From Bacteroidota bacterium (GTDB lineage: Bacteria > Bacteroidota > Bacteroidia > Bacteroidales > VadinHA17): a stretch of 63,215 bases of DNA. The stretch is from positions 1 through 63,215 of the forward strand of contig JAUZNW010000001.1 of NCBI GenBank assembly GCA_030706785.1. The letters run 5' to 3'. How positions within the stretch are numbered: position 1 is the stretch's first letter; each line of letters begins with the position of its first letter. The notes beneath the pieces were generated by a model, which saw only the letters and a program-made list of their open reading frames with translations, searched no databases and was not told the origin of the DNA. Below are positions 1 through 63,215 of the stretch, piece after piece. The translations under genes were made by a program, and so were the position numbers.

Positions 1-357
1 AATAGTCGGATTCATTTTACCAGCTTCCAGCCTCAAGGGTATTCTACACTACTGGATAAATTATATCAATTATTTTCTTTCAGTGTTCTTATAGGTGAAT
101 CCTCAAAGAAAATATTTAATCAGCCTTAAACTTTGCAATGTGTTATAATACAGTCACATAAAAGCATGATGATAAAGCTGTTGAAATCACATAAACTACA
201 AAAATCTGAATTTTCCAAGTGAAATTTTCCTACTCTCCTCATTACCAGGCTTATAGCTATTACAAAAATCTAACCTTAATGGCTGGACGAGTTTGCAAAT
301 TGTGTGCAAATCAGAAACAAAAAAGGGAGTCGTATTCTCATAACTCCCTGATTATAT

Positions 358-434
358 TGGTGATTCCGGCGCGATTCGAACGCGCGACCCACAGCTTAGA
401 AGGCTGTTGCTCTATCCAGCTGAGCTACGGAACC
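358..434 (-). tRNA. tRNA-Arg (anticodon TCT), 77 nt with encoded CCA
   Basis: The minus-strand read GGTTCCG-TA-GCTC-AGCTGGATA-GAGC-A-ACAGC-CTTCTAA-GCTGT-GGGTC-GCGCG-TTCGAAT-CGCGC-CGGAATC-A-CCA folds as a canonical cloverleaf. It has a 7-bp acceptor with one G-U, a 4-bp D stem and a 5-bp anticodon stem. The loop CUUCUAA gives anticodon UCU, and a GTTCGAAT T-loop is present. Confidence 0.93.
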
Positions 435-451
435 AAAATATATTATAACAA

Positions 452-564
452 CGAACACACGACCCATCACGCATGGCGTGATTGCTCTATTCCCGATCCC
501 GATGAATCGGGATCGAGGATCCTCGTCACGCTTTGCGTGACGGGACCAGGTGAGCTACGGAACC
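452..564 (-). pseudogene. Degenerate tRNA-Arg-like copy interrupted or replaced by hairpin modules, about 17 nt upstream of the functional tRNA-Arg
   Basis: The minus-strand read is GGTTCCGTAGCTCACCTGG-[55-nt insert]-ATAGAGCAA-[TCACGCCATGCGTGA]-TGGGTCGTGTGTTCG. It aligns to the adjacent tRNA in three blocks (18/19, 9/9 and 13/15 identical). The D-loop carries a 55-nt hairpin insert (491-545). The 15-nt anticodon arm is replaced by a 15-nt TCACGC/GCGTGA hairpin (467-481). The 3' T-stem and acceptor strand are absent. Confidence 0.6.
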
Positions 565-575
565 TGATGATGGCG

Positions 576-583
576 CAAAAATA
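576..583 (-). promoter_or_regulatory. Candidate Bacteroidota sigma-A -7 box (TATTTTTG, matching TAnnTTTG) for the tRNA-like/tRNA-Arg transcript
   Basis: The reverse complement of caaaaata is TATTTTTG. It lies 11 nt upstream of the 5' end of the tRNA-like copy at 564. This is a motif match only. Confidence 0.35.
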
Positions 584-662
584 GTACTTTTTCTGTCATT
601 CCGAACGATGGGAGAAATCAACCAGCAACAAGCCACCCAGCTACCAGCAACTGTTTTTAGAT

Positions 663-2447
663 TCACAATGCTTTCAAATAATTGACCAGCCCCTTCATCT
701 CAATAATATCCCGCAGCTTCCCGGGAAGCGGCTGGAAATTAAAGGTCCTGTCTGCAATATGGATCTTCCCGGATTCAAAATCGATCTCTGCCCTGTCTCC
801 GGGCTTATACGCCTCTACTGCTTCCTTATGAACTATTACTGGCAGACCCTGGTTGATTGACGATCTGTAAAAGATCCGGTTTACAGACTTGACAATGACG
901 GCCCGTATCCCTGCATGGGCAAACCCGACCGATGGATGCTCACGTGAGCTTCCGCATCCGAAATTATCACCTGCAATTATTATATCACCCGGTTTTACAT
1001 TTGTCTTGAATGCCGGATCGAAATCCTCAAAAAGATGCTGTACAACAGCGGCAGGATCTGAACTCAGAACATTATACGTAAATCTCCCCGGAAACATCTG
1101 GTCAGTGTTCAGGTTATCAATATCGTTGTAATTCCAGACATTTACATGTTTTCTGTTCTCACCCGGCTTTATTTCATAAGTCCTGCCTTCTTTAACTGTG
1201 TATGGATATTCTGAGTAAGCTTTAACCTTCCTGGGATCAGTGATAACACCCGTGAGTGCTGATGAAGCCACTGTAGCCGGAGATCCAAGATAAATTGAGG
1301 CTTCCTTGTTACCCATCCTTCCGAGGAAATTACGGTTGGCGGTGGAGATGACCGTATGTCCGCTGGCAGGAATGCCCAAACCCGTACCAAGGCAGGCTCC
1401 GCAGGAGGGAGTCAGTACATTCGCTCCGGATTCGAGGAATACAGTGACCAGCCCTTCTTCAATTGCCCGGAGCATTATCTTATCAGAAGCCGGAATGACA
1501 TTCAGCTGAAAGCCCTTCCTGATTTTCTTCCCTTTGAGGATACCTGCAGCTATCCTGAGGTCTTCAATGCGACCGTTTGTGCAGGTCCCGATCAATCCCT
1601 CCTGAACAATGACGGACGATACCTCAGATACAGACTTAACATTGTCCACACTGTGCGGCGCTGAAACAACCGGGAAAATCTCATTCATATTAAGGTCGAT
1701 CACTCTGGCGTAAACAGCATCTTTATCTGCCCATACCGGATCAGTTTTTTCCGCTTTGGCGTCATAAAATTCCTTCAGTGTCTCATCAGCCTGAAAAACA
1801 GCATTCTTCGCACCCATTTCGGATGACATGTTTGCAATTGTCATTCTGTCGGAAATTGTAAGATTTTTAATGCCATTACCATGGAACTCTACAGACATGT
1901 AATTAGCTCCATCAGCCCCGAGCATGCCTATTATCCAGAGGATAAGATCCTTCGCGTAAACACCTGGTTTAAGCTTACCTGAAAGGTTTATCTTTATAGA
2001 TTCAGGAACCCTGAACCAGGTCTCTCCCCGTTTCCAGATTCCGGCTGACTCAGTTCTGTCGATACCGGTTGCAAAAGCGTTAAATGCACCGGCAGTACAG
2101 GTATGACTGTCGCTTCCCACAATAAGCATCCCGGGTTTTGCATGGTATGCCATTATCTGGTGACAGATGCCCCGGCCCGCATCATAGAATTTACTTATCC
2201 CCTGATCATCAACAATATCCCTTATTTCCTGATACTGGGTTGCCAGCTTTGCGTCTGCAGGCGGTGCATTATGATCGAGCGCTATAAGCATTTGTCCGGG
2301 ATCAGCAACCCTGACTCCTCCCATTTTCTGGAAAGTCTTATAAATACTTGCAGTATTATCATGGGTAAGAATAATATCAGGATGGGCAAAAACTATATCT
2401 CCTGCCCCTGCACCAAATATCTTCTCCGCAAATGTCATCGGCTTCAT
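663..2447 (-). CDS. Fused aconitase-family dehydratase (LeuC/HacA-like large-subunit domain plus LeuD/HacB-like small-subunit domain)
   Basis: 594-aa ORF. The N-terminal ~420 aa carry large-subunit motifs THDNT, GSDSHTCTAGA, GTCTNGRIEDL and PSCGACLG (Fe-S Cys ligands). The C-terminal ~165 aa carry the small-subunit motif GDNFGCGSSREH. Confidence 0.85.
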   Translation of the reverse strand: MKPMTFAEKIFGAGAGDIVFAHPDIILTHDNTASIYKTFQKMGGVRVADPGQMLIALDHNAPPADAKLATQYQEIRDIVDDQGISKFYDAGRGICHQIMAYHAKPGMLIVGSDSHTCTAGAFNAFATGIDRTESAGIWKRGETWFRVPESIKINLSGKLKPGVYAKDLILWIIGMLGADGANYMSVEFHGNGIKNLTISDRMTIANMSSEMGAKNAVFQADETLKEFYDAKAEKTDPVWADKDAVYARVIDLNMNEIFPVVSAPHSVDNVKSVSEVSSVIVQEGLIGTCTNGRIEDLRIAAGILKGKKIRKGFQLNVIPASDKIMLRAIEEGLVTVFLESGANVLTPSCGACLGTGLGIPASGHTVISTANRNFLGRMGNKEASIYLGSPATVASSALTGVITDPRKVKAYSEYPYTVKEGRTYEIKPGENRKHVNVWNYNDIDNLNTDQMFPGRFTYNVLSSDPAAVVQHLFEDFDPAFKTNVKPGDIIIAGDNFGCGSSREHPSVGFAHAGIRAVIVKSVNRIFYRSSINQGLPVIVHKEAVEAYKPGDRAEIDFESGKIHIADRTFNFQPLPGKLRDIIEMKGLVNYLKAL

Positions 2448-2471
2448 ATTCTCTCTGTTTTATAATGATGA

Positions 2472-4283
2472 TTACAGAAGTCCTCCATTTTTGTAGATCT
2501 CGTACTGGACCTCTGAAAAAGGTTCAGAATGTACACTTTTACCTGTTCTCAGGCTGGTTATTTCACCTGTAAGAAAATTTATCCTTACGTTATCATTTTC
2601 AGTTAATTCCAGTTCTGAAATGTTATTGCAGGCAAGGATCGGAAAAGCTGCGTTTATGGCATTCCTTTCATAAATGGCACCGAAAGACTCGGCGACTATA
2701 GCCTGTATCCCCAGTGATATAAAGCAATCGACTGCCTGCTGGCGGGAGCTTCCTGAACCGAAATTCCTGCCCGCAATGACTATATCACCTCGATGAGCTT
2801 CACTTGCAAAGTTCCTTAATCCCTCGAGGTTGTCAAATGTGTACTGACCCATTTCCTTTATTTCGGTAACTGAAAGGTACCTGTTATGATAGATCATATC
2901 AGTATCTATGTTGTCTTTTCTGATGACCCAGGCTCTTCCTTCCACAATATTAGGTCTTTCTGCAGCTTTTGATTCCCCGGGCTTCTTTGATGTCTGATCC
3001 GGGGTTGATGGTTTAATTAAGAACAGGGCGGGTTCTGCCGGTATCCTGTCAGGTGTTGTGATAAATCCTGCAATTGCAGATGCAGCAACTATCTCCGGAG
3101 ACGCCAGGTAAACGCTCCCTTTTCCCTGCTTCCCCGGAAAATTCCTGTTTCCTGTACTTACAGTCACCTCACCGGGACCGTTCTGGCCTACCTGTCCTTC
3201 TGCACAACCAGCACATCCTGCATTTGAAACAAGCGCTCCTGATCTCTTGAAGATATCTATCAACCCTTTCTCAAGACATTCTTTCCATACGGAATCGGTA
3301 GCCGGAACAATTTTCAGGACAACCCCCGGAGCTACTTTTTTCCCTTTAAGGATATCAGCTGCTTTCTGCATATCTTCGATCCGGCCGTTGGTACAGCTTC
3401 CGATGAAGCCAGAGTCGATTTTCACACTATACAATTCAGAAGCATCAACAGCATCATGCGGTTGCCCGGGACGGGAAATCATTTGCCTGAAATCCGGTGC
3501 ATTCAAATCAAAGGTCCTGCTGTAAAAGGCATCCTGATCAGCATAAACAGGTTTTATGTCCTTTTTAAATCGTTCTTTGAAATAACTGATGATCTGTCCG
3601 GATGGAGGGAAAAGGATTATTATCGCCCCCATTTCAGTCGCCATTGATGATATTGTGATCCTCTCATCAAGCGAAAGGTTTCCTGCAGCTTTACCGTATA
3701 TTTCAACCGAACATCCGAGCAGTGAATTCGCACCGAATATCTTAAGGAGATTTAAAACAATGTCCTTTGCACTGACACTTGAAGGCAGATCTCCATTCAG
3801 ATTGATTTTCACCGATTCCGGGATCTTGAACCATATCTTCCCCTTGTTCCACGCTGCTGCAATATCCATGTCGCCCATGCCCTGACCGAATGCACCGACA
3901 GCACCGAGTATGTTCGCATGGGAATCGGTCGATACAGCTGTTACCCCCGGATAAACGATCCCTTCCTCGATAAGGATATGTGTACCTATTCCGGAATTAA
4001 TATCATAGACCTTCAATCCCTTTTCCCTGGCAAACAACCGGCATAAATGCTGATTTACCGCGTATTTCTGATCCGATCCTGCAGGATTGCAATCGAATGT
4101 AAAAAAGGTTCTCTGCGGATCCTCAATTTCCAGTCCCTTTTCCCTTATCTTTTTTACTACATTCGCACCGCCAAAATCACGCGCAACCCTGACATCAATA
4201 AAGATATCGACGATATCACCCGGCCTGACAATTTCCTGTCTGGAATGGCTTGCCAGGATCTTTTCAAGCATAGTCATTGCCAT
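2472..4283 (-). CDS. Second fused aconitase-family dehydratase, paralog of the preceding gene
   Basis: Motifs are STDSHANILGA, GSCTNGRIEDM, AGCAGCAEG and a C-terminal GRNFGSGSSRQQA. The ORF-track start at 4310 is TTG. In-frame ATGs at 4283 or 4277 (MAMTMLEKIL) are more plausible starts. Confidence 0.8.
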   Translation of the reverse strand: MAMTMLEKILASHSRQEIVRPGDIVDIFIDVRVARDFGGANVVKKIREKGLEIEDPQRTFFTFDCNPAGSDQKYAVNQHLCRLFAREKGLKVYDINSGIGTHILIEEGIVYPGVTAVSTDSHANILGAVGAFGQGMGDMDIAAAWNKGKIWFKIPESVKINLNGDLPSSVSAKDIVLNLLKIFGANSLLGCSVEIYGKAAGNLSLDERITISSMATEMGAIIILFPPSGQIISYFKERFKKDIKPVYADQDAFYSRTFDLNAPDFRQMISRPGQPHDAVDASELYSVKIDSGFIGSCTNGRIEDMQKAADILKGKKVAPGVVLKIVPATDSVWKECLEKGLIDIFKRSGALVSNAGCAGCAEGQVGQNGPGEVTVSTGNRNFPGKQGKGSVYLASPEIVAASAIAGFITTPDRIPAEPALFLIKPSTPDQTSKKPGESKAAERPNIVEGRAWVIRKDNIDTDMIYHNRYLSVTEIKEMGQYTFDNLEGLRNFASEAHRGDIVIAGRNFGSGSSRQQAVDCFISLGIQAIVAESFGAIYERNAINAAFPILACNNISELELTENDNVRINFLTGEITSLRTGKSVHSEPFSEVQYEIYKNGGLL

Positions 4284-4330
4284 CTGAAAAATAATTTCAT
4301 TTCTGGGCAAAGTAACTAAGAATCGGCGAA

Positions 4331-5287
4331 TTATTTGAACTGGGCTCTGTAATCTCTTGGCGACAGACCTTCGGTCCTCAGAAATTGCTTATTGAAATTT
4401 GATATGCTTGAGAATCCGCATTCGGCAGCTACCTTGTGGATCTGGTATTCAGTTTCACGAAGCAGGTAGCAGGCCTTGTTAAGCCTTACCCTGTTCAGGT
4501 ATTCAATAAATCCTGCACCGCAGTTCTTTTTGAAGTACCTGCTGAACGCGTAGGGACTCAAATGGGCCACCCTTGATATTCTCTCCAGCGAGATGTTTTT
4601 AGAATAGTTTTCCCTTATGTAGTTATATACTGCCGTCATTTTCTTGTTTCCGCGTTCGTCAAATGCCTGCTTGTAGTTCTCGGAACAAAGCGTGCTTCTT
4701 TTTTCTGAGGTGCATAAAATTTTCAGGAGGCTGAAGAAATGTATGACTTTTTCGATACCCTTGCTGGCTATCATTCGTGTCAGGCAGACTTCTGCATTTT
4801 TAGCATCTTCAACAGAAAAAGCCAGTCCTCTCTCAGATTCTATAAGCAGTTTTTTAACAGTGTGCATTTCATGCTGTGACAGGAGAGCCTCGCCCAGGGA
4901 TGAAAGCTTGAAATGAAGGGTTATTCCCCTGTCCTGAGGGGTTAAAGGCTTAATTTTATAGTAATTCCAGCAGTGAGGGATATTGCTTGCTATCAGCACC
5001 AGGTCGTACTGGTCAAAAAGTTCGACACTGTCACCGACAATCCGTGTACCGTTGCTTTTTGTATTCAGGGTAATCTCATATTCAGGGTGAAAATGCCAGA
5101 ACCCGTTTGTGTCGGTTATGTATTCAGCCCTGAAGCCTCCTGAATCATCATATGAAATCTTCTCGAGTTCAGCGACCATTGTTGTTAGAACAATAGTGAA
5201 TATCAGGTTACTATCAAATTTAAACAATATTTTGTCAACTCCCTGTATGCTTTCATCAATATAAAACACTATTTCATCAAGGAACAT
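4331..5287 (-). CDS. AraC-family transcriptional regulator (cupin-like N-domain plus double HTH)
   Basis: 318-aa ORF. The C-terminus (ISLERISRVAHLSPYAFSRYFKK ... GFSSISNFNKQFLRTEGLSPRDYR) is a typical AraC HTH pair. It lies directly upstream of, and co-directional with, the two dehydratase genes. Confidence 0.85.
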   Translation of the reverse strand: MFLDEIVFYIDESIQGVDKILFKFDSNLIFTIVLTTMVAELEKISYDDSGGFRAEYITDTNGFWHFHPEYEITLNTKSNGTRIVGDSVELFDQYDLVLIASNIPHCWNYYKIKPLTPQDRGITLHFKLSSLGEALLSQHEMHTVKKLLIESERGLAFSVEDAKNAEVCLTRMIASKGIEKVIHFFSLLKILCTSEKRSTLCSENYKQAFDERGNKKMTAVYNYIRENYSKNISLERISRVAHLSPYAFSRYFKKNCGAGFIEYLNRVRLNKACYLLRETEYQIHKVAAECGFSSISNFNKQFLRTEGLSPRDYRAQFK

Positions 5288-5374
5288 GAAAATACTACAA
5301 GCAATATTTTTTCTTATTGCTTTGATTATAATATTATTTTTTATAAATTTGTTCCTAGCTCATGCTATTGGTAT

Positions 5375-5562
5375 AAGAGGAGAAAGAAAGGGTTGAGAGT
5401 GAAAATCATCAGGATTGTATTGCAGACATTGACTTTCACATCTGGAACCTAAGGATCAGCGCCAGCTTACCATGGTTCCGTCCTTTTATCAGACAGTAGA
5501 CACGGGAATTATCTCACTAATAAAGCCCGCTCCCTGATTTTCACACAACCCTCTCTCCTCTT
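5375..5562. repeat. Imperfect long-range inverted repeat (arms 5375-5413 and 5532-5562) enclosing a 118-nt core with an internal GGAACC/GGTTCC hairpin; MITE-like or structured RNA
   Basis: The left arm is aagaggagaaagaaagggttgagagtgaaaatcatcagg. The reverse complement of the right arm is aagaggagagagggttgtgtgaaaatcaggg. They give about 27 paired positions in four helical segments (9+6+7+5). The element lies in the 420-bp araC/bioG divergent spacer. Confidence 0.55.
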
Positions 5563-5706
5563 ATTTTTTTATCCCCTTTATACTTAAATATTTCTACATT
5601 TCCGGCGCTTTTGATTTAAATTCCTAACAATATGATTAAAATTCTGTTATCTTTGTTCATACCGCATATCCGGGGAACCTGACCGAGAACTTTACATTAT
5701 TGCTGA

Positions 5707-6432
5707 ATGAAAACCTACATCAGGAGGAGGGAAAAGAACGATAACCTGATTGTTCTCTATGGAGGCTGGGGTACTGACGAAAACGTTTTTGCTCCATCAT
5801 GCAATGATGATTTTGATTTTATCCTCTTTTACAACTATTCAGCTGATGAAGCCCTTGTACTTCCTGAAACAAAAACCTACAAGTCCGTTATCCTTATAGG
5901 CTGGTCACTTGGAGTATGGGCCGCCGAATACCTTTCGCCCAGGACCGGGATAAAGCCTGACATCACTATCGCAGTCAACGGAACGCCTGTTCCTGCTGAC
6001 AATCATTACGGCATTCCCCTGAAAGTCTTTGAAGGCACGCTCAACAATATCAACGAGCTGAGCATGGAGAAGTTCTATCTCAGGATGTTTGGAAACAAGA
6101 AAAATTATCTCAGGAACATTGACAGGATCCCGCACAGATCAATGAAATCGCTTCATGACGAGCTGAGATGGCTGTACAACAGGATAATGGAGCAGACGGA
6201 CTCAGGATTCAGGTGGGATTATGCTGTCATAAGCGAAGGAGACAGGGTTTTCCCGGCTAAAAATATGAATGAGTACTGGCAGAAGAGACCTGATACCAGG
6301 CATATTGTCCTGCCTCTTCCTCACTATTTCTTCCACGAATGGAACTCTTTCCTTGATTTTGCCGAATACGTAAAAACATTCGGTGAAAAAAAGAGAGCCA
6401 AGGCTGCAAGGCAAAAACTCCCGGCCACGTGA
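5707..6432 (+). CDS. bioG: Pimeloyl-ACP methyl ester esterase BioG-like (DUF452 alpha/beta hydrolase)
   Basis: The 241-aa ORF aligns by eye with Haemophilus BioG. LIVLYGGWGT matches LILYFAGWGT, IGWSLGVWAAE matches VAWSMGVWVAE (nucleophile elbow), and AVNGTPVPADNHYGIPLKVFEGTLNNI matches AVNGTGLPCDDSFGIPYAVFKGTLENL. Confidence 0.8.
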   Translation: MKTYIRRREKNDNLIVLYGGWGTDENVFAPSCNDDFDFILFYNYSADEALVLPETKTYKSVILIGWSLGVWAAEYLSPRTGIKPDITIAVNGTPVPADNHYGIPLKVFEGTLNNINELSMEKFYLRMFGNKKNYLRNIDRIPHRSMKSLHDELRWLYNRIMEQTDSGFRWDYAVISEGDRVFPAKNMNEYWQKRPDTRHIVLPLPHYFFHEWNSFLDFAEYVKTFGEKKRAKAARQKLPAT

Positions 6433-6460
6433 TTGATTCTCTTAAAAGAGGGATAAGCGG

Positions 6461-7816
6461 TTAAAGATCCTTTACAAGTATATTGGAATTCGAAGCGGAA
6501 ATCATGCTGTCGAACTTCTCGAGCATGGATGTTATTTTATTATACTCCTTGCTCTTTACAAAGATCTGATGTTCAGTGCCTTTTTTGTCGAGGCGTTCCA
6601 GAACGAAGCTCACGGTCATCCTGTTGATATCCATTGCAGGCTGGAACAATCTCTCTGCATGCTCATTTTCATGGATCATGGAGACCAGGCTGACACCGGC
6701 AAGATCCTGAAGGATATCCATCACAAGTCTAACAGGGATCTTGAGGGCAGCTGAGATTTTTTCCGCTCCTATCGGTTTTTCTCCGGCCGAGAAGTTCTTC
6801 GTGACTATGTTCATGATCATCAGCACCAACGCCCGCTTCTCATAATTACTCACATTAAGCGCTTCAGATTCATACTCATAGCGTGAAACATTCTGGTTCG
6901 CAAAAGAAAGCTCCGCACCTATAAGCACGATAGTCCAGCTTGCCTGAAGCCATATTATGAAAAGAGGGATTGCAGCAAAGCTTCCGTAGATTGTGCTCAA
7001 TTTCGAAATCCCGAACTGAAGGTCGATATAAAGCCACTGCAGAAACTGAAGAACCGTACCTACAATTATGCCTGATACTAGAGCAGGAAGGAACTTCACC
7101 TTTGTATTGGGCATAATCATGAACAGAATTGTCAACCCTATTGCTGACAAAAGATATGGAGCCAGTTTTACAAGGAATGTGACCATTGGTTTAAAAACAT
7201 CAAGGATCGACGATCTTGTGATAAAACCTGCCAGGTCAGTGCTGATAAAAACCGTAATGCTGCTCGAGAGTATCAGGAAAACGGGTGCAATAAGCATTAT
7301 TGTAAGGTAATCCGTGAATTTACGGTACCATGGCCTTGATGACCTGATCTGCCAGATATGGTTAAATGAACTTTCAATCTGCTGGAGCAATGACATGACT
7401 GACCAGAACAGAATGATCACACCCACACCGGCAATATAACCTCCTCTTGTCTGCTGAAGTGCATTCCTGGCTTCCGTCAGCAGCCAGTTCAGAACCTCGG
7501 GCTGAGACTGAAATTCCTTTGTTACAAGTTGTTCCAGATTCTGGTCAAGTCCAAAGCCTTTTGCTATTGCGAAAGCAATTGCTGCCAGAGGAATTATTGT
7601 CAGTAGCGAATAAAACGTAAGTGAAGATGCCCTTAGCTGGACTTTATCGTTCATAAAGCCCCTTGCAGCAAGCACTGCTATCCGAAGCTGTTTTATCAGG
7701 AAGGATTTACCCCTTGATATATCAGATAATGATGTATGCCATATAACATCATTTATGTGCTTGATTTTGTCAAGGGTCCATTTCACCGGCTTTGCCATAT
7801 CCTTAACCTGATTCAT
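6461..7816 (-). CDS. YihY/BrkB-family integral membrane protein with a C-terminal soluble extension
   Basis: 451-aa ORF. The N-terminus (FLIKQLRIAVLAARGFMNDKVQLRASSLTFYSLLTIIPLAA) is typical of the YihY family. It has about 6 hydrophobic helices followed by a ~110-aa hydrophilic tail. Confidence 0.8.
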   Translation of the reverse strand: MNQVKDMAKPVKWTLDKIKHINDVIWHTSLSDISRGKSFLIKQLRIAVLAARGFMNDKVQLRASSLTFYSLLTIIPLAAIAFAIAKGFGLDQNLEQLVTKEFQSQPEVLNWLLTEARNALQQTRGGYIAGVGVIILFWSVMSLLQQIESSFNHIWQIRSSRPWYRKFTDYLTIMLIAPVFLILSSSITVFISTDLAGFITRSSILDVFKPMVTFLVKLAPYLLSAIGLTILFMIMPNTKVKFLPALVSGIIVGTVLQFLQWLYIDLQFGISKLSTIYGSFAAIPLFIIWLQASWTIVLIGAELSFANQNVSRYEYESEALNVSNYEKRALVLMIMNIVTKNFSAGEKPIGAEKISAALKIPVRLVMDILQDLAGVSLVSMIHENEHAERLFQPAMDINRMTVSFVLERLDKKGTEHQIFVKSKEYNKITSMLEKFDSMISASNSNILVKDL

Positions 7817-7857
7817 CGGGGCTCAAATATACTAAATACGTCAATATGGTCCGATTA

Positions 7858-8814
7858 TTATATCGAATCAGGCGGTATGTTGAAGAATGGCAATATCTTT
7901 CTCCTCCGGTGGATCTCCCTGTACGTGCAGAACATGCTGATCTTGTAAAGTTCAAAAAGTGGCAGACAGGCTTTAGCTGAATCAAGGCGTATTTCCATTC
8001 TTTCTCTGTACCGGATGAACACGCCTGCCAGAATCCTGGTAAGGTGGAAAAACCTTAATGCCCTGTAAATACGAAGCAGCCTTACTGTTGAATAAAATGT
8101 CCATTTATCTGTAACAATATCATAAAGCTTGCTCAGGTTTTCAATGCTGGCTTTCGTCTTGGTAAGATATTCCTTGTTTGATTCAAGACCTTCATGAATT
8201 AATCCGTTGTCGATATGGAAGATCCCAATTCCTGCTTTTTTCAGCTGGTAGCTGAAGAGAGTGTCCTCATGACCATATTGCTTGAGCTCTTCATAAAATC
8301 TAAGCTTGGAAAAAATTGTCCTGTCAATCAGAACATTAAAAGTAGAAAAGCTGGAATAAGGATGCTTGTTCCTGTCACGTGCCTTTAACTGTTCTCTCTT
8401 CCTTCCGTATTTCCACCTGAGGATCTTATCGGGGTCGCCCGGACGGCTGGCCTTGTAAAGTATCCCGCCGCAGATAACTCTTCCCGAGGAGATATTATCG
8501 AGCCAGTTATGCATATACATCTCCGCTGTGCCAGGAATCATTGTATCAGCATCGATAAACAAAAGATAGTCGCCTGTCGATTCTGAAATGAGGCGGTTCC
8601 TGATCGAAGCCCTGCCTATGTTCTTTTCCGCTGAAACGACTTTGACTTTATCTCCGGCAAGCAAATTGTATTTCTTCCTGAACTCTTCAGATGAACCATC
8701 GTCTCCAATAATGATCTCACAGAACTCCGGGACCTTTTCCATTCCATCCTTCATGCTGTGAACCAGGGCAACAATATCATAATCATTCACCGGAATCAGG
8801 ATAGAAATCTTCAT
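7858..8814 (-). CDS. Family-2 glycosyltransferase
   Basis: 318-aa ORF. It has MKISILIPVNDYD, IIIGDDGSSEE and LLFIDADT (DxD), typical of the GT-A/GT2 fold. Confidence 0.8.
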   Translation of the reverse strand: MKISILIPVNDYDIVALVHSMKDGMEKVPEFCEIIIGDDGSSEEFRKKYNLLAGDKVKVVSAEKNIGRASIRNRLISESTGDYLLFIDADTMIPGTAEMYMHNWLDNISSGRVICGGILYKASRPGDPDKILRWKYGRKREQLKARDRNKHPYSSFSTFNVLIDRTIFSKLRFYEELKQYGHEDTLFSYQLKKAGIGIFHIDNGLIHEGLESNKEYLTKTKASIENLSKLYDIVTDKWTFYSTVRLLRIYRALRFFHLTRILAGVFIRYRERMEIRLDSAKACLPLFELYKISMFCTYREIHRRRKILPFFNIPPDSI

Positions 8815-8940
8815 TTCGAACGAAGGTGAGGGTTATCATGCCAAAAATACAATTTATTTCGAACATTCGGATTTCCGGCTTTGGCAAAGAAATTGCAATG
8901 ACTAATTTTGCTATCAATTAATTTTAGCCGCATCCGCTAT

Positions 8941-10365
8941 ATGAGCAGATTAATTTTCAGCCTGTTCCTCCTGACCGGAATTTCCATCTGTACCGGGGCA
9001 CAACTGAACAACGGATATGAAATAAATGTAATTATTTCAGGACTGCAGGATTCTTCCATATACCTGGCTTACCACCTTGGCGACAAGCAGTATGTAAAGG
9101 ATACAGTTAAACTCAACAGCCTGGGTTCAGGAGTGTTTATAGGGAATGAGCACCTGCCTGAAGGAATTTACATGATAGTGCTTCCCGGAAGGAAATATTT
9201 TGAAATGCTGATGTCAGCGGACCAGTATTTTTCGGTTTCCTGCTCCATAAAAGATTATCAAAATACTCTGAAATTTACAGGTTCTGATGAAAACACAGCT
9301 TTCATAGATTACCAGAGGCGATGGACACAACTTCAGAACAGGGCTTCAGCCATCACCAAGAGATTACAGAATAACAGGCAAAATCCCGATTCTCTCAGGA
9401 TACTTTCAGGGATGCAAAAAACACAGGAAGATTCGATGGTATCATATCTTCACGGCGTCGCGCAGGAGAATAAAGGAAGTCTTTTGGCTGTACTTGTAAA
9501 AGCTATGCTTCCTGTCGAAGTCCCTCCTGTTATTATTCCGCCGGGAGCAAAAAATCCTGATTCGTTAAGATGGTTCAGATCATATCTCTACAACAAAAAT
9601 CATTTCTTTGACAATATCGATCTGAACGATGAAAGACTGGTCAGGACTCCTATTCTGCAGGCCAGGCTGAATACCTTCTTTACAAATGTCGTGATACAGT
9701 CGCCTGACTCCATTAACAGGGAGATTGACAAGCTGATCAATAAGGTAAAAAACAATCACGCTGTATTCCAGTTCGTTTCCGTGTTCCTTTTCAACCATTT
9801 CCGCGAAAGCGAAGTCATGGGGCATGATGCTGTTGTGGTCAAACTCGCTGACGATATTTACCTTTCAGGCAAAGCTGACTGGGTTAATAACGAATTCAAG
9901 GATGAGCTCAGGAAGGAGGTTGACCTGATAAGACCGAACCTGATAGGTAAGAAAGCCCATAACCTGGTGATGGATTCCTACAAGGGAATATTTGTTTCGC
10001 TTTACGATGTCGAAAAGGATTTCATTGTCCTCTATTTCTGGGAGCCCAACTGCGGCCATTGCCAGGAAGCGACTCCAAAGCTTAAGGCCTGGTATGAAAA
10101 GGCAAAGAATACAGGAATTGAGGTTTTTACCGTATGCACCACCGCTGACCGGGAAAAGTGGGAGAAATACATTGAAGATAATAAGCTTACCTGGATCAAC
10201 GGCTGGGATCCTGAGCGAAAATCAAATTTCGGATATTATTATAATGTCACCTCGACTCCGATGGTATATATCCTTGACAGGAATAAAACCATAATTGCAA
10301 AAAAGCTGAGTGTAGAGGACATTGGTCCATTTATTGACAATTACAGGAAATACTTCAGGAAATAG
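8941..10365 (+). CDS. TlpA/AhpC-TSA-like thiol:disulfide oxidoreductase with a large N-terminal domain
   Basis: Signal peptide MSRLIFSLFLLTGISICTGAQ. The C-terminal thioredoxin fold carries the CxxC motif WEPNCGHCQ. The track start at 8908 is TTG, so the ATG at 8941 is preferred. Confidence 0.8.
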   Translation: MSRLIFSLFLLTGISICTGAQLNNGYEINVIISGLQDSSIYLAYHLGDKQYVKDTVKLNSLGSGVFIGNEHLPEGIYMIVLPGRKYFEMLMSADQYFSVSCSIKDYQNTLKFTGSDENTAFIDYQRRWTQLQNRASAITKRLQNNRQNPDSLRILSGMQKTQEDSMVSYLHGVAQENKGSLLAVLVKAMLPVEVPPVIIPPGAKNPDSLRWFRSYLYNKNHFFDNIDLNDERLVRTPILQARLNTFFTNVVIQSPDSINREIDKLINKVKNNHAVFQFVSVFLFNHFRESEVMGHDAVVVKLADDIYLSGKADWVNNEFKDELRKEVDLIRPNLIGKKAHNLVMDSYKGIFVSLYDVEKDFIVLYFWEPNCGHCQEATPKLKAWYEKAKNTGIEVFTVCTTADREKWEKYIEDNKLTWINGWDPERKSNFGYYYNVTSTPMVYILDRNKTIIAKKLSVEDIGPFIDNYRKYFRK

Positions 10366-11374
10366 GGTCGTTGTTCCTTATCCATGCTATCAGATCATAA
10401 ATATTTCCGAATTCGTGGCTCTCAGTCTCCTTCAGGCATTTCCATTTCTGATCAGGTTCTGACGGAGCATCAATTTCGATTAATCCACTTCCTGCATCTA
10501 TATAATAACCTGCCCTTGTGACTGCTTTCTCGGTCCAGTATCTTATATCTCCTTCGCCTCTGACCGCAACCGGACCTTTCTCCTGATGTCTTATTGTAAA
10601 GCTTCCGTCATGCGGGTTGTAACCCACCTTTGTCTCATCGAAAAGGCTTCTGAATGCCCCTGTAAGCATGATGTCCTCCGGAGCTCCTTCCAGCAGCCCG
10701 TCATCCCTCATCATCCATATCTTGTCGGACTGGCTTATTGCGTTTGAGAAATCATGGGTTGAAAAAACAATTGTTTTCTTCTTTTCCCGTGTTAGCCGGT
10801 GGAGAAGGTGCATTATCTCGATTTTATTGCTGATGTCGAGGAACGCAGTCGGTTCATCCATCACCATTATATCGGCGTCCTGTGCAAGGACCATGGCAAT
10901 CAGTGCTCTTTGCCGTTCTCCGTCAGATATTTCGTTTATATTCCTCCTGGAGAATTCCGAAAGCCCGGTCTTGGCAAGTGCATCGAGGATGACTTTATGA
11001 TCAGATTCTTCAATTTTCCCGAACCAGTCGGTATGAGGGAATCTGCCCAGTGATACAAGATCGTAAACTTTCATGTTGCTGACCCTCACAGGCTCAGTCG
11101 ATATATACCCAACCCTTGATGAAAGCTGAATGCGCGAATATTCAAATATATTCCTGCCCTCGATCTCGATCTTTCCGTCGATTACCGGTTGCAGTCCTGC
11201 GATCGTTCTCAGGAGAGTGCTTTTCCCCACTCCGTTCCTTCCGATAACAGCGATCAGTTCACCTTTGAGGCCTGTCCCTTTCAGCGGAGGAAGCAAAATC
11301 TTTTTTTTCTTTCCTGAAAAGTAACCGATCCCCAGTGAATCAAACGACAATATTTTTCCTGTTTCAATGCTCAT
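10355..11374 (-). CDS. ABC transporter ATP-binding protein (FecE/BtuD-like) with a ~90-aa C-terminal extension
   Basis: Walker A GRNGVGKST, signature SDGERQR, Walker B IMVMDEPTAFLD. It is the last gene of the riboswitch-controlled operon. Confidence 0.9.
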   Translation of the reverse strand: MSIETGKILSFDSLGIGYFSGKKKKILLPPLKGTGLKGELIAVIGRNGVGKSTLLRTIAGLQPVIDGKIEIEGRNIFEYSRIQLSSRVGYISTEPVRVSNMKVYDLVSLGRFPHTDWFGKIEESDHKVILDALAKTGLSEFSRRNINEISDGERQRALIAMVLAQDADIMVMDEPTAFLDISNKIEIMHLLHRLTREKKKTIVFSTHDFSNAISQSDKIWMMRDDGLLEGAPEDIMLTGAFRSLFDETKVGYNPHDGSFTIRHQEKGPVAVRGEGDIRYWTEKAVTRAGYYIDAGSGLIEIDAPSEPDQKWKCLKETESHEFGNIYDLIAWIRNNDPIS

Positions 11375-12441
11375 CAGAATATTTCGGAATATCGCTGGTT
11401 CCTCAGGATAACCCAGATCACCACAGGAATGCCAATAAGAGCTGTGATAGAATTAACAGGTAACACATTATCTGAACCGGGCATCTGGGATATGATGTCG
11501 CTTATCAGCATTATGACAGCTCCGGCAAGCAAGGTTCCCGGAATCAGTACTTTATGATCGGAAGTTCTGAAGACAATCCTGGCAACATGAGGGACAGCTA
11601 TGCCAATAAATCCTATCGGTCCGCAGAATGCTGTTATGGTTCCGGTCAGTATGCTGGTTCCTGCAATTATTGCTATACGGGAAAGGCTGATATTGAGGCC
11701 AATGCTTCTGGCATAATTTTCTCCGAGAAGAAGGGCATTGAGCATCTTGACTGAAAAAATGCTTGCCAGTACACCAACTCCTACTGATATCAGTAATACA
11801 CCCATCTGTGAAGAAGTAATATTCCCGAGATTGCCCATTGTCCAAACGATATATGCTTTCAGCATTGATTCGCTGCTGAAATATTGCATTATTCCCACAA
11901 CTGCGGAAATACCGCTTGCGAGCATTATTCCAAGAATAAGAACGGTCATTATATTCCTGACCCTTCCGGAGATGAACATTATCAGGAGCATAACCAGTCC
12001 TGCCCCGATCCATGAAGCGCCAGCAATTGCCCAGTTGCCTACAGAATGGATGTTGTCGGGTGACATGGATGATGAAAATCCAAGCAATACAATTGCCACA
12101 CCAAGACTTGCTCCCGAGCTTATACCCAGAACATAAGGTCCTGCCATCGGGTTCCTGAATAACGTCTGCATCTGCAATCCACTTACCGACAGTGCCATAC
12201 CAACACATATTGCAGTAATGGCTTTCGGCAGCCGGAATTTCAGAAGTATCGTCCTTGCAATAGTTTCAGTGTTACCGAAAAGAGCATCTATTATATCCCC
12301 GGGTTTAAGGCTGACTGATCCCAGAAACAAATCGAGCAGGAACAACACCAATATAAGAACCAGCGTGACTGTAAAGATCATGCTGGTCCTTGTCTTTCTA
12401 TTTCTGATGACAATATTGTCTGTTTCTGCGGTTACTTCCAT
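11374..12441 (-). CDS. FecCD/BtuC-family ABC permease
   Basis: 355-aa polytopic membrane ORF with typical FecCD features (GSVSL, LRLPKA-like KFRLPKAITA, GPIGFIGIAVPH). Its stop overlaps the ATPase start. Confidence 0.9.
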   Translation of the reverse strand: MEVTAETDNIVIRNRKTRTSMIFTVTLVLILVLFLLDLFLGSVSLKPGDIIDALFGNTETIARTILLKFRLPKAITAICVGMALSVSGLQMQTLFRNPMAGPYVLGISSGASLGVAIVLLGFSSSMSPDNIHSVGNWAIAGASWIGAGLVMLLIMFISGRVRNIMTVLILGIMLASGISAVVGIMQYFSSESMLKAYIVWTMGNLGNITSSQMGVLLISVGVGVLASIFSVKMLNALLLGENYARSIGLNISLSRIAIIAGTSILTGTITAFCGPIGFIGIAVPHVARIVFRTSDHKVLIPGTLLAGAVIMLISDIISQMPGSDNVLPVNSITALIGIPVVIWVILRNQRYSEIF

Positions 12442-12449
12442 TATGGTTG

Positions 12450-13634
12450 TCAGTTCAGCTTTTTATAATACACGAGGTTCCTTCCCTGGAACAGGTCAGG
12501 ATGCAGAATAGACGCAATATCAGCAAGGATCACATCAGGATTGACCGTACCTCCTTCCCAGTAATCATTACCTCCATCCTTATTGATTCTGAGTGTGTTG
12601 TTGAAAACCATTTTATCCCGGAAAGGTGGAAGTTCAGCAAGTCGGGTATCGATTGCCAGAATGTCCTTCAGTGATTCGGCTACCCCTGTATTCAGCCAGT
12701 ATCCGGCTGCCAGAGCCTTTATATAAACTGACTCGGGAGATAATGGCATTGAGTAACGTGATTCAGTTTCTTCCCAGAGGTAATCACCTCCGGCATCCCG
12801 AATCAGATTTGATATGTAGCTGTTGCCGGGAGAGATATACCAGGTATCCTTGAAAGGAAGCCCAAGAAGCACTTTCGGCCTCTCCTTTATGCCGGCTTTT
12901 ATATAATCCCTTAATTTGTTATATCTGGACTCTACCCGTCCGAAAATCGAATCAGCCTTCTGCTTCTTACAAAAAAGCTCACCGATTGCTTTCAACCATT
13001 CTGCCTTTCCAAGAGGATTGTCCTCGAGATAATCAGCATCGAAAAATACCGGAACACCAAGTTCCCGGAGCTTTCCTATATAGCCGGCAGACTCGCTTCC
13101 AATTCCATATACTATTACAATATCGGGATTAAGATTCATTATCAGTTCCTTGTTCAGATTGTCATCATATCCGACTTCCCTGATAATTCCCTCCGCAGCT
13201 TTCTCCGAAAGATCCCTGTCAAAGATGAGCCTTGTCCCTGAGAAGCCGGCAATGGACCGGGATTCACCAATTGCCGATATCATTGAAAGATGAGTGGTAG
13301 ACATGCATACAATCCTTCTGACCGGAACATGTATGACATATGATTGATCAATCCCTGCAGGAGCCTGGATTCCTTCCGGAACAAGGTACCATGTTTGCAC
13401 AACTCCGCTCGCGCCCTGCCACGGATCAATGACAGAGAGCTGCGAATACCCCTCCAATGATACTAATTTAAACCTCTTCGCATAAGAAATAATGGGCTTT
13501 TCAGCATTTTCAGGCTTTTCAACTGGTAAACTCTTCCCCCTGCCGCATGATAACAACAAAAACAGAATAATGGTCTGAAATAATATAATGACCGACCGCA
13601 TTCGGATTACATGCTTTCTTGTCACAGAATTCAT
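12450..13634 (-). CDS. Periplasmic substrate-binding lipoprotein (BtuF/siderophore-type cluster A)
   Basis: Lipobox LLLSCG. The protein has a PBP fold pattern. The start overlaps the upstream gene's stop (ATGA, 13631-13634). The gene sits in a B12-riboswitch operon. Confidence 0.8.
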   Translation of the reverse strand: MNSVTRKHVIRMRSVIILFQTIILFLLLSCGRGKSLPVEKPENAEKPIISYAKRFKLVSLEGYSQLSVIDPWQGASGVVQTWYLVPEGIQAPAGIDQSYVIHVPVRRIVCMSTTHLSMISAIGESRSIAGFSGTRLIFDRDLSEKAAEGIIREVGYDDNLNKELIMNLNPDIVIVYGIGSESAGYIGKLRELGVPVFFDADYLEDNPLGKAEWLKAIGELFCKKQKADSIFGRVESRYNKLRDYIKAGIKERPKVLLGLPFKDTWYISPGNSYISNLIRDAGGDYLWEETESRYSMPLSPESVYIKALAAGYWLNTGVAESLKDILAIDTRLAELPPFRDKMVFNNTLRINKDGGNDYWEGGTVNPDVILADIASILHPDLFQGRNLVYYKKLN

Positions 13635-14692
13635 TGTATGCTGGAATCTGGATTGTATTTATAACACATGTTTCCGGGAATAATGTCAGCCTGCATTACA
13701 TAAAGCAAAGCTCCTGATGAATTATATCTTAAAATATTACCTCTTTTTTGATAGTCGGCTGCATCGGTCACAAATATCTCGCCATTACCCGGATTTACTG
13801 CGATCCTGTAAAAATTATATCCGGCCTGCGGAATAAAAATTCCCGTCGGCAAATTAACTGCATCCACACTCATCCTCCTTACGCCATTCCAAAGAAAATA
13901 AAGAGTTCTTCTATCCCCGGATATCTGGAGGCTGGTTGGGGAATCAGTTATTGAAGGAAATATAAATCTTTTCTCAACCATGTTGTTAAAAGTACTTATC
14001 CCTACGAGCTCTGCATAATGATCCCGTTTCCATCCGCCATTGCAGAGAACCCAGAGAATACTGTTCCCGTCCAGGACCATGCTTTCAGGTTCCATACCTA
14101 CTTCAATTGAGTCAACGACCTGATCATCGGCCGTATTGATGACCATAACCTTGTTCCCTCCCACCCAGTTTGCGACATAGGCTGCAGAGGAATGCAAAAC
14201 AATCTGTTCCGAGGTATGCTTTAGATTTATATAGCCTGAAATCGTTTTTGATGCAATGTTCAATATGGTGATCGAATCGGAAAACAGGCTGGTAACATAT
14301 GCTTTTGCATCGCTCAGAAAGGCCATATATCTTGGTGATTTGATCCCATCATATGTTGTCACCGATTGCATGTAATTCTGATCAGCCACCTCTATCTTTC
14401 CTGAATTGTTCACTATGATGTATGCGTTGCTACCAAGGATGCTGACTGAATACGGTATATCACCTAACGGACGCTTATTTACAGCCTCAAAAACATTGTT
14501 ATAGACTTTAATGGAGTCGTAGGAAAAAAAGGAAAGTGATCCGTTCCCCGCCCTGAAATTGCCTTCATTTACTATGAAAAAACCAGGACCGGATAAATAG
14601 GAATCGGGCACATCGATTATTTCCGGATTCGTATCCTTTAGGCAGGAACTCACCAGAAATACAATCGCAGCTGTAAATATTATTTTATTCAT
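13631..14692 (-). CDS. Surface lipoprotein, YncE/DUF5074-like beta-propeller; possibly a BtuG-type B12-capturing partner of the receptor
   Basis: Lipoprotein signal MNKIIFTAAIVFLVSSC. It has repetitive beta-strand-rich blades (FFIVNEGNF..., AYIIVNNSGKIEV..., AYVTSL..., AYVANW...). It lies immediately downstream of the TonB-dependent receptor. The BtuG assignment is an inference from position and fold type. Confidence 0.55.
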   Translation of the reverse strand: MNKIIFTAAIVFLVSSCLKDTNPEIIDVPDSYLSGPGFFIVNEGNFRAGNGSLSFFSYDSIKVYNNVFEAVNKRPLGDIPYSVSILGSNAYIIVNNSGKIEVADQNYMQSVTTYDGIKSPRYMAFLSDAKAYVTSLFSDSITILNIASKTISGYINLKHTSEQIVLHSSAAYVANWVGGNKVMVINTADDQVVDSIEVGMEPESMVLDGNSILWVLCNGGWKRDHYAELVGISTFNNMVEKRFIFPSITDSPTSLQISGDRRTLYFLWNGVRRMSVDAVNLPTGIFIPQAGYNFYRIAVNPGNGEIFVTDAADYQKRGNILRYNSSGALLYVMQADIIPGNMCYKYNPDSSIQ

Positions 14693-14695
14693 AGT

Positions 14696-16621
14696 TTACT
14701 TGTTTAACTGAAATACAACAGAAAATAAATAGGCCCTGCCAGGCATCGGATAGTACGCGATACTCTGGTAGTTTGCATCGAAAATATTCTCAGCACGCAG
14801 ACTGAAATCACATCTGACTTTATCGGATACCATATTGTAACCGATATCCAGATCAGTAACCGAATATCCGGGAAGATATTGTGTATTATCAGGGTTAAGA
14901 TATCTTCTGCTGAAGTAATCTGAATTGATTGAAGAATGAAGATGGAACCACCTTAATTGTAATGACGCAACCAGCTGGTTTACAGGAACATAAATAATCT
15001 GTCGTTCAGCCTTGCCATTACCATCCGTACCATTATGGTTATTTATCGCTTTTGTCAGCGTGTAGCCTGCATTAAGCCCTGCCATGAATTTTCCTGAAGT
15101 GAACTCTATTTCTGCATTTGATTCGATGCCGGATGTCTTCAGTTCACTGATGTTCCTGGCCACCCAGTAGGTGTATTCCCCGGGTTGCCACTGGATCATG
15201 TTATATATGTGATTCCTGAAGCAAGTAAGGTCACCTGCCAGCCTGACACAGGATCCAAGGTTACCTGACCACTCACCTGTAATTTCAGCTGTATAACCGG
15301 ATTCGCTTCTCAGATCGGGATTTCCTCCCGGCATCCAGTACATTTCATTCATTGAAGGGATTCTTGAATTCTTTGAAATCTTTGCTTTTATTTTGAAATT
15401 TCCCACAGGAAGAATGCGATACTCTGCGCCAGCTGAAAAATCAGGCGTAAGGAATCTGTTATCATATATAGTTTCCCGAAGGATGATTTCGGTGACCAGA
15501 AGCGGAGTCAGGTGCGTTTCGCCTGAAATATAAATCGCGGCAGTATTGCGCCCTTTGCTGCCTGAGTAATTGTTTGTCTTAACAAAGTTCATTTCCCCGG
15601 TCAATCCAATCCTGATATTATTTTTTTCACCAATGCTTCTCTTCAGATCACTCTTTAAGATCATTCTGCCCGATTCGTTTCTTGAATCGACAGAAGCCAC
15701 AGTATTTGAATAATAAAGCTTATCGGAAATATAAGCTGCAACAACATCCAGGTCTGTCCTCCCTCTTTCTGTATTGTAGCTCATCATTGTCCTGAATGAT
15801 TCATCTTTCTGGTTTTCGCACGGATTGAGAGGCTGGGTCGTCATTGGCACGGGAATATTCCTGAATTCTGATTGGTACCATAATTTGGCAGAGGCTTTGC
15901 TCCGGGTGCCTTTCAGGTAAAGTTCCTGGATCAAGCCTCTCTGGTAAACCTGGCTGTCTTTCCTTCTTTCCCTGAACGGGACAGAAGTTAAAACATCATT
16001 GATATAACTGAAATTGTTCCTGGCATCCCTGATAAAAGCCCTGGTCACCGATTGAAACCGGTTGGTTCTCACTTTTGCCTTTAACAGACCTGAATACCTG
16101 CCGTAACTGCCGGCAGCAGGACTAAGAAGCAGCGAGTTTTTTCCCGACCAGTCAGGCTTTGTTTCCAGATTAATGATGCCTCCTATCCCTCCGTTATTCA
16201 GGCTCATGGATGCACCGCCATAAAAGACATTCACATCATCGATAAATCCTGCAGGCACAAGGGAAAGATCGAACTGCCCCAGCATAGGATTATTCAGGCT
16301 TATACCATTCCATGCCACCTGGGTTTGACTGGCAGATGTACCTCTTAATGAGGGCACTGCAATTCCTCCCTGGTCGTATGTTTTAATAAAGACGGATGAA
16401 TTTTCAGAAATGAGATCCGCCAGGGAACGTGCATAGTACCTGTCTATAACCGTTGAATCAATGCTGATCACTTTGGATCCTGTTTCATGATGTCCGGATT
16501 TTATCCCATTAATGATCACTTCCTTTATCTGGATAGTATCATTATTGAATGATAATTGTCCTTGAATACAGGGCGGCATCAGAATGATCACAATATAAAA
16601 GAAGCCTTTTTTCAAGATCAA
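14696..16621 (-). CDS. TonB-dependent outer-membrane receptor, BtuB-like (cobalamin riboswitch-controlled)
   Basis: 641-aa ORF with a plug domain (DLISENSSVFIKTYDQGG, PSLRGTSASQTQVAWNG), a beta-barrel and a C-terminal aromatic-rich strand. A cobalamin riboswitch lies directly upstream. The start is apparently TTG at 16621, with an alternative ATG at 16579. Confidence 0.85.
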   Translation of the reverse strand: MILKKGFFYIVIILMPPCIQGQLSFNNDTIQIKEVIINGIKSGHHETGSKVISIDSTVIDRYYARSLADLISENSSVFIKTYDQGGIAVPSLRGTSASQTQVAWNGISLNNPMLGQFDLSLVPAGFIDDVNVFYGGASMSLNNGGIGGIINLETKPDWSGKNSLLLSPAAGSYGRYSGLLKAKVRTNRFQSVTRAFIRDARNNFSYINDVLTSVPFRERRKDSQVYQRGLIQELYLKGTRSKASAKLWYQSEFRNIPVPMTTQPLNPCENQKDESFRTMMSYNTERGRTDLDVVAAYISDKLYYSNTVASVDSRNESGRMILKSDLKRSIGEKNNIRIGLTGEMNFVKTNNYSGSKGRNTAAIYISGETHLTPLLVTEIILRETIYDNRFLTPDFSAGAEYRILPVGNFKIKAKISKNSRIPSMNEMYWMPGGNPDLRSESGYTAEITGEWSGNLGSCVRLAGDLTCFRNHIYNMIQWQPGEYTYWVARNISELKTSGIESNAEIEFTSGKFMAGLNAGYTLTKAINNHNGTDGNGKAERQIIYVPVNQLVASLQLRWFHLHSSINSDYFSRRYLNPDNTQYLPGYSVTDLDIGYNMVSDKVRCDFSLRAENIFDANYQSIAYYPMPGRAYLFSVVFQLNK

Positions 16622-16699
16622 TCTTCATTTCAGGCATCCCGGGGAGTTTTTTGCAGGAATCATTGCGTGATTCTTTGCTTTTTATCCCGAAAGCGTTGA

Positions 16700-16895
16700 A
16701 CATAATATTTGTTTCTGGCAGGTCTTCTGACTTATCCCGGCTCTGGGAAGCCTTCCCATAGCGCCGATGCGCCACAGTGGCAGGTGTTTCCCAAAGCCTT
16801 CATCACGCTTTTGCGTGACCGGGCATCACAGCAGCGGGTACTGTTGCGGATTCAAACCGCATTCCCTTTTCATGGGTCTGTTGGCCGGATAAAAA
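16700..16895 (-). ncRNA. Cobalamin (B12) riboswitch
   Basis: The minus-strand read contains AAGGGAAUGCGGUUUGAAUCCGCAACAGUACCCGCUGCUGUGA, then GCCACUGUGGCGCAUCGGCGCUAUGGGAAGGC. It also has the B12 box AGUCAGAAGACCUGCC (16717-16732). These match the conserved core of Rfam RF00174 in the right order, upstream of a TonB receptor and btuFCD-like operon. Confidence 0.9.
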
Positions 16896-17035
16896 CATTT
16901 TTATTTTAATAAAGGTCCTTATCAACAGGCCCACACCAGAACAGATCAAAGGTACTTTATTTTCAAAAATGATCAAGTATGGTAAATAAACATTTATTAA
17001 CCATCCTCGAGAAGATGAACAATCCCGGTCTTATG

Positions 17036-19669
17036 TCAGTTGGTTAGCAGCCTGATATTTTTAAGTATCTGCTGAGCGATCCCGATTTTGTATCCAGAGG
17101 ACGAATAAACAATATTGCCATCGTTATCTACCAGGATTATAAGAGGATAGCTTATCGTTGGGGCCAGATCCTTAAGACCGGAGCTCTCGAGGATGCCGGG
17201 ATCAATATCAGAACGTGAATAAGAATTTGATGGCAGACCATTGGATTTGCGTGGGTTGAATAATACACTATCAGTACCTGAGGCGGTTGATAAAAAAATA
17301 AAGCATCCTCCCCATTTATCAAATTCATCTTTCAGCAGAGGGAGATCATTAAGAAAGTGCTTTGTAGGTTCCCTCTCCGGTTCTATCCAAGCAAGGACAG
17401 CTCCTTTTCCGGAATTCCGGCAATTACCCTCTTCAGTTATCCTGTCAAGTGCATTCTTATCAAGGGTCCCTTCAATCAGCGGCTTCCCGGAAGCCTTCCT
17501 GAGCTTCACTTCAAGCTTCAAATGCTTGTCAGGAGCGAGGTTAAAAAAGGTGATGCCTGAAAGTACTCCTCCGTCGTTGAGCCTGTTACCTGTCACCAAC
17601 ATATAATTGCCGGCGGTAAGTTCAAGCTCATCCCTGAAATCAGTTATTTTCATATTATCAGGATATTCCAGGGTGTTGTAACGGCCGTTCTCCAGCCTGG
17701 CAAGGGTAAAATGAACATAATATTCCGGAACAGGATTGGTCTCTCCGGAGAACAAACGGATATGTCCTTTCATTTCCACGGGTTTGCTTTCATCGTTGAA
17801 GTAAACATCATTCCACTTTCCGTCAAGGAAATACTGTGGTCTGTTGCTACCGGGCTCAAGCCGTGACGGTATGCCAAGGCTTCTGCAGGCTGACACAAAA
17901 AATATGCACCTTGACCAGGGATCCGCAATTTTTAAATCGTATGTTCCACGCGGTGTCAGCGGAGTCCGGTAATAGTTTTCATCATCTGTGATCTTTATTG
18001 AGGTGTTTATGTATTTAACTGCAGCTAGCGGATCTTTTACAACATTCGTTGACAGATCTGCAGGAAGGTTCTTAAGTAAATATTCCCTGTAAGCAACCAG
18101 CATCTCATTAGCTACCCTTGGATTCAGAATATAATTCACAAACAATTCACTTTTCGTATCGAGTTTATAAGGATTCTTAACATTCTTAAGGTGATCCTCA
18201 AGAACTGATGCTTTTGTATCCCTGAGGTCTTTTTCAGCTATTGATCCGAGTAGTGAAATTGCAAGTTCCCTGTCATTGTCAGAAGTTCGTTTAAGGAAAG
18301 CAATGATTTCCCTGTAATTACCCATGCTTTTCTTTATCAGGGAAACTATCCGGGCAGTATCTGTATTGAGCTGAACTGCGATGGCTTTTGCCTCTCCAGG
18401 TTTGATCCATGAGTCAGTATAAGCTTCGCGAGTTTTATTCTCTGCGTTTACCCTTTTAGTATTCATCGCGACAAGTTCCTTTGAAGGTCCTTTAAAAGGA
18501 GACGGCACCGGTGGCACACTAAGATCGAGGTTCAAAATTCCTTGTTCAGGCGGCTTATCATTTAAGCTTAATCTTAGTGTATCGACGTCAGTGACAGAGA
18601 TCTTGCCGAATGCGAAATCATTTCCCTTTCTCGCCCAGATCAGCAGATCGCCGAATCCGGTCTCAAAACTACTGAGACCTTTCGTATCGGTCATGACTGT
18701 CGTAAGCGGATAGAATTCAGCATAATTGTAAAGCTTATATTCCACATAAGCATCAGGAACGGCTTTCCCCATTGCGTCTGTTACCTTCACCCATATCCTT
18801 TTTGTGGAAGCATAGCTGGAAAGATTGTTTACTTCAGAGTATAGCCTGAACTTGTTAATATAATTTTCGTCACCGTAGCCTGCCCCGAAAGATCTAGTGT
18901 GGATGAGCATTGCCCTTCTTGCAGGTTCGGTGAACCAACCTCTGTCGAGTACTGGTTCAGGTTCGCAGGCTCCCATATAATGCCATTTCCCCTTGATCCA
19001 GACTTCAACCCAGGCATGATTGTCGTCAGTGTGAGCCCACCGGGGCGTGTAGACCTGACGGGCAGGGATCCCTGCTGCCCTGAGTGCGCTTACGGTAAAT
19101 GTCGATTCCTCTCCGCATCTTCCCCTTGCCGAAAGAATAGTACTCATCGGGCCTGAAGTACGGATATCCGAAGGCTGGTATGTTACTTTCTCATGACACC
19201 AGTGGTTTATTTCAAGAGCAGCATCAGCCATATCCAGACCCTTTATTCTTTCGGATATTTCATTATGGTATTTTAATCTGAATGAATCGAGGTTTTCATT
19301 ATTGACCCGGCAGGGAAGAACATAATGAAGGAAGATATCCCCGGGAATTGAATCTCCCCAGGTGGTTCGTTCCCTTGTCTTCAGGGCAATTTTTACATTT
19401 TCAAGGAAGAATTCCCCGGTATAGTCTGCCAGGTCGCTGAGGGGCATAAAAGCTAAGATGAACTTAAGCCCTTCGGATTGATCTGCAGTCAACTTCCGGT
19501 TAAAGACATTAAAAAGAGCATCTTTTCTTTCTGCTGCCAGTGACTTATGTCTGATGAATGCAGAATCAACTGTTTCCCTGTATGATTTGTCTGAGATTAA
19601 ATGATGATCCAAACAACCCGTTGCTAAAATAACAGCAGCGGCCAGGAAAGAAAATGAGTATTTTATCAT
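17036..19669 (-). CDS. Secreted transglutaminase-like cysteine protease-fold protein (877 aa) with a C-terminal thioredoxin-like domain
   Basis: Signal peptide/lipobox ILATGC. Transglutaminase core GRCGEESTFTVSALRAAGIPARQVYTPRWAHTDDNHAWVEVW (Cys...His...Asp). The C-terminus resembles the TlpA fold but lacks CxxC. Confidence 0.75.
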   Translation of the reverse strand: MIKYSFSFLAAAVILATGCLDHHLISDKSYRETVDSAFIRHKSLAAERKDALFNVFNRKLTADQSEGLKFILAFMPLSDLADYTGEFFLENVKIALKTRERTTWGDSIPGDIFLHYVLPCRVNNENLDSFRLKYHNEISERIKGLDMADAALEINHWCHEKVTYQPSDIRTSGPMSTILSARGRCGEESTFTVSALRAAGIPARQVYTPRWAHTDDNHAWVEVWIKGKWHYMGACEPEPVLDRGWFTEPARRAMLIHTRSFGAGYGDENYINKFRLYSEVNNLSSYASTKRIWVKVTDAMGKAVPDAYVEYKLYNYAEFYPLTTVMTDTKGLSSFETGFGDLLIWARKGNDFAFGKISVTDVDTLRLSLNDKPPEQGILNLDLSVPPVPSPFKGPSKELVAMNTKRVNAENKTREAYTDSWIKPGEAKAIAVQLNTDTARIVSLIKKSMGNYREIIAFLKRTSDNDRELAISLLGSIAEKDLRDTKASVLEDHLKNVKNPYKLDTKSELFVNYILNPRVANEMLVAYREYLLKNLPADLSTNVVKDPLAAVKYINTSIKITDDENYYRTPLTPRGTYDLKIADPWSRCIFFVSACRSLGIPSRLEPGSNRPQYFLDGKWNDVYFNDESKPVEMKGHIRLFSGETNPVPEYYVHFTLARLENGRYNTLEYPDNMKITDFRDELELTAGNYMLVTGNRLNDGGVLSGITFFNLAPDKHLKLEVKLRKASGKPLIEGTLDKNALDRITEEGNCRNSGKGAVLAWIEPEREPTKHFLNDLPLLKDEFDKWGGCFIFLSTASGTDSVLFNPRKSNGLPSNSYSRSDIDPGILESSGLKDLAPTISYPLIILVDNDGNIVYSSSGYKIGIAQQILKNIRLLTN

Positions 19670-19677
19670 TAAGAATA

Positions 19678-20712
19678 TTAAATGGTGCCGCAGGAGTTTC
19701 TGATAACAAGTTCAGGTGTGATATTAACCTGCCTCTTATACTTGCTGTTACCAGAGTTCTTTACTTCTGACCAGATCATATTTGCAACCTTCAGGGCCAT
19801 TCCGGTAAAGGGTTTTTTCAGGCTTGTAACAGGTGTAAACATCAGATCGAATCCGATCCCCTCTTCCATTGAAATCAAAGCAATATCCTGAGGAACACGC
19901 AGGTTCTTTTTCCTGAGGAAGGACATTATTCTGTAAACCAGATCGGAATGAAGAATAACCATCACATCAGCGCTGTATGGAGGCCGCATAAATTTCTCAA
20001 GCTCACTGAAGTCAATGTCAGAGCTGATTATATGGTTGTTCAGTTCAACATGGACAGGCTTGTTGAGACCAGTCTTCTTTCCAAGTGCCTGCCTGAGCAG
20101 TCCGACGACATCACTACCGTCATAAGTCGTATTCTTATAACTTACCAGCAGGACGTTTTTATATCCGAGCTTTTCAATATGATCGGCAACCCGCTGTGCC
20201 CCTTCAGTCATATCTGTACAAACGGTATTCAGACGAAGCATCCTGACGCATTTCTCCAGAAGGACAAACGGATATCCCGTTGATCGCAATGAACGTATTG
20301 TATAGTCATCTGCCGCATCACCGACGAGAATAAGTCCGCTGTAGAATTTTCTGAAAGCACCTACAAGACGATTGTATCTGCGGTCGTCCGGATCTTTCGT
20401 GATAACTGAAAATCCAACACCGATACTGGCAAATGCTTTCTGCAGTAAAGGAGTGATTTCATAAACAAACTGATCGTGAAGTGAAGGAACTATCATTCCA
20501 ATAACACCCGGTTTTTCATCAACAGGCAAAGTTTCCTGCGAATCCCTTGCAAGGTCAAAATAACCCATCTGTCTTGCAAGAGCAAGCACTTTTTCCTGGG
20601 TATCTTTCCTTATGCCATGCTGGTCGGCTTTGTTGTTTAAGACAAGCGACACTAAAGTGCTGGACACGCCGAGTCTCTCGGCGAGATCTTTGTTTTTGAC
20701 TTTTTTCCCCAT
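19678..20712 (-). CDS. LacI-family transcriptional regulator
   Basis: N-terminal HTH (VKNKDLAERLGVSSTLVSLVLNNK) followed by a periplasmic-binding-protein-like sugar-binding fold. 344 aa. Confidence 0.9.
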   Translation of the reverse strand: MGKKVKNKDLAERLGVSSTLVSLVLNNKADQHGIRKDTQEKVLALARQMGYFDLARDSQETLPVDEKPGVIGMIVPSLHDQFVYEITPLLQKAFASIGVGFSVITKDPDDRRYNRLVGAFRKFYSGLILVGDAADDYTIRSLRSTGYPFVLLEKCVRMLRLNTVCTDMTEGAQRVADHIEKLGYKNVLLVSYKNTTYDGSDVVGLLRQALGKKTGLNKPVHVELNNHIISSDIDFSELEKFMRPPYSADVMVILHSDLVYRIMSFLRKKNLRVPQDIALISMEEGIGFDLMFTPVTSLKKPFTGMALKVANMIWSEVKNSGNSKYKRQVNITPELVIRNSCGTI

Positions 20713-20870
20713 TTTTTCCCCAAAAATTGGATGAAATAAATTTAGGACAAATTTTCTTCTAAAACACTGCTTTAAGAAAATTTAACAAATAACCAGGCTT
20801 CTAATAAATTCAGGATATAGCGATTCTTCTAAACAATTTGCAAGTTAATAATTAAAAGTTTAGTCAGCAG

Positions 20871-22838
20871 CTATCTTTTAGGAGGCTGAATACCTCTAGC
20901 TTTTGCTGCTTCCTCAAGACGCTGCTGCCATTTTGATTTTTTGAATGGCTTCTTTTTATTCTCCTCCAGCGTGGTTAAAACTTTACTTACATCTATGAAC
21001 CTCTTTGACAAAAGGTTCTGAAGATACGTAATAACATTGGCCAGCAGATAATAATAAGTAAGTCCCGATGGCAGGTTGTTCATAATAAACATGAACATTA
21101 CCGGCATTGTATACATCATCATCTTCATACCCGGCTGATCCTGGCTCGGAGTTGAGCCTGTCATCTTCATTGTGATGATTGTGGACAGTGTCATCAGGAT
21201 AGTGAACAGGCTTATGTGGTCACCATACAGAGGTATCCTGAAGGGCAGATTGAGTATTGAATCGTATGTTGACAGGTCGGTAGCCCACAGGAAGTGCTGC
21301 TGACGCAATTCTATCGACACGGGGAAGAACCTGAACATTGCAAAAAGTATTGGAATTTGCAGGAGCTGAGGAAGGCATCCTCCCATCGGATTTACTCCTG
21401 CTCTCTTGTAAAGGTCCATGGTTGCCTGCTGCTTTTTCATTGCATCTTCCTTTTTTGGGAATTTCTTCCCAAGCTCATCAACCATCGGTTTCAGTACCTG
21501 CATTTTGGCGGTGGACTGATATGATTTAAAGGTAAGCGGCAGAAGGACTATTTTGATAATGATAGTTAGGATCAGGATTATCAATCCATAGCTCCTGATG
21601 TATCTCTCAAGCCACTTAAATACAGGAATAATAATGAATCTGCTAACCCATCCGATTATATTTTTGCCGAGGAAGACCAGCTTATCAAGCTCCATACCTT
21701 CCTTGCGCAATGTAGGTATGTCGTTGGGACCGTAATATAACCTCATGGCCATTGAGCTTGATTCAGCAGAGTTCAGGGGCACTCCTACCTCGGATGTATA
21801 ATACCTTATATATTTATTCGAAGCCGGTGTTTTGGTCGAAGTTATTGATCCGTTCAGGAAGTAATCCTTACTGATCAGAGCAGATGAAAAGAACTGATCC
21901 ACAAAGGCCACCCAGCTCAGTTTTGTTGTAATGTCCTTCTTTTCCACCTCCTTTTGCTGCCTGAGCTTGAGCCATTCAACGTCATCCTGATAATACTTAT
22001 ACTTTATATTGGTATAGTTCTCCTCATTCAGCCTTCCCTTTTCCTGCTGAGGCACATAGATCCTCCAGTCAAGCGTCACGTTGTTCTGGTTCGACCCCAA
22101 CACACTTTGTAAAGATTTGAAGGTCACATCAAAGTCGACCATGTATTTATCAGGCGCAAGAGTGTATTTGTATTCAATGTATCTGTCATTCCCTGCGGCG
22201 AGCCTGAGAATGACACTCTGTGGCTGATTTGTAACGAGATAATCTCTTTTGTCTTCCATTGGCTTAAAATAAAGCTCATTGGTCTGTATAGCTTTATTAT
22301 CGGCCGTAAAGAAATTGAAGCCGAAAACCGTGGAGTCTCCCGAGAAGAGGACTAACGGCAGGGAATCATAGGTCCTGTAATCCTTAAGGCGTGCCGAGTA
22401 TACCCTTCCTCCCTTAAGCGATATTCTCAGTTCGAGTTTATTGTTTTCAATTGTAATAAGACCTGTGTCACCTTTTATTGAGCCTCCGAATACGCCATAC
22501 TTACCTGAATCGATTACGCCTTCTGATGTAATCTTCTGTAGCTGAGCCTTTTCCGGTTCAGTTAAGCCTGTCGTGTCTTTCTTAGCCGGAGCATTGACAA
22601 ATCCGAGTTTCTGGTTGATCTCATTTACCCTGGCCACCGCGTCCGGCTGATTTGGCTTGTACCGGAGCGCATTAATATATTCTGCCCTTGCATTTTCAAG
22701 ATCTCCGGCTTTATAAAGGGAATCGGCGACAGCCATGACCTTCCTGTACGATTTGGTCATCCTGCTTCCGTTATACAGGCTGAAGCCGATAAAAATTGCA
22801 AAAATTAAAATTAAACCTGTTACTGTATTCTTATCCAT
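20871..22838 (-). CDS. yidC: Membrane protein insertase YidC (long Bacteroidota form)
   Basis: 655 aa. It has a large periplasmic P1 domain followed by the conserved core (PLTFKSYQSTAKMQVLKP, GVNPMGGCLPQLLQIPILFAMF, FLWATDLS, MPVMFMFIMNNLPSGLTYYY). Confidence 0.92.
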   Translation of the reverse strand: MDKNTVTGLILIFAIFIGFSLYNGSRMTKSYRKVMAVADSLYKAGDLENARAEYINALRYKPNQPDAVARVNEINQKLGFVNAPAKKDTTGLTEPEKAQLQKITSEGVIDSGKYGVFGGSIKGDTGLITIENNKLELRISLKGGRVYSARLKDYRTYDSLPLVLFSGDSTVFGFNFFTADNKAIQTNELYFKPMEDKRDYLVTNQPQSVILRLAAGNDRYIEYKYTLAPDKYMVDFDVTFKSLQSVLGSNQNNVTLDWRIYVPQQEKGRLNEENYTNIKYKYYQDDVEWLKLRQQKEVEKKDITTKLSWVAFVDQFFSSALISKDYFLNGSITSTKTPASNKYIRYYTSEVGVPLNSAESSSMAMRLYYGPNDIPTLRKEGMELDKLVFLGKNIIGWVSRFIIIPVFKWLERYIRSYGLIILILTIIIKIVLLPLTFKSYQSTAKMQVLKPMVDELGKKFPKKEDAMKKQQATMDLYKRAGVNPMGGCLPQLLQIPILFAMFRFFPVSIELRQQHFLWATDLSTYDSILNLPFRIPLYGDHISLFTILMTLSTIITMKMTGSTPSQDQPGMKMMMYTMPVMFMFIMNNLPSGLTYYYLLANVITYLQNLLSKRFIDVSKVLTTLEENKKKPFKKSKWQQRLEEAAKARGIQPPKR

Positions 22839-22872
22839 TCAATTACTATAATGTCATTAAAAAATATTCCTG

Positions 22873-24492
<1,620 letters not shown>

Positions 24493-24508
24493 TTATTATA
24501 TCGAATAT

Positions 24509-26464
24509 TTACCCACCAAGACCTGACTGGTCTATCATTTTTACTTTTTCTTCAAGAGTCTTTATCATCTTCTTTGCATTCTCGATCTTGTCCTGAACTT
24601 CCTTGATCATGGTATCGGCATTCGGTGATTTGGCGAAGAAGCCTATATTGTTTTCCCAGAGTACAATATCACTTTCCAGCTGTTTGATCTTCGTAAAGAA
24701 TTTCTCCCTTTCATTCCTTACTTTCCTTGAAGCTTTTGGATTTGATTTGAGATTGTCAAGCTTTGTTTTATACTTAAGTATGCTCTTATCCTCGTCAGCG
24801 ATTTTGAGCTTGTCAAATTCCTTGTTCAGTGCGTTTCTGTACCTGTTCGTGACCTCCTCCTTCTTATTGAACGGTACAAAGCCGATCTCTGTCCACTTCC
24901 GCTGCAGATCTTTCAGACGCTCGAAAGCGGCCTGAACATCTGATCCTGGTTCGAACTTTTCAAGTTCTTCAATAATTGCTAGCTTGGCCTTGAGGTTGTC
25001 CTCGTATGAGGTATCAAGGTTTGCAAAAAACTCAACTTTCCGGTTAAAGAAGTGGTCGCATGCCTTGCGGAATCTTCTCCATGTCTTCTCGGACTGCTTC
25101 CTTGGCACCGGCCCTATTTCCTTCCATTCTTTCTGCAGCCTGATAAGTGCGTCTGATGTGGCTTTCCAGTCAGTGCTCTCCTGAAGCGCCTCTGCCTGGA
25201 TGCACAATTCGATCTTTAGCTGAAGATTGTTTAACTGTGTTTCCTTGTTATCAGAATAGAAGTTCCTCTTCTTCTCGAAGAATGCATCGCATGCTTCCCG
25301 GAACCTCTGATAAACTTTATTATTCTGCTTCTTAGGGGCAAATCCTATTGTCCGCCACATTTTCTGCAGTGCTACAATCTTGTCAGCCTTTTCGTCAAAG
25401 TCCTTGAAGCTCTTAAGCTCCAGCTGATTGATGGATTCCACCTCCTCACACAGGGCAATTTTGGCATCGAGGTTCTTCCTCTGCTCATCCTTCTGTTTTT
25501 CGAAGTATTCGTGATGTCTTTTGTTAATCTGGGATGTTGCTTCCTTGAATCTTTCCCAGATCTCATTCTTTGATTCCTGTGGAACAGGTCCGATCTCCCG
25601 CCACTGATTATGATAATCCTGCAAAGCCCGGAAAGCGTTTACGGGATTGGGTTCAAGCAGCAGCTCCTCGGCTTTTTCACAAAGGATGACTTTTGCTTCA
25701 AGGTTCTTTTTCAGATCAAGATCTCTGAGCTCCTTGTTTATCTTGATATAATCATAGAAAACCTCGACACCGTGGTGATAGTTTTCCCACAGGTCCTTCA
25801 GTGATGACTGCGGAACAACGCCAATCGAGTGCCATTCGTTCTGCAGCGCCCTGAAATCGTGAAAGGTTTTGTTAATGGATTCCTCACGGTTGACAAGATC
25901 CTTGATCTTGTCGATTATATCGTATTTCTTCTTAAGATTTTCGTATTTCTCGGCTTCCTGGACTCTGTTGAAGTCGTTCTTTCTCTCCCTGTATTTTTCG
26001 AGAAGCTCCTTTACCCGGTAATCCAGCGGATCGACCCATATCTTGTAGTCTTCAGGCTTACCACCGCCTTCAAGGAATTTACTCTTTCTCTCTTCAGTAT
26101 CTTGCTTCAGTTTTTTATAAAAGAGGGCCTTGATCCGCTCCACATCATTGCGGATCTCTGAAGGAGGCCTGTTTTCGATAATCAGGGCGAGTGTCTCGAC
26201 CAGTTCATTTTTTGAAAAGCCTGAATAGTCAACAGGAGGCAGTTCAATTTCGTCCAGTTCTCTGAATTCCTTTGAAGCAGAAGATGGCTCCACCTCATTC
26301 TCCCTTACTACCTCTTCTTCTTCCTTTGCCTCTTCTATCCGGGATTCAGTTTTTTTCTCCTTTTTCGCTTTTTCAGCCTTTTTAGCTTCTTCCGTACCGG
26401 CCGCATCTTCATTTGCGCCGTGCTGTTCATCCAGAACAGGGTCCTCCGGATTTTCCTTGATCAT
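24509..26464 (-). CDS. DUF349 repeat protein
   Basis: It has repeated ~75-aa helical units with W(K/R)EIGPVP / W(R)TIGFAP motifs and an acidic N-terminus. The track start at 26494 is TTG, so the ATG at 26464 (MIKENPEDP) is preferred. Confidence 0.8.
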   Translation of the reverse strand: MIKENPEDPVLDEQHGANEDAAGTEEAKKAEKAKKEKKTESRIEEAKEEEEVVRENEVEPSSASKEFRELDEIELPPVDYSGFSKNELVETLALIIENRPPSEIRNDVERIKALFYKKLKQDTEERKSKFLEGGGKPEDYKIWVDPLDYRVKELLEKYRERKNDFNRVQEAEKYENLKKKYDIIDKIKDLVNREESINKTFHDFRALQNEWHSIGVVPQSSLKDLWENYHHGVEVFYDYIKINKELRDLDLKKNLEAKVILCEKAEELLLEPNPVNAFRALQDYHNQWREIGPVPQESKNEIWERFKEATSQINKRHHEYFEKQKDEQRKNLDAKIALCEEVESINQLELKSFKDFDEKADKIVALQKMWRTIGFAPKKQNNKVYQRFREACDAFFEKKRNFYSDNKETQLNNLQLKIELCIQAEALQESTDWKATSDALIRLQKEWKEIGPVPRKQSEKTWRRFRKACDHFFNRKVEFFANLDTSYEDNLKAKLAIIEELEKFEPGSDVQAAFERLKDLQRKWTEIGFVPFNKKEEVTNRYRNALNKEFDKLKIADEDKSILKYKTKLDNLKSNPKASRKVRNEREKFFTKIKQLESDIVLWENNIGFFAKSPNADTMIKEVQDKIENAKKMIKTLEEKVKMIDQSGLGG

Positions 26465-26644
26465 ATCCAATCCTTTAAGGTTCAATATCTTCAAAAAAAC
26501 TCCCTTCCATGCCAGGGCATGAAATTTTCAGAGTACGAAAATATTGAATTATTTATTAAAACTCAAAGTTTTAGAAAAATAGATTATCAGTAAATTTGGG
26601 GATCGTCAAATGGTAATTTTCTCAGGATATTAAATACATATAGT

Positions 26645-26818
26645 ATGACCAGCAAAGACATTATTTTATACGCAGTCATAATTGCAGCTGTGGGCTTCAG
26701 CCTTTATAGGAGGTATGTTAAAAGTAAACAAGGAAAACCCGGCAATACCAGCCAGGCCCAGGGTACTTCTTTCCCATCATCGAAAGATGATGAGTATGAA
26801 CCATACTCGAAGAAGTAG
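26645..26818 (+). CDS. Small single-pass membrane protein (57 aa), below the ORF-track length cutoff
   Basis: The ATG at 26645 opens MTSKDIILYAVIIAAVGFSLYRRYVKSKQGKPGNTSQAQGTSFPSSKDDEYEPYSKK, with the stop at 26816-26818. It has one clear TM helix followed by a positively charged and then acidic tail. There is no homology evidence. Confidence 0.4.
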   Translation: MTSKDIILYAVIIAAVGFSLYRRYVKSKQGKPGNTSQAQGTSFPSSKDDEYEPYSKK

Positions 26819-26820
26819 TT

Positions 26821-26915
26821 GGTTATAGGTGATTGGTGATTGGTGATTGGTGATTGGTTGTTGGTTGAAGGATCGAATGTAAAAACCTAATATCCAATAA
26901 CTAATAACCAATATC
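26821..26915. repeat. Heptanucleotide tandem repeat (GGTGATT)x4 with degenerate flanking units, plus an imperfect inverted CCAAT-rich arm
   Basis: 26821-26869 reads ggttata ggtgatt ggtgatt ggtgatt ggtgatt ggttgtt ggttgaa. 26893-26915 (ccaataactaataaccaatatcc) is a degenerate reverse complement of the same unit. It lies between convergent genes. Confidence 0.85.
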
Positions 26916-26919
26916 CTTA

Positions 26920-28209
26920 TCATCTCCTGTTCCTGGAAATAAGATAGCGCATAGGATAGAAGATCTTCTGCAGCAGTCGAAGGTCCTCAGTTATTATTTC
27001 AGCTGTACCCTGCATGTTTTGTGTAAATTCGAGCTTTTTCCCGTAAAGGGTCACCAGGCCTGAAGGAAGTTTAAGCTCTATTATGTAGTTATCACCGGAT
27101 GGGACGAGTGATTTTGAGTTCACTATTCCTCTTACCATACCATATTGCAGGTACGGGAATCCGCTCAGCTTAATGTTCACTTCCTGACCAACTTTAACCT
27201 TACCTGACCTGTGCATCTTAAGGTTTATCCTCCCGATAAAATCTCCGGCATCAAACGGAACTATACTTAAAACCGGTTCATCCTTGGTGACTGTCTGATT
27301 CTCGCTCCAGAATTTTGTAAAAGTCACTATACCAGTCACCGGAGAGATAAGCAGATAGTTATTCTCCCAGATTTTTATCTGGGCTTTGAGGTTCATAAGC
27401 GATTCATTCAGAACAGAATAGTATTTTTCCCTCTCCTGGATTCTGGTGATCTTATAGTCCTGCAGCAATTGTCTTTTTTCAGCCAGTTCGATCGATTTCG
27501 CGGAATGGTCGAGCTTTACCTGCTGAAGATCAATATTCTGCTTGAGGAGTGACTGGCGCGATTTCTCAAGATCACTTTCGGAAAGGACACCGTTAACATG
27601 CAGCATTGAATCCCTTCCGAATTTTCTTTCCTCAAGCAACTGGTTCTCCGCAAAAAGTTCTTCCTTGACCTTCACCTTGCCGATATAAACAAGGATATTG
27701 TCAATTTCCTCAGTGAGAGAGGTGATTTTATTCCCGTAATAATCATTCAGATTATAATTATAGTAGTCCGAAAGGCTTTTCAGGAATGTGCCCCAGAACG
27801 GCTGCAACTCACCAAGCTCAGTAAAGTCCGGAAATCTTGCAAGTACAAGCTTCTCAGGATTGCTGATAGTATCAACCAGCATCTTAAGCCGGTTAACCTC
27901 ACTGATCGATGCTGCGGTCTCCATCACTGCAATCAATCTGCCCGACGTGATACTGTCCTTGTCGTTGACGTACAGGTTTTTGATCCTGCCGGTAATTTTA
28001 GACAGGAGAGTAACGGGGGGATTGACTGTTGTTATTTCGACCTGGGCAGGAACAATATCGGGATACTTAATTAACCATGCCAGGAAAACAATCAAAATGC
28101 ATACGATAAGTATGATGGTACTTCCCCATCTCAGTATCCTTCCCGGAGGGCGTCCCATTATTTCGCTTACAGGCTCTGAGTATACGATATCGTCTCTATT
28201 TTCTTCCAA
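26920..28209 (-). CDS. HlyD-family secretion/membrane-fusion protein (bacteriocin-exporter accessory type)
   Basis: 429 aa. It has an N-terminal cytoplasmic stretch and one TM (WGSTIILIVCILIVFLAWLI). It then has a coiled-coil hairpin region and a C-terminal beta-barrel. The gene is adjacent to and co-directional with the PCAT gene. Confidence 0.8.
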   Translation of the reverse strand: MEENRDDIVYSEPVSEIMGRPPGRILRWGSTIILIVCILIVFLAWLIKYPDIVPAQVEITTVNPPVTLLSKITGRIKNLYVNDKDSITSGRLIAVMETAASISEVNRLKMLVDTISNPEKLVLARFPDFTELGELQPFWGTFLKSLSDYYNYNLNDYYGNKITSLTEEIDNILVYIGKVKVKEELFAENQLLEERKFGRDSMLHVNGVLSESDLEKSRQSLLKQNIDLQQVKLDHSAKSIELAEKRQLLQDYKITRIQEREKYYSVLNESLMNLKAQIKIWENNYLLISPVTGIVTFTKFWSENQTVTKDEPVLSIVPFDAGDFIGRINLKMHRSGKVKVGQEVNIKLSGFPYLQYGMVRGIVNSKSLVPSGDNYIIELKLPSGLVTLYGKKLEFTQNMQGTAEIITEDLRLLQKIFYPMRYLISRNRR

Positions 28210-28217
28210 CTTCAGGT

Positions 28218-30404
28218 TTAATTGCCCAGTTCAAGCTGGTTTTTTACCAGATTAAAATATGCTCCTCTTTTTTCGATAAGGGTCTGATGATCACCGGTCT
28301 CAATTATCTGACCGCTGTCAAGGACCACGATCTTATCAGCATTCCTTACCGTGCTAAGGCGATGCGCTACAATTATTACGGTCTTACCCTTGAAAAATTC
28401 TGCCAGGTTTTCGACTATGACCTTCTCGGTATTTGCATCGAGTGAATTTGTCGCCTCGTCAAAGATCAGGATCTCAGGGTTTTTATAAATTACACGGGCT
28501 ATCAGCAGCCTTTGCTTCTGTCCCTCGCTAAGGCCATGCCCTTCAGAACCGATCTTTGTATTGTAACCGAGAGGAAGTGACTCGATAAGTCCCCTGATAT
28601 TGGCTGTTTCAGCAGCCTTTACCATCATTTCTTCATCTACCGGTGATGAACCTGGTGCTATGTTCCCGGCAATCGTGTCAGGGAACAGATAGCCATCCTG
28701 CATAACAGCCCCGACCTTTTCACGCCATAGCTTCAGACTTATATTAGAGAGACCGGTTTCGCCGACCATTATTTCACCCTTGACCGGCTGATAGAATCCA
28801 AGCAACATTTTCAGAAGCGTTGTCTTTCCACTTCCGCTTACACCCACTACCGCTGTCACCTTATTTTGTTCAATAAGAAGATCTGCGTCCTTCAATGCGA
28901 ATGGGGATCTTGGTCCTTCGTACTGGAACGAAAGATTCCTGACCGTTATGTTCTTGTTTTCAGGCAACCTTCTTACAAGATTCTCAGAATCAGCCTCTTC
29001 GTCTTCCATATTATGGACTTCTGCAAGCCTGTCGAGACTCATTTTTGCATCCTGCGACATCCTGAAGAAACCAATAATCTGACTCACGGGTACATTCATC
29101 TGGCCAATAATGAACTGAACTGCGAGCATCATACCAAGGGTCATGTTCCCTTTAAGGACTGCTGTTGCAGCAACTATAGTGATGAGTATATTCATGACCT
29201 CGCTGATAAATGTGGCTCCTGCTGACTGATATTGTATAAGCCTTAATCCTCTTACCTTCAGACCAAAAAGAGCTGCCTGGTGATATTCCCAGTTCCACCT
29301 CTTACTGAGCTCACTTTGCGTAAGCTTAATCTCCTGCATCCCGTTTATGATGCTGATCAGCTTTGAAACCGAAGCAGACATCTCCTTAAACCGGAGATTA
29401 TCGATCCGTGCACGTGATTTCATGAAGAGGGAAACCCAGAGAATGTACATGGCAGTGCCCACTATGAACAAGGCAACAATCTTAAGGCTGAATATTGCAA
29501 GTACGATGCCGAAAGTAACAAGATTAAAAAAGGAGAACAAGATGCTCAGACTCGCCGAGGTCAGGAATTCCTCTATCCTGTTATTGTCATCAATCCGCTG
29601 CAATATGTCGCCTGTCAGCTTTGAATCGAAGAAAGCTATCGGCAGGGCCATCAGCTTCTGAAGAAATCCTGAAATTATTGCTACGTTCACCCGTGATCCT
29701 ATGTGCAGCAGCAGCCAGCTCCGGATAAACTCGACCGACAATCTCCCGAGGACAAGCGCAAGCTGAGCAAAAAGAATAAGGTAAATAAATCCTATATCGT
29801 TATTGTTCAGACCAATATCTACTATTGATTGTGTAAGGAAAGGAATGATGAGCATTATACAGCTTCCGATCAGAAGACCGATTATCAGCTGTCCCAGATA
29901 TTTGCGATACAGCCTGAAGTAATTCAGGAGGAAGCTGAATCCCTTTTTTGTTTCCTGGTGATCTTCAATATTATAAAGGGCCGGTGTCGGTTCAATTAAC
30001 AGAACCAGTCCCGCCTTTTTACCATCTGCTATGGTGTAGGCCCAGTTTTGCTCAAATTCCTCCCGCGTATATTTTACCAGACCAGTTGCCGGATCAGCAA
30101 CCCAGATCATGCCGTTCTTTATCCTGTAAACGACAGTGAAGTGTCTTTGCTCCCAGTGAACAATACATGGCAGGGTGACTTTTTCCTCAAGAAGCTCAAA
30201 CGGAATCTTAACCCCTAATGTTCTGAATCCCAACGAATCGGCTGCCTCTGAAAGGCCCAGGAAAGATACTCCTCCCCTGGTGATAAAGCATTTCTTCCTT
30301 AAATAATCGATCGGGAAGCTCTTTTTGTAGTAACCCGCAACCATTTTAAGGCATGCAGGTCCGCAATCCATCGCATCATATTGTTTTACAAAGGGAAATA
30401 ACAT
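28218..30404 (-). CDS. Peptidase-C39-domain ABC exporter (PCAT; bacteriocin/peptide cleavage-export transporter)
   Basis: 728 aa. The N-terminal C39 domain has catalytic Cys in QYDAMDCGPACLKMV and His in VHWEQRHFTVVY. It has 6 TM helices. The NBD has Walker A GVSGSGKTT, signature LSEGQKQR and Walker B ILIFDEATNSLD. Confidence 0.92.
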   Translation of the reverse strand: MLFPFVKQYDAMDCGPACLKMVAGYYKKSFPIDYLRKKCFITRGGVSFLGLSEAADSLGFRTLGVKIPFELLEEKVTLPCIVHWEQRHFTVVYRIKNGMIWVADPATGLVKYTREEFEQNWAYTIADGKKAGLVLLIEPTPALYNIEDHQETKKGFSFLLNYFRLYRKYLGQLIIGLLIGSCIMLIIPFLTQSIVDIGLNNNDIGFIYLILFAQLALVLGRLSVEFIRSWLLLHIGSRVNVAIISGFLQKLMALPIAFFDSKLTGDILQRIDDNNRIEEFLTSASLSILFSFFNLVTFGIVLAIFSLKIVALFIVGTAMYILWVSLFMKSRARIDNLRFKEMSASVSKLISIINGMQEIKLTQSELSKRWNWEYHQAALFGLKVRGLRLIQYQSAGATFISEVMNILITIVAATAVLKGNMTLGMMLAVQFIIGQMNVPVSQIIGFFRMSQDAKMSLDRLAEVHNMEDEEADSENLVRRLPENKNITVRNLSFQYEGPRSPFALKDADLLIEQNKVTAVVGVSGSGKTTLLKMLLGFYQPVKGEIMVGETGLSNISLKLWREKVGAVMQDGYLFPDTIAGNIAPGSSPVDEEMMVKAAETANIRGLIESLPLGYNTKIGSEGHGLSEGQKQRLLIARVIYKNPEILIFDEATNSLDANTEKVIVENLAEFFKGKTVIIVAHRLSTVRNADKIVVLDSGQIIETGDHQTLIEKRGAYFNLVKNQLELGN

Positions 30405-30530
30405 TTCCTTACATCCGACCGTTTAGATATGGAAAGTAAAGATATTTATTATTTGATAAAAAACAGCTTACGTTATATACTTAAACAAACCATGCGCTGA
30501 CAGTTTGATACCTAACCTGTCAGGAAATGC

Positions 30531-30538
30531 TATATTTG
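30531..30538 (+). promoter_or_regulatory. Candidate -7 box TATATTTG (TAnnTTTG) for the sigma-factor gene
   Basis: It is an exact match to the Bacteroidota housekeeping -7 consensus, 29 nt upstream of the TTG start at 30567. It overlaps one copy of a TGWCAG repeat. Confidence 0.4.
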
Positions 30539-30566
30539 TCAGTTTATTTGGGAAAAAAATCAGCGA

Positions 30567-31124
30567 TTGTTCCGTAAGATCTCAGATAGCACAATCATTG
30601 ATGGTATCCGTCAACAGGATGATAAGATACTCAACTGGCTTTATGACAACTATCTTCAGACAGTAAGGCATCACGTGCTAAAGAACAGCGGTTCTGAGGC
30701 TGATGTTTCAGATGTGTTCCAGGAATCGATAATCGCTCTTTACAGGCAGATATCGGAGGATGGTTTGAACCTGACCTCCGACCTCAAGGGATATTTTTTC
30801 GGAATCGCGAGGAATATCTGGAGTGCTCAGCTCAGGAAAAAAAACAGAAACACAGAAATTGAAATTGATATACCAGACGAAACCGATAGTGAAGAATCAA
30901 AAAATCCGGTACTCGAGAGAATTGTGAGCCGGGCATTTGCAAAGCTGAACCCGGATGCAAGAATAATACTTACTTTATTTTCTGAGGGTTTTTCCTATCC
31001 TGAGATAGCAGTAAAAATGAATCTCAAGAATGAAACCTATGCACGCCGTAAAAAATATCTCAGCAAGGAAGCTCTGATGGCCTTAATAAAGGAAGATCCT
31101 GAGTACAAGGAATTCCTGGAATGA
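30567..31124 (+). CDS. Sigma-70 family RNA polymerase sigma factor, ECF-like (regions 2 and 4 only)
   Basis: 185 aa. Region 2 is VSDVFQESIIALYRQI ... YFFGIARNIWSAQLRK. Region 4 HTH is SYPEIAVKMNLKNETYARRKKYLSKEAL. It appears to start at TTG, with no in-frame ATG nearby. Confidence 0.8.
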   Translation: MFRKISDSTIIDGIRQQDDKILNWLYDNYLQTVRHHVLKNSGSEADVSDVFQESIIALYRQISEDGLNLTSDLKGYFFGIARNIWSAQLRKKNRNTEIEIDIPDETDSEESKNPVLERIVSRAFAKLNPDARIILTLFSEGFSYPEIAVKMNLKNETYARRKKYLSKEALMALIKEDPEYKEFLE

Positions 31125-34100
31125 GAAGATATCAGGGCGACTATTCCCGAAACAAGAATAATTACAGCACCAATTAACAGGAATATCTGTTTTGACGGGT
31201 AAAGCTGTGAATTGTTCCCGTAAATGACAAGGGATGACCAGAAATAAGGATGTGAGCGCAGCATATCAGCATTCTTCAGGTAGTCGATCCTGGCCTTTCT
31301 CAATGCCGTACTTTTTGTCTCACCCTTCTTCAGATTCCTGTAAAAGTCCTTCACTATCTCGGTTCCTGACCGGTCATCGATTTCCCACATCGACATTATC
31401 ACCGACTGGCTTCCTGCATAGATAAATCCCCTGGCCAGACTTAGTATTCCTTCTCCGGAATGTAACTTCCCTGATCCCGTGTTGCATGAGCTCAGTATCA
31501 CCATCTTGGCCTTCAGAGGAATCCCATAGACTTCATAAGTATTCAGGTTGCCGTCTTCCACTGAGTCTTTTTCCTGATAAAAAAGCATTTTCGAATACAT
31601 GGGGTACTGATCATTAAGGACCGTATGCATTGCAAGATGGATAACGTCATACTTTCCGGCTTCTGACTTAAAAACTGATTCCTTCGCTCCATTATTGATA
31701 CAAAGCTTCCCGTTTGTCAGACTTGTAACAAATTCTGCTTCTATCCTTGCATAAGGGAGATCGCGCAGCTTTGACAATCTTACCTGGCGTAAAATAAGCA
31801 GTGAGTCAACATCAATTGTGCCTGTGTAAACAGGAGCAAATGCTATTACACTGTTGCTAAAATTATTACTCTTTTTCGTGGATTCTGCAAGAAGGGTTGC
31901 AGAGTATGTGTATGAGATCCGGTAATCGTCCATAAGATACGGGATATCCCTGAACTGTGTTTTACCGGCAGGAGCATTACCAGCCGGTATGGCTTCGAAA
32001 GGAATATATGAAAGTATATTATCGGGAGAGATCAGAAGCTTGTCTGATATAAGATATTTTCTGACGGGCTCGAATATTGTCCTGTAAAGAATGCGTCCTG
32101 TCTCCTGAAACTGGGTGAAGCTTGTTCTGGCGCTGGTCAACGGATTTGAAAGCAGATTCCTGAACCTCCTGATGGTTTCAAAAAATCCTGAATCGATTGA
32201 TATTGTAAGCAGCTCCTGGTGCTTTCGGTTCGTAAGGAATATATAAATACAGGTATCAGCAACAACATAATTAAGGTAGTTCGTATTTCTGCCTGTTATT
32301 CTGGGTATATCGTGCGGACCGAGTACACTTGTATTGTATTTTATCTGGTAATATTCGGGATAATTCTTTTCAAGGACATTTATCAGGGAATCCCGTTTTT
32401 GCGTGGCGCTCAGTACAACGTTTTTCCATTCCGAGACGACTGAAGCATCAGTTTTCTTCCCGGCATTCTCTTCTGAAATCATTGCATTGTAGAAACCTAT
32501 TTCCATTTTGAGGCGACGTTCAAGGTCAGCAATTTCAGGAGGAATGTGGAACTGTGTCGCTTTAAGCTCCCTGGTTGATGCCAGCAGGCCTGCAACTTTG
32601 CTTTTTTCTGAATATTCAAAGGCTTTGTCTCTGTATGCTTTATTACCTGTTTGTTTATAGCAAAGGTCAAAATCACGTATTGCATACAGGTATGCATCCC
32701 GGTACCTGTCGCCGAGGATGACCCGGCTGTCTTCCTCGCTGATGTTAATTCTTACCTTCTCAATCAGTCGCACCAGCAGCTCGCTTGTATTAGATGCTGT
32801 CTCAAGAAAATTGTAATATTTGCTTTTACTGTAGAGATCCCAGAGTATCCTGTATTTTGCCTTAAGCACATTTATTGTCCACTGGTCTGCCTCCATCTGA
32901 TCAGGATCGGGATTTCCAAGAGCGGGTAATTTCCCTTTCCCGTTAATCCCGTGGAACAACAACCCCTGAACGACCTCAAGTGCTTTCTCCGCCTCTCCGT
33001 TTCCTGAAAGCGTCAGTGCATATCCCAGGAGAACCTGATCTTTCAATGAAACGTCTTCACTGTGATTGTTTAAATACGAAAGGCATTGTTCATAAAGCCT
33101 AAGTGATTTATTTATATCGATATTGAAAGTTCTGAGGTATTCTGCATAGTTCTTCATAACCTCAAAATATTCTCTTGAATCAGGACCGGAAAAATCCCTG
33201 GCCTTATTTAGAGAATTGATTATCAGGATTTCCCCCTTTCTTATTTTGCCGGCATTTCCGAGTACTATTGCAAAGCTGTTGATCAGGTTGAACGAAAGCG
33301 ATGAATTAGATGATTTTATCAAACTGACCCCCCTGTTAAAATAGTCATCCGATTTCTTATTATTCCCTAAAAAGAAATAGGTGACCGCAAGGGTATTAAG
33401 CAGATTTATGTAATTATCATCTACTCCCAGCGAGAATACCTTGTATACCGATTCGGCTTTCTCGAGATACAGTACCGCCTTGGAATAGTCAGACATCCTT
33501 ACATAGCATGCACCGATACTTGTGTACAGGTTGGCGATATCCGCACCATAGCTTCCCTTGCTGCCGTTTATAAGCTTCAGGGCTGTATTGCCGGTGGCAA
33601 TTGCTTTATTATATTCATTCTGTCCGAAATAAGCTGATACCAGGCTGGAATAACCACTTAGCAGCAAAGGGCTTGATTCGCCGTATAGTTTCTTTTCCAC
33701 TTCCAGGGATTCCAGGGTATATTGTTCCATTTTCCTGTAATCGCCAAGGTTATTATATGCAATCCCCATATTGTAAAGGCATTTTGCAAGAATCTCATCC
33801 TCACTTATCTGTCTCCTGATCGAGGCCGATAACCTGAACCAGTTAATGGCTTCTGAATTTTCCCTCAGGACAAGATAATAAACCCCTATGTAAAACTGTG
33901 AAGCCGATGAAGTCAGGTTATCAATGTTATTACTCTTCAGGATTTTCAGCATCGACTTTACGATTATCCTGGAATTCATAGTGTCGCCTTCGGCAACAGC
34001 AGCTAAAATTTTTGCATTCAGCTTTTCAAGATCCCTCGAAGGATCATCACTCTGGGATCTGTGATCTGTCTCAAACTCCATATCAGAATCATCACTGTTG

Positions 34101-34198
34101 TATGGTATGACATTACTGGCCTGTGTGTCCGAATAATTCCAGCAGGACAGCATGGAGCATACGATCAGGAGCCGCAATATGCGATATAAATAAATCAT
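31037..34198 (-). CDS. Membrane-anchored TPR-CHAT protein (caspase-like Cys protease fold)
   Basis: The ATG at 34198 gives the signal/lipoprotein-like N-terminus MIYLYRILRLLIVCSMLSC. An acidic linker follows, then about 8-10 TPR-like repeats (e.g. AKCLYNMGIAYNNLGDYRKMEQY, ANLYTSIGACYVRMSDYSKAVLY). The C-terminal CHAT domain has His in DVIHLAMHT and Cys in VILSSCNTGSG, followed by GEGILSLARGF. The C-terminal TM helix IFLLIGAVIILVSGIVALI is followed by a basic 35-aa tail. The track start at 34261 is TTG. Confidence 0.85.
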   Translation of the reverse strand: MIYLYRILRLLIVCSMLSCWNYSDTQASNVIPYNSDDSDMEFETDHRSQSDDPSRDLEKLNAKILAAVAEGDTMNSRIIVKSMLKILKSNNIDNLTSSASQFYIGVYYLVLRENSEAINWFRLSASIRRQISEDEILAKCLYNMGIAYNNLGDYRKMEQYTLESLEVEKKLYGESSPLLLSGYSSLVSAYFGQNEYNKAIATGNTALKLINGSKGSYGADIANLYTSIGACYVRMSDYSKAVLYLEKAESVYKVFSLGVDDNYINLLNTLAVTYFFLGNNKKSDDYFNRGVSLIKSSNSSLSFNLINSFAIVLGNAGKIRKGEILIINSLNKARDFSGPDSREYFEVMKNYAEYLRTFNIDINKSLRLYEQCLSYLNNHSEDVSLKDQVLLGYALTLSGNGEAEKALEVVQGLLFHGINGKGKLPALGNPDPDQMEADQWTINVLKAKYRILWDLYSKSKYYNFLETASNTSELLVRLIEKVRINISEEDSRVILGDRYRDAYLYAIRDFDLCYKQTGNKAYRDKAFEYSEKSKVAGLLASTRELKATQFHIPPEIADLERRLKMEIGFYNAMISEENAGKKTDASVVSEWKNVVLSATQKRDSLINVLEKNYPEYYQIKYNTSVLGPHDIPRITGRNTNYLNYVVADTCIYIFLTNRKHQELLTISIDSGFFETIRRFRNLLSNPLTSARTSFTQFQETGRILYRTIFEPVRKYLISDKLLISPDNILSYIPFEAIPAGNAPAGKTQFRDIPYLMDDYRISYTYSATLLAESTKKSNNFSNSVIAFAPVYTGTIDVDSLLILRQVRLSKLRDLPYARIEAEFVTSLTNGKLCINNGAKESVFKSEAGKYDVIHLAMHTVLNDQYPMYSKMLFYQEKDSVEDGNLNTYEVYGIPLKAKMVILSSCNTGSGKLHSGEGILSLARGFIYAGSQSVIMSMWEIDDRSGTEIVKDFYRNLKKGETKSTALRKARIDYLKNADMLRSHPYFWSSLVIYGNNSQLYPSKQIFLLIGAVIILVSGIVALISSHSRNSLYSGSSFIKAIRASLLRYFLRRA

Positions 34199-34448
34199 CA
34201 GAGGTGATCTGATTTTTAGAATTCCCCGCGTAAATATTGCATGTTTATTTAACAAAGCCAATGCAAATATAAAAAATTTGAATGTATATCAATGGTAAGT
34301 AATTGATTACCTTGAAATAACGAATTTTTTGATAAAATATTTGATTTTTCTGTGTCACAAATGGTGTAATACCGACATGTTACAGTGTAATGATCGCAAG
34401 AATTACGAATTACCCGAATTAAGTATCAATGATTAAAACATTAAAGAG

Positions 34449-34586
34449 ATGAAAACCCTGAATTTTGAACCTATCGAAGAAATTTTTGGAGATTACGCTC
34501 TTACTGCGGAAGAAATGATTTGTGTTAAAGGTGGTGATGCCGGAGAACCAATTGTCAAACCAGCTCAGCCGCCGATAAAGATTTGA
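34449..34586 (+). CDS. Double-glycine-leader peptide precursor (45 aa), predicted 16-aa mature peptide DAGEPIVKPAQPPIKI
   Basis: My own translation is MKTLNFEPIEEIFGDYALTAEEMICVKGG/DAGEPIVKPAQPPIKI, with the stop TGA at 34584-34586. The leader ends in an L-x-x-E-E-M-x-x-V-K-G-G motif, typical of substrates of C39 ABC exporters. The ORF is too short for the supplied ORF track. Confidence 0.6.
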   Translation: MKTLNFEPIEEIFGDYALTAEEMICVKGGDAGEPIVKPAQPPIKI

Positions 34587-34604
34587 CAAACCTTTTTTGA
34601 CAGG

Positions 34605-34623
34605 CCTGCTTAAGCGAAGCAGG
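34605..34623 (+). terminator. Stem-loop just downstream of the peptide ORF (weak terminator/attenuator candidate)
   Basis: cctgctt-aagcg-aagcagg forms a 7-bp stem 19 nt after the peptide stop codon. Only a short U-tract (ttcagatt) follows, so termination is probably partial. Confidence 0.4.
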
Positions 34624-34787
34624 TTCAGATTGCAACCCTGTTACCAGGGATTGTTGTCTTGGATTTCGGATACAGGTCTGGACTGATTTTTTCAGCCGGA
34701 CATCGTGTTCATGAGTGCAAATACTGGCACAAGTTGTGCGTATGTATTTGATATATTGAAGTTTGGAATAATTATAAACGCGATATT

Positions 34788-35531
34788 ATGAAAACTATCG
34801 ATTTTTCATACTTCATCGAACGGTATAATGCCGGAGAGATGGACGAAGCTGAGATGCAATGGTTCAGGAAAGAACTAAGGGAAAACCAAAAACTAAGGAA
34901 GGAGGTTGAACTGAGGAATAAAACTGACGATATCCTGAAAAACCAGGATCTGATGAACCTCAGGAACAAGCTCAACGCAATTGAAAAGCAACGGGCTGTT
35001 ACAATGCCTGTGAGGAGAAACCGGCAGCCTGTAATCAAGTATGCCGCCGTAATTGCAGCCCTTATTATATTGGGCAGCCTTGCCCTTTTAACCAACAAAC
35101 GACAGAGTACCGATGAATTGATAGACCGGTACTATAAACCTTATGAGACAGCGTCAGCATCACGATCTGCTGAATTCATAAACAATAGCGATTACAATCT
35201 GGCCGTTGAATACTATAATATCAGGGACTACAGGAACGCTGCAATATATTTCAGCAGAGTTCTTGAAAAAGATCCTGATAACATGCATTCAACACTGCTG
35301 AACGGTATATCAAATTTTGAAATTCAGAATTACTCTGAAGCAAAGCGTTCCTTTTCAAAGGTAATAGACAATAACGACAACTATTATATCGATCATGCCC
35401 AATGGTACCTCGCGATGTGCTACATCCGAACGGATGAAAGAAGCAAGGCTGTCCAGGAGTTGACGTTAATTAAGAATTCGAATACAATCTATACCAAGCC
35501 TGCAAGGAAATTGCTGAGAAACCTCAGGTAA
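34788..35531 (+). CDS. Single-pass anti-sigma-like protein with a periplasmic TPR domain
   Basis: 247 aa. The N-terminal ~85 aa are helical and cytoplasmic (YFIERYNAGEMDEAEMQWFRKELRENQKLRKEVE resembles the N-terminus of Bacteroidota FecR-type anti-sigmas). A positive patch (RRNRQPVIK) precedes the TM helix YAAVIAALIILGSLALL. The C-terminal ~140 aa carry TPRs (AVEYYNIRDYRNAAIYFSRVLEKDPDN). The anti-sigma function is inferred. Confidence 0.65.
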   Translation: MKTIDFSYFIERYNAGEMDEAEMQWFRKELRENQKLRKEVELRNKTDDILKNQDLMNLRNKLNAIEKQRAVTMPVRRNRQPVIKYAAVIAALIILGSLALLTNKRQSTDELIDRYYKPYETASASRSAEFINNSDYNLAVEYYNIRDYRNAAIYFSRVLEKDPDNMHSTLLNGISNFEIQNYSEAKRSFSKVIDNNDNYYIDHAQWYLAMCYIRTDERSKAVQELTLIKNSNTIYTKPARKLLRNLR

Positions 35532-35567
35532 TTGATAAACGGGAAATAGTTACCAACCAATAAAGTA

Positions 35568-36404
35568 ATGTTCAACCTGTCGGGAAATATCAAGGAGGGT
35601 CCGGGAATACCTGAATCAAGGAACCAGGATGAAGCAAAGGTTATGGATCTCTGTAATCAGACCCTGACCAACTGCGCCTCAATTCTGACAGGAATTTCCC
35701 ATGAAATGAGAACGCAAATGAATGCAGTTGTTGCGTTTTCCTTCATGCTTAAAAATAAAGATTACAGTGAAGAGGAAAGAGAAGATTTCAGTAACCAGAT
35801 CTATTCCTCGTGTGAACAAATAATATCACTGTTCGACAATTTTCTTGATTCTGCAATCATTGATACGGGTAATTCAAAGGCAGAACCGGGAATATGCGAT
35901 CCGGACAAACTAATAAACAACTTAATTTCAGAATTCAGGGCTACTTTGAAAAAGGACAGGTACAAGGACCTGATCCTTATGACTGAGAACCAATCGTTGA
36001 GCCCGGCAGAGTGCATCATTGATACAAACAGGCTGACAAGGGTAATTCGTAACCTGTTTGAAAATGCTCTGTCAAACACAAAAGCGGGATATATAAAAGC
36101 CGGCTATTATTTCAGGGATGACAGACTGACTTTTTATATACTCGATTCGGGGCAGGGCTATGCCAAGAACAAAGAATTCCTACAAAGCAGGGATATTGCG
36201 ATCCCTCTTGCCAGGTTCAGTGATACTTATTCGGCAGTCAATCTCGCTCTTACACGCAAGCTTATCCAGTTACTTGATGGATCTGTTTGGATAGAAAACA
36301 ATGGATCAACGGGATCCGGGATCTATTTTTCAATTCCTGCGCCTACCGCAGTATCAGCCGAAAATGTTTTGAACAAATTTTCGAATACCATGAGCACGAT
36401 CTGA
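35568..36404 (+). CDS. Soluble histidine kinase core (DHp plus HATPase_c) without a recognisable sensor domain
   Basis: 278 aa. H-box ISHEMRTQMNAV at about residue 44, N-box RNLFENALSNT, G1 LDSGQG and G2 GSTGSG. There are no TM segments and no adjacent response regulator. Confidence 0.85.
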   Translation: MFNLSGNIKEGPGIPESRNQDEAKVMDLCNQTLTNCASILTGISHEMRTQMNAVVAFSFMLKNKDYSEEEREDFSNQIYSSCEQIISLFDNFLDSAIIDTGNSKAEPGICDPDKLINNLISEFRATLKKDRYKDLILMTENQSLSPAECIIDTNRLTRVIRNLFENALSNTKAGYIKAGYYFRDDRLTFYILDSGQGYAKNKEFLQSRDIAIPLARFSDTYSAVNLALTRKLIQLLDGSVWIENNGSTGSGIYFSIPAPTAVSAENVLNKFSNTMSTI

Positions 36405-36458
36405 TACCAGATGTTCAATTAACCAACCTAGATGTCTGAACAACCCAAGCGTGAGCTG

Positions 36459-36488
36459 AAACAGCTGACCTCCCCGGTCAGCTGTTTT
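36459..36488 (+). terminator. Rho-independent terminator (11-bp stem) after the histidine kinase gene, overlapping the stop of the convergent OmpA-family gene
   Basis: aacagctgacc-tcccc-ggtcagctgtt is followed by ttatttc. Confidence 0.75.
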
Positions 36489-38424
36489 ATTTCTTCAGTC
36501 CTATGATTTTAACTTCAGTCCTTCTGTTGAGCTTCCTGCCTTCATAGGTCACATTATCGCCTACCGGGGATGTATTTCCGTAGCCTTTGTATTTCAGACG
36601 ATCGGATGATATGCCGTTATCAATAAGATAATTAACTACTGAAAGAGCTCTTTTTTCCGACAGTATCTGGTTATGCTCATCAGTGCCCGTGGCATCAGTG
36701 TAACCACCGATCTCAACCTTTATTCCCTTGTTTTCCTTCAGAAGATCGCACAGCTTGTTCAGTTCGGCAAGTGATTCCTTTTTAAGAGTCCAGGAATCAA
36801 CTTCATAGAAGATATTTGCCAGCGACATGCTCTCCCCTATTTTCAGAGGAGATAACCTGATCTTTTTCAGGAATGGTTCCAGTACAGTGTGCTGACCCTC
36901 AAACATAAAATTCTCCGAATAAAACAGATAGCCTTTTTTACTGACATTCAATCCATAATTGTATCCTGATGGCAGGCATACCAGAAAGTTCCCGGCTTCA
37001 TCAGTGGAATTATGTACAACCGTATGCTGCCTTGACAGATTTATCAATTCATACTCAGCGACAAGAGACTGACCGGTTTCCTTATCGGAGACCTTGCCTT
37101 TGAGGTAGGCTACAGGATCAGGCCTTATAGCCTCATAGAGCCTGAATGAGTAAATGTTTTTTCCTGTTTTACCATCCCTGATGGATGAAAAATACGCCTT
37201 CTGGCCGCTTGATTCTATTACAAGACCCATCTCATCGTTGTAGGTATTGATCGGATAGCCAAGATTAACCGGTTCCGACCAGGTGCTGTCATCCTGCATC
37301 CGCGAGAAATAGATATCAAATCCGCCCATTCCCGGCCTGCCGTCCGAAGAAAAATAAAGCGTCTTGCCGTCAAAATGGATAAAAGGTGACATTTCATCAC
37401 CCGGAGTATTTATCTTGTTCCCAAGGTTTCTCGGACGGATCCACTTATTATTACTGTTGAGACGTGAAAACCATAGATCTTTTCCTCCGATACCACCAGG
37501 CCTGTTGCTTGAAAAAAAGAGCATCTGGTCATCAGCGCTGATCGACGGCTGTGATTCCCAGTATTGGGTATTTACAGGACTGCCAAGGTCAACCGGAATA
37601 GTCCATTTACCATGGTTAAAGGCTGAAAAGAAAATATCACAGCTGCCAAGTCCTCCCGGCCTGTTACAACCGGTGAAGAACATATAGGTTCCATCAGATG
37701 ACAAGCTTTGCGCTCCCTCATTATCATCACTGTTAAGAGGGCTTCCGGCATTTACTGCCGTCTGCCATTTATTGCCGGAAAAATAACTGATGTAGAAATC
37801 CTCCAGCCCAGCCTTGCTCAGTCGTCCGTTCTCAACCGGGCGCGGCTGGCGGGTAAATATCATCGTCTGACCATCCGCGGTTATTGACGGCCAGTATTCA
37901 TCATCGGTGGTATTTATCCCGTCTCCCACACTTTCAGGACTGAATGGTACGGGATGCTTAATGGCTTCAACTGCAAACTGGCAGTTCTTAACATTCTTGA
38001 CTGCCAGATCATGGTTCTTCTCGGAAGAGGGCTTCTGTGCCAGGTATATGTTATAGTGACATAGAGCTTTATTATAATCTCCTGACATCATTTCCGCAGT
38101 CGCCATACTGAAAAATACCGGCATGTAAAAAGAGGAATCGATCGATACTGCCGTCTGATAACTTATGGCAGCTTCCGCAAATCTTCGTAGTTTTGACTGC
38201 AGCTCGCCAAGCATCATATAAGCTTCATAAAACCTGTTGTCAGTTTCAATAGCCTGTTTGAAATTTCGCTCTGCACCTGAAAAGTCAAGGTAATCATATG
38301 ACGTCAAACCTTCTTTATAGGCTTTCATCGCTTTTGCAGATGTGGTATGAAATTTCTGTGAGAATCCCTTCTCAGCATTTAAGAAAGCAAAAAAGAATAC
38401 CAGAATGAAAACAAATGATTTCAT
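36487..38424 (-). CDS. OmpA-family protein with TPR, TolB-like beta-propeller repeats, a carboxypeptidase-regulatory-like domain and a C-terminal OmpA domain
   Basis: Signal peptide MKSFVFILVFFFAFLNA from the ATG at 38424. It has repeated W.SQPSISADG / FFSSNRPGG motifs. The C-terminal OmpA motif is GYTDATGTDEHNQILSEKRALSV. The track ORF extends to 38619 but would then overlap queE. Confidence 0.85.
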   Translation of the reverse strand: MKSFVFILVFFFAFLNAEKGFSQKFHTTSAKAMKAYKEGLTSYDYLDFSGAERNFKQAIETDNRFYEAYMMLGELQSKLRRFAEAAISYQTAVSIDSSFYMPVFFSMATAEMMSGDYNKALCHYNIYLAQKPSSEKNHDLAVKNVKNCQFAVEAIKHPVPFSPESVGDGINTTDDEYWPSITADGQTMIFTRQPRPVENGRLSKAGLEDFYISYFSGNKWQTAVNAGSPLNSDDNEGAQSLSSDGTYMFFTGCNRPGGLGSCDIFFSAFNHGKWTIPVDLGSPVNTQYWESQPSISADDQMLFFSSNRPGGIGGKDLWFSRLNSNNKWIRPRNLGNKINTPGDEMSPFIHFDGKTLYFSSDGRPGMGGFDIYFSRMQDDSTWSEPVNLGYPINTYNDEMGLVIESSGQKAYFSSIRDGKTGKNIYSFRLYEAIRPDPVAYLKGKVSDKETGQSLVAEYELINLSRQHTVVHNSTDEAGNFLVCLPSGYNYGLNVSKKGYLFYSENFMFEGQHTVLEPFLKKIRLSPLKIGESMSLANIFYEVDSWTLKKESLAELNKLCDLLKENKGIKVEIGGYTDATGTDEHNQILSEKRALSVVNYLIDNGISSDRLKYKGYGNTSPVGDNVTYEGRKLNRRTEVKIIGLKK

Positions 38425-38431
38425 TCCGAAC

Positions 38432-39061
38432 TCAGGGTATGTGCATGTACTTATGAATCTGAAGAGAGATCCTCCAGACAGGATTCTTCTTGACATAGCT
38501 GACAATTTCCGGAATAATGACTTTGAAACGGCTCCATTCAGGCTGTAAAAAAAGCTTGCATTCCGGCCCGACCATTTTCTTATATCTTTCAGCCTGTTTA
38601 AAATCATCCTGAGTTTCAATTATAACTTTCAGTTCATCAGCCTGTTTGAAAATATTGTCTGACGGAGGCATGTTTTTCTTGGGCGACAGACATATCCAGT
38701 CCCATTTCCCGCTTAATGCGTAAGCTCCTGAAGTCTCTATGAAGGTACTTATTTTTCTCTCCCGGAGCATGGAGCACAAGGTTTCAAGATTCCACATGAG
38801 CGGCTCTCCGCCGGTCACTACAACTGATTTGGCGCCTGATTGTATTGCATGTCCGGCAATGGTTTCAGTTTCAATAAGAGGGAACATTTCAGCATTCCAT
38901 GAAAAACGTGAATCACACCAGTTACAGCCGATATCGCAACCTCCCAGGCGTATAAGCCATGCAGCCTTACCTGCATTAAATCCTTCCCCCTGGATGGTAA
39001 AAAATTCCTCTACCAGGGGTAGCTTTGTACCATCACTCACACCATCCAAAGCTTTTGCCAT
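38432..39061 (-). CDS. queE: 7-carboxy-7-deazaguanine synthase (radical SAM)
   Basis: 209 aa. It has EEFFTIQGEGFNAGKAAWLIRLGGCDIGCNWCDSRF (the CxxxCxxC cluster motif in QueE context). Confidence 0.9.
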   Translation of the reverse strand: MAKALDGVSDGTKLPLVEEFFTIQGEGFNAGKAAWLIRLGGCDIGCNWCDSRFSWNAEMFPLIETETIAGHAIQSGAKSVVVTGGEPLMWNLETLCSMLRERKISTFIETSGAYALSGKWDWICLSPKKNMPPSDNIFKQADELKVIIETQDDFKQAERYKKMVGPECKLFLQPEWSRFKVIIPEIVSYVKKNPVWRISLQIHKYMHIP

Positions 39062-39087
39062 CCTTCAAAACGTTTTGTGTATCTGAT

Positions 39088-40851
39088 TTATTTTCCGAAT
39101 AATAACTGATAATCCCTTGATTTTGCTGCATTAACCCATTTCTCAGGAATAATTTTCCAGTTATCAAGGGTTTCAGGTTTTATTGTCTTTGCCGATTCAA
39201 GATACTTCATTATATAATACCTCAGATCCTTATCGGTTGAGTTTTTAAGTCGCTTTGCCAGTTCATCCCTGTTGATTCCGGCACCATCAGTAAAATGGCC
39301 CCCTCCTCCGTTGGCGCGATATGAATTTACAGCAACCAGATATGTCTTATCCATTTCGAAAGGCTTCCCGTTTGATAATGATTTTATTGTCACCATTTTA
39401 CCTTCAGGTTTACTGACATCTACTGTATAGTTGATCCCGGCAGCAGAGTCAAAATTATATGGTTGATTTTTCAGCCATGCTTTTCCCTTAACAAGTTCAG
39501 GATTGCCTTTTTTATCAAGCCTGAATTTCAATAGAAAATCACCCGGGCCCTTCATTGTATTTAACCAGTCTGAATATGAAAACTCCAGGTAATTCTTTAT
39601 CTCCTCCCCGGTCATAGACATTGTGTAAAGCATGTTCTCAAACCTGTAAAGTTTGAACATGTCTCCGGTCGTGACAGGTCCTGCCGGGATCTTTACGTCA
39701 AAGGACAAGGGTGCAGCAAAAGATATATCTGCATGAGTTATGTCGAGCTGTATTTTATGAATAAGATCGACAAATGCAGACGGACCGAAATATGAATCCC
39801 GCGATGAAACAGGTGCCTTAAAAGTTGCAATGGTTTTGTCGACATATTCATTTAATGTTCTTTTTTGTCCCTCAAACCTTGCCGTAAAGTCCGGATCAGC
39901 TTCGTAATCTTTAACATCAATGATATTGCCCTTTATGGCTTTTTGATATCTGTGTCCTCCTCTGAGTCCGCTGAATTTAATATCGGCTCTCATTAAATGC
40001 TCCGACCTGCTGCCTCCCTCCATTACCAGAACGGTATCTCCGGCAAAGTTTACGATCTTCTTATTTACTACATTATGATTATGCCCGCAAAGGATTATGT
40101 CAAATCCGGGCACCTGCCTGGCTACAGAGCCAGATCCGATCTCATTGTGTGAACCTGCAAGGGTTTCATTATCACCTTCCTCATCCCATCCTGAATGGAA
40201 GAGCCCGACAATCAAATCAGGTTTCTCTTTTTTTATTAGGGGAATCCATTTCCCGGCAGTCTCAACCAGATCCCTGAATTCGATGCCGGAATAGAGTTCC
40301 GGCGGTAGCCATGACGGGACCGATGGGGTGATCAGACCCAGTACAGCAATCCTGATTCCGTTCTTTTCAAGTATTATGTATGGCTTGAAATACGGATTGC
40401 CAGTCGATCTATCAACAGCATTAGCAGCAAGCAGCGGGAAATTATATTTCTTTGCAAGCCTGTCGTACACAGAGTGCCCTGCCTCGATATCATGATTCCC
40501 TACTGAAGCGGCATCATAACCGATTAAATTCATTGCTTCAGCATTCAGGTGCGGAGAGACTGTGTCTATGAAATTATAATAATACACCTCGGGCTGTCCC
40601 TGAAGGTTATCACCGTTATCAAGTACGATAACCGCTTCGTTTTCCTTCCTTGCCTTTTGTACATAAGTATATACCCCTGCAAGTGATACATCGATATCCT
40701 TCTTTTCAATGAAATCATATGGCAGGATCACGCCATGAACATCTGTCGTGGCCAGGATTGTGATAGTCCTGATTTTTCCTTCTGAGCATGAAGCAAGAAA
40801 AATCAGGATCACTGCCGGGATCAGGTAAAATCTGTAATGTCTGAGATTCAT
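39088..40851 (-). CDS. Bifunctional metallophosphatase/5'-nucleotidase (UshA/CpdB-like) lipoprotein
   Basis: Lipobox FLASCS. Metallophosphatase motifs are TTDVHG, DNGDNLQG, GNHDIE and GHNH. A C-terminal 5'-nucleotidase substrate-binding domain is present. Confidence 0.85.
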   Translation of the reverse strand: MNLRHYRFYLIPAVILIFLASCSEGKIRTITILATTDVHGVILPYDFIEKKDIDVSLAGVYTYVQKARKENEAVIVLDNGDNLQGQPEVYYYNFIDTVSPHLNAEAMNLIGYDAASVGNHDIEAGHSVYDRLAKKYNFPLLAANAVDRSTGNPYFKPYIILEKNGIRIAVLGLITPSVPSWLPPELYSGIEFRDLVETAGKWIPLIKKEKPDLIVGLFHSGWDEEGDNETLAGSHNEIGSGSVARQVPGFDIILCGHNHNVVNKKIVNFAGDTVLVMEGGSRSEHLMRADIKFSGLRGGHRYQKAIKGNIIDVKDYEADPDFTARFEGQKRTLNEYVDKTIATFKAPVSSRDSYFGPSAFVDLIHKIQLDITHADISFAAPLSFDVKIPAGPVTTGDMFKLYRFENMLYTMSMTGEEIKNYLEFSYSDWLNTMKGPGDFLLKFRLDKKGNPELVKGKAWLKNQPYNFDSAAGINYTVDVSKPEGKMVTIKSLSNGKPFEMDKTYLVAVNSYRANGGGGHFTDGAGINRDELAKRLKNSTDKDLRYYIMKYLESAKTIKPETLDNWKIIPEKWVNAAKSRDYQLLFGK

Positions 40852-40865
40852 AGGAGCAAAATTAA

Positions 40866-43688
40866 TTAATCATTGACCAGGTTGTAACCGTCTTTCTTGC
40901 CTTTCTCGGTCTGAGGGATACCGTACTTCATCCAGGATGGAATCGGAGCTCCCTTCAGATAATGGTCAAAAAACTGCATCTTCCTTATTGAGAGATCCTT
41001 CCTGTTTGGTCGTTTTATCAGGTTATGCGCTTCATCATTATATGAAAGCATCCACGCAGGCTTACCCAGCCTTCTCAGGGCCGTAAGGAATTCTATTCCC
41101 TGGTACCAGGGGACAGCACCATCAGCATCGTTATGCATTAAAAGCAGGGGAGTATTTATCTTTGGAACGAAAAAGACCGGAGAATTCTCTATGAACTGGA
41201 GCGGTTTCTCCCAAATTGTCCCTCCAATCCTGCTCTGGTCGTGTTCATACTGAAACATCCTGCTCATTCCTGATTCCCACCTGATTCCCCCATAGGCGCT
41301 TATCATATTGCTTACGGCCGCTCCTGCGTATGCGCACTTGAAAAGGTCAGTCCTTGTAACCAGCCACGCAATCTGGTATCCTCCCCAGCTCTGTCCGTCA
41401 AGGCCCAGTCTTTCCCTGTCGATAAAATCATATCTGTCGAGAAGTGCATACGTTCCGCTCATTACCGCATTATAGCAGCTTTCACCAGGGTATCCGATGC
41501 GATATGTTATGTCAGGGACAAAAAGAAGATACCCGTTGCTTACCGCAAATGACCGGTTGATTATCGAAGCACTTGGGGCAGGAGGAAAATAATTGTAAAA
41601 GCCATCCGAACTTCTCTCATAAAAGTACACTATCATAGGGTATTTCTTTGAAGCGACAAAGTCTTCAGGCTTATAAAGGATTCCCTGAAGCTTTTGTTTA
41701 TCGAATGAAGTCCATTCTACCAGCTCGGCAGTGAGCCAGTTAAAGCTGCTTTGCTGAGGGTTGGTGACGGATAGTTTTTTGATATTGGTAAAATTAAGAT
41801 CGCTGACAAAAAGCTCAGGTGAAACCGAAAATGATTCTTTCTGCCAGATTACCCTGTCGGCATTTTTTGCTTTGGTCAGCAGACGCGGGAATGAAGCTTT
41901 CTCAAAGATGAGCTTTACCGGATCCTTCCTGTTAAAGAGGTTGATATAATAAAATCCTGCCTCTTTGTTCACATAGTTGAAGGTGGAAAGATAAAGAGGG
42001 CCTTTTAATGGAATGTATTCAACGTCCGGATCCAGATTAATATATCTGAATCTCAGATTATTTGTCCGGCCATATCCATTGGTTAAATTGACGGGTGCTT
42101 CATTCCTGTCAGTTTCGAATGACCAGATATCGTATCTGTCATATAACAGGACCTGTCGTTCACTTTCGGTAAACCCTGCAACACCGTAGGGTTCGGGATC
42201 ACTGGGGGTATCGTTGAGTTCATCATAGAAGGGAAAATTCCCGGGAACTGAAAGCATCCTCAAAATCTCTCCCGTTCCTGATCTCAGCGCCCATTCCTTT
42301 TTGTCAACATCCCAGCTGAGGATAAACTTCCCTCCGGGTGACAGCACAACCTGCGAGGGGTATCCGGTTAAAAGCTTCTGCCTGACTCCGTTTTCCAGGT
42401 TCACGATAAAATAATCCTGATAATCTCTTGATTCCCAGGATATGAGCTTACGATACCTTTTACCTGATGTACCGAGTGCATAATTACCTGATGATTTCAG
42501 ATCGAACCTGATAACGGGCATCGATGTATCTGCCAGCTGAAACATGATATTCCTGTCTGTATGGTAAACTGCCCTGTAGAACCTCTTCAATTCCTGATCT
42601 AGCTCTTTTTTCTGCATAGGCTGCAGCAGATCGTCATTCCATGACCAAATGTCGAGCTTATATTTTTCTTCATCAAGCAGCGTATCTTCAGGCTCTTTGA
42701 CAGGCTTTTGTGCTGTTCCGAAAAAGAGCCTGGTGCCGTCATTCGAAAATGTGATAGTACCATTCTCGCTTACGGACCACCCTGAGGGCATAGCCATAGT
42801 AGTGGTATCAACTATCCTGACAGCATTGTTAAATGAGGCTGACAACCAGAGATCGTAGATCCTGGTCTTAGCGGTATCACCTGAATATATAAAAGCAGAA
42901 TACTTACCAGAAGGATCATCCGCAATATTTTTTGCGCTGCCCTTACCCTCAAAAACGATCCTGGACTGTTCCTTCCCGGTATCAAAGACATTTACTTTGA
43001 AATTTTCAATTTTAGTAGTATCTGGTATATCCTGAATAAAGCTTATGGAGCCTCCATTTTTTGCTACGGCATATTCGATTACATCCTGGAACCTGAATTC
43101 TTTTCCCGATATCGGCTCAAGAATAACAAATTCAGCCCCTTTTGGCTCAGGTGTCTTTGTCGATTTCTTCTGATTTGCTTTTACGTTATTTAAGGAATCA
43201 GCTTTCTGTTTATCATCCTTTTTCCCGGATGGTTTCTTCTCAAGCAGGTAAGCCATCCACAAGCTTTTTTCAGAGGGGACCATAAATGACTTTACAGCAG
43301 GTATACTAACAGTCTCACCTTCAGGAAGTCTTCTTATTTCAAGGTTGTTTTTAGGCATTTGATCCTCCTTAAGCTTCTTCTTTTTGGCCTGCCTGGTAAC
43401 CAGGTAAGCCGGCTTCACCGAATAAGCGACATACCTGGAATTAGCAGAAAAGGAGGGATTAATCCCTCGAGCAACCGAGTCTTTCCTTCCTGTCAATAAA
43501 TTAAAGATGTAAAGCCATCCGTCCCCCTGCTGAGGCTCAATGATATAAGCAATCCAGTTGCCATCGTCAGATATTATTTGCCGGGTTATGCTTTTCCAGC
43601 TGTCATAAACCGACTGATCGAGAGGAGGCTTTTGTGCCTGAAGGTTTATCGCCGCACAAAACAATGCCAGTAGAAAAATCCTTTTCAT
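40866..43688 (-). CDS. S9-family serine peptidase (prolyl oligopeptidase/dipeptidyl-peptidase-like) with an N-terminal beta-propeller
   Basis: 940 aa with a signal peptide. The catalytic triad context is GQSWGGYQ (Ser), HNDADGAVP (Asp) and DEAHNL (His). Confidence 0.85.
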   Translation of the reverse strand: MKRIFLLALFCAAINLQAQKPPLDQSVYDSWKSITRQIISDDGNWIAYIIEPQQGDGWLYIFNLLTGRKDSVARGINPSFSANSRYVAYSVKPAYLVTRQAKKKKLKEDQMPKNNLEIRRLPEGETVSIPAVKSFMVPSEKSLWMAYLLEKKPSGKKDDKQKADSLNNVKANQKKSTKTPEPKGAEFVILEPISGKEFRFQDVIEYAVAKNGGSISFIQDIPDTTKIENFKVNVFDTGKEQSRIVFEGKGSAKNIADDPSGKYSAFIYSGDTAKTRIYDLWLSASFNNAVRIVDTTTMAMPSGWSVSENGTITFSNDGTRLFFGTAQKPVKEPEDTLLDEEKYKLDIWSWNDDLLQPMQKKELDQELKRFYRAVYHTDRNIMFQLADTSMPVIRFDLKSSGNYALGTSGKRYRKLISWESRDYQDYFIVNLENGVRQKLLTGYPSQVVLSPGGKFILSWDVDKKEWALRSGTGEILRMLSVPGNFPFYDELNDTPSDPEPYGVAGFTESERQVLLYDRYDIWSFETDRNEAPVNLTNGYGRTNNLRFRYINLDPDVEYIPLKGPLYLSTFNYVNKEAGFYYINLFNRKDPVKLIFEKASFPRLLTKAKNADRVIWQKESFSVSPELFVSDLNFTNIKKLSVTNPQQSSFNWLTAELVEWTSFDKQKLQGILYKPEDFVASKKYPMIVYFYERSSDGFYNYFPPAPSASIINRSFAVSNGYLLFVPDITYRIGYPGESCYNAVMSGTYALLDRYDFIDRERLGLDGQSWGGYQIAWLVTRTDLFKCAYAGAAVSNMISAYGGIRWESGMSRMFQYEHDQSRIGGTIWEKPLQFIENSPVFFVPKINTPLLLMHNDADGAVPWYQGIEFLTALRRLGKPAWMLSYNDEAHNLIKRPNRKDLSIRKMQFFDHYLKGAPIPSWMKYGIPQTEKGKKDGYNLVND

Positions 43689-43909
43689 CCTGTTTTAAGT
43701 AATTTTTCAAATGAAGTCATAAACTTAAAAAAGAATATTTACTTTCAGGGAATTTTGGTAGTATAATTGAATTCAAGATTGGTAAACTTGACCGTAAGTT
43801 GCTGGGTGCAGGTTGCTTGTTGGAGGTTAAGATCACACCTGATAATAACCGGTAATCAGCACCCGGCAAAAACAATTCTGTATAATCATAAGAATATCAT
43901 GAATAAGTG

Positions 43910-45085
43910 ATGGTACTGACTGGATTGGATCAGATAAGGATAAACCTTCCACATAAGCTGGCAGGGAAAAGAATCGGCATCTTATGCCATGCTGCCAGCG
44001 TTGCAGGCGATTTTACTCACATCACCAAGATCTTCGCCGGCAGAAAGGATTGCCGGATGACAGCCATATATGGTCCGCAGCATGGGCTATATGGACAGAC
44101 GCAGGACAATATGATTGAGTGGCAAAGTACAAAGCACCCTTACTATGGAGTGCCTCTGTACAGCCTTTACGGGGAACTTCGGAAGCCCTCCCGGGAAATG
44201 CTTGGTGATATTGATGCTTTTGTTGTGGATCTCCAGGATGTTGGGGCAAGGTTATATACTTATATCTGGACAGTAAAACTATGCATGGAAGCCTGCAGTG
44301 AGACAGGCATACCTGTCTGGATCCTTGACAGGCCAAATCCGGTAGGAAGGCTGCCATTTGACGGACCTGTGCTAAAAAAGGAATATTTTACTTTCGTCGG
44401 GGGAGCCTCTATTCCATTGTGCCACAGGATGACAATGGGGGAAATGTCAGTCTGGATAAAGGAAAAATATGTGCCGGGATGTGACCTTAATCTGGTCCGG
44501 ATGAAAGGCTGGCAACGAAATTCCCTGTTCAATGAAACAGGACTGCCATGGGTTTTGCCGTCGCCCAATATTCCAACCCTGCAAACTGCTGTGGTCTATC
44601 CTGGAACTGTACTTTTCGAAGCCCTGAATCTTTCGGAGGGAAGGGGAACCTCTATCCCATTTGAACTCATTGGAGCTCCTTTCATTGATGCCGTCAGACT
44701 TAAAAAGAATCTAGACTCAAGAAACATCCCGGGTTGTATTTTCAGGATACATGATTTCATTCCAACATTCAACAAATTCGCAGGTAAACTCTGTCATGGT
44801 CTGCAGATCCATGTGACTGAACCTGAGAAATATTACCCTGTTGCAACTGCCTACGAAATAATTCATGCTATTCTCGAGACTTCTTCCCGGGATTCGCTCC
44901 ATTTTAATCCGCCTCCTTATGAATATGAGTACAGGCTGATGCCGTTCGATATACTTTCTGGTGATTCCGTTATGAGAGAATCCCTCCTGAGCAGGACTCC
45001 TCTCCGGAAAGAACGGTTAAGATGGGATGCGGAGATAGAGGAATTCTCGAAAGATTTCCGACAGATTAAATTTTATGATGAGTAA
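43910..45085 (+). CDS. DUF1343 family protein (NamZ-like exo-beta-N-acetylmuramidase)
   Basis: About 391 aa. The N-terminus (GLDQI...KRIGILCHAASV) and the conserved core (DLQDVGARLYTYIWT, LDRPNP) are typical of DUF1343/YbbC/NamZ. The ATG is at 43910, and the GTG at 43907 is also possible. Confidence 0.75.
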   Translation: MVLTGLDQIRINLPHKLAGKRIGILCHAASVAGDFTHITKIFAGRKDCRMTAIYGPQHGLYGQTQDNMIEWQSTKHPYYGVPLYSLYGELRKPSREMLGDIDAFVVDLQDVGARLYTYIWTVKLCMEACSETGIPVWILDRPNPVGRLPFDGPVLKKEYFTFVGGASIPLCHRMTMGEMSVWIKEKYVPGCDLNLVRMKGWQRNSLFNETGLPWVLPSPNIPTLQTAVVYPGTVLFEALNLSEGRGTSIPFELIGAPFIDAVRLKKNLDSRNIPGCIFRIHDFIPTFNKFAGKLCHGLQIHVTEPEKYYPVATAYEIIHAILETSSRDSLHFNPPPYEYEYRLMPFDILSGDSVMRESLLSRTPLRKERLRWDAEIEEFSKDFRQIKFYDE

Positions 45086-45106
45086 ATGTTCCCGTACATT
45101 TACTGG

Positions 45107-45493
45107 TCAGAGTTTTCGTCTTGACGAGGTAAGCTTTTCGATCAACTGATGCGGGAAAATAGGTTTTACGATATAATCATCAAATCCTGATGCAATTATT
45201 CTCTCCCGGTCCCCGAGAAGGCTGTATGCAGTCTGTGCAATGATGATGATATCATTTCTTAACTCCCTTATCTTTTTGGCTGCCCCATAGCCGTCTATTA
45301 CAGGTAGCTGAATGTCCATGAGTATTATATCTATCCCCGGATTTGACTTAACCGCTTCAATTGCTTCCTTCCCATCAACTGCATTTATCAGTGTAGCTCC
45401 AGTTTTCTCAAGTATCTTATTCAGGTAAAGTCGGCTCGAAACATCATCTTCAACAATAAGAATTTTCTTAGTTTTCAGATATTCGTTTTCCAT
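45107..45493 (-). CDS. Stand-alone response regulator receiver domain (CheY-like)
   Basis: 128 aa. It has KILIVEDD, the phospho-acceptor context IILMDIQLP, and a conserved T (AQTA) and K (KP). Confidence 0.9.
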   Translation of the reverse strand: MENEYLKTKKILIVEDDVSSRLYLNKILEKTGATLINAVDGKEAIEAVKSNPGIDIILMDIQLPVIDGYGAAKKIRELRNDIIIIAQTAYSLLGDRERIIASGFDDYIVKPIFPHQLIEKLTSSRRKL

Positions 45494-45504
45494 AGCTTCC
45501 AGCT

Positions 45505-45888
45505 TTATTCAAATAGCCCGTCATCTCTGAGCAGAAGAAGGATTGCCGATTGCGGGACCACTATGTACTTCTCCTTGTTAAATTCAATTTCAATCGCACT
45601 GCTCTGGAGATAGACAGCCTGATCGCCCTCTTTGGGCTGAAGGGGTACATACTTGGGTTCCTCTGTCTTTGCTTTCCATGGCTCATCAACATCATTCACA
45701 GATGGGATCGGGTATCCCGGTCCTACCTTAAGTACGTATCCTATCTGAACCTTTTCGTTCTCGTTTACTCCGGGTGGAAGATACAGACCGCTCTTTGTCT
45801 GTGACTGGGGAACTTTCGGTTTGATCAGTATCCTGTCCCCGATCACAATCAGTTTCTGTAAATCCTTTTCATCAAGTAGTACGCCCAT
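45505..45888 (-). CDS. GroES/Cpn10-like family protein
   Basis: It has GDRILIKPK...KSGLYLP...GYVLKVGPG, which resembles the Cpn10 beta-barrel. The start is probably the ATG at 45888 (MGVLLDEKD) rather than the track start at 45918. Confidence 0.5.
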   Translation of the reverse strand: MGVLLDEKDLQKLIVIGDRILIKPKVPQSQTKSGLYLPPGVNENEKVQIGYVLKVGPGYPIPSVNDVDEPWKAKTEEPKYVPLQPKEGDQAVYLQSSAIEIEFNKEKYIVVPQSAILLLLRDDGLFE

Positions 45889-46005
45889 AGTATTATTCAA
45901 ACAGGACAAAAATATCATTTTTTGGACTATGCGGGAACTCTCTTCCGGGAATTAATTAATATTGCATCCGGAGTATGAACGCAATATCACCCACTTTATT
46001 TTAGG

Positions 46006-46617
46006 ATGGAATCCGACAGTTACCTGACAATTAAGGCTTTCTCAAAGGGTTTGTACAGGGAAAAGGGAAGCAGGTTCATCGCACTCGCGTATCCGGTATC
46101 AGGTCAGGAAGAGATTAAAACAATCCTGGCGCAGGTCAGAAAGGAGTATCACGATGCAAGACACCACTGCTTTGCCTGGGTGCTTGGACAGGAAAGGGTG
46201 AATTTCCGTGTAAATGACGACGGGGAGCCCTCAGGCACTGCCGGCAGACCAATTATCGGACAGATCAATTCAGCCTGCCTGACGGATATCCTGGTAATAG
46301 TTGTGAGGTATTTCGGGGGGAAGCTTCTAGGTACAAGCGGGCTGATAAATGCCTACAGGACTTCAGCAGAATCAGCTATCAGGAACGGGGAAATCATTGA
46401 ACGCCATGTACAGGAAAATTATGAGCTTCATTTTCCGTACTCTGCATTGAATGATATAATGAAGCTTGTAAAAGAGGAAGACATGCAGCATTCGGATCAG
46501 ATATTTGAACTTGAATGTGCCATGAAAGTTTTTTTCAGAAGATCCAGAGCAGAGATGATCCTCGAAAAATTCTCAAGGATTGACGGATTGGAAGCCAGAA
46601 AAATCAATGCTGGATAG
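46006..46617 (+). CDS. YigZ/IMPACT-family protein (UPF0029)
   Basis: 203 aa. It has KGSRFIALAYPV ... ARHHCFAW ... DDGEPSGTAGRPI ... VVRYFGGKLLG, typical of the IMPACT N-domain. Confidence 0.8.
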   Translation: MESDSYLTIKAFSKGLYREKGSRFIALAYPVSGQEEIKTILAQVRKEYHDARHHCFAWVLGQERVNFRVNDDGEPSGTAGRPIIGQINSACLTDILVIVVRYFGGKLLGTSGLINAYRTSAESAIRNGEIIERHVQENYELHFPYSALNDIMKLVKEEDMQHSDQIFELECAMKVFFRRSRAEMILEKFSRIDGLEARKINAG

Positions 46618-46732
46618 GTTTTAACAATGGCCGGAAAGTTGTTAGTAAATTATCAACAACTGTCAGAAAAAAATACAATCATGGGTAAATTTGAAAAGCA
46701 CTATTCCCTAAAGGTGTTAAACGCCCATAATA

Positions 46733-47641
46733 ATGAAAAACAGAAGTTTAGTATCGATTGATGACCTTTCGACAGATGAAGTTCTGAAGATCCTCGACCT
46801 TGCTGCTGAATTTGAAAAGAAACCTGTACAGAAACTGCTTGAAGGTAAAGTAATTGCAACACTGTTCTTTGAGCCGTCAACACGGACAAGGCTCAGCTTT
46901 GAAAGCGCCATCAACCGTCTCGGCGGTAAAATCGTTGGATTTTCTGATGCAAGCAGCTCAAGCGTTTCAAAGGGCGAAACGCTTCACGATACCATTAAAA
47001 TGGTAAGCAGCTATGCTGACCTGATCGTGATGAGGCACCCCATCGAAGGAAGTGCCAGGTATGCCAGTGAGGTGGCTTCTGTACCGGTGATTAACGCCGG
47101 GGATGGTGCAAACCAGCATCCCACTCAGACGCTGCTCGATCTGTATTCCATACGCAAAACTCAGAGAACCCTCGACAACCTGAACATTTTCATGGTCGGC
47201 GATCTTAAATACGGCCGGACTGTTCACTCACTCATGATGGCAATGTCGAGATGGAACACGACATTCAATTTCATCTCGCCCGAAGAGCTGAAAATGCCGG
47301 AGGAGTTCAAGCTTTATCTCGAAAATCTCGGCCTGAAATATTATGAACACCTCGATTTTACCGATATCATTTCAAGGGCAGATATCATCTATATGACCAG
47401 GGTTCAGAAAGAGAGGTTCTCAGATCCGATTGAATACGAAAAGGTGAAGAATGTGTACGTTCTGAAAAATTCAATGCTTAAAAATACAAAACCAAATATG
47501 CGAATACTTCATCCCCTACCAAGGGTGAATGAAATACATACCGATGTGGATGCCAATCCTAAAGCATATTATTTTGAACAGGCTCTCAACGGGGTTTATA
47601 CGCGGCAGGCTATACTCTGCTCACTTTTAGGAATCAAGTAG
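46733..47641 (+). CDS. pyrB: Aspartate carbamoyltransferase catalytic subunit
   Basis: 302 aa. Motifs are [18 protein letters not shown] and HPLPRV. Confidence 0.95.
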
Positions 47642-47656
47642 AAAGGAAGGTGAATC

Positions 47657-48109
47657 ATGAAAAAGCAATTAAGTGTCAGTGCAATTGAAAACGGAACTGT
47701 TATAGATCACATTCCGGCAAGGAACCTATTCAAGGTAATCCAGATCCTGGGACTTGATCATATAGACAGCCAGATAACCTTCGGCACCAATCTCGAAAGC
47801 AAAAAGCTGGGAAGAAAGGCAATTATAAAGATCTCAGGCAAATTCTTTGAAGATGAGGATATTAACAGGATCGCACTTGTAGCCCCTGACGCCAAGCTGA
47901 ATATCATAAAGGATTACGAGGTCGTTGAAAAGAAGCTTGTCGAAGTACCGGATACCATAGTTGGGATCGCCAAATGCATGAACCCAAAGTGCATAACCAA
48001 TTTTGAAGCTGTCACTACCCGGTTTAAAGTTGTCTCTAAAAAGAATGTGGCTCTCAAATGTCATTATTGTGAGAAGATCACAACGCAGGAGAACATGACA
48101 ATAATCTGA
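47657..48109 (+). CDS. pyrI: Aspartate carbamoyltransferase regulatory subunit
   Basis: 150 aa. It has the allosteric domain ([11 protein letters not shown]) and a C-terminal zinc domain with four Cys (CMNPKCIT ... KCHYCEK). It lies directly after pyrB. Confidence 0.9.
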
Positions 48110-48140
48110 GTCTGATAAAATCAAATTCTTTAAGAATCCA

Positions 48141-48262
48141 CTACCTCCGCCCTGTCTTCGGCGGGTGACTCCTCTTAAGAAGAGTAGAAATTAGCAGTAC
48201 TTACACAATTTTACCCTCCTTCCAGGGAGGGGGCCCCGACTTCATGTCGGGACAGGGTGGCA
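48141..48262. repeat. Cluster of four short GC-rich hairpins in a convergent intergenic spacer
   Basis: H1 is ccgcc-N8-ggcgg (48147-48164). H2 is ctctt-aag-aagag (48172-48184). H3 is ccctcc-N6-ggaggg (48214-48231). H4 is cccgac-N5-gtcggg (48235-48251). In addition, ccgccctgtc (48147-48156) is complementary in 9 of 10 positions to gacagggtgg (48251-48260). Confidence 0.7.
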
Positions 48263-48272
48263 GCATGGATTA

Positions 48273-48740
48273 TTACCTTAGCCTGTCGTATGACCTTACA
48301 AGCTCCTCATCTTTCTTGATTCCCCGGTATGCAAGTACTGCTAAAATGATCATGACAATTGGCAGAAACATCTTATAATTCAGGCTGATGCCGGCATGGT
48401 AATTGTTCACGACCGAAACCGCACAATAAACAAGTGCACCGATAAATACAAGGACCAGAATTATCAGTGCGATTGTCAGCTTCATCTGAAGCTTCCTTTT
48501 CCTGTATAAAAATATTGCTGCAACTGAAATAGCGATAATTAATGCAATGATTACACCGACCGGCGCCGGGTTACTGTCCAGATGAAGTGTATCTGTCCCC
48601 TTTAACTGATAGATCCCTGAAGTATTCAGCATGATCCCTGCACCTGAATTGTTATTAAATGTTAAAATGCTTCCTCTCAGGAATAAAGCAGCCACCAGTG
48701 CTGTCAGAAATAAATATACCGATTGAATTCTCTGAATCAT
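48273..48740 (-). CDS. DUF4293-like small polytopic membrane protein
   Basis: 155 aa with the N-terminus MIQRIQSVYLFLTAL, four hydrophobic helices and a C-terminal basic tail. Confidence 0.7.
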   Translation of the reverse strand: MIQRIQSVYLFLTALVAALFLRGSILTFNNNSGAGIMLNTSGIYQLKGTDTLHLDSNPAPVGVIIALIIAISVAAIFLYRKRKLQMKLTIALIILVLVFIGALVYCAVSVVNNYHAGISLNYKMFLPIVMIILAVLAYRGIKKDEELVRSYDRLR

Positions 48741-48994
48741 ATTGGCAGGATTTTTTAAACTGAAGTAAAATTAGATGGTTTTGGTCAAATAAAAATATGA
48801 GATCTGATATCATGCTTTCGGGAGCCGTAACTCTATTTATTATAATTTTTTAACACATTTTTAAGAACATGAGTAACTCAGAAAGATTCAATTTACCTAC
48901 CTTTGCGTCCTTGATATTAAGCTCACATTCAAAGTTGAAATCCCGTTCTGTTAAGCTACTAGCTGCAACGGCAGAAATATAATCAATTCCTGAA

Positions 48995-50104
48995 ATGAAG
49001 AAAAAACTAAACCTGGTAATCACGATTTTCCTGATTATTGTACTTGCAGCAATAATCGCCTATCCAAAGGTAAAGCCGCTTTTTGCTGCAAAGTCCCCAA
49101 TGCCAGCTGCTCCTGGTGGTCCCGGCAGAGGACAGGGTGGTTCCATGCAGGGGAGACAGTTACTTAACGTGAGCGGATTTCTCATCAAGCCTGCGCAGCT
49201 TAGCGAACTGGTAAACAGCAACGGAACTTTAAGGCCTGATGAGGAGGTTGATCTTTCTTTCGAGACTTCCGGGAAAATTGTAGGGATTAATTTTACTGAA
49301 GGAAAAAGGGTACAAAAAGGAGATCTTCTCGCGAAGATAAATGATAAGCCATTACAGGCACAGCTTGAGAAACTTGAGGCGCAAATAAAGCTTGTTGAAC
49401 AAAAGGAATTCAGGCAGAGGAGCCTCCTCACAAAGGACGCAATAAGCCAGGAAAGTTATGACCAGATCGAAACAGAACTCCAGACCACCCAGGCTGATAT
49501 TAATCTTGTCAAGGCAATGATTGCTCAAACTGAACTCCGGGCACCGTTTGACGGGATAATCGGTCTTCGGTATGTAAGTGAAGGAAGCTATACTACACCG
49601 TCAACAAAAATTGCCAGGCTTATCAAGATCAAGCCATTAAAGCTCGAGTTCTCAATACCTGAACAATATGCTGATGAAATTAACATCGGTTTCCCTCTTT
49701 CTTTCAAGGTTACCGGTAACAATACAGTTTTTAATGCAAATGTTTATGCAGTTGATCCGAAGATTGAACTTAATACCCGTTCAATCGTAATAAGGGCATT
49801 GTATCCAAACAGGAATGAAGAGCTGAAATCCGGGCGGTATGCTGCAGTCACTCTGCAATTGTCAAAGATCGAAAATACTATTGCCATTCCTACTGAAGCG
49901 CTGGTTGTCGAAATGGAGGGTGAATCGGTGTTTATCTACAAGAAAGGTAAAGCATCGAAGGTTCCCGTTGGAACAGGCCTTCGCACAGAAGATCTTATTC
50001 AGATCGTTAACGGATTGAAATTTGGTGATACGTTGCTTACAACAGGGATACTCCAGTTGCGTCAGTCGCTTCCTGTTGTGCTCGACACACTTATTGTTAA
50101 TTAA
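48995..50104 (+). CDS. RND efflux periplasmic adaptor (membrane fusion protein)
   Basis: 369 aa. It has a signal anchor, a lipoyl/hairpin region (GDLLAKINDKPLQAQLEKLEAQ) and RAPFDGIIG. It lies upstream of the RND pump. Confidence 0.9.
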   Translation: MKKKLNLVITIFLIIVLAAIIAYPKVKPLFAAKSPMPAAPGGPGRGQGGSMQGRQLLNVSGFLIKPAQLSELVNSNGTLRPDEEVDLSFETSGKIVGINFTEGKRVQKGDLLAKINDKPLQAQLEKLEAQIKLVEQKEFRQRSLLTKDAISQESYDQIETELQTTQADINLVKAMIAQTELRAPFDGIIGLRYVSEGSYTTPSTKIARLIKIKPLKLEFSIPEQYADEINIGFPLSFKVTGNNTVFNANVYAVDPKIELNTRSIVIRALYPNRNEELKSGRYAAVTLQLSKIENTIAIPTEALVVEMEGESVFIYKKGKASKVPVGTGLRTEDLIQIVNGLKFGDTLLTTGILQLRQSLPVVLDTLIVN

Positions 50105-50125
50105 TTAACATATAATCAATAAAAT

Positions 50126-53100
50126 ATGAGTCTTTCATCAGTAAGTATAAACAGACCTGTACTGTCAACCGTATTTGCTCTTGTAATACTTCTGTTCGGG
50201 ATTGTCGGAGCCACTTTTCTGGGGATCAGGGAATTTCCAAGTGTTGATCCTGCTATTATAACTGTTCAGACTACCTATCCGGGAGCTAATTCTGATGTCA
50301 TTGAGACCCAGATAACTGAGCCGCTTGAACAAAATATCAATGGCATTCCCGGCGTGAGATCCCTTACAAGTGTCAGCCGTCAGGGAGGCAGTAATATAAC
50401 TGTCGAATTTGAACTATCAGTCGATCTTGAAACTGCGGCCAACGATGTCAGGGATAAGGTTTCCCAGGCTCAAAGGCTTCTGCCGCGTGACTGCGATCCA
50501 CCAATTGTTACAAAAGCTGATGCTGATGCAAATCCAATACTTTTTCTTACTGTTGAAAGCAGCAAGAGATCCCTCCTTGAACTTTCTGAAATTGCTGATC
50601 TCACATTGAAGCAACAGCTCCAGACAATATCAGGAGTAAGCGCTGTCAGCATTTTCGGTGAGAAACGTTATTCGATGCGTCTCATGATTGATCCTGTCAA
50701 GCTTGCCGGCTACGAGCTTACACCAATGGATGTCAGGAATGCAGTAAACCGTGAAAACGTTGAACTTCCTTCAGGTACGATCGAGGGTACAAATACCCAG
50801 CTGACCATCAGGACCCTTGGCCTGATGTCGACGCCGAAGGAATTCAATGACCTTATAATTAAGCAATCAGGTGACCAGATTGTAAGGTTTAAGGATATTG
50901 GCCGTGCGGAGCTGGGACCTGAGGATATCAGAAGTATTATGAAAAAGGATGGCGTTCCCATGGTTCAGATTGCTATCGTGCCGCAACCCGGATCAAATCA
51001 TATCGATATCGTTGATGAAACCTACAGGCGTCTCCAATATATTCGCAAAGACCTCCCGGATGATGTAAAGGTAAATGTCAACTATGATAATACACAATAC
51101 ATCAGATCTTCAATAAAGGAGGTCAAAAACACAATTTATATCGCCTTCGCTCTTGTTGTTGTGATCATCTATTTCTTTCTCCGCAGCTGGAGAGCTACGA
51201 CGATCCCTATTCTGGTCATTCCTGTTTCGCTCGTCGGTGCCTTCTTCATAATGTACATTGCCGGATTTACCATTAATGTTCTGACTCTGCTCGCAATTGT
51301 TCTTTCAATAGGTATAGTTGTGGATGATGCTATTGTAGTTATGGAAAATATTTATGTCAAGGTTGAATCCGGATTTAGCCCAATTGATGCCGCTCTGAAA
51401 GGCTCAAAGGAAATATATTTTGCAATCATATCTACAACCATAACTCTTATTTCGGTCTTTTTCCCGATCGTATTCCTGCAGGGTATCACAGGCCGTCTTT
51501 TCAGGGAATTTGCTATTGTTATGGCAGGTGCAGTTGGTATTTCAGCTTTCCTTGCATTGTCATTGACTCCAATGGTGTCGTCAAAACTCCTGAGACATGA
51601 AAAAAGGCACAGCTGGTTTTTCAGGAAAACAGAGCGTTTCTTTGACAAATTGAATACAGCTTACAGGAATGGTTTAGGTTCATTTCTCCTTCATCGAAGA
51701 GCTGCCCTCATTATAATTGTTGTTGCCGTTGGACTGGTCGTTTTACTATGGAAGTCAATCCCGTCCGAAATGGCACCGCTGGAGGATCGTTCCCAGGTCA
51801 CCATAAATACAACTGCCCCTGAAGGATCGACATACGATTTCATGCTCGCATATTGCGATGATATTGCCAAACTCGTTGAGCAAAAAGTCCCCGAAAGGCT
51901 CAACTATGCAACTATGGTCAGAGGCGGGGGCATGGGAAATATCAGGATAATGCTTGAAAAGCCGGACAAAAGAAAAAGATCGCAACAGGAAATCGCTGAT
52001 GAGATGACTTCTGACTTAAGGAAAAAAACCAAAGCCAGATCCTTCGTGATGCAGCAATCCACCTTCGGAAGCAGGAGAATGGGGATGCCGGTCCAGTATG
52101 TACTTCAGGCTACGTCTATTGATAAACTCAGACAAATTCTTCCTACATTCATGGCCAGGGTAATGGAGAGTAAAGTTCTTACAATGGCCGACGTGAACCT
52201 GAAATTTACCTTGCCTGAGCTGAGGGTTCACATAAACCGGGAAAAAGCAATCACACTTGGTGTATCGACCCAGAATATCGGACAAACCCTTCAGCTTGCA
52301 CTCAGCGGGCAGCGTTTCGGATACTTTTTTATGAACGGCAAGGAATACCAGATCCTGGGTGACCTTGCACGGGCAGACAGAAATAAACCGCTTGATCTGA
52401 AATCTCTTTATGTGCGTAACGACAAGGGTGATATGATCCAGTTCGATAACCTGGTTTCTCTTTCGGAAGAGACAGCTCCGCCCCAGCTCTACCGCTACAA
52501 TCGTTTTGTTGCAGCCACAATCTCTGCCGGTCTGGCAAAAGGGAAGACAATGAGCGAAGGGCTTGCAGAAATGGATCAAATTGCAAAACAGGTGCTCGAT
52601 GAGTCGTTCAGGACAGCACTGGCCGGTGATTCAAAGGACTTCCGTGAAAGTTCTTCGAGCCTTATGTTTGCATTTGTTCTCTCATTAATTCTGATCTTTC
52701 TTGTTCTTGCAGCACAGTTTGAGAGCTTTAAGGATCCGTTGATTGTGATGATGACAGTTCCGCTCGCACTCATAGGGGCTTTGATATTCATGTGGTATTT
52801 CGGCATTACAATGAATATATTCAGCGAAATCGGGATCATTATGCTTATTGGTCTGGTCACAAAGAATGGCATTCTGATTGTCGAATTCGCAAACCAGAGA
52901 AAAATATCCGGCATGTCGAAAATGGATGCCATTAAATATGCGGCAGCTGCGCGGTTACGTCCAATCCTTATGACAAGCCTTGCAACCATTCTCGGGATTT
53001 CTCCATTAGCACTTGGACTCGGTGAAGGAGCTCAGAGCCGTGTTGCAATGGGAACCGCTGTCATCGGAGGTATGGTGTTTGCCACATTCCTCTCATTGTT

Positions 53101-53179
53101 CATTGTCCCTGCAATCTATTCCTTTATTTCAAGTGAAACAAAAATGAGCCAAAATGAGAATAAGGTTACTCCCGTTTAG
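50126..53179 (+). CDS. RND-family multidrug efflux permease (AcrB-like)
   Basis: 1017 aa with 12-TM/two-loop architecture. It has SINRPVLSTV at the N-terminus and the conserved VVDDAIVVMENI. Confidence 0.95.
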   Translation: MSLSSVSINRPVLSTVFALVILLFGIVGATFLGIREFPSVDPAIITVQTTYPGANSDVIETQITEPLEQNINGIPGVRSLTSVSRQGGSNITVEFELSVDLETAANDVRDKVSQAQRLLPRDCDPPIVTKADADANPILFLTVESSKRSLLELSEIADLTLKQQLQTISGVSAVSIFGEKRYSMRLMIDPVKLAGYELTPMDVRNAVNRENVELPSGTIEGTNTQLTIRTLGLMSTPKEFNDLIIKQSGDQIVRFKDIGRAELGPEDIRSIMKKDGVPMVQIAIVPQPGSNHIDIVDETYRRLQYIRKDLPDDVKVNVNYDNTQYIRSSIKEVKNTIYIAFALVVVIIYFFLRSWRATTIPILVIPVSLVGAFFIMYIAGFTINVLTLLAIVLSIGIVVDDAIVVMENIYVKVESGFSPIDAALKGSKEIYFAIISTTITLISVFFPIVFLQGITGRLFREFAIVMAGAVGISAFLALSLTPMVSSKLLRHEKRHSWFFRKTERFFDKLNTAYRNGLGSFLLHRRAALIIIVVAVGLVVLLWKSIPSEMAPLEDRSQVTINTTAPEGSTYDFMLAYCDDIAKLVEQKVPERLNYATMVRGGGMGNIRIMLEKPDKRKRSQQEIADEMTSDLRKKTKARSFVMQQSTFGSRRMGMPVQYVLQATSIDKLRQILPTFMARVMESKVLTMADVNLKFTLPELRVHINREKAITLGVSTQNIGQTLQLALSGQRFGYFFMNGKEYQILGDLARADRNKPLDLKSLYVRNDKGDMIQFDNLVSLSEETAPPQLYRYNRFVAATISAGLAKGKTMSEGLAEMDQIAKQVLDESFRTALAGDSKDFRESSSSLMFAFVLSLILIFLVLAAQFESFKDPLIVMMTVPLALIGALIFMWYFGITMNIFSEIGIIMLIGLVTKNGILIVEFANQRKISGMSKMDAIKYAAAARLRPILMTSLATILGISPLALGLGEGAQSRVAMGTAVIGGMVFATFLSLFIVPAIYSFISSETKMSQNENKVTPV

Positions 53180-54476
53180 CCTTTTGATCTGTTTTTCATC
53201 CCTGTGTGTCAAGGGACAGGTTGTATATGAACTGAATACCTGCATCAGGACCGGTCTGGAACGGAACTTTTCACTTTTGATAACAAAAAACAGCGAACAG
53301 ATCTCAAAAAATAACTTTACAATCGGCAATGCCGGTTTTTTACCATCCCTGGATCTTACCAGCCAGCATAGCGGAACTCTTAATGATCAGAAGCAGAATT
53401 TTACTGATGGCTCAAGGACGGTAACCAATAATATTTTTAACACGAATACATCTGTAGGAGTAGCCATGGATATGACTATATTCAACGGCTTCAGCGTTCA
53501 GACAACATACAAAAAGCTGAATGAGCTCAGGCAGATCGGAGAACTCAATACTCAGCTTTCAATTGAAAATCTGATCTCAAATATCATCTCCGGCTATTAC
53601 AATTACATCCAGCAGGTTGAGCTTCTGAATAACGAAAAGTATGCCGTTACTCTTTCCAAAGAAAGGCTTCGTATTGATGAAGATCGATATCTTCTGGGAT
53701 CAAACTCAAAGCTGCAGGTCCTTCAGTCAAGGGTATATCTTAATGCGGACAGTTCGAGGCTTTCACAACAATACGAGGTGGTTCGGGCCGCGCAGATCAG
53801 CCTGAATGAGCTGATGGCTGCTGAGGATCTTGGTACTGAGTTTATATCAAAGGATACATCCATCGTAGTAGACTCTACTCTTATCTATGAAAAGCTTCTT
53901 CAGGAAACTCTTGAAAACAATACCAGTATGAGGATTGCCTCCAAGAACAAAACCATTTCGGAGTATGATTATAAAATAATTGCAGCACGGACATACCCCT
54001 ACCTCAATCTAAATTCCGGCTATAATTACAACCTTAACACCTTTTCATCTAGCTCAATGAAAAACCAGCAGACCAATGGCTTTAACTACGGTCTTACCTT
54101 CGGTGTAAATATTTTTAACGGCTTCAACCAGAGAAGGAATCTGAAGAATTCATCTATTGACATATCAAATAAGGACCTTCTGTATAAAAATATTGAACAG
54201 GGTGTCAGGGCTGATTTACTTACAATTTACCACGCTTACAGCAATTATTTAAGGCTTATCGCCCTTGAAAAACAGAACCTCGAGACCGCTACTGAGAACC
54301 TGGCCATTGCAATGGAGCGATATAAACTAGGAAGCCTTTCAGGGATTGAGCTCCGTGAGGTTCAGAAAAGCCTTCTTGATGCCCGCGAAAGTCTTCTTTC
54401 GGTCCAGTACCAGGCCAAGCTTGCCGAGATATCACTCCTTCTTATCTCGGGCAGGATAATGGAATATTATAAGTAG
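53154..54476 (+). CDS. TolC-family outer-membrane efflux protein
   Basis: 440 aa with a signal peptide. It has two repeats of the OEP helical/beta pattern. It overlaps the RND gene end by 26 nt. Confidence 0.85.
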   Translation: MRIRLLPFSLLICFSSLCVKGQVVYELNTCIRTGLERNFSLLITKNSEQISKNNFTIGNAGFLPSLDLTSQHSGTLNDQKQNFTDGSRTVTNNIFNTNTSVGVAMDMTIFNGFSVQTTYKKLNELRQIGELNTQLSIENLISNIISGYYNYIQQVELLNNEKYAVTLSKERLRIDEDRYLLGSNSKLQVLQSRVYLNADSSRLSQQYEVVRAAQISLNELMAAEDLGTEFISKDTSIVVDSTLIYEKLLQETLENNTSMRIASKNKTISEYDYKIIAARTYPYLNLNSGYNYNLNTFSSSSMKNQQTNGFNYGLTFGVNIFNGFNQRRNLKNSSIDISNKDLLYKNIEQGVRADLLTIYHAYSNYLRLIALEKQNLETATENLAIAMERYKLGSLSGIELREVQKSLLDARESLLSVQYQAKLAEISLLLISGRIMEYYK

Positions 54477-54519
54477 CCGATAGTCTTATTATCCTTATAT
54501 TTGTCCCTCATATTTTCAA

Positions 54520-55383
54520 ATGTTGAAGAAAACCGAGCTTATAACGAACAGTGACGGAAGTATTTTTCATCTGAACCTGCTTCCGGAGGATATCTGTGAA
54601 AAGATAATCATTGTCGGAGATCCAGGCCGCGTTGAAATGCTATCTTCCCTCCTTGAGAGCATAAGGGTCAGGAAGCAGAACAGGGAATTCAGCACGGTGA
54701 CCGGAAGCTATGATGGGACTGAGGTAACCATTATATCTTCGGGGATCGGGACCGACAATATCGATATAGTAATCAACGAGCTTGACGCTCTTGCCAATAT
54801 CGATCTCAGGTCCGGGGAAATCAGGGAGGAACCTGTGCCTCTTACATTCATTAGGATCGGCACTTCAGGTGGTCTGAGGAGTGATGTGCCGGCAGGATCT
54901 GTTGTTCTCACCGAGACCGCAATAGGATTTGATGGGCTCATTCATTTTTATGAGGGTTATGACTGGCTGCTCGATAATATGCTGTCGACTTATATGGCAG
55001 AATACCTCGAATGGCCCGATACGCTTTCCTTTCCGTATGCAGTCAATGCCAGCAAGGAACTTGTGGCCATGTTCGGGAAAGAGGATTTCATCAGGGGAAT
55101 AACTATTTCAGCTCCGGGATTTTACGGCCCGCAGGGAAGGCGCCTGAGGCTTGATACGTTCGACGCTGAAATCAATAATAAGCTTGCCGGGTTCTCATTA
55201 ATGGGCAGAAAAATATGCAATTATGAAATGGAGAGTTCTGCAATTTATGGACTGTCGGGTCTCCTTGGCCATAAAGCCCTCACTCTCTGCGCGGTGATCG
55301 GTAACAGGGTATCAGGTGAATTTATTAATGATTATAAGCCTATCATCATGGATCTGGCGGCTAAGGTGATGAACATTATTTAG
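54520..55383 (+). CDS. PNP/UDP-family nucleoside phosphorylase
   Basis: 287 aa. It has VGDPGRV, SSGIGTDNIDIVINEL, RIGTSGGL and YEMESSAIY. Confidence 0.75.
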   Translation: MLKKTELITNSDGSIFHLNLLPEDICEKIIIVGDPGRVEMLSSLLESIRVRKQNREFSTVTGSYDGTEVTIISSGIGTDNIDIVINELDALANIDLRSGEIREEPVPLTFIRIGTSGGLRSDVPAGSVVLTETAIGFDGLIHFYEGYDWLLDNMLSTYMAEYLEWPDTLSFPYAVNASKELVAMFGKEDFIRGITISAPGFYGPQGRRLRLDTFDAEINNKLAGFSLMGRKICNYEMESSAIYGLSGLLGHKALTLCAVIGNRVSGEFINDYKPIIMDLAAKVMNII

Positions 55384-55407
55384 CCTTATTGTGAATTGTA
55401 ACAAATG

Positions 55408-56391
55408 TTACAAATTTGCCCGGTACCACTCTATTGCTTCTTCCATTCCTTCCTGCGCTGAATGAGTCGGATTGTACCCGAGCAATCTTTTTGCCTTTTC
55501 AATTGAAGCCAGGGAATGCGGTATGTCACCGGAACGGTTCGGTCCGTGAACAGGCTTTATCCCAAGTACTTCCCTGTCATATTTCCCGATAAGCACCTTG
55601 ATCATTTCAAACAGGTCGTTCAGGCTTGTCCGGTCACCATATGCTACATTATATACCTGATTGATTGCTTCAGCATTAGTTACAAGAGCAGCAAGGTGAT
55701 TCGCCTGCAGGACATTGTCGATATATGTAAAATCTCTTGAATACGAGCCATCACCGTTAATAGTGGGAGCATCATGGCTCATCAGCTTTCTGACGAAGAG
55801 GGGTATGACGGCAGCATATGCCCCCATGGGATCCTGGCGACGTCCGAAAACATTGAAATAACGAAGTCCTATTGTTTCAATATTATAGGTGTCAGAAAAA
55901 TTCTCTGCAAAAAGCTCATTGGTATATTTTGTGATTCCATACGGCGACATCGGCTTACCAATCTTTTCCTCAATTTTAGGAAGTCCCGGATGATCTCCAT
56001 ATGTTGATGAGCTGGCAGCATATATGAACCTTTTTACACTGGCCTGCTTTGATGCAAAGAGCATTTTTACAAATCCACCGATGTTAACATCTGTTGAAGT
56101 CACAGGATCCTTTATTGATCTCGGGACTGATCCCAGGGCAGCCTGGTGGAAGACATAATCAATTCCTTTTACTGCAATCTCACAGTCCTGATAATTTCTT
56201 ATATCTCCTTCTATCAGTTCAAACTCCGGATCCTGAAGGAAAGTTGTGAGATTCTCCCTTTTACCGGTTGCAAAATTATCAAGGCATACAACATGGTTTC
56301 CAGAACCGAGCATGGATTCGACAAGGTTGGAGCCGATGAATCCTGCCCCTCCTGTAACCAATACCCTGCAGCCGCTTAATTTCCGATACAT
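55408..56391 (-). CDS. NAD-dependent sugar-nucleotide 4-epimerase (WbpP/TviC-like SDR)
   Basis: 327 aa. Rossmann motif VTGGAGFIGSNL and catalytic SPYGITKY (YxxxK). Confidence 0.85.
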   Translation of the reverse strand: MYRKLSGCRVLVTGGAGFIGSNLVESMLGSGNHVVCLDNFATGKRENLTTFLQDPEFELIEGDIRNYQDCEIAVKGIDYVFHQAALGSVPRSIKDPVTSTDVNIGGFVKMLFASKQASVKRFIYAASSSTYGDHPGLPKIEEKIGKPMSPYGITKYTNELFAENFSDTYNIETIGLRYFNVFGRRQDPMGAYAAVIPLFVRKLMSHDAPTINGDGSYSRDFTYIDNVLQANHLAALVTNAEAINQVYNVAYGDRTSLNDLFEMIKVLIGKYDREVLGIKPVHGPNRSGDIPHSLASIEKAKRLLGYNPTHSAQEGMEEAIEWYRANL

Positions 56392-56448
56392 TTGTATTCT
56401 ATTGTAAGTAACTATTCAGGCCAGTTTTGTTTATCAGATCTTGTTCAG

Positions 56449-57609
56449 CTATTTCCCGATAAATAAAAGTATCTCCTTCAATATAAATTCAGCAGTTTTA
56501 CCATCACCATAATAGCCGGGATATTGCAAGTCGATTCCCGGATTCATAAATCCTGCAAATTCATTCCGGATCTGCCCGGGATTTGCGTCAGCAAGCTTCA
56601 CAGTACCGTTTGCCACAAGTTCGATCCATTCCGTTTCTTTGCGGAGAACGATGCATGGTTTTCTGAAAAAATGGGATTCTTTCTGAACACCTCCTGAGTC
56701 TGTCAGAATCATCCTGCATGTCTTTTCAAGGAGCGTCATTTCGAGATATGAAACCGGCGGTATAATCCGCAGATATTTACAATTCTTAAGTTCATCGAAC
56801 AGGCATCCGAGGTTTGTTTTAAGTGAATTCATCGTGCGCGGATGGCATGGCATAATGAATGGAAGCGTATATTCCTCCGAAAGTCCTCTTAAGCAGGTCA
56901 TTATGGCTTCAAGGCGGTTCCTGTCATCAGTGTTGATGTCCCTGTGTATCGTAATTAGGATGAATTGGTCTCTATCAAGCGACATATCCTTGATAAGGTC
57001 TGCTTTTTTCCTTTCGGCAAGTTCAGCGAAGAACAGGGAATTGTCGTACATTATATCACCTGTAAGATAGATCTTTGGATTATCAATTGAATATGGGGGA
57101 CTGTTTTCCGGCCGGAATCCCTCATTCATAAGGTTCTTGAAAGCTGCATTGGTCGGTGCAAAAAGGAGCGTCGAGGCGTGGTCGCTCATTATCCTGTTGA
57201 GCTCTTCCGGCATTGTTTTATTGAATGACCTCAATCCTGCTTCAACATGGACGACCGGGAAATGAAGCTTGGATGCAGCGATTGCCCCTGCAAGTGTCGA
57301 GTTTGTGTCACCGTAAAGCATCACACAATCAGGCTTTTCGGCAAGAAGCACATCCTCAATGCCGGTTATCATCATCGATGTCTGGCGCCCATGATGCGCC
57401 GAACCTACGCTAAGATTGAAATCAGGCTTAGGTATTTCAAGCTCGTCAAAGAAAACCTCCGAAAGCTCCTTGTCATAGTGCTGACCGGTGTGCAGTGTAA
57501 TCTCATTTATCTCCTGGGAGTAATTGTGGGCAATTGCCCGGCTTATGGCTGAGGACTTTATAATCTGGGGCCTTGCACCAACTATATTCAGCAGCTTGAT
57601 CTTTGACAT
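56449..57609 (-). CDS. wecB: UDP-N-acetylglucosamine 2-epimerase (non-hydrolysing)
   Basis: 386 aa. It has IVGARPQIIKSSAI, YGDTNSTLAGAIAA, HVEAGLRS and TDSGGVQKE. Confidence 0.9.
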   Translation of the reverse strand: MSKIKLLNIVGARPQIIKSSAISRAIAHNYSQEINEITLHTGQHYDKELSEVFFDELEIPKPDFNLSVGSAHHGRQTSMMITGIEDVLLAEKPDCVMLYGDTNSTLAGAIAASKLHFPVVHVEAGLRSFNKTMPEELNRIMSDHASTLLFAPTNAAFKNLMNEGFRPENSPPYSIDNPKIYLTGDIMYDNSLFFAELAERKKADLIKDMSLDRDQFILITIHRDINTDDRNRLEAIMTCLRGLSEEYTLPFIMPCHPRTMNSLKTNLGCLFDELKNCKYLRIIPPVSYLEMTLLEKTCRMILTDSGGVQKESHFFRKPCIVLRKETEWIELVANGTVKLADANPGQIRNEFAGFMNPGIDLQYPGYYGDGKTAEFILKEILLFIGK

Positions 57610-57665
57610 TATTTATTCAGGGAAAGAGGTTTTTGTTAAAGTTACGGATTTTTCAGAGTCTTATT

Positions 57666-57702
57666 AATAAAAATGGGCATCACAAGTATAACGTAATGCC
57701 CA
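57666..57702 (-). terminator. Candidate rho-independent terminator downstream of rny
   Basis: The minus-strand read is TGGGCAT-N15-ATGCCCA followed by UUUUU. The stem is 7 bp and the loop is rather large. Confidence 0.5.
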
Positions 57703-57721
57703 CCATTAAATTATATTTCAA

Positions 57722-59284
57722 CTATTTAGCATAATTTACCGCTCGTGTCTCACGGATTACAGTAATTTTTATCTGGCCGGGATAAGTCATCTCATTCTGT
57801 ATCTTCCTCGCGATCTCGAATGAAAGGTTTTCAGCTTCCTTATCCGTAACCTTCTCCGCTCCCACTATTACCCGAAGCTCTCTTCCGGCCTGTATCGCAT
57901 ATGTCTTCATCACTCCCGGGTACTGAAGTGCCAATGATTCAAGCTCCTTGAGCCTCTTTATGTACGACTCGACAACTTCACGCCGCGCACCAGGTCGTGC
58001 CCCTGAGATAGCATCGCAGACCTGGACTATCGGTGCGATGAGTGTTGTCATTTCTGTTTCGTCGTGATGCGCACCTATAGCGTTGCATATTTCCGGTTTC
58101 TCCTTGTATTTTTCAGCCACCTTCATGCCAAGAACAGCATGAGGAAGTTCCGGTTCATCATCGGGCACCTTCCCGATATCGTGAAGTAAACCTGCCCGTT
58201 TAGCCAGTTTCGGATTCAACCCCAGCTCGGCGGCCATAATTGCACTGAGGTTTGCAACCTCCCTTGAATGCATCAGGAGATTCTGCCCATACGAAGACCT
58301 GTATTTCATCTTACCGATCAACCTTACCAGCTCGGGATGTAAACCATGAATTCCCAGGTCAATTGCTGTCCTTTTTCCCACTTCAAGTATTTCGTCCTCA
58401 ACCTGCTTCCGGGTTTTTTCAACAATTTCCTCGATCCTTGCAGGATGTATCCTTCCGTCAGTCACGAGTTGGTGAAGGGCAAGCCTTGCGATCTCTCTTC
58501 TCACCGGATCGAATGCCGAAAGAACAATAGCTTCCGGAGTATCATCAACAATAATTTCAACTCCTGTGGCAGCCTCGAGAGCACGTATATTCCTTCCCTC
58601 ACGGCCGATTATACGTCCTTTTATTTCGTCCGACTCAATGTGGAACACCGTTACTGCATTTTCTATAGCGACCTCAGCGGCCACTCTCTGGATCGTCTGA
58701 AGGACAATCCTCCTGGCTTCCTTATTAGCCGTCATTTTAGCTTCATCGAGGATCTCATTAATATAAGACATCGCACCTGTCTTTGCCTCCTCTTTCAGCG
58801 ATTCAATAAGATGGTTTTTAGCTTCTTCTGCTGAAAATCCCGAAATAGCTTCAAGCTGATCAACCTGCTGCCTGTGCAGCCTGGCGAGCTCCTCATTTTT
58901 TTTCTCTACAAGCTCAAGCTGTGAAGTCAAATTCTCCCTGATGGCTTCTGTCTCATTTTTCTTTCTTTGTGACTCTTCAATTTTCTGCGATAATGTGAGC
59001 TCTTTTTGCTTTAACCTGCTTTCTGAAAGGGCGATTTTATTGTTCCTGTCATTAATGACCTTTTCATGTTCAGCCTTCAGCTGTAAAAATCTCTCTTTTG
59101 CCTGGAGGATCTTTTCTTTTTTTATCACCTCCGCTTCAGTTTCCGCTTCCGTAATTATCTTCCGGCTCTTATTCTTCAGTGCTTTCTGCCACACAAGGTA
59201 GGAAGCACCAAAACCCAGGATAAGGGCCGAAACGCACAGGACTATTGCCAGTCCGTTAAATACACCATTAATAAGTAGTATCAT
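57722..59284 (-). CDS. rny: Ribonuclease Y
   Basis: 520 aa. It has an N-terminal TM anchor, a coiled coil, a KH domain ([15 protein letters not shown]) and an HD domain (LLHDIGK ... GAHH). Confidence 0.95.
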
Positions 59285-59338
59285 CGTTTCCGTTATTTAA
59301 TAAAAAACCCGCAGAGTCTCCTCAGCTTTTATAAAACC

Positions 59339-59455
59339 CCATATCTACATGGCTGGAGCCGCTAACTCATCTCGAACGTCCACCGTCACGCCTGAGCGTG
59401 ATCCCGAATAATCGGGATGAGGCCTGTCCTACGTGAACTAAGCACTGCTCCAAAG
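59339..59455 (-). ncRNA. Candidate structured RNA or rny leader, class unknown, between zapA and rny
   Basis: It lies in a 246-nt non-coding gap. On the minus strand, GGAGCAG (59445-59451) can pair 6 of 7 with CGGCUCC (59355-59361). That closes a ~100-nt domain containing adjacent AUCCCGA-N4-UCGGGAU and UCACGC-N4-GCGUGA hairpins and a GUUCGAG motif. An extra hairpin CCAUGUAGAUAUGG lies at 59339-59352. The strand is assumed from flanking gene orientation. Confidence 0.35.
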
Positions 59456-59530
59456 TTTTAAGTGTTGAGTTTCAAAAATGAATGAAGAAACAATGCGGGC
59501 AATAAGTTTGCTATATTTTAAAGAACGCTG

Positions 59531-59824
59531 CTACTCTTTTTCTTCAAGAACTTTATTAATCCTTCCAATAAGTTCTTTAACAGTATCGGAAAACCGGTCA
59601 TCACTAAGCTTCTCCTCCTCTTCGTTCAACTTAATCACGTACTGCAGTGAAGCCATCGCGAGGAAATCCTGCACATCCTTATCTGAATAACGCTGCTTAT
59701 ACTGCAGCACCTTCTCATTGATCATCCTGGCAGCTTTCCTGATCTTTTCTTCGTTTTCCCTTTCTACCTTCAATGGATAATATCTGTCTGCTACATTAAC
59801 CCTGATGGATAACTTATCATCCAT
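59531..59824 (-). CDS. zapA: Cell division protein ZapA
   Basis: 97 aa. It has IRVNVADRYYPLKVERENEEKIRKAARMINEKVLQYKQRY, the typical ZapA N-domain followed by a coiled coil. Confidence 0.85.
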   Translation of the reverse strand: MDDKLSIRVNVADRYYPLKVERENEEKIRKAARMINEKVLQYKQRYSDKDVQDFLAMASLQYVIKLNEEEEKLSDDRFSDTVKELIGRINKVLEEKE

Positions 59825-59833
59825 TGTTATATC

Positions 59834-60127
59834 TTATCTGTTTAAAAGAGCAACACATCTGTCAATTTCCCGCACCAAATCAGTAATCTTCTTTCTTGCC
59901 TCAATGGCATTCTCTCCCCCACCTAACAGTGCTCCTGATAATTTAACTCTCTCGTATTTTGTTTCTAGTTCCCTTATTTTTTCATTTCGGTCCTGAAGGT
60001 CTTTTCTTAACACTTCATTCTCGTTCTTGAGCTCATTGATTTCTGTCCGCAGGTTCCCGTATTTATCTATCAATTCATCAATTTTCTTATTTAGGATCAA
60101 CAGCTCTGCATAACCCTGATCGGACAT
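59834..60127 (-). CDS. Small coiled-coil protein upstream of zapA (ZapB-like role possible)
   Basis: About 97 aa, almost entirely heptad-like and helical (ELLILNKKIDELIDKYGNLRTEINELKNENEVLRKDLQDRNEKIRELE). The ATG at 60127 is preferred over the TTG at 60133. Confidence 0.6.
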   Translation of the reverse strand: MSDQGYAELLILNKKIDELIDKYGNLRTEINELKNENEVLRKDLQDRNEKIRELETKYERVKLSGALLGGGENAIEARKKITDLVREIDRCVALLNR

Positions 60128-60251
60128 AACCAAACCTTTGCCGCAAAGTTAATATTGTTAATTATATTTTCAAAAAATTAGCCCAAATAGTTTGGCAGAA
60201 CACTATAGAAGGATAGCTTTGCGTTTCTAATAAACACAATTGTTCACTATA

Positions 60252-61985
60252 ATGATACTTCTTCGCATTTTACTTATCAGCGCATTATTTATCAACCAAA
60301 TAGATCTTGATCCAAAAGACAATAAAGACAATGCTGTATTTATTTCGCCCGTTAAAATGCCTCTATCACTTTCAGCGAGCTTTGGTGAATTAAGGATCGA
60401 TCACTTCCATTCGGGTCTTGATATAAGGACTCAGGGAGTAACCGGTAAAGAAGTGGTGGCCACAGCTGCTGGTTACGTGTACAGGATAAGCGTTTCACCC
60501 GGAGGTTTCGGTAAGGCACTTTACCTCCGCCATACTTCGGGATATGAAACTGTGTATGGCCATCTTGACCGGTTCATTCCCGAAATTGAAGATTATGTTG
60601 TCTCAGGACAGTACGAGAATAAAAGCTACATGGTGACACTCTGGCCGCCCAAAGATAAATTCATGTTCAACCAGGGCGATATAATAGCTTTTTCAGGCAA
60701 CACAGGCAGCTCATCGGGCCCGCATTTACACTATGAGATAAGAAAGGCAGATGAAGAGTTACCCGTCAATCCTCTCACGTTCGGATTTGGAGTAACTGAT
60801 GATTACCGGCCTGTAATTGAGAGGTTGATAATATATCCTGAAAGCAACAATACTCTTATCAATAACCATAATAAGATACTGAAATTCAATGTATCCGGAA
60901 ACAACGGCCACTATAGCCTGAATCCGGGTGCTGAAATCACTATCAGCGGATCGGCAGGATTTGGTTTACAGGCATACGATTTAGTCAATAACAGCAACAG
61001 CAAATGCTCAGTGTATTCGATCGAGCTCAGGGTTGACAGCCTGCCAGTTTTCAGTTACCTTATGGATGCGTTTTCGTTCAATGAATCCCGCTATATAAAC
61101 AGCCATATTGACTATGAAACTTATCTGAAAGAGGATGTTTATGTCGAACGGGCGTTTGTGCTTCCCAATGACAAATTATCACTTTATCATAATGTTAAGA
61201 ACAGGGGAATTGTTAGCTTCAACGATGATAAAAGACATCATATTGAGATCATAACCGCGGATGTAAGCAACAATAAATCAATCCTTTCCTTTTATGCCAG
61301 ATCTACAGTCCCTGTAAAGCAGGCAGTGGGAGACAAGACCAATAGCAATAATTCTGCAATAATGCCATTCAATCGCACTAACAGGTTAGTGTCGGGAAAT
61401 GTGATCGTAAGCATTCCATCGGGTGCGCTCTATGATACGCTGAGGTTTGAATTCTCACGTATTCCGTGCAAGAGTAACATGTGTTCAGATATTTACAATA
61501 TCCATAACAGGTATACTCCTGTGCATAAGCCATATACACTGTCGATAAAACCTGACAGTATCCCTTCCGGCAAAGAATCGAAACTGCTGATAATTCAGCT
61601 TTCTGAAGAAATGAAAAAAATTCCCCTTCCAAGCTGGTGGGCAAATGGTTACCTGAATGCAAATCCTTCTGTATTCGGTACATTTTTCGTCGGAATTGAT
61701 ACTGTTCCTCCACAGATATCTTTAAACGGATTTGCTCAGGGAGCCAATATGTCAGGCAGGACAGAGATAAGGATCAAGATCAATGACGATCTCTCAGGGA
61801 TAAAATCATATGATCCGCAAATTGACGGGAAATGGGCTCTGTTCGAGTATGATCAGAAGAATAACCTGCTTGTTTACCGGTTCGATGAAAAGCGAATCAT
61901 GAAAGGAATGAAACATGACTTTGTCCTTCATGTCACAGACAACTGTGGTAATGTCAGTAAAATAGACCGCCAGTTTATATGGTAA
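60252..61985 (+). CDS. M23-family metallopeptidase with a large C-terminal domain
   Basis: It has HSGLDI and GNTGSSSGPHLHYEIR (HxxxD / HxH zinc motifs). The N-terminal signal anchor begins at the ATG at 60252. The track start at 60240 is TTG. Confidence 0.85.
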   Translation: MILLRILLISALFINQIDLDPKDNKDNAVFISPVKMPLSLSASFGELRIDHFHSGLDIRTQGVTGKEVVATAAGYVYRISVSPGGFGKALYLRHTSGYETVYGHLDRFIPEIEDYVVSGQYENKSYMVTLWPPKDKFMFNQGDIIAFSGNTGSSSGPHLHYEIRKADEELPVNPLTFGFGVTDDYRPVIERLIIYPESNNTLINNHNKILKFNVSGNNGHYSLNPGAEITISGSAGFGLQAYDLVNNSNSKCSVYSIELRVDSLPVFSYLMDAFSFNESRYINSHIDYETYLKEDVYVERAFVLPNDKLSLYHNVKNRGIVSFNDDKRHHIEIITADVSNNKSILSFYARSTVPVKQAVGDKTNSNNSAIMPFNRTNRLVSGNVIVSIPSGALYDTLRFEFSRIPCKSNMCSDIYNIHNRYTPVHKPYTLSIKPDSIPSGKESKLLIIQLSEEMKKIPLPSWWANGYLNANPSVFGTFFVGIDTVPPQISLNGFAQGANMSGRTEIRIKINDDLSGIKSYDPQIDGKWALFEYDQKNNLLVYRFDEKRIMKGMKHDFVLHVTDNCGNVSKIDRQFIW

Positions 61986-61989
61986 CAGG

Positions 61990-62892
61990 TTATGAGTATA
62001 TCCGTGCAGGATAAATACCCTTGCGGATCATCTGCTTTAGACTTTCGACAACATACGGCTTATCTTCCCGGTAAGTAACGCCGAACCACCTTTCATTCGT
62101 CATCAGTATCTTGATGGTGATTTCACCTGTCTTTACAAACTTATCAACAGAGGTGGGTATATCCAGCTCGGACTTCGGGTCCATGCCACGTTCATTAATG
62201 AAGTTTGTGAATTCTTTTGCCAGAAAATCAAAGCAGGATGGCTTGAATCCCCACAGATTCATCGAGACAATCTCACTGCCCGTAAAATGAAGCTGTGTTC
62301 CGTCAGCTCCCGGCGCGACAGCGCCTGTTTTGGTTTTTTCTATCTGGCGTGTTTCGACTATTTTGCTCAGTAAGCCGTTATCTCCGGCCTGGCAAATGCC
62401 ACGATTGACATGACCATGTTCCGATAACGTATTCCCAAGCTTATAGCCGACTATGCAATAATTGTTAGGATCTTTGTCATTTACCAGGAAGTCCATAAGG
62501 ATATTAAAGGAATCAACGCCATAGTAATCATCAGCATTTATCACACCGAATGGTTCCTTTATCTTGTCCCTTGCAACCAGAATTGCATGACTTGTACCCC
62601 ATGGTTTTTGCCTTTCCGGAGATACCTTAATCCCGGCCGGAATATCGTGTAAGTCCTGGAACACATAGTCAACCTCCATCTTGCCCTGGAGTTTTTCAAC
62701 GAATCTCTCCTTTACCTGCTCTTCGATATCCCTTCTGATCACAAAAATGATCTTGCCGAAACCAGCACGGATTGAATCATATATTGAGTAATCAATTATT
62801 GTTTCACCTGAAGGACCCACTTCATCGAGCTGTTTGTTACCGCCATAGCGGGTTCCCATACCGGCAGCCAATACCAAGAGAGATGGTTTCAT
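61990..62892 (-). CDS. Sugar-phosphate nucleotidyltransferase family protein
   Basis: It has LVLAAGMGTRYGGNKQL (the G-x-G-T-R signature) and an NTP-transferase fold. The ATG at 62892 (MKPSLLVLAAG) is preferred. Confidence 0.8.
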   Translation of the reverse strand: MKPSLLVLAAGMGTRYGGNKQLDEVGPSGETIIDYSIYDSIRAGFGKIIFVIRRDIEEQVKERFVEKLQGKMEVDYVFQDLHDIPAGIKVSPERQKPWGTSHAILVARDKIKEPFGVINADDYYGVDSFNILMDFLVNDKDPNNYCIVGYKLGNTLSEHGHVNRGICQAGDNGLLSKIVETRQIEKTKTGAVAPGADGTQLHFTGSEIVSMNLWGFKPSCFDFLAKEFTNFINERGMDPKSELDIPTSVDKFVKTGEITIKILMTNERWFGVTYREDKPYVVESLKQMIRKGIYPARIYS

Positions 62893-62964
62893 AAGACAAG
62901 GTTTTTGTTTACACAATTATAAAGAAAATATTGTTACTTTTAGTTAACCGAATGAATTTTGTCC

Positions 62965-63215
62965 GTGGAGTGTAAGCTCGAGATATGCGTCGACAGCGTT
63001 GAATCCGCAATCAATGCACAGATTGCCGGAGCTGACCGTGTTGAGATGTGCGATAACCTCATGGAGGGAGGAACCACTCCAGGCTATGGTACTATATTAT
63101 CAGCCAGGAGTAATCTTGATATCGGTCTCCATGTCATTATAAGGCCAAGGGGCGGCGATTTTCTATATTCAGACCTTGAGTATGACATAATGAGAAGGGA
63201 TATAGATCTGTGCGG
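62965..63215 (+). CDS. cutC: Copper homeostasis protein CutC family, 5' partial (runs off the window)
   Basis: My own translation is (V)ECKLEICVDSVESAINAQIAGADRVEMCDNLMEGGTTPGYGTILSARSNLDIGLHVIIRPRGGDFLYSDLEYDIMRRDIDLC. It aligns with E. coli CutC (LEICCYS...GADRVELC...EGGLTPS...IIRPRGGDFCYSD). The start is GTG at 62965 or TTG at 62959. Confidence 0.75.
   Translation, partial: MECKLEICVDSVESAINAQIAGADRVEMCDNLMEGGTTPGYGTILSARSNLDIGLHVIIRPRGGDFLYSDLEYDIMRRDIDLC

Follow-up and report, generated by a model that had tools for sequence, protein, structure and literature searches.

A conserved sigma factor, anti-sigma-like protein and TPR-CHAT protease module linked to an exported-peptide gene in a Bacteroidales family

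Analysis of the window (the whole stretch of 63,215 nucleotides) showed a cluster of seven adjacent genes that appears to make up a peptide-linked gene switch of a kind not described before; its mechanism is proposed from sequence. The sigma factor, the anti-sigma-like protein with one transmembrane (TM) segment and a TPR domain, and the TPR-CHAT protease form a real module, since their linkage is kept in distant, rearranged loci. This triad is the core of the locus and, by analogy, appears to be an envelope signalling module of the DdvA-DdvS type in which the parts are split instead of fused. To this core the clade may have added a peptide autoinducer circuit, a combined reading that is put forward tentatively.

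Composition and conservation of the locus

All seven open reading frames (ORFs) of the original prediction were found with their coordinates and strands unchanged (Table 1), and profile searches against Pfam and NCBIfam upheld all of its domain calls. The window was searched for a CRISPR-like repeat array and has none, in line with the earlier claim for the locus, and defence-system models returned nothing beyond generic ABC ATPase similarity. The syntenic block was present in 80 GTDB species of one Bacteroidales family. The housekeeping flanks (pyrG, DUF349, OmpA-PD40 and queE) are also syntenic in this clade, so the block in 80 species, taken alone, is little proof. Intergenic conservation was read from an alignment of 78 loci, and the peptide region was covered in 75 syntenic loci. 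A conserved ORF of 57 aa with a TM segment at 26645-26818 is unexplained.

Table 1. Features of the locus (positions in the window)
Feature	Position	Strand	Basis
HlyD-family membrane fusion protein, 429 aa, PCAT partner, one N-terminal TM	26920..28209	-	Pfam HlyD_3, E 4e-7
PCAT, 728 aa: C39 protease, transmembrane domain and ATPase	28218..30404	-	Pfam Peptidase_C39, ABC_membrane, ABC_tran
Conserved block, PCAT-sigma intergenic region	30430..30449	.	at least 90% conserved columns, 78 loci
-7 box TATATTTG	30531..30538	+	perfect match to TAnnTTTG, Bacteroidetes housekeeping consensus
Sigma factor	30567..31124	+	Sigma70_r2, Sigma70_r4_2 and TIGR02937, above cut-off
TPR-CHAT caspase-like protease, 1053 aa	31037..34198	-	TPR_12 x4; CHAT E 4.3e-55 over whole model
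Two-block promoter-like motif TGTCACAAA-N11-CGACATGT, ECF-type architecture	34353..34380	+	upstream of peptide/anti-sigma operon
Primary-sequence element GAATTACGAATTACCCGAATTAAGTATCAA, peptide leader region	34400..34429	+	conserved in alignment
Precursor peptide, 45 aa	34449..34586	+	conserved ORF with coding signature
Hairpin CCTGCTT-AAGCG-AAGCAGG	34605..34623	+	just past peptide stop codon
Anti-sigma-like protein, 247 aa, single-pass	34788..35531	+	TPR families (Pfam)
Histidine kinase core, 278 aa, cytoplasmic	35568..36404	+	Pfam HisKA and HATPase_c

The sigma, anti-sigma-like and TPR-CHAT triad

Eleven loci of distant relatives (about 25% identity) were compared. In nine of the 11, the gene of the anti-sigma-like protein immediately follows a homologous sigma gene (28-38% identity); these nine are all the distant loci where its upstream gene was identifiable, and a cut sigma gene is probable at this position in a tenth. 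Seven of the 11 loci also have a TPR-CHAT gene no more than about 6.5 kb away, and at least four different gene orders occur among them. Such a gene is missing from the available sequence of three loci, and L089 has none within 10 kb on either side. No cargo gene separates the CHAT gene from the sigma/anti-sigma pair in L088 and L091, where they abut directly, and in four other loci (L081, L087, L092 and L093) PF01289 (CDCL) toxin genes stand between the pair and the TPR-CHAT gene. The conserved linkage of the three genes, on which the original prediction depended, was thus found even beyond the syntenic clade.

The TPR-CHAT protein consists of a signal peptide, about 12 TPR pairs, the CHAT domain, a C-terminal TM helix and a basic tail, and the signal peptide and TM helix were found in the orthologues as well. 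The coordinates given earlier for its gene stand, while the length is 1053 aa from the ATG at 34198 and not 1050 aa as claimed. A TTG start, with the ORF extended to 34261, is unlikely because it falls at or within a candidate housekeeping -7 box (34264-34271). Residues His858 and Cys905 are invariant and align with H862 and C907 of Myxococcus DdvA, which places the dyad at the catalytic positions; it also aligns with Csx29. Foldseek matched the protein to DdvA, separase and Csx29. Topology prediction agreed with the original proposal in placing both the TPR-CHAT protein and the anti-sigma TPR domain in the periplasm.

The anti-sigma-like protein has a cytoplasmic helical N-domain, a TM segment (residues 82-100), a conserved juxtamembrane motif Y-K-P-Y-x6-R-S (residues 116-127) and a periplasmic 3-TPR domain. 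The NCBIfam 'antisigma' model gave an E of 0.005, below cut-off. The zf-HC2 anti-sigma domain matched the N-termini in 7 of 19 family members, and the L085 homologue bears H-x3-C-x2-C. The modelled C-domain resembles the TPR domains of YbgF, Sti1 and SycD.

In DdvA, the TPR-CHAT and anti-sigma parts are in one polypeptide, whereas here they are two separate proteins. This parallel with DdvA-DdvS was missed by the original prediction, which had compared the locus with the type III-E Csx29/Csx30/RpoE system; that system is cytoplasmic, in contrast to the predicted periplasmic location of the TPR-CHAT protein here. Removal of one DdvA domain exposes DdvA to RseP, and CHAT-mediated cleavage is unproven for DdvA, the catalytic mutants of which had no phenotype in the absence of the unknown signal (PMC11506125).

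The sigma gene, described as divergently transcribed, is divergent from the exporter genes but convergent with the CHAT gene, with which it overlaps by 88 nt. Its -7 box precedes the conserved TTG start by 29 nt and corresponds to TAnnTTTG, the Bacteroides housekeeping -7 consensus. A block GGAAAT.CTATATTTG upstream of the sigma gene is conserved in the 78 loci. The kinase is sensor-less as claimed, with no sensor domain and no TM or hydrophobic segment. Although their sequence covers the region, L012, L030 and L048 lack the kinase, which is therefore a dispensable, accessory member.

The peptide gene, its operon and the exporter

The predicted double-glycine (GG) leader peptide gene proved to be real and not a chance ORF, as it was present in 74 of the 75 syntenic loci covering the region and carried a coding signature, the third positions of the leader codons being the most variable (entropy 1.30 vs 0.73 and 0.73). 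The precursor consists of a 29-aa double-glycine leader and a 16-aa Pro-rich core, DAGEPIVKPAQPPIKI. The leader is canonical (F-x-E-[FY]-x-L-[ST]-x-E-E-M-I-x-V-[KR]-G-G), and the core is 12-18 aa long across loci with the motif [DE]-x-[DE]-P-[IV]-[IVL]-x-P-x-x-P-P-[VI]-[KRI]-[ILV]-COOH. It was the sole GG-leader ORF in the window. Five tandem copies were found in L040 and two, diverged, in L074. The sigma, CHAT, anti-sigma, PCAT and HlyD genes are kept in L048, but the peptide gene and the kinase are gone; the loss of the peptide there, together with its absence from all distant relatives, argues that it is an add-on and not a core part.

The peptide gene precedes the anti-sigma gene by 200 nt, and both are on the same strand. 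The two-block motif before it occurs once per locus in 73 loci, only at this operon, and in L048, where the peptide ORF is deleted, it stands directly before the anti-sigma gene. TGTCACA is a documented ECF -35 element of group ECF41 (PMC3426412). We infer that the sigma factor of the locus may use this motif; it was found neither upstream of the sigma, CHAT or PCAT genes nor in the distant loci, so nothing ties it to that sigma factor. With an ECF-like promoter before its gene, the peptide as an output of an alternative sigma factor is at least equally supported. The element in the peptide leader region showed no consensus RNA fold and no Rfam match. The hairpin between the peptide and anti-sigma genes is found at its position in most loci, with differing stem sequences and pairing kept by compensatory changes, and is likely a partial terminator or a 3' stabiliser. 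A second hairpin was seen at 34636-34649.

The C39 exporter was correctly predicted. Its Peptidase_C39 domain matched with an E of 1.6e-35, and its catalytic residues are intact: in an alignment with solved PCAT and ComA structures, the active-site positions of LahT150, PCAT1 and ComA are matched by Gln8, Cys14, His88 and Asp104. Identity across syntenic loci was 72-83% for PCAT (complete loci) and 55-78% for HlyD, the TM segment of which is at residues 29-47. TIGR01843 matches the HlyD protein end to end, yet below cut-off. On the PCAT strand the conserved intergenic block reads TATCTTTA, near the Bacteroidetes housekeeping -7 box, and is a candidate promoter element for PCAT.

Neither a PCAT nor a GG peptide was found in any of the 11 distant loci, and the peptide and exporter are specific to the syntenic clade. 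Since the housekeeping flanks of the clade are syntenic too, the linkage of the peptide, PCAT and HlyD genes with the triad could be inherited and not selected. Gram-negative PCAT-HlyD systems normally expel their cargo via an outer-membrane channel, for which no gene was found in the locus; this counts against an exported peptide reaching the periplasmic TPR domains.

Role of the peptide and the protease

Mirror-tree correlations, which are confounded by rate differences and here involve a short peptide, gave r 0.32 for core distances against both the periplasmic anti-sigma domain and the CHAT TPR region, vs 0.16 for the anti-sigma cytoplasmic domain and 0.05 for PCAT. Leader distances tracked PCAT best (r 0.68). 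The periplasmic anti-sigma domain gave r 0.81 with the CHAT TPR region vs 0.53 with its own cytoplasmic domain, and its co-variation with CHAT was as strong as that between the two halves of CHAT itself.

The triad may answer to an input other than the peptide, for example damage to the envelope or a periplasmic protein that comes from a competitor or a phage, with the neighbouring genes as its regulated cargo: a PCAT-exported peptide (bacteriocin-like or otherwise secreted) here and CDCL pore-forming toxins elsewhere. CDCLs are antibacterial toxins of Bacteroidota (PMC11169675). The alternative-sigma-like promoter points to the peptide as a regulated product, as do the CDCL genes inside four distant loci, the occurrence of the triad without the peptide in L048 and all distant loci, and the extra peptide gene copies, which are common for secreted effector peptides. 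However, the core is short, roughly neutral and conserved in 74 species, and it co-varies with the periplasmic TPR domains and does not drift independently; the peptide also shares an operon with the anti-sigma gene, and the only candidate for an immunity gene, none being recognisably annotated, is the 57-aa TM ORF. We regard a pure output role as rather unlikely, and output and input roles can coexist.

It is improbable that the TPR-CHAT protein is instead a periplasmic maturation protease for secreted cargo, activating CDCL toxins elsewhere and trimming the acidic N-terminus of the exported peptide here, with the sigma/anti-sigma pair merely controlling expression. CDCL toxins do have to be activated by proteolysis, a task carried out in Bacteroides by a clan-CD (C11) protease (PMC11169675); their genes adjoin CHAT genes in four distant loci, and at the start of the peptide core a conserved run of acidic residues precedes the likewise conserved Pro-[IV]-[IVL]. 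Against this stand the abutting genes of L088 and L091, the co-variation of CHAT with the anti-sigma periplasmic domain and the single polypeptide of DdvA. Even less probable is the mere neighbourhood, by regional synteny, of two or three unrelated systems (an orphan kinase, a self-contained peptide export system, and an ordinary ECF sigma/anti-sigma pair that has a periplasmic protease nearby), which would fit the equally syntenic flanks, the absence of PCAT and peptide from triads elsewhere and the losses of the kinase in three species and of the peptide in one, but not the peptide gene within the anti-sigma transcription unit under the same conserved promoter, the survival of triad linkage through at least four rearrangements, or the co-variation of core with TPR domains and of leader with PCAT.

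In the split-module reading with an added peptide circuit, the N-domain of the anti-sigma-like protein would bind the ECF sigma factor and hold it in the cytoplasm, with the 3-TPR domain exposed in the periplasm. The signal peptide of the TPR-CHAT protein would direct its export, and the C-terminal helix would anchor it in the inner membrane. Upon a periplasmic cue, CHAT would remove the periplasmic part of the anti-sigma-like protein, the conserved P-Y-x6-R-S juxtamembrane linker being the candidate cut site, and the cut protein would be open to intramembrane proteolysis, by which the sigma factor would be freed. The 45-aa precursor would be co-transcribed with the anti-sigma and kinase genes from the conserved ECF-like promoter, cut after Gly-Gly by the C39-ABC exporter with HlyD and then exported. 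Its 12-18-aa Pro-rich product may be the ligand read by the periplasmic TPR surfaces, and cleavage of the anti-sigma-like protein by CHAT, gated by this peptide, is plausible. The net result would be a self-reinforcing, autoinducer-like loop, damped by the co-expressed anti-sigma-like protein.

Organisation and conservation of the locus

Profile searches of the window, a 63,215-bp contig of a Bacteroidota MAG, bore out the domains assigned to the locus in the original prediction, and all seven ORFs that it had claimed were present. The genes were arranged as HlyD and PCAT (the C39-ABC exporter) in one direction, the sigma gene facing the TPR-CHAT gene, and then the peptide, TM-TPR and kinase genes together in the forward direction. 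The neighbours of the locus were housekeeping genes (YidC, CTP synthase, DUF349, an OmpA-PD40 protein and QueE).

Coordinates of features in the window and in related loci (L numbers), with the profile-search result or a description
Feature	Sequence	Coordinates	Strand	Result or description
57-aa ORF	window	26645-26818	+	one TM segment
HlyD	window	26920-28209	-	HlyD_3
PCAT	window	28218-30404	-	Peptidase_C39 + ABC_membrane + ABC_tran
Box TATATTTG	window	30531-30538		precedes the sigma gene
Sigma	window	30567-31124	+	Sigma70_r2 + Sigma70_r4_2, TIGR02937
TPR-CHAT	window	31037-34198	-	TPR_12 x4 + full-length CHAT, E 4e-55
Sigma/CHAT overlap	window	31037-31124		convergent genes
Conserved sequence GAATTACGAATTACCCGAATTAAGTATCAA	window	34400-34429	+	between promoter motif and peptide start codon
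Peptide core P-I-V-K-P-A-Q-P-P-I-K-I	window	34548-34583
TM-TPR protein	window	34788-35531	+	TPR repeats
Juxtamembrane motif	window	35133-35168		anti-sigma residues 116-127
Histidine kinase	window	35568-36404	+	HisKA + HATPase_c
S9 gene	window	40866-43688	-	prolyl-oligopeptidase family
RND efflux operon	window	48995-54476	+	holds OEP gene
Peptide gene copies	L040	8890-9700	-	five, tandem
Peptide gene copies	L074	9440-9680	-	two
Peptide/kinase deletion	L048	9724-10000
CDC-like toxin gene	L081	5018-6901		PF01289
CDC-like toxin gene	L087	5397-9203		PF01289
CDC-like toxin gene	L092	3728-5566		PF01289
CDC-like toxin gene	L093	1711-3546		PF01289

No CRISPR-like repeat array was found in the window, as had been claimed, and no Rfam family was found there. 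The defence-system models of PADLOC gave no match to the locus beyond generic ATPase similarity, and a reading of the locus as a defence system was dropped on that account. The sigma and CHAT genes overlapped by 88 nt in the window and by 91-97 nt in most related loci, so that a single stretch of DNA codes on one strand for CHAT's C-terminal anchor and on the other for the sigma factor's last helix. The two transcripts may interfere with each other as antisense RNAs. The 57-aa ORF that converges on the 3' end of HlyD ends in a DDYEPYSKK motif; among the 80 syntenic loci, at least 51 had kept it. Its product could belong to the export system as a small membrane protein, perhaps with an immunity-like role, or could have nothing to do with it.

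With each GTDB species represented by one genome, a scan gave 497 relatives of the CHAT protein, and the best 80 of the 497, all from Bacteroidales MAGs with many labelled Rikenellaceae, were used. Every long-enough locus had the order queE, OmpA-PD40, kinase, TM-TPR, peptide, CHAT, sigma, PCAT, HlyD, DUF349 and pyrG; the kinase was lost in L012, L030 and L048, the last of which had also lost the peptide. Since the housekeeping flanks were equally syntenic, synteny among close relatives alone is no proof of functional linkage.

The sigma factor, its putative anti-sigma and the TPR-CHAT protein

The sigma factor (185 aa) scored above the cut-offs of Sigma70_r2 (29.9 bits, cut-off 24), Sigma70_r4_2 (27.8 bits, cut-off 25.7) and TIGR02937 (65 bits, cut-off 42.9), which places it among the ECF (group 4) sigma-70 factors. 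The TM-TPR protein contained one hydrophobic segment (residues 82-100) with the TPR domain C-terminal to it, and the sigma factor and kinase had no TM segment. In a model of the TM-TPR protein (pLDDT 78), four helices at the N-terminus are followed by a TM/linker region of low confidence and then by a C-domain of three TPRs, which resembles domains of YbgF, Sti1, CHIP and SycD; several of these domains were solved in complex with peptides. The N-domain of the window protein had no match in Pfam and no His/Cys motif in residues 1-80, its profile produced chance-level matches only in the PDB, and the NCBIfam model NF052375 "antisigma" matched the protein at E 0.005, far under cut-off. Across the family, the anti-sigma domain family zf-HC2 matched 7 of 19 N-termini (best 7.5e-5), and HxxxCxxC occurred in the homologue of the distant locus L085 only. 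A juxtamembrane motif, [FY]-x-P-Y-x6-R-[SG], was nearly invariant across homologues of about 25% identity and sits in the low-confidence linker of the model; it is a candidate docking or cleavage site.

Homologues of the TM-TPR protein, about 22-27% identical to it, were found in eleven distant loci with usable context (L081, L085, L087-L095) and in a twelfth, L086, on a 1.7-kb contig without context. The surroundings of the eleven were unrelated to those of the window. Directly upstream of the TM-TPR gene, and co-directional with it, 9 of the 11 had a sigma homologue, at 28-38% identity where detected, and a tenth had a cut ORF in that position; the two genes, which are parted by the CHAT and peptide genes in the window, are thus neighbours in these nine loci. 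The sigma factor and the TM-TPR protein are very probably a sigma/anti-sigma pair. A scan of metagenomes with a distant anti-sigma homologue gave two loci only.

A TPR-CHAT gene coding for a signal peptide and a C-terminal anchor was present within about 6.5 kb of the pair in seven of the eleven distant loci. It was adjacent and convergent to the pair in L088 and L091, parted from it by CDCL toxin genes in L081, L087, L092 and L093, and parted by other genes in L085. In L089, CHAT was missing from the 10 kb on both flanks, while the other three distant loci without CHAT were short or cut contigs. At least four gene orders of the triad (sigma, anti-sigma and TPR-CHAT) occur, the window's own included, and on the assumption that each genome has a handful of CHAT genes we estimate that one would lie this close by chance in about 1% of cases. 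The conserved linkage of the three genes, on which the original prediction depended, therefore holds in distant loci too, and, judged from these gene neighbourhoods, the triad is a conserved module in which CHAT is likely to be functionally linked to the sigma/anti-sigma pair. Membership is not universal among TPR-CHAT proteins, as an unrelated TPR-CHAT, that of L082-L084 (about 26% identity), had no sigma or anti-sigma neighbour. Small ORFs beside the CHAT genes of the distant loci were ruled out as a conserved family, one of them being a fragment of a broken CHAT gene.

The toxin genes between the pair and CHAT in four distant loci belong to PF01289, and in L081 and L093 they are accompanied there by a methionine sulfoxide reductase gene. 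CDCL toxins are antibacterial and require proteolytic activation (PMC11169675).

The CHAT domain of the window protein aligned to all 289 positions of PF12770 (1-289, E 4.3e-55). Its residues His858 (HLAMH) and Cys905 (SSCNTG) were invariant in 23 orthologues and still invariant when six homologues of about 25-30% identity were added. CHAT-domain proteins are common in Bacteroidota; an exact look-up of the window protein found no record, and to our knowledge no periplasmic, membrane-anchored CHAT protein of this kind has a known function. The CHAT domain as a single sequence had no match among PDB sequences and a profile was required, with which the top match was DdvA (8rot_B, E 0.0025), followed by Csx29 chains. 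The predicted His/Cys dyad was found in the right place: His858 and Cys905 align with H862 and C907, the catalytic dyad of DdvA (PMC11506125). An AlphaFold model of TPR-CHAT (pLDDT 71) gave full-length Foldseek matches that included DdvA, among the top ones, separase and Csx29, and a profile of the TPR region matched Rap and NprR chains weakly. The orthologues share a signal-peptide-like N-terminus and a strong C-terminal hydrophobic helix (1005-1023 in the window protein) followed by a basic tail, from which most of the protein is expected to lie in the periplasm, with the inner membrane as its anchoring point.

DdvA of Myxococcus is the only characterised anti-sigma with a periplasmic TPR-CHAT region, and the only periplasmic TPR-CHAT to have been studied, the domains being fused; its signal is not known, and self-cleavage has been proposed, not shown (PMC11506125). 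The locus resembles DdvA-DdvS in combining an ECF sigma, a probable single-pass anti-sigma and a periplasmic TPR-CHAT with an intact His-Cys dyad, and in the proposed logic, where CHAT would be the site-1 protease acting on a juxtamembrane linker before RseP. It differs in that anti-sigma and TPR-CHAT are two proteins, encoded on opposite strands in the window (247 aa and 1053 aa) and by separate genes in all distant loci; a separate C-terminal helix anchors the protease, a small TPR domain belongs to the anti-sigma itself, and any cleavage would therefore be in trans. The window anti-sigma also lacks the zinc-binding CHCC motif of DdvA, there is no CBASS or CRISPR regulon nearby, and a GG-leader peptide and PCAT are attached. 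DdvA-like proteins have been reported from Myxococcota and one Comamonas only (PMC11506125), whereas the present system is in Bacteroidota.

The interpretation in the original prediction is borne out in part: its triad, and the likeness of this to regulated proteolysis, are well founded, while its comparison with Csx29 gave way to DdvA as the closer known system. In the type III-E craspase (Cas7-11, Csx29, Csx30, Csx31, RpoE), too, a TPR-CHAT protein is tied to an ECF-type sigma, which it controls by cutting an inhibitor, but that system is cytoplasmic and RNA-guided, whereas the window CHAT is predicted to be exported and membrane-anchored and has no Cas7-11, CRISPR array or Csx30/Csx31 association. 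RseA (DegS/RseP), RsiW (PrsW) and FecR-type (Prc) systems share the single-pass anti-sigma, the removal (here proposed) of a periplasmic domain before site-2 cleavage and the linked envelope protease gene; the candidate site-1 protease here differs in being a caspase-fold CHAT protein, not a serine or metalloprotease. CHAT is not mentioned in the ECF classification paper.

The double-glycine-leader peptide, its probable exporter and the promoter motif

The C39 domain of PCAT had Gln8, Cys14, His88 and Asp104 aligned with the catalytic positions of LahT150 (6mpz), PCAT1 (4ry2) and ComA. The only double-glycine-leader ORF of the window lay 4 kb from PCAT. This 45-codon ORF was present in 74 of the 75 close loci that covered the region and carried a coding signature; the peptide did not match TIGR01847. 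Its leader is a textbook double-glycine leader, L-[ST]-x-E-E-M-I-x-V-[KR]-G-G, and is followed by a core of 12-18 aa with an acidic start and then P-[IV]-[IVL]-x-P-x-x-P-P-[VI]-[KRI]-[ILV]-COOH. The predicted core peptide of the window, with a free C-terminus, is DAGEPIVKPAQPPIKI. A hairpin with compensatory changes in its stem followed the stop codon in most loci. The peptide gene was present as five identical tandem copies with a 196-nt period in L040 and as two copies in L074, their cores differing at a few positions. In all likelihood PCAT exports the peptide.

The core may bear a loose likeness to the C-terminal half of apidaecin-type insect Pro-rich antimicrobial peptides (P-V-Y-I-P-Q-P-R-P-P-H-P-R-L), whose strong positive charge is missing. 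At a distance of 4.5 kb, the locus for this Pro-rich peptide has an S9 gene as a neighbour.

The membrane fusion protein HlyD was present beside PCAT, and the locus had no outer-membrane factor; the window's sole TolC-type gene (OEP) is in an RND efflux operon 17 kb away. The locus is like ComAB/ComC, PCAT1, LahT and CvaAB in having a C39-ABC protein with conserved Cys/His/Asp, a membrane fusion partner and a canonical GG-leader precursor. It is unlike these systems in its Gram-negative host, in the missing outer-membrane factor and in its candidate receptors, which would be periplasmic TPR domains feeding an ECF sigma. The kinase matched PF00512 and PF02518 above cut-off with the H-box SHEMRT, and has about 35 residues before HisKA without a TM segment or a sensor input domain; it is thus unlike ComD, which has a membrane sensor domain, and no Response_reg gene was found among the neighbours examined. 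Predicted Bacteroidales RiPP/GG-peptide clusters from a mining study contain PCAT, MFP and modification enzymes, with TPR genes as possible regulators in some (PMC10352776). GG-leader precursors, PCAT and MFP are common to those clusters and the present locus, but the study did not mention sigma, anti-sigma or CHAT genes, and no modification enzyme was found in the window locus.

A two-block motif with a fixed spacer, TGTCACAAA-N11-CGACATGT, was kept in 73 loci about 70 nt upstream of the peptide ATG. TGTCAC...CGAC was found solely upstream of the peptide/anti-sigma operon when the window, the 23-kb syntenic loci and the distant loci were searched; the distant loci lacked it. ECF41 promoters have TGTCACA as their -35 element (PMC3426412), which makes the architecture of the motif ECF-like. 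In L048, where the peptide ORF and the kinase gene were deleted and PCAT and HlyD were intact, the motif lay directly upstream of the anti-sigma gene; this arrangement marks it as the probable promoter region of the operon that carries the anti-sigma gene, in keeping with autoregulation as ECF systems show it. The sigma gene was preceded by TATATTTG, a box of the Bacteroidetes housekeeping type, to which TGTCACAAA-N11-CGACATGT has no likeness. Use of the ECF-like promoter by the locus's own sigma is evenly balanced. The conserved sequence GAATTACGAATTACCCGAATTAAGTATCAA matched no Rfam family, and an RNA fold common to the loci was not found either; a protein may bind there, such as a regulator on which the orphan kinase acts. 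A sigma-54 reading of TGTCAC was ruled out, as the positions due for the -12 element were not conserved, and so was a second ECF-like promoter, GAATTAC-N16-GTATC, whose upstream half was not conserved.

Proposed mechanism and its alternatives

A split DdvA-like switch is favoured, in which the TM-TPR anti-sigma would hold the sigma factor and the tethered periplasmic CHAT protease would remove the anti-sigma's periplasmic part, the [FY]-x-P-Y-x6-R-[SG] linker being the candidate site. Intramembrane proteolysis of the cut anti-sigma would then free the sigma factor. In this family, PCAT and HlyD next door would process and export the GG-leader peptide made by the anti-sigma operon, and the exported peptide would probably feed back via the periplasmic TPR surfaces. 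RRNPP receptors (Rap, NprR, PlcR, Rgg) and Sti1/Hop, CHIP and SycD likewise read short linear peptides with TPR domains, the last three binding C-terminal peptides, and the modelled anti-sigma TPR domain superposes on Sti1, CHIP and SycD. RRNPP receptors differ in being cytoplasmic and requiring peptide import, and the similarity is that of generic TPRs and does not argue for homologous function.

Co-variation across 60 loci, to which differing evolutionary rates can contribute part of the pattern; the figures are suggestive only
Compared regions	r	Mantel p
Peptide core and periplasmic anti-sigma domain	0.32	0.0005
Peptide core and CHAT TPR region	0.32	0.0005
Peptide core and CHAT protease domain	0.23	0.0005
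Peptide core and anti-sigma cytoplasmic domain	0.16	0.009
Peptide core and PCAT C39 domain	0.06	0.19
Peptide core and rest of PCAT	0.05	0.25
Peptide leader and PCAT	0.68	0.0005

Three main rivals were weighed. The first takes the peptide as output only, as the CDCL toxins would be elsewhere. The loss of the peptide ORF in L048 indicates that the triad can do without the peptide. Across the 60 loci the correlation of the core with the periplasmic anti-sigma domain beat those with the cytoplasmic and CHAT protease domains in 99% of bootstraps. That the exported peptide is the ligand is a tentative reading, and peptide gating, as put forward in the original prediction, keeps the standing of a hypothesis.

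According to the second, CHAT matures cargo and does not cut the anti-sigma; the proteolytic activation of CDCL toxins is to be set beside the co-variation of the periplasmic anti-sigma domain with the CHAT TPR region (r 0.81), as close as that of the two halves of CHAT or of PCAT, and with the anti-sigma's own cytoplasmic domain (r 0.53), far under its value with CHAT, a pattern of which unequal evolutionary rates may explain a part. The role of CHAT as protease of the anti-sigma is somewhat better placed than that of the peptide as ligand, a little short of an even chance.

The third holds that the exporter system is a mere syntenic neighbour. PCAT, HlyD and the GG peptide were found in none of the eleven distant loci, and in the close relatives the peptide leader co-varied strongly with PCAT.

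Taken as a whole, the split switch would amount to a peptide-autoinducer circuit in Bacteroidota for which no phylum has a described counterpart, and this full version is unlikely: a linear Pro-rich peptide exported by a C39-ABC protein would be read by periplasmic TPRs and would switch on a separate tethered CHAT protease, the protease would cut the TM anti-sigma in trans, and the freed ECF sigma would transcribe the peptide gene again. Core conservation, TPR co-variation and a promoter able to close a feedback loop could be indirect signs of peptide quorum sensing. Full-text literature searches gave no description of a Bacteroidota triad, nor of PCAT/GG peptide joined to an ECF system; the locus joins known kinds of system in a new way and is not a new category.

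If that full version is true, it would provide the first demonstrated substrate of a periplasmic CHAT protease, peptide quorum sensing would for the first time be seen to run through an ECF sigma, and this natural "split" form would make the DdvA autoproteolysis hypothesis testable. With protease and putative substrate as separate proteins and the candidate ligand encoded next door in one family, the mechanism would be directly testable with purified parts. The association of the triad with CDCL toxin genes in other lineages hints at control of interbacterial antagonism. Signalling between cells by peptides counts as a Gram-positive trait; the coupling of a PCAT-exported peptide to an ECF sigma switch would revise this view for an order that is abundant in the environment and associated with the gut.

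Follow-up and report, generated by a model that had tools for sequence, protein, structure and literature searches.

A TPR-CHAT protein of Bacteroidota, predicted to be periplasmic and membrane-anchored, is encoded beside an ECF sigma factor and a double-glycine peptide gene

Here we describe a gene module built around a TPR-CHAT protein of a Bacteroidota bacterium. The window, that is, the whole stretch of DNA that was analysed, covers 63,215 nucleotides, and the features of the locus are collected in Table 1. The TPR-CHAT gene lies on the reverse strand, flanked by an ECF sigma factor gene and an anti-sigma-like gene that are both on the forward strand, and it is co-transcribed with neither; its reading frame gives the same 1053-aa product as the NCBI gene call (P0001).

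Table 1. Features of the TPR-CHAT locus, with their positions in the window
Feature	Positions	Strand	Basis and remarks
HlyD-family membrane-fusion adaptor of the exporter	26920..28209	-	HlyD_3; TIGR01843 E=6e-23
C39-peptidase ABC exporter	28218..30404	-	Peptidase_C39, ABC_membrane and ABC_tran; TIGR01193, TIGR03796; divergent from sigma gene
ECF-type sigma factor, 185 aa	30567..31124	+	Sigma70_r2, r4_2 and ECF profiles; TIGR02937 E=5e-18; converges on and overlaps CHAT gene
TPR-CHAT protein gene	31037..34198	-	ORF of 1053 aa and stop, from ATG
Basic tail, 30 aa and stop, clade-specific extension	31037..31129	-	6 Lys/Arg, 0 Asp/Glu
C-terminal TM helix, residues 1005-1023 (IFLLIGAVIILVSGIVALI)	31130..31186	-	about 10 residues past last CHAT strand
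CHAT (caspase-fold) protease domain, residues 698-995	31214..32107	-	Pfam PF12770
Codon of Cys905, putative catalytic Cys	31484..31486	-	invariant in the same sets as His858
Codon of His858, putative catalytic His	31625..31627	-	invariant in 120/120 and 151/151
TPR / helical-repeat region, residues 53-620	32339..34042	-	Pfam TPR_12 (4 stretches), TPR_1/2/8/10; helix pairs in model
Acidic disordered linker, residues 28-52	34043..34117	-	8 Asp/Glu vs 1 Lys/Arg; low pLDDT
Signal peptide, residues 1-27 (Sec/SPase I type, or uncleaved signal anchor)	34118..34198	-	h-region and TQA/S site
Promoter-like motif GTCACAAA-N12-GACATG	34354..34379	+	5' of peptide gene
Double-glycine-leader peptide gene, 45 aa (MKTLNFEPIEEIFGDYALTAEEMICVKGG / DAGEPIVKPAQPPIKI)	34449..34586	+	ORF
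Putative anti-sigma factor, 247 aa	34788..35531	+	four N-terminal helices, one TM, periplasmic 3-TPR module; Pfam TPR matches
Soluble histidine kinase (HisKA and HATPase_c; without sensor or TM domain)	35568..36404	+	Pfam; 3' of anti-sigma-like gene

Judged from its sequence, the product is a caspase-fold (CHAT) cysteine protease with intact active-site residues and putative activity. The Pfam CHAT profile is matched over its full length (E=4.1e-55, profile positions 1-289 of 289), and the domain follows a span of TPR helices, about 570 aa long, in which several Pfam TPR families match and the helix pairs of the predicted model run uninterrupted (H53-H620). The putative catalytic residues lie in the segments DVIHLAMHT (residues 851-859) and VILSSCNTGSG (residues 900-910). 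Neither column varies among the 120 family members or among the 151 domains aligned from the top-150 representatives, more than 270 sequences in total, and both residues are also present in all aligned distant homologues; this invariance counts against a purely scaffolding role. The AF2 model has pLDDT below 50 across residues 891-944, around Cys905. A fold search with the predicted model returned Csx29 as the top match (8eey_B, E=1.4e-9) and DdvA as the second (8rw5, E=1.6e-9), with separases also ranking high. An earlier note on this DNA had read the protein as an N-terminal signal, an acidic linker, a long TPR array, a CHAT domain with an intact His/Cys dyad, a single C-terminal TM helix and a basic tail, and that order of parts is confirmed, with corrections at both ends.

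Signal-peptide and transmembrane assignments were made with heuristic sequence rules, namely the (-3,-1) rule and Kyte-Doolittle windows, a 19-mer with a mean of at least 1.6 being taken as a C-terminal TM helix. At the N-terminus, two Arg precede an h-region of 11 uncharged hydrophobic residues (10-20), and the cleavage site at residue 27, between TQA and S, satisfies the (-3,-1) rule. An equivalent h-region is present in 104 of the 120 homologues listed, 101 of these 104 having a signal-peptidase-I-type (-3,-1) site, and in 106 of the 119 full-length distant representatives. Between 16 and 19 of the 120 records are without it; several of these start inside or just past the signal peptide of their relatives, and they look like truncated gene calls. 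The earlier note had called this N-terminus signal- or lipoprotein-like. A lipoprotein signal finds no support, since MLSC makes a poor lipobox, just 16 of the 120 have any lipobox-like string, at inconsistent positions, and the sites are overwhelmingly of the SPase I type, so that the signal part of the description stands, as Sec-type, and the lipoprotein part does not. The linker that follows is acidic, as had been proposed, and the model falls below pLDDT 50 across residues 17-50, about the linker span.

At the other end of the protein, the TM helix followed by a basic tail is kept in all 120 homologues listed and in 115 of the 119 full-length distant representatives, while an internal TM segment was found neither in the window protein nor in 116 of the 120. 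The tail had been given as 35 residues; it measures 30, with a net charge of +6. Tails of 29-30 aa occur in only four of the 120 listed homologues, the window protein included, whereas the others have 3-10 aa, mostly 5-8, and the median across the 120 is 5 aa with a net charge of about +3. This long tail is specific to a clade and arises by read-through: it is coded wholly on the strand opposite the sigma gene's last 29 codons, in a convergent overlap of 88 nt. Because the N-terminal signal, a body free of TM segments and the C-terminal helix with its Lys/Arg cluster (positive-inside rule) are all conserved, in about 90% or more of the distant representatives, the TPR-CHAT body is very probably periplasmic, and the earlier prediction of a body facing the periplasm is thus borne out as a prediction. 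The topology and dyad features, conserved across hundreds of homologues, appear to go beyond chance.

Association with a sigma factor is the rule in this CHAT family. In all 79 close loci the ECF sigma gene adjoins the CHAT gene, together with a putative single-pass anti-sigma gene, and the order of eight genes is identical. The housekeeping genes that flank these loci are equally syntenic, so the 79 close loci alone are no proof of linkage, and the argument rests on 11 distant loci. In nine of these, representing eight different genomic contexts with differing flanks, sigma and putative anti-sigma genes stand directly beside CHAT; no sigma gene lies next to CHAT in the other two (L081, L082). 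In six of the nine, the sigma factor at the CHAT gene is homologous to the window sigma factor over its full length, which indicates that CHAT and sigma have co-diversified. The histidine kinase gene is kept in most loci and is found in three distant ones as well (L080, L084, L087). An arrangement that the earlier note had thought unusual is therefore the norm in the family. The note had also placed the protease beside a sigma/anti-sigma pair: the sigma gene is indeed adjacent, yet the two genes do not form an adjacent pair, since they flank CHAT from either side.

We infer that the 247-aa protein is the anti-sigma factor. Its database name is only 'TPR protein', its match to the NF052375 'antisigma' model is weak (E=0.005), Pfam matches nothing in its N-terminus, and neither a PDB profile search nor an hhalign comparison with a bona fide ZASD was significant. 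The model of this protein places a TM segment at residues 86-101, then a disordered conserved loop, then TPRs at 134-246, a 3-TPR module that resembles YbgF and peptide-binding TPRs. Y116, Y119, R126 and S127 are invariant, and the R126/S127 end of this motif lies in a low-confidence loop 15-26 residues past the TM segment. In other subfamilies a paralogue of the 247-aa protein lies directly 3' of the sigma gene.

Between the CHAT and putative anti-sigma genes there is, in 66 of 67 loci, an ORF for a small double-glycine (GG) leader peptide, the immediate divergent neighbour of CHAT; GG peptides also sit beside CHAT in five distant loci, and the gene is found in tandem copies in L015 (five copies) and L085. 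Profile searches with the peptide gave no family match. The core of the peptide consists of an acidic spacer of variable length, mostly ending in Asp/Glu, followed by a conserved P-[IV]-x-[KL]-P...PP[IV][KR]I. Exporters of the C39 type cleave and export double-glycine peptides, and such an exporter is present in every locus that extends that far, as well as in distant locus L084, with the HlyD adaptor kept in most loci. The earlier note mentioned neither this peptide gene nor a connection with the exporter. Altogether the module is a large uncharacterised Bacteroidota set of sigma factor, putative anti-sigma factor, small exported peptide, peptide exporter and CHAT protein.

The peptide gene has its own putative non-housekeeping promoter motif. 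The sequence GTCACAAA-N12-GACATG has one match in the whole window, where none is expected; in each of 56 loci it likewise occurs once, and in every case upstream of the peptide gene. The box TAnnTTT[GA], which we take as the housekeeping -7 consensus in Bacteroidota, precedes the sigma gene in 76 of 77 loci and the exporter gene in 77 of 78, against a background of 5%, whereas a TAnnTTTG box precedes the peptide gene in only 3 of 62.

The earlier note had started from the premise that CHAT proteases act in the cytoplasm, which is outdated: DdvA of Myxococcus xanthus, described in 2024 (PDB 8rw5), is a periplasmic TPR-CHAT protein coupled to an ECF sigma factor (PMC11506125). DdvA is the one periplasmic CHAT signalling protein known so far, and CHAT proteins that bear signal peptides are abundant in the databases. 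In DdvA a single polypeptide runs from a ZASD through a TM segment to periplasmic TPRs and CHAT, and the CHAT domain has been proposed to serve as its own site-1 protease, the cleavage that licenses RseP being a proposal only (PMC11506125). The window protein shares with DdvA/DdvS the periplasmic TPR array followed by CHAT, the coupling to an ECF sigma factor and the dyad (H862/C907 in DdvA, 45 residues apart, against 47 here), although sequence similarity to DdvA was not detectable outside profile level. It differs in that it has its own signal peptide and is anchored at the C-terminus, with the anti-sigma-like domain on a separate protein that carries a small TPR module. The three-helix motif is missing in DdvA. 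Fusions of the DdvA type are reported in Myxococcota and one Comamonas only, and DdvA controls a CBASS/CRISPR island in response to a signal that is not known, whereas the window module has a peptide gene and an exporter.

The best structural match, Csx29 of the type III-E CRISPR Craspase, has the same TPR-CHAT architecture, and the release of a sigma response by a CHAT protease may be a common logic, given that Csx29 cleaves Csx30 and Csx30 controls an ECF sigma factor (PMC10028731). Csx29, however, works in the cytoplasm in a complex with Cas7-11 and is switched on by target RNA; the window contains no CRISPR-like repeat array, the scanned genes of the locus and its surroundings included no cas gene, and with the NCBIfam Csx29 model the window protein reaches 12 bits, the cut-off being 300. 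Separases likewise have a large helical-repeat region and then a C-terminal caspase-fold domain, but they are eukaryotic, cytoplasmic or nuclear, far larger, regulated by securin and without a membrane anchor. DegS, Prc/CtpB-type proteases and PrsW would be functional analogues only, in the proposed extracytoplasmic site-1 clipping of a single-pass anti-sigma factor near the membrane, as these serine and metallo proteases are unrelated in fold and catalytic type. The small GG-leader precursor, the C39 ABC exporter, the occasional tandem copies and the histidine kinase recall the Gram-positive ComC/ComAB and BlpC/BlpAB systems; here the host is a Gram-negative Bacteroidota, the receptor would be a periplasmic TPR domain and not a polytopic kinase, the module would act through an ECF sigma factor and has a CHAT protease as well, and peptide signalling is putative. 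In the ECF54 group of Actinobacteria, too, the sigma factor has a CHAT protein as a conserved neighbour and proteolytic control has been proposed, although phylum and sigma group are different, no anti-sigma factor is described and the group is uncharacterised.

As the best explanation we put forward, tentatively and as a reading somewhat short of probable, a system of exported peptide, periplasmic TPRs and CHAT that controls the ECF sigma factor, with CHAT as its site-1 protease; by functional analogy, the module looks like a split version of DdvA. The CHAT protein would be exported through its Sec signal peptide and held at the inner membrane, on the periplasmic side, by the C-terminal stop-transfer helix, with about 10 residues between membrane and protease domain and with its TPR array projecting into the periplasm. 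It would be the protease component, to which the module would add the ECF sigma factor, the single-pass putative anti-sigma factor, the kinase, one or more GG peptides and usually the C39-ABC/HlyD exporter. The exporter would cut the peptide past the double glycine and then export it, and a periplasmic TPR domain of either the anti-sigma or the CHAT protein would bind the short Pro-rich peptide. Binding would activate the CHAT protease or steer it to its target, the conserved disordered juxtamembrane loop of the anti-sigma protein, where it would make the site-1 cleavage. A site-2 protease of the RseP type would then free the sigma factor, which would drive transcription from the special promoter that serves the operon of peptide, anti-sigma and kinase genes. 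The site-1 role that the earlier note had suggested thus finds support as a hypothesis only, from the company of sigma and putative anti-sigma genes in the close and distant loci and from the fusion of these functions in DdvA.

CHAT might instead act on the exported peptide, either trimming the acidic spacer to yield the mature Pro-rich peptide or degrading the peptide to reset the signal. Protease and peptide would share one compartment, their genes are divergent neighbours in nearly all loci, the Asp/Glu that mostly stands just before P-[IV]-x-[KL]-P looks like a second processing site, and trimming there would resemble the way in which some class II lanthipeptides have their leaders trimmed in a second step. 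However, caspase-type enzymes disfavour Pro at P1', and the DdvA and Csx29 precedents both indicate anti-sigma-type substrates. Moreover, sigma and anti-sigma genes stay by CHAT in two distant loci in which no GG peptide was found (L088, L089), so that the sigma link is older and broader than the peptide link, and we regard a peptide substrate as unlikely, though worth serious thought. Rather less likely in our judgement, CHAT could be extracytoplasmic and linked to the sigma factor merely as a member of its regulon, as a general envelope protease whose targets would be other, unrelated proteins of the envelope, or as a scaffold or TPR receptor, and would then not be the site-1 protease. Gene neighbourhood cannot tell the regulators of an ECF sigma factor from its targets (PMC7826278), the role of the CHAT genes near ECF54 sigma factors is not known, and two distant homologues have no sigma neighbour at all. 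Yet the motif of the peptide operon is never found at the CHAT gene, which in many loci has a housekeeping-type box instead, so this gene does not look like a target of the sigma factor; the invariant dyad and the direct fusion of anti-sigma and TPR-CHAT functions in DdvA speak against this reading as well.

Two further readings concern where the protein resides. Sorting signals of the exosortase or rhombosortase kind have a hydrophobic helix followed by a C-terminal Lys/Arg cluster, which is the general shape of the extreme C-terminus here, and many more-distant CHAT proteins with a signal peptide have no C-terminal TM helix and are soluble extracytoplasmic proteins, so a cleavable signal that releases TPR-CHAT to the periplasm or the surface may be imagined. 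We think it improbable, as no signature motif is conserved before the helix across subfamilies (PLYYS, TPLYKS, SPIF...) and the module has no conserved sortase-like gene in close or distant loci. Least credible of all is a protein whose N-terminal stretch is no signal and whose body, anchored by its tail, is cytoplasmic like Csx29 and separase. The short h-region of the window protein (about 11 residues) and the records that have none would fit such a topology, but several of those records look truncated, the Lys/Arg cluster past the C-terminal helix would face outward against the positive-inside rule, the partners, namely the single-pass protein with its TPR domain and the peptide that is exported, lie on the periplasmic side, and the TPR-CHAT part of DdvA is periplasmic too. 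If the preferred reading, with CHAT as site-1 protease, is true, Bacteroidota would possess a split, DdvA-like form of signalling, in which an exported peptide may act through CHAT to control an ECF sigma factor.

The predicted TPR-CHAT gene comprises 1053 codons when counted from the ATG proposed in the earlier note, and the NCBI record of the same product (P0001, 'MAG: CHAT domain-containing protein [Bacteroidota bacterium]') is identical over 1053 aa. An in-frame TTG lies upstream of this ATG at 34261, and it is unlikely to be the true start because it overlaps a promoter-type box, TATATTTG, which we take to be an instance of the Bacteroidota housekeeping − 7 consensus TAnnTTTG. Judged by sequence, the product plainly belongs to the CHAT family and is a predicted protease: the Pfam CHAT model (PF12770, caspase-fold clan CD) matches residues 698-995 along its whole length (profile 1-289/289, E=4.1e-55, 187.7 bits where the cut-off is 24), and several TPR families are matched by Pfam as well. 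The columns of His858 and Cys905 are invariant in all 27 aligned sequences, throughout the 120/120 family members and the 151/151 domains aligned from the top-150 representatives, and also in every distant homologue whose alignment spans both columns; at the level of sequence, this invariance is in line with the earlier reading of an intact, putative catalytic dyad. An AF2 model built on the 27-sequence alignment has a mean pLDDT of 73 and a pTM of 0.71, with pLDDT below 50 at residues 858-869 and, round the catalytic loop, at residues 891-944, where the model is unreliable. Its best PDB fold matches are Csx29, the Craspase protease (8eey_B, E=1.4e-9), DdvA, the periplasmic TPR-CHAT anti-sigma factor of Myxococcus xanthus (8rw5, E=1.6e-9, spanning 1048 aligned columns), and separases; these matches are significant, yet their TM-scores are low (0.19-0.35). 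A PDB sequence search with the whole protein returned TPR proteins only, and a CHAT-only profile of close homologues gave zero PDB matches at E<=10. On sequence grounds the protein is not Csx29, the corresponding NCBIfam model (NF041237) scoring 12 bits (E=0.068) where its cut-off is 300. A link to type III-E CRISPR was likewise rejected, with no CRISPR-like repeat array in the window and no cas genes among the scanned neighbours.

Features of the predicted TPR-CHAT protein and of its locus, in window coordinates
Feature	Residues	Position	Strand
Tandem repeat TTGGTGA x 5.7		26819-26865
HlyD adaptor		26920-28209	-
C39-peptidase ABC exporter		28218-30404	-
ECF-type sigma		30567-31124	+
TPR-CHAT protease (predicted)	1-1053	31037-34198	-
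Overlap of the sigma and CHAT 3' ends, 88 nt		31037-31124	+/-
Signal peptide (heuristic call)	1-27	34118-34198	-
Acidic linker (8 D/E, 1 K/R)	28-52	34043-34117	-
TPR/helical array	53-620	32339-34042	-
CHAT domain	698-995	31214-32107	-
His858 codon	858	31625-31627	-
Cys905 codon	905	31484-31486	-
TM helix	1005-1023	31130-31186	-
Tail, 30 aa (6 K/R, 0 D/E)	1024-1053	31040-31129	-
Motif GTCACAAA-N12-GACATG		34354-34379	+
45-aa peptide ORF		34449-34586	+
247-aa single-pass TPR protein		34788-35531	+
Soluble HisKA/HATPase kinase		35568-36404	+
TPR-PD40-OmpA protein		36487-38619	-

Topology was judged from the conservation of hydrophobic segments and charges among 120 listed homologues at 49-100% identity, every one of them from a Bacteroidales/Bacteroidota MAG. 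At the N-terminus of the window protein, R6 and R9 precede a hydrophobic h-region (residues 10-20) and a TQA/S site at 27. An uncharged hydrophobic stretch is found at this end in 104/120 listed homologues, with a (-3,-1) site just after it in 101 of the 104; several of those without it begin inside or just past the position of their relatives' signal peptide, as expected of truncated gene calls. By this heuristic, the N-terminus has the character of a Sec/SPase I-type signal peptide. The lipoprotein-like (SPase II) N-terminus of the earlier note was dropped because a lipobox-like string occurs in just 16/120 listed homologues and at inconsistent positions; in the window protein itself, M-L-S-C fits [LVI][ASTVI][GAS]C poorly and an Arg falls within the 6-residue uncharged zone. 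At the opposite end, a 19-mer with a Kyte-Doolittle mean of >=1.6 is present in 120/120 listed homologues, preceded by 15 nearly neutral residues and followed by a tail with a median length of 5 aa and a net charge of about + 3, and 116/120 are free of any internal TM-like segment. In the window protein, this C-terminal helix is the sole TM helix besides the signal peptide. The combination of a Sec signal, no internal TM segment and a stop-transfer helix with a positive cytoplasmic stub leads us to predict, with considerable confidence, a periplasmic TPR-CHAT body whose Sec signal may be cleaved or uncleaved and which is held by its C-terminal stop-transfer helix, much as the earlier note had proposed. 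The protease domain would then lie about 10 residues from the membrane.

The same architecture extends well beyond the listed homologues. The CHAT-only family profile matches 110,695 of 1.84 billion cluster representatives at E<=0.001, and among the full-length sequences in the best 150 of these, a C-terminal TM helix with a basic tail is found in 115/119 and an N-terminal h-region in 106/119. In CHAT proteins more remote again, the signal peptide is often retained but the chain stops just past the CHAT domain, so that they are predicted to be soluble and extracytoplasmic. The tail of the window protein is a more local matter. Its 30 residues are shared, among the 120 listed homologues, only with three close relatives (P0002-P0004), all others ending 3-10 residues past the C-terminal helix, and its whole coding stretch lies opposite the final 29 codons of the convergent sigma gene, in antisense. 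It is best seen, from this comparison, as a read-through extension of one clade rather than a feature of the family, and the sigma codons of the opposite strand constrain its basic composition; the tail reported in the earlier note is thus basic as described, but is 30 rather than 35 residues long. In most relatives the sigma and CHAT frames, stop to stop, either meet or share about 10-20 nt, and no terminator separates them. Such a 3' overlap could cause transcriptional interference or antisense effects between both genes.

Extracytoplasmic proteases of the caspase fold are well known, the gingipains of Bacteroidota among them. For CHAT proteases, the premise of the earlier note that the characterised members act in the cytoplasm is outdated, as the TPR-CHAT part of DdvA is periplasmic. 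DdvA is a single-pass anti-sigma factor with about 900 residues of periplasmic TPR-CHAT and the dyad H862/C907 (PMC11506125, Sci Adv 2024). Its authors proposed that its own juxtamembrane linker is cut in trans, as a site-1 step before RseP, stated that a test of the CHAT site-1 cut has to wait for the discovery of the trigger signal, and reported DdvA-like fusions in Myxococcota and one Comamonas only (PMC11506125). CHAT proteins have also been noted near ECF54 sigmas of Actinobacteria. The window protein has in common with DdvA a TPR-CHAT region that is periplasmic (here by prediction) and an adjacent ECF sigma gene. It is nevertheless, as far as its sequence tells, not of the DdvA type, because the anti-sigma domain is absent and the TM helix is at the opposite end: DdvA carries its anti-sigma domain on the same polypeptide and its TM helix N-terminal to TPR-CHAT, whereas the window protein begins with a signal peptide and an acidic linker, matches no anti-sigma profile, and has its sole further TM helix at the C-terminus. 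By analogy, DdvA would still be the closest functional parallel, the window protein being most like a split variant of it that acts in trans and is anchored at its C-terminus. The TPR-CHAT family is widespread in Bacteroidota, joined to a pair of double-glycine (GG) peptide and C39 exporter; no description of this CHAT/sigma/GG-peptide module was found in a literature search of incomplete coverage, so that an earlier description elsewhere is possible.

The link to the sigma gene was followed across loci. A scan of the close family, with one genome per species, gave 79 loci, exclusively from Bacteroidales MAGs, in which CHAT identity falls as low as 33%. The eight-gene order is identical in every one of them long enough to show it, and a sigma gene adjoins the CHAT gene in 79/79. 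However, synteny is equally strong in the housekeeping flanks (DUF349, pyrG and yidC against a queE-like gene, 5'-nucleotidase and NamZ on the other side), so that synteny within the close family proves nothing alone and was rejected as proof of linkage. We therefore used the contigs of eleven homologues from other subfamilies, at 23-38% identity to the query P0156, a homologous CHAT protein serving as subfamily representative. Flanking genes differ between the contexts of these distant loci, and a sigma gene and a putative anti-sigma gene lie directly beside the CHAT gene in 9/11, amounting to 8 independent contexts. By phmmer, the sigmas of six loci (L080 and L083-L087) are homologous to the window sigma over the full length (1e-17 to 1e-35), which those of L088 and L089 are not; the homology of the six indicates that the sigma and the CHAT protein co-diversified as a unit within Bacteroidota. 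The nine distant loci and the DdvA fusion, as a Rosetta-stone argument, together give good evidence that the CHAT protein works with a sigma/anti-sigma pair.

Gene arrangement around CHAT in the distant loci
Locus	Arrangement
L080	convergent with CHAT: sigma and TPR paralogue; divergent from it: GG peptide, TPR protein, HisKA and LytTR
L081, Aquimarina	no sigma neighbour
L082	no sigma neighbour
L083	subfamily and flanks as L080; sigma and TPR paralogue; upstream side lost at contig edge
L084	CHAT flanked by sigma and, on the opposite side, by GG peptide, TPR protein, kinase and C39 ABC
L085	three tandem GG peptides, CHAT, 501-aa multi-repeat anti-sigma-like protein, sigma
L086	GG peptide, CHAT, 274-aa protein, sigma
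L087	GG peptide, CHAT, 348-aa TPR protein, sigma, kinase
L088	CHAT, sigma, 277-aa anti-sigma
L089	CHAT homologue with signal peptide, without TM; HxxxCxxC zinc anti-sigma; sigma
P0294 contig	TPR protein, sigma and small ORF diverge from CHAT

Some of these loci have further genes and domains of their own. The 501-aa protein of L085 (10223-11728, -) has about four tandem 'x-E-F-E-x-E-L...D...L-R' modules at its N-terminus, before a TM segment and TPRs. Near the sigma-less CHAT homologue of L082, positions 1511-4812 hold a 68-aa ORF with a GG-type leader (...EEMGEFLGG/NTKSG...), a LytTR response regulator and a TPR-containing His_kinase, a cluster that is possibly a peptide-sensing two-component variant of the same theme. 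In L088, from a soil metagenome, a protease cluster lies upstream of the CHAT-sigma pair (875-5073), made up of Peptidase_M48, Peptidase_C14 (caspase) and one more CHAT-like gene, which is short.

Between the CHAT gene and the gene for the 247-aa protein, a putative anti-sigma factor, an unannotated-looking ORF of 45 codons encodes a double-glycine leader, MKTLNFEPIEEIFGDYALTAEEMICVKGG, and then a short, Pro-rich core of 16 aa, DAGEPIVKPAQPPIKI. No Pfam or NCBIfam model matches the 45-aa peptide. A homologous GG-leader ORF is nevertheless present between the CHAT and anti-sigma-like genes in 66 of the 67 loci showing both. Its leader is conserved as ...EF.LSNEEMI.V[KR]GG, and most cores consist of a variable acidic spacer ending in Asp/Glu and then P-[IV]-x-[KL]-P-x-x-P-P-[IV]-[KR]-I-COOH; in one sub-clade the core ends ...PTRPPVIIEI or ...PPVTEPEI, and other subfamilies have different cores, also Cys-free, most of them rich in acidic, Pro or Gly residues. 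Tandem copies occur, five of them identical and behind a single promoter motif in the close-family locus L015 (8821-9742, -), and three diverged in L085 (6388-6866, -). The conserved GG leader and the adjacent C39 ABC exporter and HlyD adaptor place the peptide among the C39-exported GG-leader peptides, as a putative substrate that this exporter would export and cleave. In our judgement these peptides are not bacteriocin-like, since they are short and neither cationic nor hydrophobic.

The model of the 247-aa protein has four N-terminal helices, a TM helix (residues 86-101) and a juxtamembrane helix (108-115), followed by the invariant Y116, Y119, R126 and S127, with pLDDT below 50 over 123-130, and by a 3-TPR module at residues 134-246. 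This module dominates the fold search with the whole protein, and its own best fold matches are periplasmic YbgF and TPRs that bind C-terminal peptides (Hop TPR2A-MEEVD, CHIP, SycD); the database names of homologues, TPR protein only, are uninformative. At the N-terminus, a Y-x-x-G-E-M...E...F..E-L motif has, by eye, a spacing like that of HxxxCxxC in the zinc anti-sigma of L089, and hhalign between the two proteins gave a probability of 2%. NCBIfam NF052375 matches weakly (E=0.005), Pfam on the N-terminal 120 aa gave chance matches only, and a PDB profile search with the protein gave only chance matches of LisH type. In other subfamilies a paralogue lies directly 3' of the sigma gene. Its architecture, the ZASD-like motif spacing and the weak NF052375 match make it plausible that the 247-aa protein is an anti-sigma factor.

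The promoter regions of the module fall into two kinds. TAnnTTTG, the − 7 consensus of Bacteroidota housekeeping promoters, occurs in 5% of random 150-nt windows and upstream of the sigma gene in 76/77 loci (77/77 for the relaxed TAnnTTT[GA]). Upstream of the C39 exporter gene the strict form is found in 7/78 loci and the relaxed form in 77/78, and between the peptide and CHAT genes a TAnnTTTG box stands on the CHAT side in 32/57 loci. The peptide gene is preceded by these forms in 3/62 and 7/62 loci and by GTCACAA-N9-15-GACATG in 52/62, a motif with 0 occurrences upstream of the sigma and exporter genes. In the window, about 70 nt separate the motif GTCACAAA-N12-GACATG, which has a T-tract ahead of it, from the start codon of the peptide gene downstream. 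The stricter pattern GTCACAAA-N9-14-GACATG has one match in the window against 0 expected, and it occurs once per locus in 56 loci, every time ahead of the peptide gene. At this position other subfamilies carry a conserved motif of their own, such as GGGTTACCTTTT...GAAT[AT]TATA in L080 and L085. A generic promoter and terminator scan gave counts no better than shuffles. This distribution fits constitutive expression of the sigma, protease and exporter genes from housekeeping-type promoters; the operon of peptide, anti-sigma and kinase would be driven by an alternative sigma, which we infer to be the one encoded here. A conserved leader sequence, GAATTACCC..AAGTATCAAT, follows the window motif and has no Rfam match, and an Rfam search of window 30000-36500 gave no match at E<=1. 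The kinase is soluble, with the H-box SHEMRTQ and no sensor or TM domain, and appears to be co-transcribed with the anti-sigma-like gene; there is no response regulator within the window module, and in L080 a LytTR-only protein follows the kinase. The TPR-PD40(TolB-like)-OmpA gene is the kinase-side neighbour in most close-family loci reaching that far, and the housekeeping genes near it are equally syntenic, so that it may or may not belong to the module. The short tandem repeat of the window lies just 3' of the HlyD gene.

Our leading explanation, held tentatively and short of probable, is that a membrane-anchored periplasmic CHAT protease controls the ECF sigma through a site-1 cut of a separate anti-sigma factor. 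The protease would cut the anti-sigma in its conserved, disordered juxtamembrane loop, and the exported peptide would be the likely trigger, acting via one of the periplasmic TPR domains. Of the site-1 role suggested in the earlier note, the association with a sigma and putative anti-sigma stands (9/11 distant loci and the DdvA parallel), whereas the site-1 cut itself is hypothetical. The anti-sigma is ranked first as substrate because the sigma link extends to L088 and L089, which are without GG peptides. That persistence speaks against the main competing idea, that the protease matures or degrades the peptide; with an acidic spacer whose D/E end, ahead of the conserved core, resembles a second processing site, this idea is unlikely though by no means negligible. 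A shade less likely again is an unrelated envelope target or a scaffold role. That the C-terminal helix is a cleavable sorting signal is compatible with an extracytoplasmic location and seems quite improbable, and a cytoplasmic, tail-anchored topology is barely credible. The site-1 reading can be carried further, to a self-contained peptide-pheromone circuit in which the C39-exported peptide is sensed by TPRs, CHAT makes the site-1 cut, and the released ECF sigma auto-induces the peptide operon; this circuit is possible, if on the doubtful side.

DdvA is the sole studied periplasmic TPR-CHAT protein, and its trigger is unknown. Any such cleavage in the Bacteroidota family would be in trans, since the protease and its putative anti-sigma target are two different proteins, and a candidate ligand, an exported peptide of 12-20 residues, is encoded in the same locus as its exporter; the site-1 hypothesis is directly testable for these reasons, and the interest of the module lies mainly in this. 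If true, the circuit would be the first demonstrated case of a CHAT site-1 protease and the first signalling pathway from a peptide to an ECF sigma, and would supply the ligand missing from the DdvA model. The anchored architecture is found in hundreds of proteins at least, annotated merely as 'CHAT domain-containing protein'. If the peptide is a signal, the module would represent peptide-based cell-cell signalling through an ECF sigma in a Gram-negative phylum.

Follow-up and report, generated by a model that had tools for sequence, protein, structure and literature searches.

A conserved double-glycine-leader peptide family of uncultured Bacteroidales, encoded with an exporter, periplasmic TPR proteins and an ECF sigma factor, as a candidate self-made signal

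Closest described systems and the architecture of the locus

To our knowledge, peptide-based cell-cell signaling is essentially a Gram-positive paradigm, and the closest described systems include ComC/CSP-ComAB-ComDE and plantaricin A-PlnBCD. The locus described here resembles both in its leader of the L-x-x-x-E-[LM]-x-x-[IV]-x-G-G type, in its short, apparently unmodified peptide, in its C39-ABC exporter with an accessory protein, and in the position of the peptide gene directly upstream of sensor genes, where autoinduction would be expected. Unlike the Gram-positive double-glycine pheromones, it belongs to diderm Bacteroidales, encodes neither a polytopic HPK10-type kinase nor a LytTR regulator, carries periplasmic TPR proteins as candidate sensors, probably uses an ECF sigma factor as its output, and specifies a proline-rich peptide with a fixed C-terminal motif.

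Related logic is known from envelope and defense responses. In the DegS-RseA-sigmaE pathway of Escherichia coli, a free C-terminal peptide motif activates a periplasmic protease, which cleaves a single-pass anti-sigma factor, and an ECF sigma factor is released; the pathway differs from the present locus in its PDZ sensor, its serine protease, its ligands, which are the C-termini of misfolded outer-membrane proteins, and its lack of a dedicated secreted peptide. DdvA is a transmembrane anti-sigma factor of Myxococcus, and its CHAT domain has been proposed to act as a site-1 protease on the juxtamembrane linker (PMC11506125). As in the DdvA/DdvS system (PMC11506125), the present locus pairs an ECF sigma factor with a periplasmic TPR-CHAT protein of the separase/craspase type that carries a His-Cys dyad. 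DdvA combines a zinc-binding anti-sigma domain, a transmembrane segment and TPR-CHAT in one polypeptide, whereas here these parts are split over two proteins, one with an anti-sigma-like domain, a transmembrane helix and three TPRs, and the other with a predicted signal peptide, TPR-CHAT and a C-terminal transmembrane helix. The locus also departs from DdvA in having no zinc ligands and no defense island, and in encoding its own secreted peptide and exporter, whereas the DdvA signal is unknown.

In the type III-E CRISPR craspase, the TPR-CHAT protein Csx29 cleaves a sigma inhibitor and frees the ECF-like CASP-sigma (PMC10028731). The Csx29/Csx30/CASP-sigma system shares with the present locus a TPR-CHAT protease and an ECF-like sigma factor, but it is cytoplasmic, is activated by RNA through Cas7-11, and has neither a peptide ligand nor an exporter. 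An exported ribosomal peptide induces its own production through the ECF sigma/anti-sigma pair MibX/MibW (PMC4973701); that system differs in being actinobacterial, in its heavily modified lantibiotic and in the absence of a TPR or CHAT component. Bacteroidales export bacteroidetocins by the route of a double-glycine leader and a peptidase-containing ABC transporter (PCAT), and these and the precursors of GG-motif RiPPs are longer toxins or modified peptides encoded in accessory clusters (PMC8546649; PMC10352776). The present locus shares their bacterial order, leader type and predicted PCAT-dependent export, and is unlike the bacteroidetocins in its proline-rich peptide of 16 residues, the absence of a modifying enzyme, its fixed location and its flanking signaling genes. 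A search of the full-text literature returned no description of the peptide family or of this gene combination, and no such peptide signaling system was found described in Bacteroidota.

This study examined a window of 63,215 nucleotides (the whole stretch of DNA analyzed), in which a module of 9.5 kb (26920-36404) encodes an HlyD-family protein, a PCAT, an ECF sigma factor, a TPR-CHAT protein, the peptide, a membrane protein of 247 residues (TPR247) and a kinase. This order was retained, with minor gaps, in 27/27 species-level genome loci and in each metagenome locus that spanned 6 kb or more, as well as in 3/3 loci selected by their CHAT protein only. Over 60 loci were long enough to be read; all shared one chromosomal context, in uncultured Bacteroidales, and all family members came from uncultured MAGs. 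Among genomes, metagenomes, distant HMM matches and CHAT homologues, no independent genomic context of the peptide family was found, and the same syntenic locus recurred throughout. Because the whole family occupies one vertically inherited locus, the co-occurrence of these genes is weaker evidence of functional linkage than their recurrence in independent contexts would provide. That the peptide always neighbors its exporter, a pair of periplasmic TPR proteins (one of them the caspase-like TPR-CHAT protein) and an alternative sigma factor nevertheless suggests that it is most likely a self-made signal, and we infer that it may act as a pheromone.

The preliminary description of this DNA, made from the sequence alone, had overlooked the ECF sigma factor, the DdvA-like TPR-CHAT protein, TPR247 and the soluble kinase, which flank the peptide in every locus.

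The precursor gene, its exporter and the peptide core

The precursor gene (34449..34586, plus strand) comprises 45 codons plus a stop, with an ATG start and a TGA stop. Its translation was confirmed as MKTLNFEPIEEIFGDYALTAEEMICVKGG followed by DAGEPIVKPAQPPIKI, a double-glycine leader and then a core: codons 1-29 (34449-34535) encode the leader, which ends in LTAEEMICVKGG, and codons 30-45 (34536-34583) encode the predicted mature peptide DAGEPIVKPAQPPIKI. The gene is single-copy and is the sole open reading frame with a GG leader in the window. The shortness of the frame and its apparent absence from the source annotation could point to a chance open frame, or to a mere regulatory upstream ORF for the downstream genes. 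This explanation is effectively refuted, and we give it a negligible chance. A word search returned 66 full-length homologues and an exhaustive HMM search returned 99 clusters at 50% identity; the pN/pS of the precursor gene was 0.37, which indicates purifying selection, and its invariant Pro, Gly and Leu residues were each encoded by 3-4 synonymous codons. The GG motif was invariant, and a cognate PCAT was present in every locus of sufficient length. Judged by sequence comparison, the precursor ORF is a genuine coding gene, and its GG-leader family is a new, strongly conserved class.

The preliminary description had regarded the ORF as unannotated. In an NCBI-derived protein collection, the TPR and CHAT proteins of the window were present at 100% identity, and the best match of the peptide was 91% identical; the absence of the peptide beside identical neighbors fits an unannotated status in the source record. 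The gene is only 45 codons long, and thus the family of 99 clusters appears to be unannotated. An NCBIfam search with the peptide (E <= 1) returned no family and matched no curated model of GG-leader or bacteriocin signals. A Pfam search returned no family for the window's own peptide, and two relatives gave only sub-threshold matches to Mersacidin. Because short models have little power, the lack of an NCBIfam or Pfam match is weak negative evidence.

Leaders of PCAT substrates typically run to about 15-30 aa, end in G-G, and place hydrophobic residues at -4, -7 and -12 and an acidic one at -8. The leader of the window peptide contained the PCAT-substrate consensus residues L-12, T-11, E-8, M-7, V-4, G-2 and G-1, and L18, E22, M23, G28 and G29 were invariant in an alignment of 67 sequences. 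The exporter and its HlyD partner, which had been reported as lying 4 kb away, were identified by domain searches upstream of the peptide gene at that distance. The exporter (28218..30404, minus strand) is a PCAT with a C39 domain, a six-TM domain and an ATPase; it matched Peptidase_C39 (E = 1.6e-35), ABC_membrane and ABC_tran, and its C39 catalytic residues Q8, C14, H88 and D104 were invariant in 48 homologues. The HlyD-family membrane-fusion partner (26920..28209, minus strand) was assigned from domain searches and synteny. The C39-ABC exporter is accordingly predicted to be both the leader peptidase and the exporter of the peptide. Both the leader assignment and the exporter assignment of the preliminary description were thus upheld, and the ORF and its GG motif, for which conservation at syntenic positions in relatives had been named as a check, were present in every readable locus.

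The core DAGEPIVKPAQPPIKI has 16 residues, four prolines, no cysteine and a net side-chain charge of 0, as initially described. Among 211 distinct cores, the median length was 16 aa, proline made up 25% of residues, cysteine occurred in 9/211, and the net charge was mostly -2 to 0. The residue register was fixed from the C-terminus, 81% of the 211 cores ended in Ile, and, counted from the free C-terminus, the scaffold read (D/E)-P-I-x-K-P-x-x-P-P-[IV]-[KR]-I. Acidic residues after the GG were likewise conserved. A conserved leader with a variable core had been expected; instead, the two parts were under similar constraint (pN/pS 0.34 for the core vs 0.40 for the leader). A core scaffold fixed in this way is unlike that of a bacteriocin.

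The nature of the core bears on whether the peptide could be an effector, either an unmodified small antimicrobial akin to microcins or proline-rich AMPs, or some other extracellular product. Antimicrobial activity occurs among proline-rich peptides with a defined C-terminus (apidaecin type), and a GG leader together with PCAT/HlyD is the classic export route of class II bacteriocins and microcins. The ECF, anti-sigma and CHAT components would then control the production of the peptide rather than its perception, in answer to some other cue (envelope stress, phage or competitors, for example); DdvA-type modules do respond to external threats (PMC11506125). Against this, the core is about 16 aa long, neutral to anionic, Cys-free and too rich in proline for an amphipathic helix, whereas class II bacteriocins mature to peptides of roughly 25-60+ aa that are, as a rule, cationic or amphipathic and in many cases carry a disulfide. 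Toxin loci are patchy and diversifying, in contrast to this single-copy gene at a fixed locus, with purifying selection and a conserved scaffold. No small membrane (immunity-like) ORF was found flanking the peptide gene, in agreement with the preliminary description; the one small membrane ORF in the vicinity (26645-26818) remains on the DUF349 side in loci that carry insertions of other genes. We regard an effector role as quite improbable, and the earlier preference for a signaling peptide over a bacteriocin fits better with a single-copy gene in one syntenic locus that has no adjoining immunity gene.

The proteins of the module contained only HlyD, C39-ABC, sigma, TPR, CHAT and kinase domains, and a search among them for modification enzymes (rSAM/SPASM, LanM/LanBC, YcaO or ATP-grasp) found none. 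The earlier statement that no radical-SAM gene lies nearby is wrong in the literal sense: one (38432-39061, minus strand) occurs 3.8 kb from the peptide gene, among housekeeping genes, but has no bearing on the peptide. QueE is an enzyme of the queuosine pathway, and all matches of this gene were to QueE, below the NCBIfam cut-offs. A RiPP reading was rejected, since none of the matched models was a RiPP maturase, and the earlier inference of a non-RiPP peptide stands. A defense-system reading was also dropped, as PADLOC matched no system and likewise returned nothing for the peptide.

Candidate periplasmic sensors, sigma factor and kinase

TPR247 (34788..35531, plus strand; 247 aa) is a predicted single-pass membrane protein, which we analyzed through domain searches, conservation, an AF2 model and Foldseek. 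Its N-terminus forms a four-helix cytoplasmic domain with the anti-sigma-like motif YNAGEMDEAEMQWFRKEL and is the most conserved part of the protein. A TM helix at about 83-103 is followed by a disordered periplasmic linker with an invariant R126-S127 and by a periplasmic module of three TPRs with a capping helix (AF2 model, pLDDT 79). TPR matches dominated the fold search, with YbgF, Hop, CHIP and SycD-type TPR modules among them, and the 3-TPR module resembles known peptide-binding TPRs. A PDB sequence search with TPR247 and CHAT returned generic TPR matches only, and in the homologue searches with these two proteins, the best 120 matches listed were all at least 49-58% identical. The 'anti-sigma factor' model NF052375 was weakly matched by 20/43 TPR247 homologues (E about 0.002-0.005); the anti-sigma-like domain has no Zn (Cys/His) ligands, and its gene does not neighbor that of the sigma factor. 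TPR247 is consequently a candidate anti-sigma factor and/or peptide receptor, and its assignment as an anti-sigma factor is weak.

The TPR-CHAT protein (31037..34198, minus strand; CHAT E = 4e-55, plus TPR) has 1053 aa, as does its NCBI record. Its bulk is predicted to be periplasmic on the basis of a signal-like hydrophobic N-terminal segment and a C-terminal TM helix, which is followed by basic residues and leaves about 5 cytoplasmic residues. The caspase-type dyad H858/C905 was invariant in its homologues. A Foldseek search with the AF2 model returned DdvA (8rot_A) as the best PDB match at E = 3.5e-11, with low global TM-scores (0.19-0.3), followed by Csx29 and separase. The link to DdvA comes from this fold search alone.

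The peptide and CHAT genes are divergent neighbors with one conserved intergenic region between them, an arrangement that would suit a peptide acting as a substrate or stoichiometric regulator of the periplasmic CHAT protease, with no diffusible signal. Such a peptide might be a securin-like pseudosubstrate that blocks the activity of the protease, or might be trimmed by the clan-CD enzyme or ligated by it to another molecule; the acidic residues after the GG and the fixed C-terminus could serve recognition, and bound pseudosubstrates are known to control proteases of the separase family (PMC11506125). A purely periplasmic inhibitor, however, would not need a dedicated exporter, and we consider this proposal, which is speculation, very unlikely.

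Pairwise distances were also compared across the family. The fastest-evolving parts were the TPR arm of CHAT (mean distance 0.54) and the peptide core (0.50), and the core distance tracked that of the TPR proteins after control for housekeeping divergence (partial r 0.21-0.28, p about 0.01). Residue-level mutual information between the peptide and the columns of TPR247 or CHAT was no stronger than in the PorE or ABC controls, and thus the distance correlations may reflect clade structure. The leader distance tracked C39/ABC with a partial r of about 0.5; it followed the ECF sigma factor and the kinase equally, and clade structure may therefore explain this correlation as well.

The ECF-type sigma factor (30567..31124, plus strand; 185 aa) matched TIGR02937 at 65 bits vs a cut-off of 42.9, and its gene had a TTG start in 51/56 loci. 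The kinase (35568..36404, plus strand; 278 aa, HisKA + HATPase_c) is a soluble histidine kinase whose gene starts 36 nt after the TPR247 gene. TPR247 and the kinase are encoded in the same direction as the peptide, and it is only behind the kinase gene that a strong terminator-like hairpin (36457-36489) occurs. This arrangement might instead indicate a split sensor kinase, in which the peptide would bind the periplasmic TPR module of TPR247, and the helical domain of TPR247 would control the kinase, which would phosphorylate a response regulator elsewhere; such an order of peptide, sensor and kinase would resemble that of comCDE or plnABCD. The kinase, which itself lacks TM and sensor domains, is conserved in every locus, and a syntenic receiver-only protein (45107-45493, 128 residues), which matched receiver domains only, lies 9 kb away and could be such a regulator. 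The residues of the kinase argue against this reading: the phospho-acceptor H45 is present in the window but is Arg in 24/65 homologues, and 13 have Ile or Leu in place of the Mg-ATP Asn, with the peptide, TPR247 and the promoter element still conserved in these lineages. No DNA-binding response regulator was found across the module (26920-36404), and the sigma factor and CHAT protease would be left unexplained. A split sensor kinase is thus possible but unlikely.

Regulatory elements, proposed mechanism and significance

A bipartite, partly palindromic, promoter/operator-like element, TGTCACAAA-N11-CGACATGTTACA, was identified from near-invariant alignment blocks at 34353..34384 (plus strand), about 65-95 nt before the start codon of the peptide gene. 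Its second half reads CGACATG. It occurred once per locus in 106/112 loci, always before the peptide gene and nowhere else in the module, and it was also present in the loci picked via the CHAT protein. In the 63-kb window it had a single occurrence, and a search for a second copy in the module and the window found none. The TGTCAC-to-CGAC gap is 14 nt, and the usual gap of ECF promoters is 16-17 nt. Given this short gap and the partial palindrome, the element might alternatively serve a dimeric regulator as its operator.

The TAnnTTTG-type box is the housekeeping promoter consensus in Bacteroidetes. The exporter and sigma genes carry boxes of this type, with a TAnnTTTA-type box at 30436-30448 on the exporter strand and the canonical Bacteroidetes -7 box TATATTTG of the sigma gene at 30531-30538, unlike the peptide operon, whose element contains no such box. 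With a promoter of the housekeeping type and without the element, the sigma gene should not be autoregulated in the classical manner. Downstream of the bipartite element and ahead of the start codon, the alignment revealed two further conserved blocks (34407..34433, plus strand), GAATTACCCGA (34407-34417) and AGTATCAATGAT (34422-34433), which are probably part of the 5' UTR or a second regulatory site. An Rfam scan of this leader region returned no family, with one chance snoRNA match well below threshold.

The 7-bp hairpin noted earlier, CCTGCTT-AAGCG-AAGCAGG (34605..34623, plus strand), was found 19 nt after the stop codon, with no T-run behind it. It was seen in nearly all homologous loci with differing stem sequences, and the mean best MFE of 96 distinct sequences was -9.5 vs -6.4 kcal/mol for shuffles (p = 1e-13). 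The hairpin is structurally conserved, but it is not a canonical terminator, a T-rich tail being present behind only 13% of the homologous hairpins. Its probable role is partial termination, or stabilization of an RNA 3' end, between the peptide gene and the two downstream genes.

Taken as a signaling system, the locus would work as follows. The precursor is made from a gene that sequence and comparison indicate to be real and under purifying selection. The C39-ABC/HlyD exporter would then remove the 29-residue leader after the Gly-Gly and export DAGEPIVKPAQPPIKI, a step to which the leader and exporter sequences point strongly. The functional unit may be the last 12-13 residues, which end in a free carboxylate and probably form an extended ligand resembling polyproline, and it could be recognized in the periplasm by the 3-TPR domain of TPR247 and/or the TPR arm of the membrane-anchored TPR-CHAT protein. 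By analogy with DdvA/DdvS, Csx29-Csx30-CASP-sigma and DegS-RseA, binding of the peptide would inactivate the anti-sigma-like protein; CHAT may cleave the disordered periplasmic linker with its invariant Arg-Ser, intramembrane proteolysis might follow, and the ECF sigma factor would be freed. The sigma factor would in turn drive the non-housekeeping element before the peptide/TPR/kinase operon in a positive feedback, and the hairpin would let the peptide mRNA exceed the mRNA of the downstream sensor.

We give about an even chance to the general reading, in which the flanking TPR proteins detect an exported signaling peptide in the periplasm and the ECF sigma factor closes the feedback loop. Several points count against it: a secreted peptide of 1.7 kDa must re-cross the outer membrane to meet the periplasmic TPR domains, and the module contains neither an outer-membrane partner nor an importer; the anti-sigma assignment is weak, with Zn ligands absent and the TPR247 gene away from the sigma gene; and the kinase has no assigned role. 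The more specific proposal, in which TPR-CHAT would be the site-1 protease of a separate TPR anti-sigma factor and would thereby free the ECF sigma factor, such that a diderm would perform quorum or autocrine peptide sensing through caspase-like proteolysis, is tentative and, in our judgment, unlikely.

Should another mechanism apply, the locus would still define a new conserved class of GG-leader peptides, and a stress-controlled small toxin would be of moderate interest only. For peptide signaling in Bacteroidota, the locus offers a concrete candidate that combines a peptide of 16 residues and its exporter with two candidate receptors in the periplasm, a sigma factor and one conserved candidate target promoter. 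DdvA-type periplasmic TPR-CHAT anti-sigma systems currently have no known signal. If sensing is indeed wired through CHAT, this would be the first DdvA-like system with a ligand readable from the genome, and the linked peptide ligand would make the activation of DdvA-like TPR-CHAT proteases directly testable in vitro.

A double-glycine precursor family with a constrained core

The preliminary description proposed an unannotated double-glycine (GG) leader peptide at 34449-34586 (+). Our translation of this ORF was identical to the one given there, MKTLNFEPIEEIFGDYALTAEEMICVKGG followed by DAGEPIVKPAQPPIKI, and the peptide carries the sequence hallmarks by which GG-leader substrates of peptidase-containing ABC transporters (PCATs) are defined, with a leader matching their consensus (L-12, E-8, M-7, V-4, G-2 and G-1). 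The predicted core, as had been described, is 16 aa long and Cys-free, contains four prolines and has a net side-chain charge of 0. Scanning every short ATG ORF of the 63-kb window with a regular expression revealed no second convincing GG-leader peptide.

We recovered 66 full-length homologues (56-91% identity) from 5.8 billion proteins with a word-indexed search, and 99 clusters of the family at E <= 0.001 when 1.84 billion cluster representatives were searched exhaustively with an HMM. Neither Pfam nor NCBIfam has a family that recognizes the window peptide. In an NCBI-derived collection, the TPR and CHAT proteins of the window were present at 100% identity and the peptide was absent, which fits an unannotated gene. 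Full-text literature searches yielded nothing on the peptide family or its gene combination, and a survey of Bacteroidales GG-motif precursors (PMC10352776) does not mention the family.

Across 26 distinct genes aligned by codon, pN/pS was 0.37 and the invariant Pro, Gly and Leu positions each used 3-4 synonymous codons, indicating selection on the peptide as a protein rather than on the DNA. Judged by its sequence, the ORF is a real GG-leader precursor gene. A chance ORF is effectively excluded by the pN/pS value, the synonymous codons and the 99 clusters. The suggested pattern of a conserved leader with a varying core was not borne out; the core was at least as constrained as the leader (pN/pS of 0.34 vs 0.40). 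Among 211 distinct cores, the median length was 16 aa, Pro made up 25% of residues, Cys occurred in only nine, the net charge was mostly -2 to 0 and 81% ended in Ile. Conserved positions fell into register when numbered back from the last residue, as P(-12) I(-11) x K(-9) P(-8) x x P(-5) P(-4) [IV](-3) [KR](-2) I(-1), and length varied solely in the acidic, Gly-rich segment directly after the cleavage site.

A fixed locus and its regulatory DNA

All 27 species-level genomes carrying the peptide were uncultured Bacteroidales MAGs, some labelled Rikenellaceae; the window itself is a 63,215-bp contig from a MAG labelled 'Bacteroidota bacterium'. The gene order was CTP synthase, DUF349, small ORF, HlyD(-), C39-ABC(-), ECF sigma(+), TPR-CHAT(-), peptide(+), TPR247 (a 247-aa TPR protein; +), a 278-aa histidine kinase(+), a PorE-like OmpA protein(-), QueE(-) and 5'-nucleotidase. 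This order was identical in every retrieved locus of sufficient length (27 genome loci, metagenome loci of 6 kb or longer and one distant HMM hit). The ORF and its GG motif, whose loss in relatives would have counted against the preliminary description, were syntenic in the 27 genome loci, and three loci chosen solely through CHAT homologues (49-53% identity) encoded a 44-46-aa GG peptide at the same position. As far as was seen, the family is limited to a single clade, where it occupies one chromosomal locus passed on vertically. Such inheritance speaks against a mobile toxin cassette; equally, the co-occurrence of the module genes has no independent associations behind it.

We weighed whether the peptide might be an effector, such as a small toxin, produced under control of the sigma module. 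The core is short, anionic to neutral and incompatible with a helix, the locus is fixed and lacks an immunity gene, and the peptide gene is single-copy, making this decidedly unlikely. In agreement with the earlier case against a bacteriocin or RiPP, the peptide has the defining features of neither class II bacteriocins nor RiPPs. The accompanying claim that no radical-SAM gene lies nearby was incorrect, since one is present at 38432-39061; it matched the queuosine enzyme QueE below the NCBIfam cut-offs and matched no RiPP maturase.

Several neighbouring features were also recorded. In nearly all loci, a conserved 57-aa single-TM ORF (26645-26818, +; MTSKDIILYAVIIAAVGFSLYRRYVK...) separates DUF349 from HlyD, at 32-67% identity. 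In the homologous locus L114, three genes (15300-17680) encoding fn3-like, Peptidase_C14 (caspase-family) and DUF5683 proteins are inserted between HlyD and this ORF, which keeps to the DUF349 side and is thus probably outside the peptide module; a second caspase-type gene therefore adjoins the module in one relative. A 7-nt tandem unit (minus strand CAATCAC x4) occupies about 26830-26880, just 3' of the HlyD stop. The neighbouring TPR/PD40/OmpA protein (36487-38619, -) showed sub-threshold likeness to PorE, a protein of type IX secretion, and to CHU_0125-family OmpA-like proteins (about 320 bits vs cut-offs of 600-620). Farther away, at 663-4310 (-), lie tandem aconitase-family paralogues of 594 and 612 aa, then an AraC-type regulator.

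Upstream of the peptide gene, we identified a near-invariant bipartite element, TGTCACAAA-N11-CGACATG (34353-34379, with the conserved block reaching 34384), and the alignment contained two more conserved blocks at 34407-34417 and 34422-34433. The element occurred once in the 63-kb window; among 112 loci, 106 had a single copy, each time ahead of the peptide. TAnnTTTG is the Bacteroidetes housekeeping -7 consensus, and boxes of this type were found between the exporter and sigma genes (TATATTTG at 30531-30538 for sigma; TAAATATCTTTAC on the exporter strand), suggesting that both genes are constitutively expressed. The peptide/TPR/kinase operon has the separate bipartite element and so appears to depend on something other than the housekeeping box, with the adjacent ECF sigma factor as the obvious candidate. 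The gap from TGTCAC to CGAC is 14 nt, below the 16-17 nt usual in ECF promoters, which calls for caution; the element is also partly palindromic and could be an operator. The sigma gene is not adjacent to the TPR247 gene and shows no visible autoregulation.

The 7-bp hairpin reported after the stop codon (CCTGCTT/AAGCAGG) was located at 34605-34623. Its structure was conserved but its sequence was not (96 distinct sequences; mean best MFE of -9.5 vs -6.4 kcal/mol for dinucleotide shuffles, p = 1e-13). In homologous loci the median distance from the stop to its start was 13 nt, and only 13% had a T-rich tail. A partial terminator or 3'-end stabilizer is plausible, in line with the preliminary description.

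Export, kinase and TPR components

The exporter and fusion partner said to lie 4 kb away were both found upstream of the peptide gene, as a C39-ABC protein (28218-30404, -) and HlyD (26920-28209, -). The C39 residues Q8, C14, H88 and D104 were invariant in 48 homologues; on these residues, the exporter is a bona fide PCAT with its catalytic residues intact. The module contains no gene for an outer-membrane partner or importer. An RND efflux operon (48995-54476, +) encodes a membrane-fusion protein, an AcrB-type pump and a TolC-like outer-membrane factor (53154-54476), the only outer-membrane channel gene identified among the scanned window ORFs; although it belongs to that operon, 17 kb away, it could in principle serve the PCAT.

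Sequence-family matches identified an ECF-type sigma factor at 30567-31124 (+). Its apparent start at 30567 was TTG in 51 of 56 loci and TTA at the aligned position in five, and this conserved weak start might keep sigma levels low. The 278-aa kinase (35568-36404, +) has HisKA and HATPase_c domains and no TM or sensor domain. A split sensor-kinase route, in which TPR247 acts with this kinase, is the main mechanistic alternative. The window kinase retained both His45 and Asn166; however, 24 of 65 homologues, most of them from the 'VKGG' leader clade, have Arg in place of the phospho-acceptor His45 and 13 have Ile or Leu in place of the Mg-ATP-binding Asn166, and we regard this route as rather unlikely. 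The H-box flanks S44, E46, R48 and T49 and the G-boxes were invariant among homologues (e.g. 11128-11964 in the homologous locus L001), and the pattern looks like a conserved pseudokinase evolving inside the module.

The 1053-aa CHAT protein (31037-34198, -) has a signal-like hydrophobic N-terminus and, in all homologues, a C-terminal TM helix with basic residues after it, so its bulk is predicted to be periplasmic. The caspase-type dyad H858/C905 was invariant. When its AlphaFold2 model (mean pLDDT 76) was compared with 350,542 PDB chains, the best match was DdvA, a transmembrane anti-sigma factor of Myxococcus xanthus (8rot_A, E = 3.5e-11), followed by Csx29 (type III-E CRISPR) and separase; global TM-scores were low (0.19-0.30), probably reflecting differing domain orientations in long multi-domain proteins. 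The window ORF lacks the stop that ends nearly all homologues after the TM helix (...YRKSR*), which adds about 25 codons and makes its 3' end overlap the convergent sigma gene by 88 nt (31037-31124). In homologues, the same frame past the stop encodes similar residues (SLYSGSS...LLRYF).

TPR247 (34788-35531, +) comprises a cytoplasmic four-helix N-terminal domain, a TM helix, a disordered periplasmic linker and a three-TPR module with a capping helix. The N-terminal domain, its most conserved part, holds a YxxGEMxxxExxxFxxxL motif typical of anti-sigma domains. The NCBIfam 'anti-sigma factor' model, the sole non-TPR family recurrently matched, hit 20 of 43 homologues weakly (best E = 0.002), and the anti-sigma assignment is weak. 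Within residues 123-130, an invariant Arg126-Ser127 lies in the low-confidence linker about 25 residues past the TM helix and is a candidate protease cleavage site. The three-TPR module is similar to YbgF and to the TPR modules with which Hop, CHIP and SycD bind C-terminal peptides.

A possible peptide-sensing pathway

The CHAT TPR arm and the core evolved fastest (mean pairwise distances of 0.54 and 0.50), with flanking housekeeping proteins at 0.29-0.33. With housekeeping divergence controlled, core distance correlated with both TPR proteins (partial r of 0.21-0.28, p about 0.01) and showed no correlation with the exporter. Leader distance tracked C39/ABC (partial r about 0.5) and also the sigma factor and kinase, so clade structure may drive part of these correlations. 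A residue-level mutual-information test of peptide partners gave nothing above control proteins. The support that the rate analysis lends to peptide sensing by the TPR proteins is no more than suggestive.

The predicted gene products showed that the module combines a PCAT and fusion partner, a conserved and C-terminally anchored Pro-rich core, an ECF sigma factor, a putative dedicated promoter element and a pair of TPR proteins predicted to be periplasmic, one of which keeps its caspase-type dyad intact. The exported peptide may be recognized by one or both periplasmic TPR domains, acting from outside or solely within the producer's periplasm. Recognition would inactivate the anti-sigma-like TPR247, possibly through a CHAT cut at the invariant Arg-Ser linker and then intramembrane proteolysis, and the freed sigma factor would transcribe the peptide operon in positive feedback. 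The weak anti-sigma assignment, the placement and regulation of the sigma gene, the absence of an outer-membrane partner or importer from the module, and a kinase to which the scheme gives no part all count against this pathway. An alternative role of the peptide as a CHAT substrate or pseudosubstrate is improbable.

Individual steps have published precedents. DdvA/DdvS couples a periplasmic TPR-CHAT to a fused anti-sigma domain, its signal being unknown (PMC11506125); Csx29 cuts Csx30 to free an ECF-like sigma factor, and DegS is activated by C-terminal peptides (both described in PMC10028731); MibX/MibW mediates autoinduction of a peptide cluster (PMC4973701). As read from genes and models, the sensor side would work like DdvA/DdvS, but its split architecture and lack of a zinc anti-sigma domain place it outside that system. 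Unlike Gram-positive three-component pheromone systems, the locus has no membrane HPK10 kinase or LytTR regulator. The most far-reaching reading, possible though unlikely, takes the peptide for a genome-encoded ligand of a caspase-like site-1 protease that would act in the periplasm and control an ECF sigma factor; if true, such a ligand would be of high interest.
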